Of a DNA stretch of 34,766 bases, positions 1-34,766 are shown piece after piece. The notes beneath the pieces are model-generated. The model did not search any database and was not told the DNA's origin. It saw only the letters and a list, made by a program, of their open reading frames with translations. Source of the DNA: an uncultured Bacteriovoracaceae bacterium (GTDB lineage Bacteria > Bdellovibrionota > UBA1018). A program made the translations under genes and the position numbers. Where the stretch lies: contig CAYJTX010000003.1 of NCBI GenBank assembly GCA_964372615.1, forward strand, positions 1-34,766, in the 5' to 3' direction. Position 1 is the first letter of the stretch. Each line of letters starts with the position of its first letter.

Positions 1-2
1 GC

Positions 3-1805
3 GCGTACGAGGGGGCGCTGACGAAGGCAGAGACCTTTGAGAAGAAGCACCCGAAGAGCGTGCAGATGGCCCAGATCCGGAACCTCCACGGCCTCTGTTT
101 CCTTCTCACCCGGCGCCCGTCGCTTGCGATTCCGCAGTTTCGCCTCGCGATCGACCTGAGCCCGAACGACACCTACCGCCAGTTCGTCCTCTACAATCTC
201 GCCTCGGCGCAGGTGGACGCCGGTCTGATCGAGGAAGCCCATCACGTCGCCTCGGAGATCCGCTCCGACTCCCTCGATCGAGAAACGCGGGCGAAGTATT
301 TTTCGCTGCGGGCCCGGGTCGCCTCCAGGCAGAAGCGCCACTCCGACGCGGTCCGGAACTGGCTGGCGATGGGGAGGCTCGTCGATCCAGCGCAGCTTCG
401 CGGAGGCGTGTCGGCGAGCCTCGAGGAAGAGCTGAAAGCCGTCCTTTCGCCTGAAGGCCTCGAGGATCTCTACCGGGAGTTCGAGGACGTCCCCCTGATC
501 GAGCACCTGCTCTTTCGCCTGGGAACGCTCGAGTTCGGGGGCGGCCAGATGGGTTCGGCCGAAACCCACCTCAGAGCGCTGCTCAGCCGCTTTCCGCAGT
601 CTCGGCATTACGCGGAGGCAACGGATCTCATGAATGCGATGCAGAGCCGGTCCGTGGTGGACGGAATGACCGTCGGCGTCCTCCTGCCGACGAAGGGCCG
701 GTGGGAAGAGGCGGCGCGACGAACCCTCCAGTCGATCGCTCTGGCCTTCAAGGTTTTCGGCAACGAGGAGAGGGACGTCGGCGTCCGTCTCGTGGTCGAG
801 GATAGCGGCGAGAGCGCGGAGTCGGCGCTCAACGGCCTCAACCAGCTTTTCTTTCGACACCACGTCGTGGCGGTGATCGGCCCCGTTCTGAGCAAGGGGG
901 TCGATCAGGTGACCCAGCGGGCACAGGATCTGGGTCTCCCGATCATCACCCTCTCCCAGCAACCTGGAATCACCGCCGATTACGTGATTCACGGCGGAAT
1001 CACCGCCAGGCTCCAGGCGCAGGAGATGGCGAAGTACGCTGTCCAGCGGCTCGGTATGAAAAGGCTCGCCATTCTCTTCCCTAAGGACAAGTTCGGGGAG
1101 CAGTACAGCCGGTACTTCTGGGATGCTGTCGAGGAGCTCGGGGCGCAGATCGTGGGTTTTGAGGGTTACCCGCCGAACGAGACCGATTTTCGACTGCCCG
1201 TCGACAAGCTTTCTGGTCTTCATTACAAGGACGCGCGCCAGCGGGAGCTCGATGCCCTGGCGAAAGAGCGCGAGACTGGCAAGATCACCAAACGCACCCG
1301 GAAGACAGAGCACCTCTTCGCCCTGAAGCCCGTGATCGACTACGAGGGCGTTTTCATCCCGGATGCGCCCGAAGTGGTGGGGCAGGCCATTCCCCATTTC
1401 GCCTTCCGAGACGTTACGGGTGTCAGGTTCCTAGGGATCTCGGCCTGGAACTCGCCGACCCTCATCGCTCGCGCGGAGCAGTACGCGGAGGGTGCCCTGT
1501 TCGTTGACGCTTTCCACGAGGAAGCCTCGAGGTCGACGGCGAAAAAGTTCGCCAGTCGATACAGGTCCGCCTTCGGGGGACCCCCGAAGGCCGCCGACGC
1601 GGTCGCTTACGACGCGGCGGCGATCCTGGACGACGCGCTCAGGACTCTCCCCGGGGACCGAACGCGTGGCCTTCTCAGGGAAAAGCTCACCTCGACCTCA
1701 GGCTTCGCAGGCGTCACGGGAAAGATCACCTGCCGCGACGGGGACCTTGTCAGGGACTTGACGGTATTCGTCGTTCGAGGCGGCCAGGTCACCGAAGCGC
1801 GGTAA
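3..1805 (+). CDS. TPR-repeat plus type-1 periplasmic-binding-fold (LivK/LpoA-like) protein, 5'-truncated by the window edge
   Basis: The frame of the 60..1805 ORF stays open back to nt 3 (AYEGALTKAETFEKKHPKS...), so the gene probably starts upstream of the window. The N-terminal part has TPR-like helices. From about 'TVGVLLPTKGRWEEAARR...VRLVVEDSGES...VVAVIGPVLSKGVDQVTQRAQDLGLPIITLS' onward it shows the typical Leu/Ile/Val-binding-protein-family pattern. Stop is TAA at 1803-1805. Confidence 0.75.
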   Translation, partial: AYEGALTKAETFEKKHPKSVQMAQIRNLHGLCFLLTRRPSLAIPQFRLAIDLSPNDTYRQFVLYNLASAQVDAGLIEEAHHVASEIRSDSLDRETRAKYFSLRARVASRQKRHSDAVRNWLAMGRLVDPAQLRGGVSASLEEELKAVLSPEGLEDLYREFEDVPLIEHLLFRLGTLEFGGGQMGSAETHLRALLSRFPQSRHYAEATDLMNAMQSRSVVDGMTVGVLLPTKGRWEEAARRTLQSIALAFKVFGNEERDVGVRLVVEDSGESAESALNGLNQLFFRHHVVAVIGPVLSKGVDQVTQRAQDLGLPIITLSQQPGITADYVIHGGITARLQAQEMAKYAVQRLGMKRLAILFPKDKFGEQYSRYFWDAVEELGAQIVGFEGYPPNETDFRLPVDKLSGLHYKDARQRELDALAKERETGKITKRTRKTEHLFALKPVIDYEGVFIPDAPEVVGQAIPHFAFRDVTGVRFLGISAWNSPTLIARAEQYAEGALFVDAFHEEASRSTAKKFASRYRSAFGGPPKAADAVAYDAAAILDDALRTLPGDRTRGLLREKLTSTSGFAGVTGKITCRDGDLVRDLTVFVVRGGQVTEAR

Positions 1806-1913
1806 ACGCTGCCGATTGGCAGGGCCCTGTCAGTCGCGCCATCATGGAATGAGGGAGACGCGGCTCGTGGACGAGGCCGTCGTCAGGAGTGGTAACCACC
1901 GTCAGGAGGACGA

Positions 1914-3320
1914 TTGGGCTTGCGATTCGACCCCGTCGGAGGGGGTCAGTTCAAGCAGGCGTTGAAGCAACTCATCGAGGTCGAACGACAGCCGGTGAAA
2001 AACCTGGAAGTGCGCAAGCAGCGCGAGGAAGCGCGCCTGAAGCTCTTTCAGGACTTCAAGACGAAGTTCACCGGCTTCGACAAGACCTTGGGCGAGTTCA
2101 CCGACTTCCGGAAATTCCGGGAGCTGAAAGCCGATCTCGGCGACGGGCAGAACTTCATGAGTGTCACGCTCGACAAGGACCGCGCCGAAGCGGGATCGTA
2201 CACGATCCAGATCGACCAGCTCGCCTCGCGCACGTCGGTCATTACAAACGGGTTCGAGGACCCCGACACCGCCGTTCTCGGCATTGGCTTCGTCGTCGGC
2301 CAGCTCGCCAACGGCGAAACGACCGAGATCTTCGTCGACGAGGCCAACTCGAGCCTCCGGGGCGTGGAAACGCTCATCAACCGCCAGCCGGGCAATCCGG
2401 TCCGCGCGTCCGTGATCAAGGATCTGACCGACCCGGAGCGCCCCTGGCGCCTGATCCTGACCGCCAAGAAAGACGGAGCCGACGACGCGGTCTACTTCCC
2501 GGAGTTCTACTTCCTCGACGGCAACGAAGACCTCTACATCGACAACGAGAACGATGCCCAGAACGCGCTGCTGATGCTCGACGGTTTTCCGATCGAATCC
2601 GACGGGAATCAGATCAAGGAGTTTCTCAAGGGCGTCAACGTCCAGCTCAAGGGCGCGCGACCCGACCAGCCCTTCACCCTGACGATCACGGAAGACCACC
2701 AGAAGATCGCCGGCAAGGTAAAGCTGCTGATCGACCAGATCAACTCGATCCTCGACTTCATCAACAAGCAGAACCAGGTCGACGACAAGAGCGACACGCG
2801 CACGACCTTCACCGGCGACACGAGCCTCCAGTCGATCGAGTACCGCCTTCGAAACCTGGTGCACGAGGGCTTTCCGGTGGGCGATCCCGACTCCGACGAT
2901 TTCAAGTTCACGTTCCTCACCGAGCTCGGGGTCGAGTTCGACAAGGGCGGTCAGCTCACGTTCAAGGAAGACAAGTTCACGAAGGCGCTCGAGGGCGACT
3001 TCGAGGCCATCGCCGAGGTGGTCACAGGGCCGTGGGGATTCGCGAACCAGCTGAAGACCGTGATCCAGGGCTACACGCAGTCCGGCACGGGCCTGCTGCA
3101 GACGCGCGAGCAGGGGCTCCGACAGAGGATCAAGAAGATCGACGACGACATCACCCAGAAGGAACGCCGCATCGACCAGCGAACCGAAGCCCTCACGGGG
3201 CAGTTCGCGCGCCTCCAGGCATCGCTCAGCAGCCTTCAGAGGCAGCAACAGTACCTGCAGGCCACGCTGCCTTCAGGCGGTGGCGGGAATCTCGTGAGCC
3301 AACTACTCGGCGGAGGATGA
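1914..3320 (+). CDS. fliD: Flagellar filament cap protein FliD (hook-associated protein 2)
   Basis: TTG start preceded by AGGAGGA at 1904-1910. The N-terminus 'GLRFDPVGGGQFKQALKQLIEVERQPVKNLEVRKQ' and the C-terminus '...RIDQRTEALTGQFARLQASLSSLQRQQQYLQ' match the FliD N/C coiled-coil signatures. It is followed directly by fliS. The antisense 1902..3248 and off-frame 1889..3325 ORFs are shadows. Confidence 0.9.
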   Translation: MGLRFDPVGGGQFKQALKQLIEVERQPVKNLEVRKQREEARLKLFQDFKTKFTGFDKTLGEFTDFRKFRELKADLGDGQNFMSVTLDKDRAEAGSYTIQIDQLASRTSVITNGFEDPDTAVLGIGFVVGQLANGETTEIFVDEANSSLRGVETLINRQPGNPVRASVIKDLTDPERPWRLILTAKKDGADDAVYFPEFYFLDGNEDLYIDNENDAQNALLMLDGFPIESDGNQIKEFLKGVNVQLKGARPDQPFTLTITEDHQKIAGKVKLLIDQINSILDFINKQNQVDDKSDTRTTFTGDTSLQSIEYRLRNLVHEGFPVGDPDSDDFKFTFLTELGVEFDKGGQLTFKEDKFTKALEGDFEAIAEVVTGPWGFANQLKTVIQGYTQSGTGLLQTREQGLRQRIKKIDDDITQKERRIDQRTEALTGQFARLQASLSSLQRQQQYLQATLPSGGGGNLVSQLLGGG

Positions 3321-3328
3321 ACTGACCC

Positions 3329-3721
3329 ATGAATTCCAATCAAAGAGCGAACCAGTACCGTCAAACCTCGATCCTGACCGCTTCCAAGGGGCAGCTCCTG
3401 ATCATGCTCTACGAAGCAGCGATCCAGAACGTCAAAAAAGCGTCGCTCTGCATCGATCGGAAGGACACGGCAGGGAAAGGTCGCCACATCGGCAAGGCGC
3501 ACGACATCGTGAATGAGCTGATCAACACGTTGGACTTCAAGGTCGGCGGCCAGATTGCCCGCGACCTGGAGCGTCTGTACAATTTCATGGTGGAACAGTT
3601 GGTGAAGGCCAACACGGAATCCTCCAAGGAAGCTCTGCAAGGCGTTCTCAGTATGCTCGAAAATCTCCACGGGGCCTGGAAGGGCGCGGTGGAGCAGGTC
3701 CAGAAGGGCCAGGCGAAATAA
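3329..3721 (+). CDS. fliS: Flagellin-specific export chaperone FliS
   Basis: 130 aa. 'NQYRQTSILTASKGQLLIMLYEAAIQNVKKA...GKAHDIVNELINTLDFKVGGQIARDLERLYNFM' is the canonical FliS four-helix pattern. It lies 8 nt after fliD. Confidence 0.9.
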   Translation: MNSNQRANQYRQTSILTASKGQLLIMLYEAAIQNVKKASLCIDRKDTAGKGRHIGKAHDIVNELINTLDFKVGGQIARDLERLYNFMVEQLVKANTESSKEALQGVLSMLENLHGAWKGAVEQVQKGQAK

Positions 3722-3728
3722 CCGACAC

Positions 3729-4166
3729 ATGGATGTGGTCTCTCTTCTCAAAGTCATCAACGGCAAGAACCGGGCGCTGAAGCGATTTCTCGATGTCTCA
3801 ACCGCCTTCCTCGGCGCGTCCGAGCGCGGGGACCTCTCCGGCCTCCAGAAGCTCCAGTGCCGTCGCGACGCCATCATCCGCGCCCTCGAGCTTTTTGACC
3901 GCCGGATCTCCGCCGGGGTCGCGACCCTCGTCCCCACCGAGCGCACGGAGAGCTTTGCCCGAGACGTCCGCGAAGCGCTCACGCGAAAGGATGCATTGAT
4001 CCACGACATCCTGGCCGTGGATCTGAAGATCATCTCGCTCATCGATAGCGAGAAGAACGAGATCCTGCGACAGATCGCGATGAGCCGGAAGCAGCGCGAT
4101 ACTTTCTCGAAATTCAAGAGCGCCTGGATGCCTGAGCCGGGCGACGGACTGGACGGGACGCTTTGA
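3729..4166 (+). CDS. Small helical protein, possible flagellar chaperone (FliT/FlgN-like), function unproven
   Basis: 145 aa, predicted all-helical. It starts 7 nt after fliS, and its TGA stop overlaps the TTG start of the next ORF. The position after fliS is where fliT-like genes often sit. I recognise no diagnostic motif. Confidence 0.55.
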   Translation: MDVVSLLKVINGKNRALKRFLDVSTAFLGASERGDLSGLQKLQCRRDAIIRALELFDRRISAGVATLVPTERTESFARDVREALTRKDALIHDILAVDLKIISLIDSEKNEILRQIAMSRKQRDTFSKFKSAWMPEPGDGLDGTL

Positions 4167-5365
4167 AAGAGCTGAGGGAAGCCCTCCATGAAGCGCTGAG
4201 GTCCCAGCTCGCCGATCGCGGTTACGAGGCCGAGATGGTTCCGATTCCCTCCCGAGGCAATCGAATGGTCCGGATCCGGACTGTCGAGGAGGCGCTCGAG
4301 GAGTTCGATGCCGAGACGGCTGACGGAGGCGTGAGCTACCTGGTGCAGATCCGTCCGCGTCGAGCCGCTCGCCAGGAGCGCGTGGCCCCTGCGCCCCAGA
4401 AGCCCGCGCTTGACGGAATCTACCTGCCCACGGGCCAGCTCAACGCCGGATTTTTGCGAAAGAACGCGGAGCTCCTCTTCACCGCGCGGGAGTACGCCCT
4501 GGCACGCAATATCCACTCGACCTTGCTGACGGCCGGCGACGGCAGCGCGGCCGCGCACTTCGGGATCGCGAGGTGCCTCGAGCGGGAGGGCAGGGACGCC
4601 GACGCCGTCACCCACTTCGAGGCCGCCATCGCGTTCCAGGCAACACTCGACTCTTACCAGCGCCTGGCGGCCGCGCTGATCCGCCTCAAGCGCGATCACC
4701 ACGCGGCTGAGACCCTGGAACGGGCACTCCGGCTCAAGGAAATTCAGGCTGTCTCTCGGGCCGAGCTCCACCGCGCCTGCGGCAACTGCTGGCTGCGTAC
4801 GGGCAGGTCCGATCTCGGCGAGACCCACCTCCGGCGGGCGCTCGAGCTCGCGCCCACGGGCGACGCCATTCAGGTCGACCTCGCCTCCACGCTTCTCCAG
4901 GCAGGACGATTGCCCGAGGCCCGAAAGCTCTACCAGGGCGCGCTCTCCGCCAACCCTCGGAACGACAGGGCCCTCTCGGGACTGGGTACCTGCTATCTCG
5001 AGGAGGGCGACAAGCGCCGCGCGCATGACCACTTCGCCCGTGCGCTGGACATCCAGCTTGGCAACCCGGCCACCCTCTTTCAGCTCGTTCGATGCGCTTA
5101 CGAGATCCGGAGCTACGCCACGGCGGCCCGGATCCTCGGCGATTACGTTCAGTCGAATCCGGTCAACGCGAACCTGCTCTACCGTCTGGCCGGACTTCAG
5201 TACCACCTCGGCAGGTTGGCCGAGGCGAAAGCGACCGCAAGCGACGCGCTCCGGCTCCAGCCGGATCACGCCGCCGCGGCCGAGCTGCTCAGAATGATTG
5301 AGCCGCTTGAATCTGTCATGGAGGACGGATGCCGACGGATGCCGAACGCCTCAAGGGAGAAGTGA
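4163..5365 (+). CDS. TPR-repeat protein
   Basis: 400 aa. The C-terminal ~270 aa consist of repeated 34-residue A/L/Y/G-patterned helices (e.g. 'ALSANPRNDRALSGLGTCYLEEGDKRRAHDHFARALDI'). The TTG start is translationally coupled to the previous ORF. The antisense 3236..5269 ORF is rejected as a shadow. Confidence 0.8.
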   Translation: MKELREALHEALRSQLADRGYEAEMVPIPSRGNRMVRIRTVEEALEEFDAETADGGVSYLVQIRPRRAARQERVAPAPQKPALDGIYLPTGQLNAGFLRKNAELLFTAREYALARNIHSTLLTAGDGSAAAHFGIARCLEREGRDADAVTHFEAAIAFQATLDSYQRLAAALIRLKRDHHAAETLERALRLKEIQAVSRAELHRACGNCWLRTGRSDLGETHLRRALELAPTGDAIQVDLASTLLQAGRLPEARKLYQGALSANPRNDRALSGLGTCYLEEGDKRRAHDHFARALDIQLGNPATLFQLVRCAYEIRSYATAARILGDYVQSNPVNANLLYRLAGLQYHLGRLAEAKATASDALRLQPDHAAAAELLRMIEPLESVMEDGCRRMPNASREK

Positions 5366-5456
5366 AGGAAAATCCGGAGTCCGAGGGCCTCGACGTGGAG
5401 CGGCTGCTTGCCGCCCTGCTTCGGGCCCTGCTCGACGAACAGAAACCGAGGCAGGC

Positions 5457-7304
5457 ATGAGCCAACCCTCGCAGGCGGCCGAGGCGCGACGCCCTGTCCG
5501 CATCCTCGTCATACAGCTGGCTCGCCTGGGCGACACGATCCAGAGTCTCATGGCGCTTCGCGCGGCCAAGCACCTGTACCCGGAGCTCGAGATTCACGTG
5601 GTCGCGCGAAAGCGGTTCGCCGCCGCGATCGAACGGATTTCCTGGATCGAGTCCGTGACCTCACTCGACACCGACGCCCTCCTGGGCCCGATCCTGACCC
5701 ACGAGAAGTCCGAGCGCGTAGGACTATCCGAGCTCGCGCGCTGGCTCGCTCCCCTCGTGGGCAAGACCTGGGACATGGTCTTCAACTGGACGTACTCCGA
5801 GGCGAGCAGCTACCTCGCCGCCGTTCTGCCGGCCCGGGTCAAGCTGGGCTACTCCCGTCGGAAGGACTTCAGCCAGTCGGTAACCGACGGTTGGAGCCAT
5901 TACATTCAGGCGGTGGTCCAGGGCGATGTGTCCCAGAATATCCACCTCACCGACGTCCTCACGACCCAGCTTCTAACGGCGCTGCAGATCCACGCCGGCG
6001 ATCCGATCGAGGAGAACGACGCCCAGGTGACTTCCAAGTCCTTTTTCGACCTCGCGCCACGCGTGCTCGATTGCCTGCGTGATCCGGCACGGAAAATGAT
6101 CGGCATCCAGCTCGGCGCGGCACGCGCCTCGAAGACCTGGTCGCCGGAAAACTGGGCCAAGGTCGCGAGCTACGTGCTCAAGCGACATCCGGAGACCTCG
6201 CTGGTGCTACTCGGCAGCGAGAGCGAGGAGTCCCTCTCGAACCGTTTCCTGTCCGCGCTGCGGGCCTCCTCGGGAGACCTCGAGGAACGCGTCCACACCT
6301 TTGTCGGGAAGAGCGATTTCGATTCCTGGGCCACGATCGTCGGGCGCTGTCAGTGGCTCTTCGCGGGTGATACGGCAGCCATCCATCTCGCAAGCGTGCT
6401 GGGCACCCGGGTGCTCAACGTCTCCGTGGGCCCGGTGAAGTGGGCCGAAACGGGTCCCTACGGAAACGGGCATTACATCATCTCCGCCGCCGCGGAATGC
6501 GCGGCCTGCGCCTCGGACACCTCGGATCCGGCCTCCCACGCCTGCCACGCGCGGGTCTCGCCCGAGGGAGTGTATACCGCGTGGTCCTATGCCTCCGGGG
6601 AGTGGTCGCACCGACGCCAGTTCGCGCTCGACGCCCACTACGCTCAGCAGGGTTTTTCGGGCGACCTCGCGGGCTCGCTGGTCCACCGCTCGCGGATCCG
6701 GACGCCCGACGAAGGGGGCGGCGTCACCTACGAGCCTCTCATTCACCGCCCCATTCAGGAGCGAGACTGGATGGCACAGGTCATGGGACACGTCGCGCGA
6801 GCCTGGTACTGCGGCTGGGTGCCGGCCATCGGAAGCGAGCTCCGGCGCGATACGGTGAATCCCGCGCTCGTCCGATACCTGCGAAAGCTCGATCAGAGCG
6901 CGGAGGTTCTGGCGAAGATCTGCGACGAAGCGAAGTCGACGGCGGCCCGACTCCACCGGAGGAGCTCGTCACTCCCCTCCGACCGCGTCATGCGCGTCGG
7001 GGACCGGGACGACCTTCGCGAGATGGGTCACAAGCTGCAGGAACTGGAGAAACTCATGGAGCGCGTGATCTCCGCGGAGCCCTCCCTCGCGGGATTTGCC
7101 CACATGAGCAAAGTGCTGATGCACAATCTCCCGGGGGTCCACCTCGCGGACCTCGGACGAGAAACCGCCGAGTCGTATACGCAACTCTCTCAGGGAATCG
7201 CTCTCGTGCGCGACTGGGTGAAGCACACGCTGTCGCTCGCGCGACCCGTCGCAATCGAAGGGGCCACTGTCATTCCCATGGTCGAGCCGGGAGCTCGCGT
7301 TTAA
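5457..7304 (+). CDS. Glycosyltransferase family 9 (heptosyltransferase-like) protein with a ~270-aa unique C-terminal extension
   Basis: I moved the start to the ATG at 5457 (MSQPSQ...). The track start at 5298 overlaps the TPR gene and encodes Arg/Gly-rich junk. GT9 hallmarks are present: 'RILVIQLARLGDTIQSLMALRAAKHLYPELEIHVVA', 'IGIQLGAARASKTWSPENWAKV', and 'LFAGDTAAIHLASVLGTRVLNVSVGP'. Residues encoded from about nt 6480 onward have no motif I recognise. Confidence 0.8.
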   Translation: MSQPSQAAEARRPVRILVIQLARLGDTIQSLMALRAAKHLYPELEIHVVARKRFAAAIERISWIESVTSLDTDALLGPILTHEKSERVGLSELARWLAPLVGKTWDMVFNWTYSEASSYLAAVLPARVKLGYSRRKDFSQSVTDGWSHYIQAVVQGDVSQNIHLTDVLTTQLLTALQIHAGDPIEENDAQVTSKSFFDLAPRVLDCLRDPARKMIGIQLGAARASKTWSPENWAKVASYVLKRHPETSLVLLGSESEESLSNRFLSALRASSGDLEERVHTFVGKSDFDSWATIVGRCQWLFAGDTAAIHLASVLGTRVLNVSVGPVKWAETGPYGNGHYIISAAAECAACASDTSDPASHACHARVSPEGVYTAWSYASGEWSHRRQFALDAHYAQQGFSGDLAGSLVHRSRIRTPDEGGGVTYEPLIHRPIQERDWMAQVMGHVARAWYCGWVPAIGSELRRDTVNPALVRYLRKLDQSAEVLAKICDEAKSTAARLHRRSSSLPSDRVMRVGDRDDLREMGHKLQELEKLMERVISAEPSLAGFAHMSKVLMHNLPGVHLADLGRETAESYTQLSQGIALVRDWVKHTLSLARPVAIEGATVIPMVEPGARV

Positions 7305-7341
7305 TCGAGCCGAGAGGCTCGCGATTGAAGGAGATGTCGCC

Positions 7342-7944
7342 ATGACCGAAGTCCGTATCAACGGCGAAACGAAACAGATCCCGGTCGGTGCTAACGCCGA
7401 TTTCGGCGAAGTCATGGACTACGTCGAGACCCACTGCCTGGGTGCCGACCGGCTGATCGGATCGATTTCTCTCGAAGGCCGGGAGATCGGTACGGACCAG
7501 AGGGACGAGCTGGCCCGAACGCGGGTCTCGGAGCTCCCTTCGATCGAGATCACGGTCGTGCACCCCAGGCAGATGGCGGTCGAGACAGTCGACCTGATCA
7601 CCCGCCACGCGGTAAACCTCTCGGAGCTCAGCCGCACGATCGCCGGCGAGTATCTGTCGGATCGCGTTCACCCCCGCCTCGGGGAGCTGGTCGAAGGGGT
7701 TCAGACACTGGTCGACGGAGTCACCTGGGTCAAGATGCTGCTCAAGGCCCACTCCATCTCCGCGGTCCAGGTCCTGGAGGCTGACCTCCTGTCGATCCTG
7801 AAGGACCTGCTCGAGGCCCACGAGTCCAAGGACCCCCAGCAGCGGCAGTACGCACGAGAGCTTCTCGGAGAGCACCTCCCCAAGAATCTGAGCGATTGGT
7901 GCACCGATGGCCTCCCCAGGATCGCTCTATTTCAGAGTAAATAG
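7342..7944 (+). CDS. Hypothetical protein (orphan at the end of the fliD block)
   Basis: The ATG is preceded by GAAGGAG at about 7329-7335. 200 aa with ordinary globular composition. The antisense 7270..7875 ORF looks like a shadow. No recognisable family motif. Confidence 0.6.
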   Translation: MTEVRINGETKQIPVGANADFGEVMDYVETHCLGADRLIGSISLEGREIGTDQRDELARTRVSELPSIEITVVHPRQMAVETVDLITRHAVNLSELSRTIAGEYLSDRVHPRLGELVEGVQTLVDGVTWVKMLLKAHSISAVQVLEADLLSILKDLLEAHESKDPQQRQYARELLGEHLPKNLSDWCTDGLPRIALFQSK

Positions 7945-8092
7945 TTGTAATTACTACACAAAAAAACAAATGGACTCCTTCCGGGCGCCGGTCTAAACAC
8001 ACCGCGTCATATCGGATTGTTTCTTAACCGTGCGAAAGAGCCAGTCGACTCATTTGCGTACGCGGGATCCGAACTAACGGAGGACTGAAATC

Positions 8093-8782
8093 ATGAATCG
8101 GTTGATCGTTCTGGCGGCCATGTCCGCCCTCACAATGGCCGCCACAGGTTGTGGCAGGGAATGCAAGCGCGCCCGCACCCAGATCATCGAACCCACGCAG
8201 CGTACCGCCGCGTATCTCGTCACGCAGCCGACCGGCCAAGCCCTGGCCGCCGAAGGATGCGCGAACATCCTCGAGGATCTTTCGAACGTCCCCGCCGGAG
8301 CGGATCGCATCCGCCGGCTGGCTCAGGACCGCTACACGAGCAGCCGCGCGTACTGCGCCCGAACGGCGACGAGCTCTCGCCTCCGCTGCACCCGTGGCCA
8401 CTCGACCACGACCTGCAGTCCGGGCGTTGGTCCTCGCCCCCACTCTCCTCCTCCTCACCATCCGGGCCGTCCCCCTTACCGCCCGCCGCACCACGTGCCG
8501 CCCGTCTGCCACACGCACTACGTGCCGGGCCAGTGTTACAACGAGAACTACTCGTTCTGCGCGCAGTGGGCCTACGACACGAACGTCGATCCTGCGTTCG
8601 CCGTGGCGATGGAGCTCGCCGGCGACCTGGACCGCATGTACGAGAACACCCAGCAGATGTGCACGAAGGCCACGGGCGGCGACTACGCCGGCGCCGAAGC
8701 CTCGGCGCGCGAGCTGCTGGCTCTCATTCAGACCGAAGTCCGTCCGGAAGGCGACCGGGTTTACGCCCGGGCCTGCCGCTAA
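8093..8782 (+). CDS. Cys-rich, His/Pro-rich lipoprotein, hypothetical
   Basis: The ATG is preceded by ACGGAGGAC. The signal peptide ends in a lipobox-like 'MAATGC'. Third-position GC is high in this frame. All three forward frames are open here, and the other two are rejected. The central stretch is 'HSPPPHHPGRPPYRPPHHVPPVCHTHYVPGQC'. Confidence 0.7.
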   Translation: MNRLIVLAAMSALTMAATGCGRECKRARTQIIEPTQRTAAYLVTQPTGQALAAEGCANILEDLSNVPAGADRIRRLAQDRYTSSRAYCARTATSSRLRCTRGHSTTTCSPGVGPRPHSPPPHHPGRPPYRPPHHVPPVCHTHYVPGQCYNENYSFCAQWAYDTNVDPAFAVAMELAGDLDRMYENTQQMCTKATGGDYAGAEASARELLALIQTEVRPEGDRVYARACR

Positions 8783-8804
8783 GGCGGTCGGCTGAGCTCA
8801 ATCA

Positions 8805-8842
8805 GAAAGGGCGGGGCCCTGCGGCCCCGCCCTTTCTATTTT
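8805..8842. terminator. Intrinsic terminator hairpin shared by convergent genes
   Basis: GAAAGGGCGGGGCC (8805-8818), loop CTGC, GGCCCCGCCCTTTC (8823-8836), followed by TATTTT on the + strand. It lies between the lipoprotein gene and the rarA stop at 8836-8838. Confidence 0.85.
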
Positions 8843-10239
8843 CCGTCGAAGTCAGGATTCAGCGTATCGAGCCGCTCGGAGATCTGTCTCTCAAGCCCAA
8901 CCTGTTTCGGGCGGTAAAAGCGCTTTCCGAGAAGCTCGGCCGGTAGATGCGTCTGGCGCGCACGCTGCCCGGCATCATCGTGGGCGTACTGGTAACCCTG
9001 GCCGTAACCTTCCTTCTTCATGAGGCTCGTGACGGCATTCCGCAGATGCATCGGTACGGGAAGCGCGCCCGACTTCCTGACCTCGTCGACCGCTTCGCCG
9101 ATACCCGCGTAGGCCGCGTTGCTCTTGGGCGCGCAAGCCAAGTAGGTCACCGCCTGGGCGAGAGGGATGCGCCCCTCCGGCATTCCCAGAAAGTCGACCG
9201 CCTGCTGGGCCGAAATCGCGAGCTGGAGAGCCCGCGGGTCGGCGTTTCCGACGTCCTCGCTCGCCAGAATCACCAGCCGACGCGCGATGAAGAGCGGGGC
9301 TTCGCCGCCCTCGAGCATCCTCGCCAGATAATAGAGGCCCGCATGGGGATCGCTGTCCCGGATGCTCTTGATGAACGCCGAGATCACGCTGTAGTGCTCT
9401 TCGCCGGACTTGTCGTAGGGAATGGGTTGACGCTCGAGCGCCGACTCCAGCGCCGCCTGGACCTCCTCGACACCCAGAGGAGCGTCCCCTTGCGAGCCGA
9501 AGAGAGCGACCGTCTCGAGGGCCGTCAGCGCGCGTCGGGCGTCGCCCTCGCAGGTCTCCGAGAGCCAGCGGATCGCCTCGGCCTGAAGCCTCAGAAATCC
9601 TCCGAGCCCCCTTTCGGGATCCGCCAGCGCCCGCTCAAGCAGCCGCGCGATCGCCAAAGGCTCCAAGCGCTCAAGACGAATGACCCTCGTTCTCGACAGA
9701 AGAGCCGTGTTCAGCTCGAAAGAGGGGTTTTCGGTCGTCGCTCCGACGAGAGTGACCGTGCCATTCTCGACGTGAGGCAGTAGAGCGTCCTGCTGCGAAC
9801 GATTGAAACGATGGATCTCGTCGACGAAGAGCACCGACTTGCGGCGAGAGAGCGCCCAGGCCTGCCGGGCCCGCTCGACCGACTCCTTGATATCCTTCAC
9901 CCCGGCCAGAACCGCGCTGAGGGACTCGAATCGCGACTGGGTCCGCTCGGCGATGATGCGACCCAGGGTCGTCTTCCCGCAGCCCGGGGGACCCCAAAGA
10001 ACGAGCGAAGGAACGCGGTCGGCTTCAACCCATCGTCGCAATGGCTTTTCCGGCCCGAGAACCTTCTCCTGTCCCACGAACTCCTCGAGGGTCCTTGGCC
10101 GCATCCGGTGCGCAAGCGGCCCGCGACCCGGCTCGTTAGGATGAGAGCCTTGCAGCCCTACTTCGGCCGAGATGGGCGCGGTGCCGAGGTGCCCTCCGAA
10201 AAGGTCTCCTAACTCATTTGATTGCAAGGGCGATGACAA
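8836..10239 (-). CDS. rarA: Replication-associated recombination protein A (AAA+ ATPase RarA/MgsA)
   Basis: 'PLAHRMRPRTLEEFVGQEKVLG', Walker A 'LWGPPGCGKTTL', 'LFVDEIHRFNRSQQDALLPHVENGTVTLVGATTENPSFELNTALLSR', and 'YDKSGEEHYSVISAFIKSIRDSDPHAGLYYLARML'. The TTG start at 10239 follows AAGGA, but the exact start is uncertain. Confidence 0.9.
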   Translation of the reverse strand: MSSPLQSNELGDLFGGHLGTAPISAEVGLQGSHPNEPGRGPLAHRMRPRTLEEFVGQEKVLGPEKPLRRWVEADRVPSLVLWGPPGCGKTTLGRIIAERTQSRFESLSAVLAGVKDIKESVERARQAWALSRRKSVLFVDEIHRFNRSQQDALLPHVENGTVTLVGATTENPSFELNTALLSRTRVIRLERLEPLAIARLLERALADPERGLGGFLRLQAEAIRWLSETCEGDARRALTALETVALFGSQGDAPLGVEEVQAALESALERQPIPYDKSGEEHYSVISAFIKSIRDSDPHAGLYYLARMLEGGEAPLFIARRLVILASEDVGNADPRALQLAISAQQAVDFLGMPEGRIPLAQAVTYLACAPKSNAAYAGIGEAVDEVRKSGALPVPMHLRNAVTSLMKKEGYGQGYQYAHDDAGQRARQTHLPAELLGKRFYRPKQVGLERQISERLDTLNPDFDGK

Positions 10240-10270
10240 GGGTACGTCCTTTGCTTAGACTGGGGGCGCA

Positions 10271-11203
10271 ATGGCTGACCCCGCGGTTCGTCTCTCCTTC
10301 AAGCGCGTCGGACTCATCGTCAAGCACAATCACGCCGAGGCCACTGAAATGGCCGTCGAGGTGGGCCAATTCCTGATTGCGCAGAAGGCCGCGCTCGTCT
10401 TCGCGACGGAGAGCGCACGCCTCGCGGCAAAGCTGAAGCGTCATTCCGGGGCAACGGCCGCGACCCGCGGAGCGGTCAAGGTCGTCGAAAAGGCCGACAT
10501 GCCCTCGCACTGTGACCTGGTCATCGTCTTCGGGGGTGACGGCACATTTCTCAGCATCGCGCGGCACATGAGGACCCGGAGCGTCCCGGTGATGGGCGTC
10601 AACATGGGACAGCTGGGCTTTCTGACGGAGATCAAGAAGTCGGAGGCGTTTGATCTGATCCGGGAGTTCATGAGCGGCACCCAAGCCCCCATCAGCGAAC
10701 GGGTGCTCCTCGAGGTCACGGTGAGAAGACGGGGCCGGATTTTCTTTCAAGGTCCGGTCGTCAACGACGCGGTCATCTCGAAGGGAGCGATCGCCCGAAT
10801 CATCGGCCTGCAGGTCGACATCAACGGCAGGCCCGCGAGCACGGTACGCGCCGACGGGCTGATCCTCAGCACTCCGACCGGCTCGACCGCCTACGCGCTC
10901 GCGGCCGGCGGTCCGATCCTGGAGCCCAGCGTTCCCGCGCTGATCCTCGCGCCGATCTGCCCCCACAGCCTCACGCATCGCCCCCTCGTGGTGCCGGACC
11001 GTTCGGAAATCACCATCCACGTGAAGGATCGGCCTGGCCACCTGATGCTCACGCTCGACGGTCAGGACGCCGTCGACCTCAAGGAAGACGACGAGGTCTG
11101 CGTCCGGAAATTCAAGAAGCACAATCTCAAGATCGTATCCACCCCCGGACGCGACTATTACGCGCTCCTGCGCGAGAAGCTCAGGTTCGGGACCAAGAAC
11201 TGA
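10271..11203 (+). CDS. nadK: NAD kinase
   Basis: 'DLVIVFGGDGTFLSIARH' (GGDG motif), 'GVNMGQLGFLTE', and 'DGLILSTPTGSTAYALAAGGPIL'. The common nadK-recN synteny is present. Confidence 0.9.
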   Translation: MADPAVRLSFKRVGLIVKHNHAEATEMAVEVGQFLIAQKAALVFATESARLAAKLKRHSGATAATRGAVKVVEKADMPSHCDLVIVFGGDGTFLSIARHMRTRSVPVMGVNMGQLGFLTEIKKSEAFDLIREFMSGTQAPISERVLLEVTVRRRGRIFFQGPVVNDAVISKGAIARIIGLQVDINGRPASTVRADGLILSTPTGSTAYALAAGGPILEPSVPALILAPICPHSLTHRPLVVPDRSEITIHVKDRPGHLMLTLDGQDAVDLKEDDEVCVRKFKKHNLKIVSTPGRDYYALLREKLRFGTKN

Positions 11204-11222
11204 CCCTCAGGGAGACCCAGGC

Positions 11223-12896
11223 ATGCTCGAAACCCTCCGAATCCGAAACATCGCCATCATCGACTCGGCCGAAATTCCTTTCAGGAAGGGACTGAATATC
11301 CTCTCCGGCGAAACGGGCGCCGGAAAGTCGATCGTGATCGAGGCCATCTCGTTGCTCCTGGGAGGCCGGGGAAGCGCCGATCTGATCCGCTCGGGCTGCG
11401 AGGAGGCGGTGGTCGAGGGCGCGTTCGAGGTCTCCGAGCATCCCTGGATGAGGCAGAGGCTCGAGAAGCTCGGTTTCGACCCGTCGAACGACCCGCTGCT
11501 TCTCAAGAGGGTCGTTTCGCGAAACGGAAGAAGCCGAGTGCACGTGAACGGAGAGCTCGCGACCGTCGCGATGCTGCAGCAGCTCGGCGACGGCCTGGTC
11601 GACCTTTGCGGGCAGCATGAGCATCAGTCGCTCGTCAGACCCTCCGTCCAGCTCGACCTGCTCGACCGGTACGGTGGCCTCGTCGGCCTCGCGCAGGACG
11701 TAGGCATCGCGTTCGACCGCTTTCGAGCCAGCTCAGACGAGCTCAGCCGGCTGCGAGGGGACGAAACCGGTCGCAGCGCGCGGGCCGATTTCCTGCGCTT
11801 CCAGATCGACGAGATTTCACAGGCCGCGCTTCAGACCGGGGAGGACGTGAAGCTCCAGGAAGAGAAGCGCCTCCTCCAGTCCGCCGAAAGCCGGGTCCAG
11901 CTCGCCCAGGCGTCTCGCTCTGCGGTCGACTCCGGCGAGGAAGGGGCGATCGTGGCCCTTCGAGCGGCGATCGCGAAGGCGCGAGCCCTGCAGGCGCTCG
12001 ATCCCTCGGTCGAGACGACTCGGGAGCCTCTCGAGCGCGCGCTAGCCGAGTGCGAGGACGCCTGCTCGCGGCTGGACCGCTACGTGAGCGCGGTCGATCT
12101 GAACCCCGAGCGCCTTTCGGCGGTCCAAGATCGGCTCTCGCTGATCGCCGCGCTTCGGAAGAAGTACGGCGCCTCTGTCGAAGAGATGCTGTCGACCCTC
12201 TCCCGGCTTGAAAACGAGCTCGGCGGCCTCACCGGTGCGGAGAGCCGGATGGGTGAGCTCGCTGTGAATCTGGAGCATGCCCGCGAAACGTTGGCGGCGC
12301 TCGCGGCAGACCTGGGGAAACGGCGCGAGAAATTCGCGGAAACGTTCGGAACCTCGGTCACCGCCGAGCTCGCCGACCTCCGGATGGGCGAGGCGCGCCT
12401 CGACTTCGAAGTCTCGCACCGGAGCGGCCCCGACAGCTGGTCCCGGACGGGAGCGGACGACGTCCAGCTCGTCGTCCGTACGAACGCCGGCGAGCCGTCC
12501 CGTCCCCTCGGAAAGATCGCCTCGGGCGGGGAGCTCTCCCGCCTGATGCTCGCCATCCGCCGGGTCATCGCGGATCGGGGTGGAATCGGCGTCTACCTCT
12601 TCGACGAGATCGACGCCGGCATCGGAGGGCAGACGGCCTTCGAGGTCGGACGAAAGCTCAAGTCCGTAGCCCAGTACAACCAGGTCATCTGCATCACGCA
12701 CCTGCCCCAGGTCGCCTCCTTCGCGGATCACCACCTCACTGTCCGCAAGCGAGTGCAGGGCAGCAGAACCCTGACCGAGGTCGGCGAGCTGTCGCCCAAG
12801 GATCGCCGCGACGAGATCGCGCGGATGCTCGCGGGCCCCAAGCTCACTCAGCGTTCGCTCGAGAGCGCGGCCGAGCTGATCCGGATGTCGCGCTAG
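11223..12896 (+). CDS. recN: DNA repair protein RecN
   Basis: N-terminus 'MLETLRIRNIAIIDSAEIPFRKGLNILSGETGAGKSIVIEAISLLLGGR', a long coiled-coil middle, C-terminal 'ASGGELSRLMLAI' (SMC signature) and 'LFDEIDAGIGG'. Confidence 0.92.
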   Translation: MLETLRIRNIAIIDSAEIPFRKGLNILSGETGAGKSIVIEAISLLLGGRGSADLIRSGCEEAVVEGAFEVSEHPWMRQRLEKLGFDPSNDPLLLKRVVSRNGRSRVHVNGELATVAMLQQLGDGLVDLCGQHEHQSLVRPSVQLDLLDRYGGLVGLAQDVGIAFDRFRASSDELSRLRGDETGRSARADFLRFQIDEISQAALQTGEDVKLQEEKRLLQSAESRVQLAQASRSAVDSGEEGAIVALRAAIAKARALQALDPSVETTREPLERALAECEDACSRLDRYVSAVDLNPERLSAVQDRLSLIAALRKKYGASVEEMLSTLSRLENELGGLTGAESRMGELAVNLEHARETLAALAADLGKRREKFAETFGTSVTAELADLRMGEARLDFEVSHRSGPDSWSRTGADDVQLVVRTNAGEPSRPLGKIASGGELSRLMLAIRRVIADRGGIGVYLFDEIDAGIGGQTAFEVGRKLKSVAQYNQVICITHLPQVASFADHHLTVRKRVQGSRTLTEVGELSPKDRRDEIARMLAGPKLTQRSLESAAELIRMSR

Positions 12897-12913
12897 CGTG
12901 GTGAAGGCTGACG

Positions 12914-12933
12914 CCGCTTCCCTAAGGAAGCGG
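12914..12933. terminator. Short hairpin between convergent recN and the phosphoesterase gene
   Basis: CCGCTTCC-CTAA-GGAAGCGG (8-bp stem) overlapping the TAG stop at 12922-12924. No clear U-tract. Confidence 0.3.
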
Positions 12934-13674
12934 TATCCGCCGAATCTCGGTGTCGCCCGGCTCCCAGAGAAGCATCGATCCATGCGCTCGCGGATATCCC
13001 ACGTTCACGTATTGCCCGATCCGGCCCTCGACCTGGAACTTCATCTCGTCCAGGTCGTGGCAATGCCCGAGCACCACGAAATCAAATCCCTCCGCGATGC
13101 GAGCCGCGGCGAAGCTGCGGAATACCTTCCTGAGGCGCTCGCGCCGCTCAATGGGCATCTCCGCGGGAAGGAGCGGCTTGCGCCCCCGGCTCGCGTCGCT
13201 GCTCGTGCGGCCGATCCAGTCGATCACGGATCCCGGCATCACCCGGACGAATGCCTTCATCAAACCACTTCGAAAGAAGCCTCGGAGCGCGCGATACCCG
13301 TAGTCGGAGGTGTCGGCCAGATCTCCGTGCGCCACGTAAAAGCGTCTCTCTCCCAGATCGAGGCGGATCTCCTGGCCGTGGACCTGGACGCCCGGAATCC
13401 GGCCGAAAGCATTATGAATGAGAAAATCGTGGTTCCCTTCGATGTAGTGAATGTCGGCCCCGCGTCCTCCGCACTCCGCCAAGGCCTCGAGGAACGCGCG
13501 GTACCGGTCGCGAAAAATCCCCTTCCCTCCCACGAAAAGGTCGAAGAGGTCGCCCCCCAGGACGACGGTATCGCCCGGTCCGACCTTCTCCCTCAGCAGC
13601 GCGAGCAGGGAGCGGTAAATCGGATCTTCAGGACCGGTAACGTGGAGGTCGGAGATAAAGTAGATTCGGGACAC
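12922..13674 (-). CDS. LpxH-family calcineurin-like metallophosphoesterase (probable UDP-2,3-diacylglucosamine hydrolase)
   Basis: Motifs appear in order: 'YFISDLHV', 'VVLGGDLFDLF', 'IEGNHDF', 'YVAHGD', 'VVLGHCHD'. The + strand ORF 12898..13707 is a shadow. Confidence 0.78.
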   Translation of the reverse strand: MSRIYFISDLHVTGPEDPIYRSLLALLREKVGPGDTVVLGGDLFDLFVGGKGIFRDRYRAFLEALAECGGRGADIHYIEGNHDFLIHNAFGRIPGVQVHGQEIRLDLGERRFYVAHGDLADTSDYGYRALRGFFRSGLMKAFVRVMPGSVIDWIGRTSSDASRGRKPLLPAEMPIERRERLRKVFRSFAAARIAEGFDFVVLGHCHDLDEMKFQVEGRIGQYVNVGYPRAHGSMLLWEPGDTEIRRIPLP

Positions 13675-13694
13675 CGATGCAGGATTATGCTGGC

Positions 13695-14108
13695 TCAGAA
13701 CTTCTGATCAAGGATTTTTCCGCGTCCGCGCGTATCGTCCGCCGCCGCCTCGCGAAGCTTGAGAAACTCCTCGCCTGAGTACTGCCGCAGCACTCGGCCT
13801 CCAGCGTCCTTCAGCACGACCCGGAGTCCCGGGCCCTTTCCTACCGCTGTCGCAGTGATTCCGTTGGCTTGGGCGATCGCCTCGTGCCCGAATTTCTCGA
13901 CAGCCTGGCTGACTTGGCCGTCCTTCACGGAGGCGGCTGCGAGCGCCTTCTCAAACTCGGACTCCGACTCCGACTCCTTCGATTCACGTTCGTCCCTCTT
14001 GCGGCCACCGCCGTGGCCGCCCCCTCCCCCGGAGTCTCCGTCGCCCTCCTTGCGGGCTTGGACCTCCTGGAGAACCTGGATTGCCTGGGATACAGACGCG
14101 ATCTTCAC
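13695..14108 (-). CDS. FlaG-like flagellar protein with a Gly-rich/acidic low-complexity insert
   Basis: 137 aa. The C-terminal 'GLRVVLKDAGGRVLRQYSGEEFLKLREAA....GKILDQKF' resembles the FlaG family core (x-V-V-D-x-x-G-x-V-I-R-Q-x-P-x-E-E-x-L). GTG start with an in-frame TAG two codons upstream. No SD. Confidence 0.55.
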   Translation of the reverse strand: MKIASVSQAIQVLQEVQARKEGDGDSGGGGGHGGGRKRDERESKESESESEFEKALAAASVKDGQVSQAVEKFGHEAIAQANGITATAVGKGPGLRVVLKDAGGRVLRQYSGEEFLKLREAAADDTRGRGKILDQKF

Positions 14109-14115
14109 GATCTAC

Positions 14116-14143
14116 GGATCGGCGCCATCAGGCCGCAGTTTGA
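14116..14143 (-). promoter_or_regulatory. Candidate sigma28 (FliA)-type promoter upstream of the FlaG-like ORF
   Basis: The minus strand reads TCAA-N16-GCCGATCC (consensus TAAA-N15-GCCGATAA). The -10 element ends only 7 nt before the GTG start. Confidence 0.35.
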
Positions 14144-14258
14144 GGGTTGTCGCGATTCGAGATGGAATGGGGCGCTTCTCCAGAGAAGAAGAGGCCTAAT
14201 TTGTCCGAAAATTGGACAGGAGGCAGACACTCGTCAAGGGATTGGCGGAGGCAGATAG

Positions 14259-16355
14259 TTACGCAGCTACGAGCGCCGGCCCGGATTTCGGCTCTGACGT
14301 GGGTGTCACAGCCGGCTCGCCGAAGATCAATATGGAGTGATGGAAGCCGAACGCGTCGTCCGCCTCCGCCTCCGACCCCCGGCCTAGAATGGCCAGGGCC
14401 TCCGCCGCGGGCGCGTTCTGGCCTCCCCGCACGAAACGGCGAGGCATGATGAGTGACGTACGGGTCTCCTGGCCCACGAACTGGGCCTCAAGCTCAAGCA
14501 GCCGGCCGCTCTCCACGAGCGCGCTAGCGCTTCCGACGTCTTCCCAGGCCGGCTCCCGAATGGACCCGAAAGACTCCCAGATCGGCCGAAGGCTTCCCTC
14601 GGTGACGGAGGCACGAAAGCAGAAGTCATCCGGGCGGCCACGCAGGCAGCCGATCTCGCCGAATTGAGTCGCGAGGCTTCGGGAGAGGTGCACGATCTCC
14701 GCGTAGGCGACCGCGGCCCTCCTCCAGGGCGACCCGCCGCGGTCGTTCGGAAAGAGCGCGACCAGCCCATCCCCCTTCTTCCGCACCACAACACCCCGGT
14801 TTCTCGCCACCACGTGATAGACGTGGGAGGTCCAGATGAAGACCAGATTTCCGCTCTCACCCACTTCTTCTTTAGGAACAGCAAGAACTTCGCTTGCCTT
14901 GAGTTCGAACGCCATCACGACTCCGGCTGCGCTCTCAGGCAGGACCGGTTTCTTGTGGTACTCGGAAACCGGAGTCCGGATCGCCGAGACCGACTGCTTG
15001 CGGTACTCGTGAAAGATCACGAGACCGAGATAGAGCACCAGGCCGAGGTGCACGAAGTTCCTGGAAAACACCTGATAGTGATCGGTGCTCCGCGCCCCCA
15101 CCCTGTCCGCCGTGATGGCGTAGAGCGCGGTCAAACCCAGGAGCCCTGCCGCAAAGAGCGCCAGCTGCAGAAACCGGTGGGGGACCCACCTGCCTTCGGC
15201 CTTGAGCCTCCAGAGGTTGAACGCCTGCAGGCCGCAGACCGTGGCGCCGATCAGGAATCCCAGGGGCAGAATCGTCTGGCCTATCCACCGCTCGAGGTCA
15301 GATAGCTCATTCGCGGATCGAAAAAACGGGAAAATCACCAGGGGCAGCAAGGCGGCCGCCGGCACGCCCCAGGAGAAGATCACTCCCCGACTGCGCGCAA
15401 GGGCGAAGCCCAGGAACATCCCGTGGGCGCCCAGCTGCGTCTTGAGATAGGCGCTCACGAAGTAGAGATGGTCCATCGGCAGAGAGAGGAAAAAAGTGTC
15501 GATCGAGCGGGCCTGGATCGCGCCCCCGATCAGCGCGAAGACGGAGAGGTAAAAGTACTCTGGCTTCGACCGCGCGAAGGCCCAGGCCATGAAAAAGAAA
15601 ATCGCGACCACGAGGTTCATCACCATGATGGCGATCGGCCGGGTCTTGGCCCAGAACATCGTGAAATTCCTGAGCGACTCGATATTCTTCGAGCTGAAGA
15701 ATCCCGTCGACACGTGCGCATTGAGCATGTCGACGTATGGATGACCCGAGTCGTTGGTGATCTCGATCGCGATACGCATCGGCTTGCCTTGACGCGCCAG
15801 CCTGGGAGCCAGCGAGGGCGGGAGCGTCAGGACCATGGGCTCACTGTCCCTCCGGACGCCCTCGAGTACGAACTCTCCATCCACCCACACCCGATGCTTC
15901 GCTCGAATCCACCCCAGAACGAGGAACGGCGCCCTTTTCTCGATGGCCTGCGCGACACTTTCAGCGGGTACCTCGTACCCGAGCCAGAAAACCTGCCCGG
16001 CCGTCTCGCGAATGCGACTGAGGTGCGCGGGATCCGATCGCCTCGTCGAGCTCTCCCAGAGCGCGCTTCTCGTAACGGAGGCGGGGCAGCCGGCCCCTGC
16101 AACGCTTCCCGGGCACTCGACGGCTTCGGCTCCGAAGAGCGTTTTCCAGCCGGAGTTATCGAAGGGAACTTCCGGGCTGACTTCTCGCCACGCCCTTACG
16201 TTGCTCGTGAAGGGCGGAAGGAAAACCCAGCCCAGAACCGCGAGCATAGTGAGAAAGAGAAAGACTTTTCCCACGCGGGCGGTTGGGGCATCGAGCTCCC
16301 GCGCGTCGGCCGGAGTTCGATAGAGAGCGCTCGACAGTCTTTCCAGGAACCTCAT
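14259..16355 (-). CDS. 7TMR-DISM-type membrane receptor with a C-terminal class III nucleotidyl-cyclase homology domain (possibly degenerate)
   Basis: The start is set to the ATG at 16355 because the GTG at 16409 lies inside the flagellin terminator stem. Architecture: N-terminal TM, ~200-aa extracytoplasmic domain, about 7 hydrophobic helices, then 'VVMAFELKASE...VVRKKGDGLVALF...FRASVTEGSLRPIW...WEDVGSASALVESG'. The last part follows the cyclase pattern (F-x-D-x-x-G-F-T ... K-x-x-GD-x-x-x-x-F ... R-x-G-x-x-x-G ... G-D-x-V-N-x-A-x-R-x-E), with substitutions at the first metal Asp and at the N/R positions. Confidence 0.72.
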   Translation of the reverse strand: MRFLERLSSALYRTPADARELDAPTARVGKVFLFLTMLAVLGWVFLPPFTSNVRAWREVSPEVPFDNSGWKTLFGAEAVECPGSVAGAGCPASVTRSALWESSTRRSDPAHLSRIRETAGQVFWLGYEVPAESVAQAIEKRAPFLVLGWIRAKHRVWVDGEFVLEGVRRDSEPMVLTLPPSLAPRLARQGKPMRIAIEITNDSGHPYVDMLNAHVSTGFFSSKNIESLRNFTMFWAKTRPIAIMVMNLVVAIFFFMAWAFARSKPEYFYLSVFALIGGAIQARSIDTFFLSLPMDHLYFVSAYLKTQLGAHGMFLGFALARSRGVIFSWGVPAAALLPLVIFPFFRSANELSDLERWIGQTILPLGFLIGATVCGLQAFNLWRLKAEGRWVPHRFLQLALFAAGLLGLTALYAITADRVGARSTDHYQVFSRNFVHLGLVLYLGLVIFHEYRKQSVSAIRTPVSEYHKKPVLPESAAGVVMAFELKASEVLAVPKEEVGESGNLVFIWTSHVYHVVARNRGVVVRKKGDGLVALFPNDRGGSPWRRAAVAYAEIVHLSRSLATQFGEIGCLRGRPDDFCFRASVTEGSLRPIWESFGSIREPAWEDVGSASALVESGRLLELEAQFVGQETRTSLIMPRRFVRGGQNAPAAEALAILGRGSEAEADDAFGFHHSILIFGEPAVTPTSEPKSGPALVAA

Positions 16356-16385
16356 AGGTAATCTCACAGCGCCGCATGCACTGGG

Positions 16386-16419
16386 AAAAACCCCCCGGGA
16401 GCTCGGCACTCCCGGGGGG
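16386..16419 (-). terminator. Intrinsic terminator of flagellin gene 1
   Basis: The minus strand reads CCCCCCGGGAG-TGCCGAG-CTCCCGGGGGG followed by TTTTT (11-bp GC stem plus U-tract), 50 nt after the flagellin stop. Confidence 0.85.
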
Positions 16420-16469
16420 TGGGCGTAAGGAACCGATAGACCCTATTGTCTATACGGTTCGGGCGCACC

Positions 16470-17309
16470 TTAGAGCAGCTTCAGGGCCTGCATCGGAGCG
16501 GTATTGGCCTGCGCCAGGACCGAGACGCCGGCTGACTGAAGGATCTGACCCCGCACGAGCTCGGAGGTCTCCGAAGCCACGTCCGCGTCCGTGATCCGGG
16601 ACCTGGCATGGGCGAGGTTCTCCTTCGCGAGGCCGAGGTTGTTCACGGTCCCGTGGAGTTTGTTCTGAGCCGCTCCCAGCCTGGCTCTCGACTCGAAGAC
16701 CTTGCCCAGAGCCTCGTCCACCGTGTCGAGCGCTTCCCGGGCGGAATCGATGCTCAGGTAGTCCAGACCGGCGATACCCAGACGATCCGACCGGGTGTTG
16801 TAGTCGTCCGGCTTGAACACGATCCGGTCCGCGTTGTCGTTCTCCTTGAAGATACCGACCTGGAACTGGAGCTCGTCCTTGTCCGACTCGCCGTTCAGGA
16901 GATTGATTCCGTTGAAGTTGGTCACATTCGCGATGCGGTCGACCTCGCCGATGAGCGACTGGATCTCCTGATCGATGAAGCCCCGCTCACGATCCCCCAC
17001 GGTGTCGGAGGACGCCTGGACGGCCAGCTCGCGCATGCGGATGAGGATGTTGCCCACTTCCGAGAGCCCGCCCTCCGCCACCTGCACGAACGAGATGCCG
17101 TCGTTCGCGTTCCGCTCCGCCTGGGTCATCGAACGGATTTGCGCGCGCAGGTTCTCGCTGATCGAGAGTCCCGCGGCGTCGTCGCCCGCCTCGGTGATCC
17201 GGTTGCCGGAAGCCAACCTTTGATACGTTTTGGCCTGCTGTTCACTGGTGTGAGTCAATGCCCGGTTCGCGGTCATTGCAGCCATGTTTGTAGCTATTCT
17301 CAAGCTCAT
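16470..17309 (-). CDS. fliC: Flagellin (short, ~279 aa, lacking a large variable domain)
   Basis: The start is set to 'MSLRIATNMAAMTANRAL' (ATG at 17309 preceded by GGGAGGA). Also 'RLASGNRITEAGDDAAGLSISE', 'NANDGISFVQVAEGGL', and C-terminal 'RITDADVASETSELVRGQILQSAGVSVLAQANTAPMQALKLL'. Confidence 0.93.
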   Translation of the reverse strand: MSLRIATNMAAMTANRALTHTSEQQAKTYQRLASGNRITEAGDDAAGLSISENLRAQIRSMTQAERNANDGISFVQVAEGGLSEVGNILIRMRELAVQASSDTVGDRERGFIDQEIQSLIGEVDRIANVTNFNGINLLNGESDKDELQFQVGIFKENDNADRIVFKPDDYNTRSDRLGIAGLDYLSIDSAREALDTVDEALGKVFESRARLGAAQNKLHGTVNNLGLAKENLAHARSRITDADVASETSELVRGQILQSAGVSVLAQANTAPMQALKLL

Positions 17310-17629
17310 GGTCGAACGTCCTCCCGTTAGTTCCAGACTCGCCGGGATGACGCGGTACGTCACTCCTGGGCCGAACGAGCCCGGTTTCTGCCGCCCCAGA
17401 TCGCATCGCGGACTTACGACCGCGGTGCTCGCAGGAGCGAGCCGAGTTTTGGTTGATACGTCTGTGTGGGAGAGATTCGCGTCACGGCGCGCCGGTCCCT
17501 ACAATTCCGGCGCTTCGTGAGAAGTGGATCCTGAATAGGAATCCGCCTCATGCAACAGCAAGGTACAGGTGGCAGACGTTGCCAGCCTTCGGGGAGCTGG
17601 TGTCTTCTCCCTTCGTGCTGACACCCATC

Positions 17630-17656
17630 CTATCGGCGCACCCTGTCAATACTTGA
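17630..17656 (-). promoter_or_regulatory. Candidate sigma28 (FliA) promoter for flagellin gene 1
   Basis: The minus strand reads TCAAGTAT-N11-GCCGATAG, versus the enterobacterial consensus TAAAGTTT-N11-GCCGATAA. It lies about 320 nt upstream of the flagellin ATG. Confidence 0.6.
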
Positions 17657-17669
17657 GTCAGTGACTCAA
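17653..17669. promoter_or_regulatory. Perfect 17-bp palindrome overlapping the -35 element (possible operator)
   Basis: TTGAGTCA-G-TGACTCAA, read directly from the sequence. One arm contains the TCAA of the candidate -35. Confidence 0.4.
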
Positions 17670-17802
17670 CTTTAACAATCCGCCGAAAGAGGATCTGCCA
17701 GGCCGTACCGCCGGCCAAGGCTTTCAGAATCAGAATTTCGCGCGCGCTCCGAGCGGAATCGCGCACCGTGGACGACTCGCGGTCGACACCACTTCAAACT
17801 TT

Positions 17803-17837
17803 CCCCAGGGGCGGGGAGTCGGACCCCGCCCCTGGGG
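17803..17837 (-). terminator. GC-rich terminator-like hairpin downstream of flagellin gene 2
   Basis: CCCCAGGGGCGGGG (17803-17816), 7-nt loop, CCCCGCCCCTGGGG (17824-17837), 23 nt after the stop. The trailing U-tract on the minus strand is weak (AAAGUUUG). Confidence 0.6.
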
Positions 17838-17859
17838 TGGTGTTTGAAATACGTCTAGA

Positions 17860-18693
17860 TCAACTCAGCAGCTTCAATGCCAGCAAGTTGTTCTGGTTTG
17901 CTTGACTGAGGACCGCGACACCGGCTGTCGAAAGAATGTTCGTCTTCGTCAGCTCGGCTGTTTCGGAGGCCATATCCACGTCGTAGATACGGCTTCGAGC
18001 ACTCGACAGGTTCTCATCGTAAACCTGCATGTTGCTGATGCTCGACTGCAGACGGTTCTGCAGCGCTCCGAGCTCCGCTCGGTTCTCAATGACAGTTCGA
18101 CGCGCGCCGTCGATCACCTCGAGGTTGTTCTGCGCGCTCGCCTTGTCGATGACGGAGATGTTCTCGACGCCCAGTCGCCCGGTCGTCACGTTCGTCTTCG
18201 CCACGTCGAAGTAGAAGCGGTCTCGAGTCGGGTCGTTATTGAGGCCGACCTGGAACTCAAGCGCGTCGCCTTCGCCCTGGAGCAGAAGGCGGCCGTTGTA
18301 TTCGGTCGCGGCCGCGATCCTGTCGATCTCCTGACGAAGCTGCTGCACTTCCTTGTCGATGAAGCCGCGCTCGACATCGCCGATCGTGTCGCTGGCGGCC
18401 TGAATCGACAGCTCCCGGAAGCGAACCAGAATGTTCGAGACCTCCGTCATACCGCCCTCAGCCGTCTGGATCATCGAGATGCCATCGCTGGCGTTCCGAA
18501 TATCCTGCCGGACGGAGCGGATCTGCGCCCTCATCGTCTCTGAAATCGCGAGACCCGCGGCGTCATCCGCCGCGCGGCTAATTCGCGATCCAGAGGCCAG
18601 TTTCTCGAGCGAGGACTTCTGCATCTGGTTATTGATGCCGAGGTTCCTCTGCGCTGCGAGAGACTGGACGTTGGTATTCACCCTCAGTCCCAT
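17860..18693 (-). CDS. fliC: Flagellin paralog (short, ~277 aa)
   Basis: The start is set to 'MGLRVNTNVQSLAAQRNL' (ATG at 18693 preceded by GGAGGTG). Also 'KLASGSRISRAADDAAGLAISE', 'NASDGISMIQTAEGGM', and C-terminal 'RIYDVDMASETAELTKTNILSTAGVAVLSQANQNNLLALKLLS'. Confidence 0.93.
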   Translation of the reverse strand: MGLRVNTNVQSLAAQRNLGINNQMQKSSLEKLASGSRISRAADDAAGLAISETMRAQIRSVRQDIRNASDGISMIQTAEGGMTEVSNILVRFRELSIQAASDTIGDVERGFIDKEVQQLRQEIDRIAAATEYNGRLLLQGEGDALEFQVGLNNDPTRDRFYFDVAKTNVTTGRLGVENISVIDKASAQNNLEVIDGARRTVIENRAELGALQNRLQSSISNMQVYDENLSSARSRIYDVDMASETAELTKTNILSTAGVAVLSQANQNNLLALKLLS

Positions 18694-18890
18694 ACACACC
18701 TCCACCATTCCGGCCGCGCCCGAACGGGCGAAGCCGGCGGACTCGCTCCCCGAGCGCGCGGACAAACACCTGGTCCGCGTCCCTGAAAGGACTCCAATCT
18801 GCTATTCAGTTGGCAGGAATTTGCTGTACCCCTGCCCGAAAACCCCCAACCCCGGCCCATTCCGGAGTCAAGGGATCATCGATACAGACT

Positions 18891-18917
18891 GTTTCGGTCG
18901 GATAATCCTGAACTTTA
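18891..18917 (-). promoter_or_regulatory. Candidate sigma28 promoter for flagellin gene 2
   Basis: The minus strand reads TAAAGTTC-N11-ACCGAAAC. The TAA of the -35 element is the stop codon of the upstream meaB-like gene. Confidence 0.5.
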
Positions 18918-19844
18918 GACTTTTTTAGTCAGGTACTTTTCGAGCCTCTCGGCGCCCTGATAGGGGTCCGCGACGCGATCGACGACATTCTGCAAAATCT
19001 CAGTCCCTGCCTGCTCTTGAAATACTGCGTCAACACCCCAGCACAGGCGCTCGACGAGAATATCCGTGAGCTCGTCCTTCACAAAACTTCGCGCTTTCTC
19101 AAGGCGCCTGCCTGAGCTCGAGAGCCATTCCTGGTGCGAATCGATCGCCGCCACAAGCTCGAGCACGCCGCTCTCGGCCAGGTCGCGGATGGCCTCCGTC
19201 TTCACCACCGGCATCCGCCAGCCACCCGGCTCGGACATGCCAACCACCGTCACGAGCTCGCGGACAAGCTTGTCCGCCTCGGGGCGATCGCTCTTGTTGA
19301 CGGCGAAGACGTCGGCGATTTCCATGAGCCCCGCCTTCATCACCTGAATCGAGTCGCCGCTCTCCGGGACCAGCACCACGACCACCGTCTGAGCCAGCTT
19401 GAGAATGTCGAGCTCGGTCTGGCCGACTCCCGCAGTCTCGACGAGAATGACGTCGAAACCCGCCGAGTCCAGCACGAGCACGACCTCCTTCGTCGCATGC
19501 GAAAGGCCGCCATGCTTTCCGCGCGTTCCGAGCGAGCGGATGTAGACCCCGGGGTCGCCCGAATGCTGCTGCATGCGGATGCGATCTCCGAGAATCGCCC
19601 CCCCCGAAAAAGGACTGGTCGGGTCGACCGCGACAATGCCCACGCACTTCCGTCGCGACCTGAGATTGGCCGCCAAGCCATCGACGAGCGTCGACTTCCC
19701 GGCGCCGGGGGGGCCGGTCACGCCCCAGACCTGGGCCCTGCCGGTGAGCGGGTAGAGCCGGCTCATGATGGCGGCGACGTCGGATTCCCGGTTCTCTACC
19801 TTGGAAATGACTCGCGCCAGGGCGAGTCGTTCGCCCGCGAGCAT
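18915..19844 (-). CDS. meaB: MeaB/ArgK-type G3E-family GTPase (methylmalonyl-CoA mutase-associated metallochaperone family)
   Basis: Only the C-terminal 310 aa of the 674-aa track ORF look real: 'GVTGPPGAGKSTLV' (P-loop), 'DPTSPFSGGAILGDRIRM', 'VLVETAGVGQTE', 'FAVNKSD' (NKxD). The N-terminal 365 aa are antisense to the M48 gene. Start chosen at the ATG at 19844 (MLAGERLALARVISKVE). The exact start is uncertain. Confidence 0.85.
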   Translation of the reverse strand: MLAGERLALARVISKVENRESDVAAIMSRLYPLTGRAQVWGVTGPPGAGKSTLVDGLAANLRSRRKCVGIVAVDPTSPFSGGAILGDRIRMQQHSGDPGVYIRSLGTRGKHGGLSHATKEVVLVLDSAGFDVILVETAGVGQTELDILKLAQTVVVVLVPESGDSIQVMKAGLMEIADVFAVNKSDRPEADKLVRELVTVVGMSEPGGWRMPVVKTEAIRDLAESGVLELVAAIDSHQEWLSSSGRRLEKARSFVKDELTDILVERLCWGVDAVFQEQAGTEILQNVVDRVADPYQGAERLEKYLTKKV

Positions 19845-19946
19845 TCGTTCGATCCAGGACTGTGTATCCTTCTTGCCCGGCAAGCCCAGCCAGCTTATCG
19901 CTTTTTGCCCATCGATCCAAGGCCGTGGACCGCCGATGAGCAGTTC

Positions 19947-21218
19947 ATGGTAGCCGCCGAGGGCGTACCTCCTAATCTGGTGGCCGGGCTCGCGATTCTC
20001 ATGGCCATTCCGGTGGTCGCGATGGCCCTCTGGGCGGACTACTACGGGCGCCACCTCGACGAAGTACATCGCAGCCCGCGCCTCAACCGACTTCTGGAGG
20101 TGCGCCGGATCCGCGTCTCCTCCACGCTCTTCATGATCGCCGAGCTCGTCATCTACCTCGTGGGTTACCCGGTCCGTGCGGCGAACCGCCTCGCGTTCCT
20201 CGCAGCTCTTCTCGTCGCGATCGTGGCGATCGCGCAGATCCAGTTCGGGCTCGAGCGCCGGATGCGCGACCTCGCGGGGAGTAGCCTCGAGTATCTCTAC
20301 TCTTCGCTCCTGTCGCTCGCCTCCCTGGCGGTATCCGTCGGTATCTACCTGCTCGCCGTTTTCGGCGCGCAAGCCTGGGCGCTCTGGGTAGCCCGCGCCT
20401 TCGACCTCGGCACGAACGCGACCGGCTTCTGCGCGGCCCTGGGCGCGCTGGTCGGAGTCGGACTCGGAGTCACGCTGGTTTTCGCCCTCTCTCCCCTGCT
20501 CGTGCGGCTCGCGTTCCGGGGCGCTCCGGTCTCCGATCCGGAGAAGGTGCAGCGCGCGAACGCCTGTCTCGTTCGCGCGGGAATCTCCCACGCGCGGGTC
20601 TGGATCCTGCCGCTCGACCGGTTGGGCTACCACAACGCCCTGGTGACGGGCCTGCTCTCGGCTCGGGGCTTTCTCAGACCGGCGATGTTTCTCTCGCAAT
20701 CGCTCTTTGACGCCCTCGACCCAAAGGAGTTCGACGCCGTCCTGCTTCACGAGGCGAGTCACCTTCGCCTCGGTCACCTCATGCGAAGAGGCGCCCGAGC
20801 GCTCGTGATCGCGGCACTGATCTTCGTGACCGGAATCGCCTTCTTCGTGGTCACCCAGAGCGAGGTCGCCCGGATCGTCTTCCCCATCTGCGCCATCATC
20901 CTCCCGATCCTCGGGATCCGACGCCAGGTCCGCGAACACGAGCTCGAGGCGGATGAGTACGCCGTGGCCGAGCTCGGGGCCTCCCTGGAAGGCCTTGCAG
21001 GCGCGCTCCGCAAGATCGACGGCCTCAACGATCAGCTATCCGGAGAGAAGAACCCGCAGAGCTACCTCTGCCCCACCGCAGGCCATCCGGCGACGGAAGC
21101 GCGGATCGCGATCCTGCGCTCGAGGCTCGAGCGCCGGATGGCGGCCGCCGCGTCTTCCGCGCCTGCAGCAGCGCCGGTCGCGCCGTCCGATGAAGACTCC
21201 ACAAAAAAGGCAGCCTGA
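19947..21218 (+). CDS. M48-family (HtpX/Ste24-like) integral-membrane zinc metallopeptidase
   Basis: The real part of the 19134..21218 ORF begins near the ATG at 19947. It has several N-terminal hydrophobic helices, 'AVLLHEASHLRLGH' (HExxH), 'HELEADEYA' (third ligand Glu) and 'AGHPATEARIAIL'. The upstream 271 aa are antisense to meaB. Confidence 0.85.
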   Translation: MVAAEGVPPNLVAGLAILMAIPVVAMALWADYYGRHLDEVHRSPRLNRLLEVRRIRVSSTLFMIAELVIYLVGYPVRAANRLAFLAALLVAIVAIAQIQFGLERRMRDLAGSSLEYLYSSLLSLASLAVSVGIYLLAVFGAQAWALWVARAFDLGTNATGFCAALGALVGVGLGVTLVFALSPLLVRLAFRGAPVSDPEKVQRANACLVRAGISHARVWILPLDRLGYHNALVTGLLSARGFLRPAMFLSQSLFDALDPKEFDAVLLHEASHLRLGHLMRRGARALVIAALIFVTGIAFFVVTQSEVARIVFPICAIILPILGIRRQVREHELEADEYAVAELGASLEGLAGALRKIDGLNDQLSGEKNPQSYLCPTAGHPATEARIAILRSRLERRMAAAASSAPAAAPVAPSDEDSTKKAA

Positions 21219-21239
21219 CCTGTCCTGAGCAGGTGCGAG

Positions 21240-22142
21240 CTACTGCGAGACACTGACGTTGTCGCCCGAGAACACCGCCTCAACTTTCCCGTCGGAAGGG
21301 ACCGACGGACCGGCGCTCGCCGCGGGCGCGGTCGGCGGCGGTGGCTCTGCGGCGGGAAAGGTCCCGACCGGGTGCTGGGGGGCTGTGGACTCGGTCGCCG
21401 GCGCCCGCGCCGCTGGATCGGGATAGGTGGCCACCGGAGTCGGGCTCGGGGCGACCGAAGGAAGGGGCGGGGCCGGCTTCACGAGCCCGTACTTCTCGAG
21501 CACGCCGTTGGCGGTCTCGCCCCGGCCACGTTCCAGCCCGAAAGGGTTCGCCGCGGCGGTCAGCTCCGAAGTGGCGCGCGCGCCCAGCTCCACTCGCCGG
21601 TAGAACACGAACTCGCTCGCCCGGCGGTAGCGGGAGACAGCCCATCTCAGGTATCGCGAGTCGTTGTACTCGAGGAGGAAGGCTCGCGCGATCGGCGCCA
21701 CGAAAAGGTAGGTCTCAAGAACCGTTTTCTGGCGCGCGTCCAGGTAGGACGTCTCGTCGATCGCCCGCTCCATGTTGGCGAGCTGGGCGTAAAAGCACCA
21801 GTGGTACTTGACCGGCTCCGCGCGCACCAGCTCCCGAGCGCCCTGCGCATGCTCTGCCCGGCTGACCGTGAGACTTCGAAGCTTCTTGAATTCCGCGTCA
21901 CAGGTCCTGAGCTCCCCGGGCGCCGGGGCTTCAGGCTCCGTGAAGATCGCGAGCAAATCGCCGACGTCGAGGCCTTCTGGATGGGGCACCCGAACGTATC
22001 CGGGCGGCACAGGAGGAACGGGTGAGAGCGGCTCGACTTTTACAGACGAGCAGCCACCGCCTGGGCCCCAGAGGATCGCGGCGCAGATCAGCGCGACTCC
22101 CGAACGATTGCACGCAAGCCTGACGGCTGGACGAATCCCCAC
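21240..22142 (-). CDS. Hypothetical secreted protein or lipoprotein with a Pro-rich C-terminus
   Basis: I prefer the GTG at 22142 (after GAGAGGAAA), which gives 'VGIRPAVRLACNRSGVALICAAILWGPGGGCSS', a signal peptide with a weak lipobox. The track start at 22223 would overlap the neighbouring promoter region. No family motif recognised. Confidence 0.55.
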   Translation of the reverse strand: MGIRPAVRLACNRSGVALICAAILWGPGGGCSSVKVEPLSPVPPVPPGYVRVPHPEGLDVGDLLAIFTEPEAPAPGELRTCDAEFKKLRSLTVSRAEHAQGARELVRAEPVKYHWCFYAQLANMERAIDETSYLDARQKTVLETYLFVAPIARAFLLEYNDSRYLRWAVSRYRRASEFVFYRRVELGARATSELTAAANPFGLERGRGETANGVLEKYGLVKPAPPLPSVAPSPTPVATYPDPAARAPATESTAPQHPVGTFPAAEPPPPTAPAASAGPSVPSDGKVEAVFSGDNVSVSQ

Positions 22143-22222
22143 GCTTTCCTCTCGGTAAAGATCGCCCAGCGCCTGAGGTTTGACAGGGAATCCCACCGGG
22201 TCAGACGAGACACGCCCCGCCA

Positions 22223-22249
22223 TAAAGAAGCCCTGCGGCGCTCCGAAAA
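22223..22249 (+). promoter_or_regulatory. Candidate sigma28-type promoter of the MotAB/FliG-like operon
   Basis: TAAAGAAG-N11-TCCGAAAA. Compare the flagellin-2 candidate TAAAGTTC-N11-ACCGAAAC. It lies about 6 nt upstream of the SD GAGAGGAAGGAG and 24 nt upstream of the GTG at 22273. Confidence 0.45.
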
Positions 22250-22272
22250 GCCAAGAGAGGAAGGAGCCTCAG

Positions 22273-23394
22273 GTGCGTCGACACTATGTCACCGTCGGAG
22301 TTGTCGTGCTGGCAGCATCGGCGCTGAACGTGAGCGCCGCTCGGGCCGAGCCTCCACAAGCTCCCGCCGAAAGCGCGGTGACTTACGGGAGCGGAACGAA
22401 CGAGAGGAATTTCTACCAGGTGCTGGAAGACTTGCTGGGAGACTTTGAATACGACCTCAAGAACGGCCAGGTGCAGGGTCTGAAGGACCTCGCGATCCGG
22501 AACATCGCCACCAGCGAGAACATTCCTCCGTCTTTCAAGAATCACCTGGAGCTTGTCGTCACCGAGCGGATCCTCAAGAACACAAAGACCCGAGTGATCC
22601 AGTGCCTTCCCTGCAAGGCGAAGAGGACGACGGTCAACGGCGATGAGGTCATCATCACGTCGGCCGAGACCAACCCCGCCGAGCTCTCCCGAATCGCGAA
22701 GCTCGCCGGAATCGCCGACTTCATGGACATCGCCTTCGCCTACCAGCCCAACGGGATGGTGATGTCGATGACCATCGTCGAACCCGATGGCGGGGGAATC
22801 ATCTGGTCGAGAAGCTACAACTCAGAGACTTCGCGCGCCTCGGCCTTCCGCAGAGGAGTCGACTACAGCCAGACCGACGAGGCCCGTCGCGCGACCGAGT
22901 ACTACCCGACCGTCGCCCATCGCCTCGCGATTTATTACCTGTTCGAGAGGAATACGAGCGGCACCACCGGTTGCCTGGGAATCGGCTACCGCCTGGTCGA
23001 GCGCTACGACAACCGCAAGAAGGAAGTGGGATTCGAGGTAGACTACCTCAAGGACTCGTCCACGCTCGTGAACAGCTCAGCGTCGACCATCGGAAACCTC
23101 TACAGCGGCTTCAATTTGACGCTGCTGTTCTTTCACTCCTGGAACCTCATCGGCGACGAAGAGAACTTCAACCGAGTCCGCGGAAACATCTTCGCGGCGA
23201 TCGGAGGCACCTACGCCTCCGGCTTTCTCGGAGGCCTGATCCGCAGCGGCTACGAGTGGAGACTCGCGCGCCACTGGGCGGTCAGCGGCGTTCTTGGCTT
23301 CCGGCCCAAGGCGACCGCGTTCATCGGGGCGTCTTCAACCGAAGCGTCCGTATCTGGGCCAGAGTTCGGAGTGGGGATCAACTATCTCTTTTAA
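22273..23394 (+). CDS. Outer-membrane protein: N-terminal periplasmic alpha/beta module plus C-terminal beta-barrel
   Basis: GTG start after GGAAGGAG. Signal peptide 'VRRHYVTVGVVVLAASALNVSAARA'. The C-terminal half has alternating hydrophobic/aromatic beta-strand patterning and ends in '...GVGINYLF' (terminal Phe, the OMP signature). The N-terminal 'LKDLAIRNIATSENIPPSFKNHLELVVTERILKNTKTRVIQC' resembles the CsgG/LpoB/FlgO-like module pattern (low confidence). Confidence 0.7.
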   Translation: MRRHYVTVGVVVLAASALNVSAARAEPPQAPAESAVTYGSGTNERNFYQVLEDLLGDFEYDLKNGQVQGLKDLAIRNIATSENIPPSFKNHLELVVTERILKNTKTRVIQCLPCKAKRTTVNGDEVIITSAETNPAELSRIAKLAGIADFMDIAFAYQPNGMVMSMTIVEPDGGGIIWSRSYNSETSRASAFRRGVDYSQTDEARRATEYYPTVAHRLAIYYLFERNTSGTTGCLGIGYRLVERYDNRKKEVGFEVDYLKDSSTLVNSSASTIGNLYSGFNLTLLFFHSWNLIGDEENFNRVRGNIFAAIGGTYASGFLGGLIRSGYEWRLARHWAVSGVLGFRPKATAFIGASSTEASVSGPEFGVGINYLF

Positions 23395-23398
23395 ACAT

Positions 23399-24172
23399 AT
23401 GGAATGGCGCCAAGATCACAGGTGGCAGTCGATCGCGGGAATCCTGGGGATGATCCTCGTCTCCGCTCCCGGCTGCGCGACCGTGAAGGGCGTCTTCGGA
23501 CTCGATCACCCGCCCGTGGCTCCGCCTCCCATTTCCAACCCTTTCGGGCATTATTCTCCGAGCCGCGCCGGCGGGCAGGACACCATCGTCCTGCGCACCA
23601 AGAAGGGCGACCGGGCCGTCGAGGTCGAGCTCCCCGGCCAGAACGGCGCGATGACTGACTTCGTCCTCCCGCTCTCGCCCGCCTTTCGCGACCCATCCCG
23701 GGACCCCGCCTCCGCTGTCGGAGAGATCGACGAGCGGTACCGCGGAAAGCGCCCGGGGATGACCGATCGGGAGATCACGCGCACGATTCCCCATAATCTT
23801 CCCGAGGATGAGGGAAATCGCCGCGAAGTCGAGACTGCTCTCGGACTTGTTCCATCCGAGGACGACCGGCCCGAGAACGAAGCGAGCTACCTCGGAGAGC
23901 TCGATCACGTGAAGCAGCTCTACCGCGCCGCTCGCTACGAGGCCGCCCTCATGGAAATGGACGAGCTGATCCGCGCCTACCCCACGGATCCGAAGCTCCA
24001 CCAGATGCGGGGAACGCTCCTCGACCGACTCGGCCGGACCGATCTCGCCCTGAAGTCCTGGAACCAGGCTCTGCGCTTCGAACCTGCGAACATCTCCCTG
24101 AGACGGTTCGTGGAGCGCAAACAGGCCCAAAGGTCGATCGCTTCTCAACCCGGGTCGGGAGGGGCTCCCTGA
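23399..24172 (+). CDS. Lipoprotein with C-terminal TPR repeats
   Basis: ATG at 23399, 4 nt after the previous stop. 'IAGILGMILVSAPGCATV' is a lipobox. The C-terminal 'YLGELDHVKQLYRAARYEAALMEMDELIRAYPTDPKLHQMRGTLLDRLGRTDLALKSWNQALRFEP' forms about 2 TPRs. The TGA overlaps the next ATG (TGATG). Confidence 0.72.
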   Translation: MEWRQDHRWQSIAGILGMILVSAPGCATVKGVFGLDHPPVAPPPISNPFGHYSPSRAGGQDTIVLRTKKGDRAVEVELPGQNGAMTDFVLPLSPAFRDPSRDPASAVGEIDERYRGKRPGMTDREITRTIPHNLPEDEGNRREVETALGLVPSEDDRPENEASYLGELDHVKQLYRAARYEAALMEMDELIRAYPTDPKLHQMRGTLLDRLGRTDLALKSWNQALRFEPANISLRRFVERKQAQRSIASQPGSGGAP

Positions 24173-26394
24173 TGCTGCTCCTCCTGATAGCGCTCCTGAC
24201 GCCTCTGGCGAACGCCGCCACTCACGCGACCGCCGTGCAGCACGCGCAGCGGACCGCCGAACAGCAGATCCGCAATCTCGTGGAGCCGGTGCTCGAGAAG
24301 TACTGCCATGACGAGTGCCGCCTCATGGGTATCACCGCCACCATCGACGTGGCGACGCCCGAGGAGGTTGCCCCGGGCTTCGACGACATCGACCCGAGCG
24401 GGGCTTCCAGGCTCGCGCCGTCGTCGGCTCGAATCCGCCTCCTCATCGACGAGAAGGTCGGTCCCGTCTCCCGCGGAAAAATCCTGGATCTGGTCCAGCA
24501 GTACCTCGAGACACTCGAGTACGGGGTGAAGATCGACCTCCAGGCGACGCGCTTTCCGCAGCCCGTCGGTTCCGCCGGGAAGATCGCGGAGATGCGCGAG
24601 AGGATCAGCAAACAGTTCCGGAGCACGCTCGAGGATCTCTTTCGTCAGTTCTGCCCGGAGCAGTGCCTCCTCGCCGACTACGAGCTCCAGACCGAGCTCG
24701 TCAACGCGGAGGAGGCCCAGTACGGCCATTCCGGGGAATTCATCGAAGATGGCGGCGTCGCCATCCGGATTCGTAACATCGCGGGAACGATCCTGGTCGA
24801 TGATTCCCTGCCCTTCGACGAGCGCACGAACGTCCTCGAGATGGCGAAGTTCAAGACGAACGCGTTCAGAAACGTGAGTCTCGCGAGCAAGTCGCTGAAG
24901 TTCCCGAAGCCGACAGCGGGCCTTCGTCGACTCGCCTCGCTCGGTGCCGACTCGAGGACCTCCAGCCAGAGCTCGGACAACATCGCGAAGCAGGAGAGCT
25001 TCCACCGGATCGAAAAGATCGAGCGCGTGGAAAGCGGCGACGCTGTGCAGGCCGAGCTCCAGAAGTTCAAGGTCTACGGCCTCATCTTCGCGTGCTCCGT
25101 CATCTCCCTCCTGATCTTTCTTGCGATGTCGGGCCTTTCGGGCCGGTCCGGCGGCGGCTCATCGGTCCAACGAATGCTCCAGCAGATGGTCTCCGACCCG
25201 GTTTCGACGACCGCGCCCCTCAGCCACGTGCCCGGAGGGGGGATAGGCGGCGGAACGAGCTCCGACGAGCGCGCGGCGCTCGTGATCAAGCGCTATGAGA
25301 TCGAGCGGCTGAAAGAGGATCTCCAGGCCGTCTTCGCCCAGCAGCCGAAGGTAGCCAAGCACGTCTTTACCCGGGTGCTCACGGAGGAAGGCGTCGAGAT
25401 CACGTCCCAGTACATCCACATCCTCGGCGAAAGCGTCGTGATCGACATGATCCGCGACCCCAGCCTCCAGGCCGACGTTCAGGAACTCATGGAGTTCTAC
25501 GCAAAGAACCCGACTGACCTGACCGACGACGACCAGCTCGAGCTGCTCCGCAAGCTCCACAACCGCACGATCGCCGGGAAGATGGCGGTGATGGGGAGCC
25601 GCTCCTCCGGGCAATTCGACTTCCTGGCGGAGATGGACGGCCAGCAGATTCTCGAGCTGATCCGAAACGAGTCCCTGACCGTGAAGTCCATCGTGCTGAC
25701 CCAGACGGACTCCCAGAAACGGTCCGCGATCTACACCCAGCTCGATGACGATTCGCGCGCGAAGCTCCTGGGTGAGCTCTCCCGGATCGATTACCTGCCG
25801 AGAGACTACATCTTCAACGTGGCGAGCTCGCTTAAGCGGAAGCGCCTCGAGAACCCGAAGCTCAACACCGAGGCGCTGCCGGGCTCGGACGTCCTGCTGA
25901 CCCTCCTGGAACGGACGGGCTGCGAGATGCAGCAGCAGGTGATTCGGAATCTGGATGCCACGAACCCCGAGGCGGGCCGCCACGTGAAGGCCAAGCTCGT
26001 GAGTGTCGACACGCTTCGCTACCTGCGCGACGGCCAGCTGCTCGAGGTTGTCCTCAGCCTGCGTCACGACGAGCTGCTTCAGTTCCTGAAGGGCGCCCCC
26101 GAGGGTATCCGGATGGCCGTGTTCTCCAAATCACCCAAAGATCTAGTGATCGAGCTCGAGGAGGAAATGGCGCAACTTCAAGTCCTCAGCCGGGAGACGT
26201 ACCAGAACATAGAGAGGAAGGTCCTGAATCGCATGAAGGTCATGGCGAACGAGGGTCTCATCAATCTCATTGAGACGAACGAACGCATGTTCGCCGACAC
26301 GACGAACGCCGCTCCCGCGTTCGTCGAAGGCGGCCCCCCCGACGCCAAAGCCAGGACCGGCAAGACGCCGCTCAGGAAGGTCGCAGGATGGTAG
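24172..26394 (+). CDS. Membrane-anchored chimera: signal/TM, two periplasmic FliF/YscJ-like repeats (each with C-x3-C), one TM helix, and a complete FliG-like cytoplasmic region
   Basis: - Signal-like 'MLLLLIALLTPLANA'.
- Repeat 1 (about aa 27-131) has 'YCHDECRL...ARIRLLIDEKVGPVSRGKILDLVQQYL...RFPQP'.
- Repeat 2 (about aa 137-247) has 'FCPEQCLL...IRIRNIAGTILVDD...KFPKP'.
- TM helix 'VYGLIFACSVISLLIFLAMSGL' (about aa 301-322).
- FliG_M-like 'ILELIRNESLTVKSIVLTQTDSQKRSAIYTQLDDDSRAKLLGELSRIDYLP'.
- FliG_C-like 'LRYLRDGQLLEVVLSLRHDELLQFLKGAPEGIRMAVFSKSPKDLVIELEEEMAQLQVLSRETYQNIERKVLNRMKVMANEGLI'.
- The antisense ORFs 24145..25005 and 25159..26067 are shadows. Confidence 0.8.
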   Translation: MLLLLIALLTPLANAATHATAVQHAQRTAEQQIRNLVEPVLEKYCHDECRLMGITATIDVATPEEVAPGFDDIDPSGASRLAPSSARIRLLIDEKVGPVSRGKILDLVQQYLETLEYGVKIDLQATRFPQPVGSAGKIAEMRERISKQFRSTLEDLFRQFCPEQCLLADYELQTELVNAEEAQYGHSGEFIEDGGVAIRIRNIAGTILVDDSLPFDERTNVLEMAKFKTNAFRNVSLASKSLKFPKPTAGLRRLASLGADSRTSSQSSDNIAKQESFHRIEKIERVESGDAVQAELQKFKVYGLIFACSVISLLIFLAMSGLSGRSGGGSSVQRMLQQMVSDPVSTTAPLSHVPGGGIGGGTSSDERAALVIKRYEIERLKEDLQAVFAQQPKVAKHVFTRVLTEEGVEITSQYIHILGESVVIDMIRDPSLQADVQELMEFYAKNPTDLTDDDQLELLRKLHNRTIAGKMAVMGSRSSGQFDFLAEMDGQQILELIRNESLTVKSIVLTQTDSQKRSAIYTQLDDDSRAKLLGELSRIDYLPRDYIFNVASSLKRKRLENPKLNTEALPGSDVLLTLLERTGCEMQQQVIRNLDATNPEAGRHVKAKLVSVDTLRYLRDGQLLEVVLSLRHDELLQFLKGAPEGIRMAVFSKSPKDLVIELEEEMAQLQVLSRETYQNIERKVLNRMKVMANEGLINLIETNERMFADTTNAAPAFVEGGPPDAKARTGKTPLRKVAGW

Positions 26395-26894
26395 ACTCAG
26401 ACTTCAGACCGAGCGTTCCGGCCCTCGCGGGAGTCAGGCTCCTGAAAGTCTTCTCGGAGCCCGAGCTTGTGCAGCTCTTGTCGCTCGGCAAACCGGTCAT
26501 CGTGGAACAGCACGCGAACGTCGTCATCGAGGGAGAACTGACCTGGGGCCTCTACCTGCTCATCGAGGGCACGGTCGGAATCTACAAGATGAACCGGATG
26601 AGCGGGAACACCTACGAGGTCGGCCACCTGCGATCCGGACAGTATTTCGGCGAGATGTCGCTCATCGATGAGCAGCCGCGCTCGGCCACCGTGCGTGCGC
26701 TGGTGGACTGCCAGCTCTTTTTCATCTCGAAGGACGCCTTCCATCAGTTCATCGGTCAGGCGAATGACCTCAAGGCGCGCTTCTACGAAAGCTGCATCCA
26801 GGATCTCGTGGGCCGCCTGCGCGAGCTGGACGAAAATTACGTGGTCAGCCAGTACCAGCTCTGGCGGAGCGCCGTGAAGAAGGAGGCGGCCTGA
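26388..26894 (+). CDS. Stand-alone cyclic-nucleotide-binding (CAP effector-domain) protein
   Basis: 168 aa. 'VIVEQHANVVIEGELTWGLYLLIEGTVGIY' and the phosphate-binding cassette 'YFGEMSLIDEQPRSATVRALVDCQLFFISKDAF', which retains the Gly-Glu and Arg-Ser/Thr-Ala residues. Its start overlaps the previous gene by 7 nt, and motA starts 1 nt after its stop. Confidence 0.85.
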   Translation: MVDSDFRPSVPALAGVRLLKVFSEPELVQLLSLGKPVIVEQHANVVIEGELTWGLYLLIEGTVGIYKMNRMSGNTYEVGHLRSGQYFGEMSLIDEQPRSATVRALVDCQLFFISKDAFHQFIGQANDLKARFYESCIQDLVGRLRELDENYVVSQYQLWRSAVKKEAA

Positions 26895-26895
26895 G

Positions 26896-27681
26896 ATGAA
26901 TTTCTCGTCGTTTTTCGGCGTGATCTTCGGGATCGGCGTCATGGTCGCGGCCTTGCGCGAGGCCCAGCCAGGGAACCTCTCCTACTTCCTCGACAGGCAC
27001 GCCATCCTGATCGTCATCGGCGGGACGGCGGCGGCCGCGAGCATCAGCTTCCCGCTCTCCAAGGTGATCTCGCTGACGAAGGTTTTCGTCATGCGGGTGC
27101 TCGGCCGGCACCGGGTGGATTACCACGAGGTCATTTCCCAGTTGCTCGAACTCAACAAGAAGGCCGGCATCGGCATCACCGCTCTGGCCGACATGCTCCC
27201 GCACATTCGCCACGATTTCCTCCGCGAGGCCATGGCTCTCGTCTCCTCTGGCGTGCTCAATGAAAAGGAGATCCGCGCGACGCTCGAGCAGCGGCTCAAG
27301 ACCGTCCAGGATCGCTACATGCACGAGGCCAATATGTTTCGCACGATCGGGCGGTACCCTCCCGCGTTCGGGCTTCTGGGGACGACCCTCGGCATGATCG
27401 CCGTGCTCCAGAAGATCGGTCAGCCCGAAAGCCAGAAGCTGATCGGTCCGGCGATGTCGATCGGCCTGATCGCCACGCTCTATGGCATCGGCTTCACGAA
27501 CCTCATCTTCCTGCCGATCGCCGAGAACCTCACCGAACGCACGATCGAGGAGGTCGCGCTGCGGCGCCTGATCGTCGAGGGCGCCGTGATGATCAAGGCG
27601 CAGGTGAATCCGATCGCCATGCGCGAGAGCCTGAACTCCTTCCTCCTGCCGAAGGATCGGGTCGTTCGAAAGGCTGCTTGA
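26896..27681 (+). CDS. motA: Flagellar stator protein MotA/PomA family
   Basis: 261 aa. Two N-terminal TM helices, a cytoplasmic loop, then 'YPPAFGLLGTTLGMIAVL...GPAMSIGLIATLYGIGFTNLIFLPIAENL', the conserved TM3/TM4 MotA_ExbB core with Pro residues. Confidence 0.9.
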   Translation: MNFSSFFGVIFGIGVMVAALREAQPGNLSYFLDRHAILIVIGGTAAAASISFPLSKVISLTKVFVMRVLGRHRVDYHEVISQLLELNKKAGIGITALADMLPHIRHDFLREAMALVSSGVLNEKEIRATLEQRLKTVQDRYMHEANMFRTIGRYPPAFGLLGTTLGMIAVLQKIGQPESQKLIGPAMSIGLIATLYGIGFTNLIFLPIAENLTERTIEEVALRRLIVEGAVMIKAQVNPIAMRESLNSFLLPKDRVVRKAA

Positions 27682-28475
27682 TGCCGCTCAAGCGACTCTT
27701 TCAGCTCGTCCAGACCACCGATGACACGAAAACCAAGCCGAAGGACGACAAGCCACCGGAGCCTCTGATTCACGACGAGTCGAACTGGCTGATCTCCTAC
27801 GCCGACATGATGACGCTCCTTTGCGGGTTCTTCATCATGATGTTCAGCATGTCCAAGCTCGACGAACCGGAGTTCGAGAAAGTGAAGGCGGCAGTCGCGC
27901 GCCACTTCGGCGGAGATTACAAATCACCCAATGCCGATCTCGCGAAGTTCGTCACGCAGGTCATCCAGGACGCGGGTCTCGGAAAGGACGTTCTGATCCG
28001 GACTGATTCTTTCGGAGTCTCGATGACCTTTCAGTCGATCGTCTTCTTCGACACCCTGAGCGCCGATCTCAGGATCGACGGCGTTCGACTCATCGAAAAA
28101 TTGGTCGCCGCCGTGCTGGAGCGCGAGGGAATCGAGCTGAAAAAATACAAGGTGGTCGTTGAAGGCCATACAGACAGTCGTCCTGTCGTATCCGGAGTGT
28201 ACTCATCCAACTGGGAGCTGAGCGGCGCGCGCGCCGCGCGAGTGGCCCGGATCTTCCTCCAGCAGGGGTTCGACGCGACTCATGTCATCCCGATCGGCTA
28301 CGGCGACACGCACCCGGAGGTGGCGGATCGTTCGCCCGCAGGCAGTCTTGACGCTGACGCCCTGTCTAAGAACCGCCGCGTCGTTATCCGCGTCCTCGAA
28401 CCAAAAGTCGTCGCCATTCCCATACCGGAGGTTCCCGCTCCGGAAGCTCCTCCTCCGGCAATTCCTGCCCATTGA
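27681..28475 (+). CDS. motB: Flagellar stator protein MotB (OmpA-like peptidoglycan-binding C-terminus)
   Basis: 'NWLISYADMMTLLCGFFIMMF' carries the invariant channel Asp. The C-terminal 'VVVEGHTDSRPV....SNWELSGARAARVARIF...GYGDTHP...NRRVVIRV' is the OmpA-like motif. The ATG at 27681 overlaps the motA TGA. An in-frame TTG at 27678 is the track start. Confidence 0.9.
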   Translation: MPLKRLFQLVQTTDDTKTKPKDDKPPEPLIHDESNWLISYADMMTLLCGFFIMMFSMSKLDEPEFEKVKAAVARHFGGDYKSPNADLAKFVTQVIQDAGLGKDVLIRTDSFGVSMTFQSIVFFDTLSADLRIDGVRLIEKLVAAVLEREGIELKKYKVVVEGHTDSRPVVSGVYSSNWELSGARAARVARIFLQQGFDATHVIPIGYGDTHPEVADRSPAGSLDADALSKNRRVVIRVLEPKVVAIPIPEVPAPEAPPPAIPAH

Positions 28476-28534
28476 CGACCCCAGAAGCCAACCTTGATCC
28501 TTAAGGGAAGGACCGAAGGGTCCGGAGGGTAACC

Positions 28535-29500
28535 ATGCGCTGGAACTGTCCCCATTGCGGTGTCGCACTCGCCGTCACGGACGAAAAGCTCGGCCACGGG
28601 TGGTCCTTCTCCCGATGTTACAAGTGCGGCGGGTTCGCGCTGATTCGACGCTCAGACATCAACCTGATCAAGGTGGATCGAGCGCCAACCGGTGAACGCG
28701 TTCTCCTGCCGGAGGCCACGGAATTCCCTATGATCGCGAAAGCCGCCGCGGACAGGCTTTTGAAGCCCGTCGTTCGCCCCGCGAACGGTCGGCGGGCCGA
28801 GCCTCAGGCGGCCGCGCCGCCTCCCATCGGAGCCAAAGGCACAGGAAATTTCGTCGCGACTCCAATGGCTACATCCGCAATGGCGGCTCTGGAGTCCGTC
28901 GAGCCGAAGGCGAGCGTATCAGTCGCGCAGGCCCACCCCCGCGCGACGGCCGCTCCCAGGCCATCCGCCAAGGTACCCTACGGTCTGCCGGAGGCCCTGC
29001 CCAACTCCCCGACCCGGAGCTGGAAAGAGCGCATGCTGCCGGTTGCGATCGCGGCGACCGGCATCCTGGCGATCGCCTCAGGGTTCTACCTCTATCTGCA
29101 AGGACGCCAGGTCTGGCGAGCCGCCAGCCAGGCCGCCGAAACAGCCTCGGCTCCCCAGGCCCCCGCCGATGAGACGATTCTCGCCCGCAGCCCAGCCGAA
29201 GAGGCGAAGCCGGTCGTGATCGATCGCATCAACCAGCAGGCGATGGCCCCCGTACCCGGCGATCCAAACGGCGAGGGTGAGGAAGGCGGGTCTCTCACGA
29301 TCCGGATTCGCGCCGCCAAGGCGTTTTTGCGGGGAGGTCCCGGAACCGAGTACCCCATCGTCGGAGTAGGCAACCCGGAGATCCTCTATACCGTTCGAGA
29401 CTTTAAAGACCGTTGGTTTAAAATCCTGGTCCCCTCAGGGAGCCAGCCCGTGGCCTGGATACGGAACGATCTGGTGGAAGTTCAGGCCTCGACGCCTTAG
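28535..29500 (+). CDS. Zinc-ribbon / single-TM / C-terminal SH3-like domain protein
   Basis: 'MRWNCPHCGVALAVTDEKLGHGWSFSRCYKCGGF' (CxxC...CxxC ribbon), TM helix 'MLPVAIAATGILAIASGFYLYL', Ala/Pro-rich linkers, and C-terminal 'LTIRIRAAKAFLRGGPGTEYPIVGVGNPEILYTVRDFKDRWFKILVPSGSQPVAWIRNDLV' (bacterial SH3 pattern). Confidence 0.7.
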   Translation: MRWNCPHCGVALAVTDEKLGHGWSFSRCYKCGGFALIRRSDINLIKVDRAPTGERVLLPEATEFPMIAKAAADRLLKPVVRPANGRRAEPQAAAPPPIGAKGTGNFVATPMATSAMAALESVEPKASVSVAQAHPRATAAPRPSAKVPYGLPEALPNSPTRSWKERMLPVAIAATGILAIASGFYLYLQGRQVWRAASQAAETASAPQAPADETILARSPAEEAKPVVIDRINQQAMAPVPGDPNGEGEEGGSLTIRIRAAKAFLRGGPGTEYPIVGVGNPEILYTVRDFKDRWFKILVPSGSQPVAWIRNDLVEVQASTP

Positions 29501-29576
29501 CGGGGCACATCTGGCTCGCCCTCGCTTCTCGCCGTATCACGCATTGAGAGACCATGACTCACCGCATGATCTTCAA

Positions 29577-29606
29577 TTGACACAAAGCGCCTTTCTCCAG
29601 TATCCG
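29577..29606 (+). promoter_or_regulatory. Weak sigma70-like promoter candidate
   Basis: TTGACA (29577-29582), an 18-nt spacer, and TATCCG (29601-29606), upstream of the GTG at 29624. The -10 element is poor. Confidence 0.25.
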
Positions 29607-29623
29607 CACCCTCGGCAAGGGGT

Positions 29624-30829
29624 GTGGGAGTGGGTAAAATCATTAATAGGTATAGATGGATAGGAGTAGCCTGGGCGACTGCTGTGCTTCTTTCCTCGGT
29701 CGCCCAGGCGGGTCCTTCGAGGGCACTGACTCGACTCATTCGCTTGCCTGAAATCCGACTGGCGATGGATTCCACCCAGGGAAGGGCCTTGTACCGGGCT
29801 CTCGGGCTCGCGCGAGGCGACAGCGAAGCGCTCCTGCGCGTCATCGCGCGCCCGGGGGCTGCGCCGCTGCGAACGAGCCTGGAGGAGACCTTCTCACGCA
29901 TCGAAGCCGACACCGCCGAGCTCCGCGCAACGCGCGAGACCGCCGGCAGACCCCTCACCCCGGGTGAGGAAGCGATCTTCATCAAACTCATGAGCCGCCG
30001 GCTGCTGGAGCTCGAGGACCCGTCCCGCTTCTCCTCTCTCTTCGGTCGCCAGGGAATCGTCTTCGTCGACGAAGCCGCGATCGCCGCCACTCGCGCACGA
30101 CCCGAGCGGATCTTTCGCACCTGGGAGCCCCCAGGCCGCGTGGGCCTGGGGCTTCCAACAGAGCGCGCGGCAGAGGCCGGATCGGCCGCCACCAGCCGGG
30201 AAATCGTCACGGAAAGCGCTCCCGGGGCAGGTCGCAGGTTTCTTACCCGCCTACGCAACTTCATGGACGAGATGCGCCTCTGCCAGCTCCGGCAGCCGCC
30301 GAGCGCGATCCGCAGCTCGCGAATCAATTACTTCCTCACCAGCCTCGCGGTGAACGAAGCGATCATCGCCGGCTCCTACGTGGTCAGCATGGGAGAAGAG
30401 AGCTTCAGCCTCGAGGAGCTCTCCACGGATCTGATCATCGGCGCCGTCTACACTGCGGCCGGGGTGGGCTTCCTCAAGCCCAACCAGCGCTTCCTCGTCC
30501 AATGGATCAAGGTGAGCTCAGCCATCCTCGCGCAGGACGGCATGGACTCCGTCATCTACTTCATCTCACCCATGCATCGAATCCGCACGGGGGGCGAGTC
30601 GCGCCACACCCTCCCCGAATCCGTCCATCGATTCGAGTACAACGCCGCCTATACGCTCCTTTCGAGCGGCTGGCGCGAGGTCGTCATGTACGAGCTGATC
30701 AACGGCATCCTGTGCCTCTACCCGGGCTCGCGCATGGCCAAGGTCGGCACGACTGCCCTTCGACTCACCGACTCCGCCATCGGAACGGTCATCTACTTCC
30801 GCCTGCGGCGGGATATTCTGGGACATTGA
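29624..30829 (+). CDS. Hypothetical secreted/membrane protein
   Basis: GTG start. Signal peptide 'WIGVAWATAVLLSSVAQA'. The C-terminal third has several hydrophobic segments. Its composition is protein-like, whereas the antisense 29497..30327 ORF is Ser/Arg-rich junk. No recognisable family. Confidence 0.6.
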   Translation: MGVGKIINRYRWIGVAWATAVLLSSVAQAGPSRALTRLIRLPEIRLAMDSTQGRALYRALGLARGDSEALLRVIARPGAAPLRTSLEETFSRIEADTAELRATRETAGRPLTPGEEAIFIKLMSRRLLELEDPSRFSSLFGRQGIVFVDEAAIAATRARPERIFRTWEPPGRVGLGLPTERAAEAGSAATSREIVTESAPGAGRRFLTRLRNFMDEMRLCQLRQPPSAIRSSRINYFLTSLAVNEAIIAGSYVVSMGEESFSLEELSTDLIIGAVYTAAGVGFLKPNQRFLVQWIKVSSAILAQDGMDSVIYFISPMHRIRTGGESRHTLPESVHRFEYNAAYTLLSSGWREVVMYELINGILCLYPGSRMAKVGTTALRLTDSAIGTVIYFRLRRDILGH

Positions 30830-32314
30830 GGGTCGTGTCGAGTCGTATACTCCCTCACCCTGCCAGCTGACCACGGTGCGCCGCTCGCACAGCTCTTCCA
30901 TCGCGTAGCGGACGCCCTCGCGCCCGAGACCGCTTTCCTTGACGCCGCCGTAGGGGATGTTGTCGGCGCGGTAGGTGGGGATCTCGTTGACGAGGATGCC
31001 GCCGACCTCAAGCTCGTCGCAGGCCTGTCGGATCAACCGCGAGCTATCGGTGAACACTCCGGCCTGAAGGCCGAAGCGGGAGCGGTTCACGGCGGCCACG
31101 GCCTTGCCGAAATCGTCGTAGGTCTCCAGAACGACGACGGGCCCGAAAACCTCTTCGGTGTTGACCTTGTCGGTTTCGCGAACGCCCGCGAGCACGGTCG
31201 GCGGGATGAGGTTGCCCCGGCGTTCACCGCCCGCGAGAGCGCGCGCACCGCCGCGGAGGGCCTCATCGATCCACGTGCTCACCTTGTCGGCGTGGGCAGC
31301 GTCGATCAGGGGGCCGACGACGGTGTCGTCAAGCGCCGGGTCGCCGACCTTGAGCTTGCGGACTTCGGCCAAGAAGAGATCCGTGAAGCGCTCCGCCACC
31401 TCGCGCTGAACGAAGACGCGCTGAACGGAGATGCAGATCTGGCCGCCGTACGCGAATCCCCCGAATGCGCAGCGGGTGGCCGCGCGCTGCAGATCCGCGT
31501 CGGAGTGCACGATCACCGCGGCGTTGCCTCCCAGCTCGAGCGCGACCTTCTTGCGAACCGCCGCCTGTTGCAGCTGCCAACCCACCTTGTCGCTGCCGGT
31601 GAAGCTGAGCGTGGTGATCCGAGGGTCGGTCACCGCCCGGCCGACGACGGCATTCGGGGCATTCACGAGCTGCAGGGCTGCCGCGGGAACCTGCTCCCGC
31701 GCGTCGGACGCGTCACGCGCGGCCCGCTCGAAAATCTCGGCCAGGATCGTCGCTGCGCCGGGCGCCTGGGGCGCTGGCTTCACGATGACCGTGCAGCCTA
31801 CCGCTAGCGCGGGCGCGACCTTGTGGGCTACGAGGTTGAGCGGAAAGTTATACGGCGCGATCGCCAGCACCGGCCCGCGCGGAACCCAGCGGGAGGTCGC
31901 CGGCCCGTAGGCGCGCCCCGACGCCTCGAGATCGACGGGGATCAGCTCACCCACCTGCCGCTTGGCCTCTTCGGAGGCGATCGTGAAAGTCTGGATCGCG
32001 CGACTCACCTCGAGGTCGGCCAGCTGCCGCGGCTTGCCGGCCTCCTGGACGACCGAGTCGACGATTTCCCGGCGGCGTGCGCCGATCCCCTGCGCGATGC
32101 CGGCCAGGAGACGGCTGCGGACATAGGAGCTGGACTTGCGGAAGGAGCGGAACGCCTCGGCAGTCGCCGCGAGCGCGCGCTCGAGCTGCGCCTCGTCGGC
32201 CTGGTCTGCGCCGGCCACCCTTTCGCCGCTGAAGGGCGAGCGAATCTCGCGCGCCTCGGAGCGTCCGTCTTCCCAGCGCCCTGCAATGAAGAGCCGGTGG
32301 CGGGCCGGGCTCAC
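30566..32314 (-). CDS. NAD(P)-dependent aldehyde dehydrogenase (succinate-semialdehyde-dehydrogenase-like by context) with an unexpected ~99-aa C-terminal tail
   Basis: The GTG start at 32314 overlaps the gabT stop (GTGA) and follows AAGGAG. 'ALELGGNAAVIV' (catalytic Glu motif), 'FAYGGQICISVQRVFV' (catalytic Cys), 'EEVFGPVV', and 'YGGVKESGLGREG'. The family normally ends shortly after '...YAMEELCERRTVV' (about nt 30866), but no in-frame stop occurs until 30566. Confidence 0.85.
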   Translation of the reverse strand: MSPARHRLFIAGRWEDGRSEAREIRSPFSGERVAGADQADEAQLERALAATAEAFRSFRKSSSYVRSRLLAGIAQGIGARRREIVDSVVQEAGKPRQLADLEVSRAIQTFTIASEEAKRQVGELIPVDLEASGRAYGPATSRWVPRGPVLAIAPYNFPLNLVAHKVAPALAVGCTVIVKPAPQAPGAATILAEIFERAARDASDAREQVPAAALQLVNAPNAVVGRAVTDPRITTLSFTGSDKVGWQLQQAAVRKKVALELGGNAAVIVHSDADLQRAATRCAFGGFAYGGQICISVQRVFVQREVAERFTDLFLAEVRKLKVGDPALDDTVVGPLIDAAHADKVSTWIDEALRGGARALAGGERRGNLIPPTVLAGVRETDKVNTEEVFGPVVVLETYDDFGKAVAAVNRSRFGLQAGVFTDSSRLIRQACDELEVGGILVNEIPTYRADNIPYGGVKESGLGREGVRYAMEELCERRTVVSWQGEGVYDSTRPSMSQNIPPQAEVDDRSDGGVGESKGSRADLGHARARVEAQDAVDQLVHDDLAPAARKERIGGVVLESMDGFGEGVARLAPRADSMHG

Positions 32315-33645
32315 GGAAGCTCCTTGAGCGCCCCCTCGACGACGTCGAGGCCTTCCTTGAGCTGAGCGGGCTCGATCACGAGCGGCGGAAGGAAGCGCAC
32401 GACGTTGCCGTAGGTACCCGCGGTCATCAGCACCACACCCCGCTCGTAACAAAGCTTGAGCACCTTCTTGGCCGAATCCATATCAGGCGTCTTCGTGGTG
32501 CGATCCTTCACGAGCTCCATCGCAAGCATCGGGCCCAGGCCCCTCACGTCACCTATGATAGGAAATCGATCCTTCCACCCGCGAAGGCGGCCTGAGAGGC
32601 TCTCCGCCAGAGCGCGGGCCCGAGGCAGCAGGTCCCCCCTTTCGAACTGGTCGAAAACAGCGAGGGCCGCCGCGCATGAGAGTGGATTTCCGTTGAAGGT
32701 GCCGCCGATACCGCTCACGTCCGGGCCGTCCATGATCTCCGCCCTGCCCGTCACGGCCGAGATCGGAAGCCCGCCGCCGAGCCCCTTGGCCGTCGTGATC
32801 AGGTCGGGCGCGATCCCGAGCTGCTCGCACGCGAAGAGGGTCCCCGTTCGGCCGAAGCCGGTCTGGATCTCGTCGGCGATCAGCACGATGTTGTTGTCAG
32901 TGCAGAACTTGCGCAGCCGGCTCATGAATTCACGGGGAACCGGCAGGAACCCGCCCTCACCCAACACGGGCTCGATGATTACGGCCGCAGTGTGCTGCGC
33001 ACCCACCCGGTAGGTCACGAGATCGACGAACTGCTCGAAGCACTCACGCGAGACGCGCTCGGCGTCGCCTCCGGCGTGCGGCCAGCGGTAGACGTCCGGA
33101 AACGGCGCCCGATAGACCTCGGGGGCGAAAGGGCCCATTCCCACTCGATTCGGCTTCGCCTTCGCCGTCAGCGTCATGGCCAGGAGAGTCCGCCCATGAA
33201 AAGCGTGATCGAAGCAAACGATCGCCTGGCAGCCCGTGAACGCGCGCGCGATCTTCACCGCGTTCTCGACCGCCTCCGCTCCCGTCGTGGCGAGAAAGGT
33301 CTTCTTCGCGAAGTCGCCGGGCGCCGCGCGGTTGAGCCGCTCGGCAACCCGCACGTAGCCCTCGTACGCCGTGACGTTGAAGCTCCCGTGCACGAGGCGC
33401 TCCGCCTGGGACTGCACGGCCTTCACCACCGATTCGGCGGCGTGGCCCGTGTTGACGACGCCGATGCCGGCCGCGAGATCGATGAGGCGATTGCCGTCGA
33501 CGTCCTCGAGAATCGCTCCCTTCCCGCTCGCCGCGAATACCGGAGTGATGTGGAAGGGGCCCCGGGGGACGTGCTTCTGGCGCTCGGCCATCAGAGCCTG
33601 GCTCCGGGGTCCTGGAATCGCGGTCTTCAGTCGAATTTCGCCCAT
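32311..33645 (-). CDS. gabT: 4-aminobutyrate aminotransferase (class III PLP-dependent aminotransferase)
   Basis: 'IPGPRSQALMAERQKHVPRG', 'DVDGNRLIDLAAGIGVVNTGH', 'AAVIIEPVLGEGGF', 'LIADEIQTGFGRTG', and 'DLITTAKGLGGGLPISAV' (PLP Lys). Confidence 0.9.
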   Translation of the reverse strand: MGEIRLKTAIPGPRSQALMAERQKHVPRGPFHITPVFAASGKGAILEDVDGNRLIDLAAGIGVVNTGHAAESVVKAVQSQAERLVHGSFNVTAYEGYVRVAERLNRAAPGDFAKKTFLATTGAEAVENAVKIARAFTGCQAIVCFDHAFHGRTLLAMTLTAKAKPNRVGMGPFAPEVYRAPFPDVYRWPHAGGDAERVSRECFEQFVDLVTYRVGAQHTAAVIIEPVLGEGGFLPVPREFMSRLRKFCTDNNIVLIADEIQTGFGRTGTLFACEQLGIAPDLITTAKGLGGGLPISAVTGRAEIMDGPDVSGIGGTFNGNPLSCAAALAVFDQFERGDLLPRARALAESLSGRLRGWKDRFPIIGDVRGLGPMLAMELVKDRTTKTPDMDSAKKVLKLCYERGVVLMTAGTYGNVVRFLPPLVIEPAQLKEGLDVVEGALKELP

Positions 33646-33652
33646 ATGCTTC

Positions 33653-34766
33653 TCAATACCACCCGAGCGGGGCCTCCTCGAGGTTGACGTTCACCTGCTT
33701 GGTCTCGAGATACGCCTCGATTCCGTACAGGCCGAGCTCGCGCCCGGTGCCGCTCTGCTTGTAGCCGCCCCAGGGCAGCTCGTTGAACGTGGGGTGATAG
33801 GTGTTGATCCAGGTGATCCCCGCGCGCAGCTCGCGGACGACCCGCAACGCCCGCGTGGCGCTCTTGCTCCACACGGCCGCAGCCAGTCCGTACTCGGTGT
33901 CGTTGGCGATACGGATCGCGTCCTCTTCCGTCTTGAATGGAATGACCGAGAGGACCGGCCCGAAGATCTCCTCGCGTGCGATGCGCATCGTGGATTTCAC
34001 GTCGTCGAAGATCGTGGGCTCGAGGAAGTTGCCCTTTTCGAACTCCTTGCCCTCGGGGCGCTTGCCGCCGCAGACGAGCCTGGCCCCCTCGGCCTTGCCG
34101 ATGCGAATGTAGTTCTCGACCTTCTCCCGATGCGCCGCCGAGACGAGCGGCCCCATCTTCACGCCCGCCTGAAGGCCGTGGCCGAGCTTGATGCGGGGGA
34201 TCTTCTTGAGCATCGCCTCAACGAGCGGCCGGTGGATCAACTCCTCGACCAGCAGTCGCGAGCCGGCGGAGCAGACCTCGCCCTGATTGGCGAACGCGGC
34301 GAAGAGCGCCCCGTCTACCGCCGCCTCGAAGTCGGCGTCGGCGAAGACGATGTTCGGGTTCTTGCCTCCGAGCTCAAGCGTGGTCTTCTTGAGATTGCCG
34401 GTCGCCGCCGTCATGATCCTTCGGCCCGTGGCGGTCCCGCCCGTAAAGGCGATCTTGTCGACCTTGGCGCTCTCGGCCAGCTCCTCGCCGGCCCCGGCGC
34501 CGGGGCCCGTCACGATGTTCACGACTCCCGCGGGGAACTCGCACGCCGCGAAGATCCGCGCGAGCTCCAGCGCCGTGAGCGGCGTGAGCTCCGAGGGCTT
34601 GAGCACGCAGGTGTTGCCTGCCGCGAGCGCGGGCGCGAGCTTCCAGGCCGCCATGAGGAGCGGGTAGTTCCACGGGATGATCTGGCCGCAGACCCCGATG
34701 GGCTCACGCACGACGAAGCTGAGCGAGTTGGCCGGAACCTGCATCGTCTCGCCGTGGACCTTGGTG
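33653..34766 (-). CDS. Aldehyde dehydrogenase (betaine/aminobutyraldehyde-dehydrogenase-like), 5'-truncated by the window edge
   Basis: The frame remains open to nt 34765 (…TKVHGETMQVPAN…). 'EPIGVCGQIIPWNYPLLMAAWKLAPALAAGNTCVLKPSELTPL', 'LELGGKNPNIVF', 'FANQGEVCSAGSRLLV', 'EEIFGPVLSV', and 'PWGGYKQSGTGRELG'. Confidence 0.9.
   Translation of the reverse strand, partial: TKVHGETMQVPANSLSFVVREPIGVCGQIIPWNYPLLMAAWKLAPALAAGNTCVLKPSELTPLTALELARIFAACEFPAGVVNIVTGPGAGAGEELAESAKVDKIAFTGGTATGRRIMTAATGNLKKTTLELGGKNPNIVFADADFEAAVDGALFAAFANQGEVCSAGSRLLVEELIHRPLVEAMLKKIPRIKLGHGLQAGVKMGPLVSAAHREKVENYIRIGKAEGARLVCGGKRPEGKEFEKGNFLEPTIFDDVKSTMRIAREEIFGPVLSVIPFKTEEDAIRIANDTEYGLAAAVWSKSATRALRVVRELRAGITWINTYHPTFNELPWGGYKQSGTGRELGLYGIEAYLETKQVNVNLEEAPLGWY

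What the first reader, a model, noticed from the sequence alone, without database searches (positions are those of the whole stretch)
22223..29500. Tightly coupled operon joining a MotA/MotB stator to a membrane-anchored FliF-like/FliG-like chimera, a cNMP sensor and dedicated envelope proteins
Seen in the sequence: seven co-oriented ORFs with junctions of a 4-nt gap, 1-nt overlap (TGATG), 7-nt overlap, 1-nt gap, 1-nt overlap and a 59-nt gap.
- The ORFs, in order, are an OM beta-barrel protein, a TPR lipoprotein and a 740-aa protein with FliF/YscJ-like periplasmic repeats, one TM helix and a FliG-like cytoplasmic region.
- These are followed by a 168-aa cNMP-binding protein, MotA, MotB and a Zn-ribbon/TM/SH3 protein.
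- A sigma28-like motif (TAAAGAAG-N11-TCCGAAAA) precedes the operon.

Established knowledge: canonical motAB operons do not carry a rotor-type protein. Canonical fliF and fliG are separate genes followed by fliH/I/J, and none of those, nor fliM/N or export-gate genes, are present here.

Inference: the operon encodes one protein for every envelope layer around a proton-motive stator and its cognate torque-helix partner. I see three possible readings:
- (a) A lineage-specific stator scaffold or extra ring, analogous in role to PflA/PflB, FlgP/FlgO or MotX/Y.
- (b) A second, minimal MotAB-driven rotary or trans-envelope machine distinct from the flagellum.
- (c) A fused, shortened MS-ring/C-ring component of this organism's flagellum.

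I do not recognise this gene set as a described system.
Basis: partly seen in the sequence, partly recalled or inferred. Interest (0 to 1): 0.85.

Follow-up and report, generated by a model that had tools for sequence, protein, structure and literature searches.

The report
Stator operon with its own FliG-like rotor
An uncultured class of predator-like bacteria (Bdellovibrionota, class UBA1018) keeps a tightly packed operon pairing a flagellar-type MotAB proton motor with its own membrane-anchored FliG-like partner, outer-membrane proteins and a cyclic-nucleotide sensor; this looks like a second rotor-stator device beside the normal flagellum, and I found no description of it.

Summary

**What the proteins are**
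- The 740-aa protein has significant FliG_M and FliG_C domains.
- Its cytoplasmic part aligns with a whole canonical FliG at 19% identity.
- An AlphaFold model shows two periplasmic alpha-beta-beta-alpha-beta domains whose best non-FliG structural matches are FliF rings. No FliF/YscJ sequence match exists.
- Gene A is a predicted 8-stranded outer-membrane barrel with a TolB-N/LpoB/FlgT-like periplasmic domain.

**Conservation**
- The order up1(-) | A B C [D] MotA MotB [G] recurs in about 60 of 62 evaluable species genomes. All that could be placed belong to class UBA1018.
- Remote relatives (17-25% identity) keep the same architecture. One subfamily keeps A, B, MotA, MotB and C in a shuffled order.
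- A FliA-type promoter motif precedes the operon in 51 of 62 loci and flagellin genes in 44 of 47.

**Interpretation**
- A class member, FG-1, also has canonical fliF, fliG, fliM and fliN and up to ten MotA hits. The "fused replacement MS/C ring" reading therefore fails.
- Best reading: a dedicated stator plus its own ring-forming FliG-type partner, gated by cNMP.
- Whether it is an autonomous machine or an accessory ring of the flagellar motor is unresolved.
- No description was found in the literature.

The parts
21240..22142 (-). up1: a conserved, divergently transcribed lipoprotein gene with no Pfam family. The ORF extends to ATG 22223, but the real start is probably the internal GTG that gives VGIRPAVRLAC...GPGGGC|SS.
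   Evidence: The lipobox GC(S/T) is conserved in 55 homologues. The gene lies divergently next to A in 48 of 58 loci. No Pfam or NCBIfam hit.
22223..22248 (+). FliA (sigma28)-type promoter motif TAAAG-N15-TCCGAAA, upstream of gene A.
   Evidence: T[ACT]AAG-N14-16-CCGA[AT]N is present upstream of A in 51 of 62 loci, against a background of 0.0105 per 220 nt. The same motif lies upstream of 44 of 47 flagellin ORFs. It matches the B. bacteriovorus FliA consensus TTAAG-N16-CCGATA (PMC3627812).
22273..23394 (+). A: an outer-membrane protein. It has a signal peptide, a periplasmic alpha/beta domain (TolB-N / LpoB-C / FlgT-like), an 8-stranded OmpA/OmpX-like barrel, and a C-terminal ...LF.
   Evidence: AF2 model mb956861b0e78, pLDDT 81. 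Foldseek: TolB 7.6e-7, LpoB 4q6l TMt 0.65, OmpA 9fzc 6.7e-5, NspA, OmpX, and FlgT 3w1e 7.5e-4. 346 homologues, all unnamed. Present in 57 of 61 loci.
23399..24172 (+). B: a lipoprotein (lipobox ...APGC|A) with C-terminal TPR repeats.
   Evidence: TPR_14 at 8.1e-5, 23.4 bits against a gathering threshold of 23.5, and other TPR models below their thresholds. The GC lipobox is conserved. Present in 58 of 61 loci.
24172..26394 (+). C: 740 aa. In order: an N-terminal signal/anchor (res 1-19); two RBM-like alpha-beta-beta-alpha-beta periplasmic domains (res ~25-126 and 134-242), each with a CxxxC; a disordered linker; the invariant IEKIERVExGDA motif (res 281-291); a TM helix (res 298-325); a disordered linker; a FliG N/M/C-like all-helical region (res 364-713); and a tail ending ...KVAGW.
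   Evidence: Pfam FliG_M and FliG_C. PDB FliG hits. AF2 pLDDT 80.7. Foldseek: FliG 3hjl 2e-7 and FliF rings 7e-4. 19% identity to the whole FG-1 FliG. Hydropathy. Alignments A1 and A2.
26128..26169 (+). The segment of C (res 653-666, KSPKDLVIELEEEM) that aligns with the FliG torque helix.
   Evidence: K656 aligns with R281 (E. coli numbering) in the MAFFT alignment, or one residue before it in the HMM alignment. The acidic run E663-E665 aligns with D288/D289. These residues are conserved in the main UBA1018 clade, less so in family CAIMNF01, and not in the type II and III relatives.
26388..26894 (+). D: 168 aa. A single cyclic-nucleotide-binding domain with an intact phosphate-binding cassette (FGEMSLID..PRSATVRA) and a C-terminal helix. 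No output domain.
   Evidence: cNMP_binding 2e-19. PKA-R type CNB domains at 4e-20. The cassette is conserved in 61 homologues. Present in 50 of 62 loci, and absent from family CAIMNF01. A homologue (E 1e-39) also sits beside the type III relatives of C.
26896..27681 (+). E: MotA-type stator A subunit, of the flagellar type (PomA/MotP/MotA1-like).
   Evidence: NCBIfam MotP, MotA and PomA at 1e-39 to 4e-43, but below the equivalog cut-offs. PDB MotA1, C. sporogenes MotA and PomA at 1e-31 to 2e-29. The cytoplasmic loop LELNKKA..AL.(D/E) is conserved. Present in 61 of 62 loci.
27681..28475 (+). F: MotB-type stator B subunit, with a TM helix carrying the invariant Asp (SYADMMTLL), a plug, and an OmpA-like peptidoglycan-binding domain.
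   Evidence: MotB_plug 4.5e-16 and OmpA 2.5e-12. PDB MotB 1.5e-22. Conservation. Present in 61 of 62 loci.
28535..29500 (+). G: a bitopic protein with an N-terminal CPHCG...CYKCGG zinc ribbon (cytoplasmic), one TM helix (res 166-188), and a C-terminal SH3-like domain (periplasmic). It is an accessory, less conserved member.
   Evidence: TIGR02098 4.3e-4 and SH3_3 3e-4, both below their cut-offs. The motifs are conserved in 39 homologues. It follows MotB directly in 39 of 56 loci.
16470..18917 (-). Context: two flagellin genes (16470-17363 and 17860-18765), each with the same FliA-type motif upstream (17656 and 18917).
   Evidence: Flagellin_N/C 7e-42 and 9e-40. Motifs. A flagellin gene lies within 10 kb upstream of the module in 23 of 43 loci.

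Best explanation
**What is shown**
- The region is a conserved gene module of class UBA1018 Bdellovibrionota.
- It encodes a flagellar-type MotA/MotB stator together with its own FliG-type partner, C.
- C is not the cell's FliG. It is a deep paralogue fused, through a transmembrane helix, to two periplasmic domains of ring-building-motif fold.
- The module also encodes an outer-membrane barrel (A), two lipoproteins (B and up1), a small cyclic-nucleotide-binding protein (D) and a bitopic zinc-ribbon/SH3 protein (G).
- It sits behind a FliA-type promoter, the same type as the flagellin genes.

**What is inferred**
- C assembles into an inner-membrane ring, through its RBM-like domains outside and FliG-like ARM stacking inside.
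- MotB anchors the stator to peptidoglycan. Proton flow turns MotA, which pushes on the charged helix of C that corresponds to the FliG torque helix.
- The ring therefore turns, or is strained, relative to the wall. Its periplasmic face passes that work to the outer-membrane set A, B and up1.
- D couples activity to cAMP or cGMP, taking the place of the CheY/FliM switch, which C cannot bind.

**My commitment**
I take this to be a self-contained second rotor-stator device made during the free-swimming stage. I do not take it to be a subunit of the canonical MS or C ring. Its output is unknown.
For: **Conservation**
- The gene order is conserved: A in 57 of 61 evaluable loci, B in 58 of 61, MotA and MotB in 61 of 62, D in 50 of 62.
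- These loci cover 28 of the 38 UBA1018 genomes listed in part 1 of a published tree file, matched by hand on isolate or species name.
- Junctions overlap or lie 1-4 nt apart, which points to translational coupling.
- Remote relatives of C share only 17-25% identity in the periplasmic part. All ten tested still carry FliG_M and/or FliG_C.
- In one remote subfamily the set is A-like, B-like, MotA, MotB, C', with C' moved behind MotB. The genes were shuffled but kept together.

**Protein C**
- FliG_M and FliG_C are significant. The structural alignment spans a full-length FliG.
- A charged helix aligns with the torque helix and is conserved in this clade.
- The periplasmic domains have the alpha-beta-beta-alpha-beta fold, and their best non-FliG matches are FliF rings.

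**The stator**
- It has the plug, the channel Asp and the OmpA domain. Its closest solved relatives are flagellar stators.

**Not the canonical rotor**
- FG-1 has canonical FliF, FliG (with EHPQ), FliM and FliN, plus up to 10 MotA and 5 MotB KO hits.
- C lacks EHPQ and RBM3.

**The cNMP protein**
- D-type proteins also accompany relatives of C that have no adjacent motAB. This suggests D acts on C.

**Operon logic**
- All envelope layers are encoded in one operon, as in other self-contained machines.
- FG-1 carries two paralogous copies of the module's first half.
Against: - No direct evidence exists for ring formation, for C-MotA contact, or for rotation. No multimer model could be run.
- The conserved FliA-type promoter and the flagellin genes nearby in about half the loci fit a flagellar accessory equally well.
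- The torque-helix charges are not conserved in the type II and III relatives, which carry a conserved Trp instead. The MotA loop carries KK...D/E rather than the canonical R...E. The interface is therefore modified, and its function is assumed.
- The RBM fold also occurs in proteins that do not form rings, and the FliF similarity is marginal.
- Cytoplasmic stator-binding accessories do exist in flagellar motors, for example FlgX in C. jejuni (PMC11725899, listed).
- No output structure is identifiable.
Confidence: 0.45

Rival explanations
1. The module is an accessory ring or scaffold of the polar, thick (probably sheathed) flagellar motor. C, A, B and up1 would build lineage-specific rings around the canonical basal body and recruit or stabilise this particular stator set. 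The role would resemble that of PflA/PflB, FlgP/Q, MotX/MotY, FlgT/O/P, FlgV or FlgX. The FliG-like domain would dock the cytoplasmic face of MotA, or form a second torque-receiving ring.
For: - A FliA-type promoter is shared with the flagellin genes: 51 of 62 loci, and 44 of 47 flagellin ORFs.
- Flagellin genes lie within 10 kb in 23 of 43 loci.
- The stator is of the flagellar type.
- Cells of the class have a single flagellum 53 nm thick (PMC13200544).
- A's periplasmic domain weakly resembles the Vibrio H-ring protein FlgT (E 7.5e-4).
- TPR proteins are recurrent stator scaffolds.
- Cytoplasmic stator-binding accessories have a precedent in FlgX (PMC11725899).
Against: - To my knowledge, known periplasmic scaffolds such as MotX/Y and PflA/B hold stators through the periplasmic part of MotB. 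None uses a complete FliG-like N/M/C module.
- In B. bacteriovorus, FliA controls most attack-phase genes, including non-flagellar ones (PMC3627812).
- The type II operons and type III relatives show no such motif and no flagellar neighbours.
- FG-1 has two paralogous copies of the module and many other MotAB pairs.
- A static FliG-like ring gripping MotA would oppose MotA rotation.
Confidence: 0.32
2. The module is a non-rotary regulatory device. C would be a membrane-anchored FliG decoy or sensor that sequesters or parks this stator set and releases it to the flagellar motor when D binds cNMP. Alternatively, it would report stator load into cNMP signalling.
For: - D has a sensor domain only and is translationally coupled to C through a 7-nt overlap.
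- D-like genes accompany relatives of C that have no adjacent motAB.
- Stators are known to exchange dynamically (established knowledge).
- FG-1 has an adenylate cyclase.
Against: - This reading does not explain the dedicated outer-membrane barrel, the two lipoproteins or the two conserved periplasmic domains of C.
- D is missing from a whole family, CAIMNF01, that keeps everything else.
- The type II operons have no D.
Confidence: 0.1
3. One reading: C is the organism's own fused, shortened MS-ring/C-ring protein and replaces FliF and FliG in the flagellum.
For: - Engineered FliF-FliG fusions assemble rings (PMC6079021; PDB 8z4d).
- The topology of C mimics FliF (periplasmic RBMs, then a TM helix) followed by FliG.
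Against: - FG-1 has canonical fliF and fliG, with EHPQ and the torque helix ISKRAADLLREDL, and also fliM and fliN.
- C has only two RBM-like domains and lacks RBM3 and the beta-collar, which in FliF form the S-ring and collar around the rod (established knowledge).
- EHPQ is replaced by ESLT.
- No export-gate genes are nearby.
Confidence: 0.02
4. The module is a Zorya-like or other MotAB-based anti-phage defence system, or a Tol/Ton-type energiser.
For: - MotB matches ZorB models at the domain level (2.4e-15).
- D's CNB domain matches Pycsar effector sensor domains (7e-10).
- A's periplasmic domain resembles the TolB N-domain.
- The TPR protein and the OmpA-like domain recall CpoB and Pal.
Against: - There is no ZorA hit, and no ZorC, ZorD or ZorE.
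- MotA matches the TolQ and ExbB models only at 2e-5 and 5e-3, against 4e-43 for the flagellar MotP/MotA models.
- The module is chromosomal, nearly universal within a class and syntenic. That is unlike a mobile defence island.
Confidence: 0.03

Closest known systems
The flagellar rotor-stator pair: FliF (MS ring), FliG (top of the C ring) and MotA5B2
   Same: - FliG_M and FliG_C domains, and a full-length FliG-like fold.
- A charged helix at the position of the torque helix.
- Periplasmic RBM-fold domains followed by a TM helix, as in FliF.
- A MotA/MotB of the flagellar type, with plug, channel Asp and OmpA domain.
- A FliA-type promoter.
   Different: - One polypeptide in place of FliF plus FliG.
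- Only two RBM-like domains, with no RBM3 or beta-collar.
- No sequence similarity to FliF.
- The FliM-binding EHPQ motif is lost.
- No fliM, fliN, fliH, fliI, fliJ or export gate.
- It has its own outer-membrane barrel and lipoproteins.
- It coexists with a complete canonical flagellar set, in FG-1.
- 19% identity to the class's own FliG.
SctJ/PrgK/YscJ (injectisome inner-membrane ring lipoprotein) and engineered FliF-FliG fusions
   Same: - A signal sequence, two RBM domains and a C-terminal TM helix. This is the SctJ layout, from established knowledge.
- The laboratory FliF-FliG fusions show that a fused ring protein can assemble (PMC6079021; PDB 8z4d).
   Different: - No PF01514 match.
- Foldseek hits to PrgH, YscD and needle-complex chains are weak, at E 0.06-0.12.
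- SctJ has no FliG-like cytoplasmic domain and works with a type III export apparatus, which is absent here.
- The known FliF-FliG fusions are man-made.
Lineage-specific flagellar motor accessories: PflA/PflB and FlgP/FlgQ (Campylobacterota), MotX/MotY and FlgT/FlgO/FlgP (Vibrio), FlgV and FlgX
   Same: - Extra envelope proteins encoded away from the core flagellar genes, including TPR or SLR proteins, lipoproteins and outer-membrane proteins.
- They serve stator recruitment in polar, high-torque or sheathed flagella.
- A's periplasmic domain has a weak FlgT-like fold.
   Different: - No sequence homology to any of them.
- None contains a FliG-like module.
- None is encoded together with motAB, a rotor-type protein and a cNMP sensor in one operon.
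Second-messenger brakes and clutches of the flagellar motor (the PilZ proteins YcgR, MotI/DgrA and FlgZ) and the polar cAMP-binding protein CbpA of Pseudomonas aeruginosa
   Same: A small sensor-only protein encoded with, or acting on, stator and rotor parts. D could play that role.
   Different: - D is a cyclic-nucleotide (cAMP/cGMP-type) binding domain, not a PilZ domain.
- Its target is untested.
- It is dispensable in one family of the class.
Other 5:2 motor machines: Tol-Pal, ExbBD-TonB, AglRQS-Glt and GldLM-T9SS
   Same: An inner-membrane ion-driven motor encoded with an inner-membrane transducer, a TPR protein, an OmpA-like peptidoglycan binder and outer-membrane partners. Work is passed across the periplasm.
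   Different: - Here the stator is of the flagellar clade.
- The proposed coupling is cytoplasmic, between FliG and MotA, rather than through a TM helix inserted in the stator or a periplasmic arm of the B subunit.

Membership tests
FliG (flagellar rotor/switch protein; TIGR00207, K02410) | FliG middle and C-terminal armadillo domains | tested here: met
   - PF14841 at 3.9e-8 (33.9 bits, cut-off 25) and PF01706 at 2.4e-10 (41.1 bits, cut-off 23.3).
- The family profile against PDB FliG chains gives 2e-10.
- Foldseek to 3hjl gives 2e-7.
FliG (flagellar rotor/switch protein; TIGR00207, K02410) | Scores as an equivalog of FliG | tested here: not met
   - TIGR00207 gives 46.5 bits against a cut-off of 226.7.
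- Identity to the canonical FliG of a class member is 19%.
FliG (flagellar rotor/switch protein; TIGR00207, K02410) | The EHPQR motif that binds FliM | tested here: not met
   EHPQ is replaced by an invariant E-S-x-T (ESLT). Only the flanking E and the later R are kept.
FliG (flagellar rotor/switch protein; TIGR00207, K02410) | Charged torque helix (E. coli R281, D288, D289) | tested here: inconclusive
   - The aligned helix KSPKDLVIELEEEM keeps a basic residue (K656) and an acidic run (E663-665) in the main clade.
- The register differs between the two alignments.
- The charges are lost in the type II and III relatives.
FliG (flagellar rotor/switch protein; TIGR00207, K02410) | A soluble protein of about 330 aa that docks on the FliF C-terminus and is encoded in a fliF-fliG-fliH context | tested here: not met
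   - C is 740 aa with a signal/anchor and a TM helix.
- It is encoded between a TPR lipoprotein gene and a cNMP/motAB block.
FliF / SctJ (YscJ_FliF, PF01514) ring proteins | Sequence match to PF01514 or to solved FliF, PrgK or EscJ chains | tested here: not met
   - No Pfam hit at E <= 0.1.
- No PDB sequence hit.
- hhalign against FG-1 FliF gives E 0.083, probability 0.7%.
FliF / SctJ (YscJ_FliF, PF01514) ring proteins | Periplasmic ring-building motifs (alpha-beta-beta-alpha-beta) followed by a TM helix | tested here: met
   - The AF2 model has two alpha-beta-beta-alpha-beta units with pLDDT mostly above 85.
- Foldseek to FliF rings: 7bk0_B at 7e-4, 6scn_A at 3.6e-3 and 8t8p at 1.4e-2.
- This is fold-level evidence from a prediction only.
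FliF / SctJ (YscJ_FliF, PF01514) ring proteins | RBM3, the beta-collar and housing of a type III export gate | tested here: not met
   - The periplasmic part is only about 220 structured residues, in two domains.
- No export-gate genes lie in the window or in the related loci examined.
FliF / SctJ (YscJ_FliF, PF01514) ring proteins | Assembly into a homo-oligomeric ring | not testable with these tools
   No multimer prediction or experiment was available.
Flagellar stator MotA/MotB (PomAB/MotPS type) | The MotA_ExbB fold with a large cytoplasmic loop, and closest relatives that are flagellar stators | tested here: met
   - PF01618 at 2.5e-21.
- MotP, MotA and PomA models at 4e-43 to 8e-39, against TolQ at 2e-5.
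- PDB MotA1 and PomA at 1e-31 to 2e-29.
Flagellar stator MotA/MotB (PomAB/MotPS type) | In MotB: the plug, the channel Asp in the TM helix, and the OmpA-like domain | tested here: met
   - PF13677 at 4.5e-16 and PF00691 at 2.5e-12.
- SYADMMTLL is invariant in 65 homologues.
Flagellar stator MotA/MotB (PomAB/MotPS type) | An equivalog score, and the canonical R90/E98 charge pair in MotA | tested here: not met
   - Best NCBIfam scores are 133-148 bits against cut-offs of 340-394.
- The loop carries a conserved KK and a D/E displaced from the canonical positions.
Flagellar stator MotA/MotB (PomAB/MotPS type) | Drives rotation of the flagellum | not testable with these tools
   FG-1 has up to 10 MotA and 5 MotB KO hits. 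Which of them power the flagellum is unknown.
Zorya anti-phage system | ZorA with a long cytoplasmic tail, plus ZorC/D or ZorE | tested here: not met
   PADLOC gives no ZorA, ZorC, ZorD or ZorE hit. Only MotB matches ZorB, at the domain level.
Known stator scaffolds (PflA/B, MotX/Y, FlgT/O/P) | Homology of A, B, up1 or G to any of these proteins | tested here: inconclusive
   - No Pfam or NCBIfam match beyond generic TPR.
- A's periplasmic domain gives a weak Foldseek hit to FlgT 3w1e (7.5e-4, TM about 0.2), behind TolB and LpoB.

The most novel reading that the evidence does not exclude
The module is an autonomous, minimal MotAB/FliG-type rotary motor, separate from the flagellum. It would consist of a single-polypeptide rotor ring (RBM ring, TM helix and FliG), its own stator, a cNMP gate in place of the CheY/FliM switch, and a dedicated outer-membrane partner set. 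It would use flagellar torque generation for a non-flagellar, trans-envelope task in predator-like Bdellovibrionota, and would have diversified into at least three subfamilies across uncultured lineages.
Probability: 0.35. Interest if true: 0.95.

Novelty: new variant of a known kind. Interest (0 to 1): 0.78.

Why it matters
**What makes it unusual**
- As far as I know, FliG has been described only as a part of the flagellum.
- As far as I know, flagellar-clade MotAB has been described only as acting on the flagellar C ring.
- Here a natural protein joins an MS-ring-like periplasmic part to a complete FliG-like module. It is encoded with its own stator, is conserved across a whole class, and coexists with the canonical flagellar set.

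**If it proves autonomous**
- It would show that the rotor-stator couple has been reused as a free-standing machine.
- It would be a much simpler rotary motor than the flagellum: about five core proteins, no switch complex and no export apparatus.
- That would be useful for work on torque generation, on motor evolution (a possible picture of a pre-flagellar or stripped-down rotor) and on synthetic biology.

**If it proves a flagellar accessory**
- It would be the first motor with a second, membrane-anchored FliG-type ring and cNMP control.
- That bears on how very thick, fast polar flagella of predatory bacteria are driven.

**Annotation**
- Either way, hundreds of database entries are now labelled "flagellar motor switch protein FliG" or "hypothetical", and these labels need correcting.

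Tried and rejected
- **Sequence-level FliF/YscJ homology of C.** Tested with Pfam, PDB phmmer and a family profile, and hhalign against a FliF of the same class. All were negative or insignificant. Only the predicted fold supports the similarity.
- **C as the cell's own FliG or a fused FliF-FliG.** Rejected, because FG-1 has the canonical genes.
- **Zorya or other defence system.** Rejected with PADLOC.
- **Tol/Ton membership.** MotA matches the TolQ and ExbB models only weakly.
- **A characterised or cultured member.**
  - Name look-ups covered 30 remote representatives.
  - One GTDB scan was run.
  - Six literature searches were run.
  - Only MAG labels turned up, and no paper describes the module. 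B. bacteriovorus and other cultured BALOs did not appear, but absence was not proven, because the scans are pattern-based or list only the best hits.
- **Strict sigma28 pattern TAAA-N16-CCGAWA.** It was found in only 6 of 64 loci. Relaxing it to the Bdellovibrio-type T[ACT]AAG gave 51 of 62.
- **Sigma28 motif upstream of type II and III relatives.** None was found.
- **RNA genes, tRNAs and terminators.** No Rfam family and no tRNA in the window. Intrinsic-terminator-like sites in 21000-30900 were not above chance.
- **Charge covariation between C and MotA across subfamilies.** Both partners change between type I and type II, but not in a simple compensatory way. This was not conclusive.
- **Same-genome stator counts for the window's own organism.** I could not find a way to link canonical flagellar genes to that organism. 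Only FG-1 could be checked, through a paper's supplement.

Full report
**1. The observation**

The window is 61-69% G+C. It holds no tRNA and no Rfam family.

The seven co-oriented ORFs are present as described.
- A/B: a 4-nt gap.
- B/C: TGATG.
- C/D: a 7-nt overlap, ATGGTAG.
- D/E: a 1-nt gap.
- E/F: TGATG.
- F/G: a 59-nt gap.

Terminator-like sites in the scanned region (21000-30900) are not above the shuffle expectation.

Profile searches gave the following:
- C: FliG_M at 3.9e-8 and FliG_C at 2.4e-10.
- D: cNMP_binding at 2e-19.
- E: MotA_ExbB at 2.5e-21, with MotP/MotA/PomA-type models at 1e-39 to 4e-43.
- F: MotB_plug and OmpA.
- B: TPR models at or below the Pfam thresholds.
- G: a weak zinc ribbon and a weak SH3.
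- A and the divergent upstream ORF: nothing.

**2. Anatomy of the 740-aa protein C**

A 72-sequence alignment gave an AlphaFold model with mean pLDDT 80.7. Together with hydropathy, the layout is:
- A hydrophobic N-terminus, residues 1-19.
- Two alpha-beta-beta-alpha-beta domains, residues about 25-126 and 134-242. Each has a conserved CxxxC at the turn between helix 1 and strand 1.
- A disordered linker.
- The invariant motif IEKIERVExGDA, residues 281-291.
- A transmembrane helix, residues 298-325.
- A second disordered linker.
- An all-helical region, residues 364-713.
- A disordered tail ending in the conserved ...KVAGW.

Foldseek against the PDB returns full-length FliG first (3hjl at 2e-7, and Salmonella C-ring FliG chains). 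Next come FliF MS-ring chains (7bk0_B at 7e-4, 6scn_A at 3.6e-3, 8t8p at 1.4e-2). PrgH, YscD and needle-complex chains follow weakly.

At the sequence level only FliG is detectable. There is no PF01514 hit. The family profile finds only FliG chains in the PDB. hhalign against the FliF of a class member gives E 0.083. "FliF/YscJ-like" is therefore a statement about a predicted fold, not demonstrated homology.

Residues 407-697 of C align with residues 11-325 of the canonical FliG of FG-1 at 19% identity. The N, M and C parts of FliG are thus all represented, and the paralogue is old.

Two functional motifs differ from canonical FliG:
- The FliM-binding EHPQ is replaced by an invariant E-S-x-T.
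- The helix that aligns with the torque helix reads KSPKDLVIELEEEM. It has a basic residue at or next to the R281 position and an acidic run at D288/D289.

**3. The other products**

*MotA.* Its closest solved relatives are flagellar stators: Paenibacillus MotA1, Clostridium MotA and Vibrio PomA, at 1e-31 to 2e-29. Its cytoplasmic loop carries a conserved KK and a D/E, slightly displaced from the canonical R90/E98 positions.

*MotB.* It has the plug, the invariant channel Asp (SYADMMTLL) and an OmpA-like domain.

*D.* It is a single cyclic-nucleotide-binding domain of the PKA-R type. The phosphate-binding cassette is intact, a C-terminal helix follows, and there is no output domain.

*A.* It was modelled from 50 homologues at pLDDT 81. 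It has a signal peptide, a periplasmic alpha/beta domain and eight C-terminal strands ending in ...LF. The periplasmic domain resembles the TolB N-domain, the LpoB C-domain (TMt 0.65) and, weakly, the Vibrio H-ring protein FlgT. The strands match OmpA, OmpX and NspA.

*B and up1.* Both have conserved lipoboxes. B ends in TPR repeats.

*G.* It has a conserved CPHCG...CYKCGG zinc ribbon, one TM helix and an SH3-like C-terminus.

Together these give one outer-membrane barrel, two lipoproteins, a bitopic inner-membrane FliG-like protein, a stator anchored to peptidoglycan, a bitopic accessory protein and a soluble sensor.

**4. Comparative genomics**

*Homologues.* C has more than 215 homologues at 53-69% identity. 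All come from metagenomes or MAGs, and all are labelled "hypothetical", "FliG C-terminal domain-containing" or, wrongly, "flagellar motor switch protein FliG".

*Species scan.* A scan of one genome per GTDB species returned 79 loci. Among those with enough flanking DNA:

| Gene | Position | Loci |
|---|---|---|
| A | upstream of C | 57 of 61 |
| B | upstream of C | 58 of 61 |
| MotA, MotB | downstream of C | 61 of 62 |
| D | between C and MotA | 50 of 62 |
| up1 | divergent, beside A | 48 of 58 |
| G | directly after MotB | 39 of 56 |

*Taxonomy.*
- I matched isolate names by hand against the tree file of PMC13200544. This places 28 of the 38 class-UBA1018 leaves in part 1 of that file among my loci.
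- The D-less loci correspond to family CAIMNF01 plus genus JAIXQO01.
- None of the five basal leaves (f__UBA6935, f__UBA923, o__CAIPTA01) matched. The scan is pattern-based and capped, so absence there is not proven.
- That paper proposes the name Bdellonasia for the class. It describes FG-1 cells as small vibrios with a single polar flagellum 53 nm thick and a bottlenose-shaped opposite pole.

*Remote relatives.*
- An exhaustive phmmer search used only the periplasmic 329 residues of C against 1.84 billion cluster representatives. It found 106 hits. The remote ones (17-25% identity) are again 720-990 aa.
- All ten I scanned carry FliG_C, and nine of them also FliG_M.
- In one subfamily (type II) the operon reads A-like (HMM E 3.6e-53), B-like (1.6e-19), MotA, MotB, C', with overlapping junctions. 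The same five genes occur in a different order.
- In another (type III), C'' lies beside a DsbA gene, a D-like cNMP gene (1e-39) and pilMNO(P)Q, with no motAB within 10 kb.
- One relative stands alone.
- Shuffled but persistent linkage is the strongest available evidence that A, B, C and MotAB work together. The recurrent D-C pairing suggests that D acts on C.

**5. Regulation and relation to the flagellum**

- It occurs upstream of A in 51 of 62 loci, against a background of 0.0105 per 220 nt.
- It occurs upstream of 44 of 47 flagellin ORFs in the same loci.
- In the window, three of its four occurrences precede the operon and the two flagellin genes at 16470-17363 and 17860-18765.
- It matches the experimentally mapped B. 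bacteriovorus FliA consensus TTAAG-N16-CCGATA. There, however, FliA drives two thirds of all attack-phase promoters, including many non-flagellar genes (PMC3627812).

The operon is therefore co-expressed with the swimming stage. That alone does not make it flagellar.

Flagellin genes lie within 10 kb in 23 of 43 loci. The type II and III loci show no such motif.

The KO table and proteome of FG-1 are in the supplement of PMC13200544. FG-1 carries two partial copies of the module (L051 and L053). The supplement shows a complete flgBC-fliEFGHIJ...fliLMNOPQR-flhBAF-fliA cluster, with one FliF and a canonical FliG (EHPQ; torque helix ISKRAADLLREDL). It also shows four K02410 hits, ten MotA hits and five MotB hits, and an adenylate cyclase. 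The table was truncated when stored, so the counts may be incomplete or include some FG-2 rows. C therefore does not replace FliF or FliG, and this MotAB is one of several stator pairs.

**6. Mechanism**

*Shown:* the conserved module, the domain architectures, the topology, the promoter type, and coexistence with a canonical flagellar set.

*Inferred:*
- C forms an inner-membrane ring, by analogy with RBM rings and FliG ARM stacking.
- MotAB is anchored to peptidoglycan and driven by proton flow through the conserved Asp. It acts on the charged helix of C.
- The resulting rotation or strain is transmitted by the periplasmic domains and the invariant juxtamembrane acidic motif to A, B and up1.
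- D gates the device in response to cAMP or cGMP.

I judge an autonomous second rotor-stator device somewhat more likely (0.45) than an accessory ring of the flagellar motor (0.32). My reasons are:
- A complete FliG-like module is what a stator pushes, not what known scaffolds use to hold stators.
- The whole envelope-spanning set is encoded in one operon.
- The module is duplicated in FG-1.
- The remote subfamilies have no flagellar neighbours and no FliA motif.

Against this stand several points:
- The FliA motif and the flagellin linkage.
- The flagellar-type stator.
- The very thick flagellum of these cells.
- Precedents for accessory rings and cytoplasmic stator binders (FlgV, FlgX).
- The absence of any identifiable output.

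A decoy or sensor role (0.10) leaves the outer-membrane parts unexplained. Zorya or Tol/Ton membership is excluded by PADLOC and profile scores.

**7. Novelty and verdict**

Six literature searches and three rounds of name look-ups found no description and no cultured member. The most recent phylogenetic survey of MotAB and its relatives does not describe it (PMC12505986).

All parts are relatives of known flagellar or envelope proteins. I therefore class it conservatively as a new variant of a known kind. There is roughly a one-in-three chance that it is a free-standing FliG/MotAB rotary machine, which would be categorically new.

Its interpretation is largely supported: reading (c) is refuted, and (a) versus (b) remains unresolved. 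Interest is 0.78.

Noticed in passing
window 26377-26394 (C), 26880-26894 (D), 27664-27681 (MotA): Three cytoplasm-facing products of the operon end in similar, conserved basic-Ala tails: C ...KKVAGW, D ...KKEAA and MotA ...RKAA. These could be a shared docking motif or a ClpX-type degradation tag. They remain unexplained.
   Followed up: partly
L051 and L053 (both Bdellovibrionota bacterium FG-1): FG-1 carries two paralogous copies of up1-A-B-C. A is 65% and 53% identical to the window's, and C 58% and 56%. Both copies are cut by contig ends inside C, so the downstream halves were not seen.
   Followed up: partly
window 16470-17363(-), 17860-18765(-), with motifs at 17656(-) and 18917(-): Two tandem flagellin genes, each preceded by the same FliA-type motif as the operon. 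The block NAD kinase - RecN - (LpxH) - flagellin - flagellin - MeaB - M48 is syntenic with FG-1 and L001.
   Followed up: yes
window 24304-24318 and 24652-24666 (C45/C49 and C161/C165 of C); the CLPC motif in A at about 22603-22614: Conserved CxxxC pairs sit at the same structural position in both RBM-like domains of C, and A has a CxxC. These are probably periplasmic disulfides. A DsbA gene lies directly upstream of the type III relatives (L081, L085).
   Followed up: partly
L081 14535-20877 and L085 14573-17151: The type III relatives of C lie a few kb from type IV pilus genes pilMNO(P)Q and have a D-like cNMP gene on the opposite strand. This may hint at a link to the non-flagellar pole. 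It is effectively one observation, because the two loci are related.
   Followed up: no
window 18915-20939(-) and 19134-21218(+): Two ORFs of more than 670 aa overlap antisense, an artefact of the high G+C content. Only the C-terminal MeaB GTPase part of the first (res 374-633) and the M48 peptidase part of the second (res 476-664) have family support.
   Followed up: partly
window 1889-3325(+), 3236-5269(-), 14259-16409(-), 29624-30829(+): Large ORFs with no Pfam hit. The 401-aa ORF directly downstream of G is not conserved next to the module in other loci: no locus other than the window matched.
   Followed up: partly
window 27656-27681(-): A fourth match to the FliA-type motif lies on the minus strand across the motA/motB junction. 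It is probably chance. No conserved antisense ORF was examined.
   Followed up: no
FG-1 KO table (supplement of PMC13200544), genes 02662-02696: Four MotA-type genes lie within about 35 genes, and about ten occur in the genome. That is an unusually large stator repertoire for a cell with a single flagellum.
   Followed up: no
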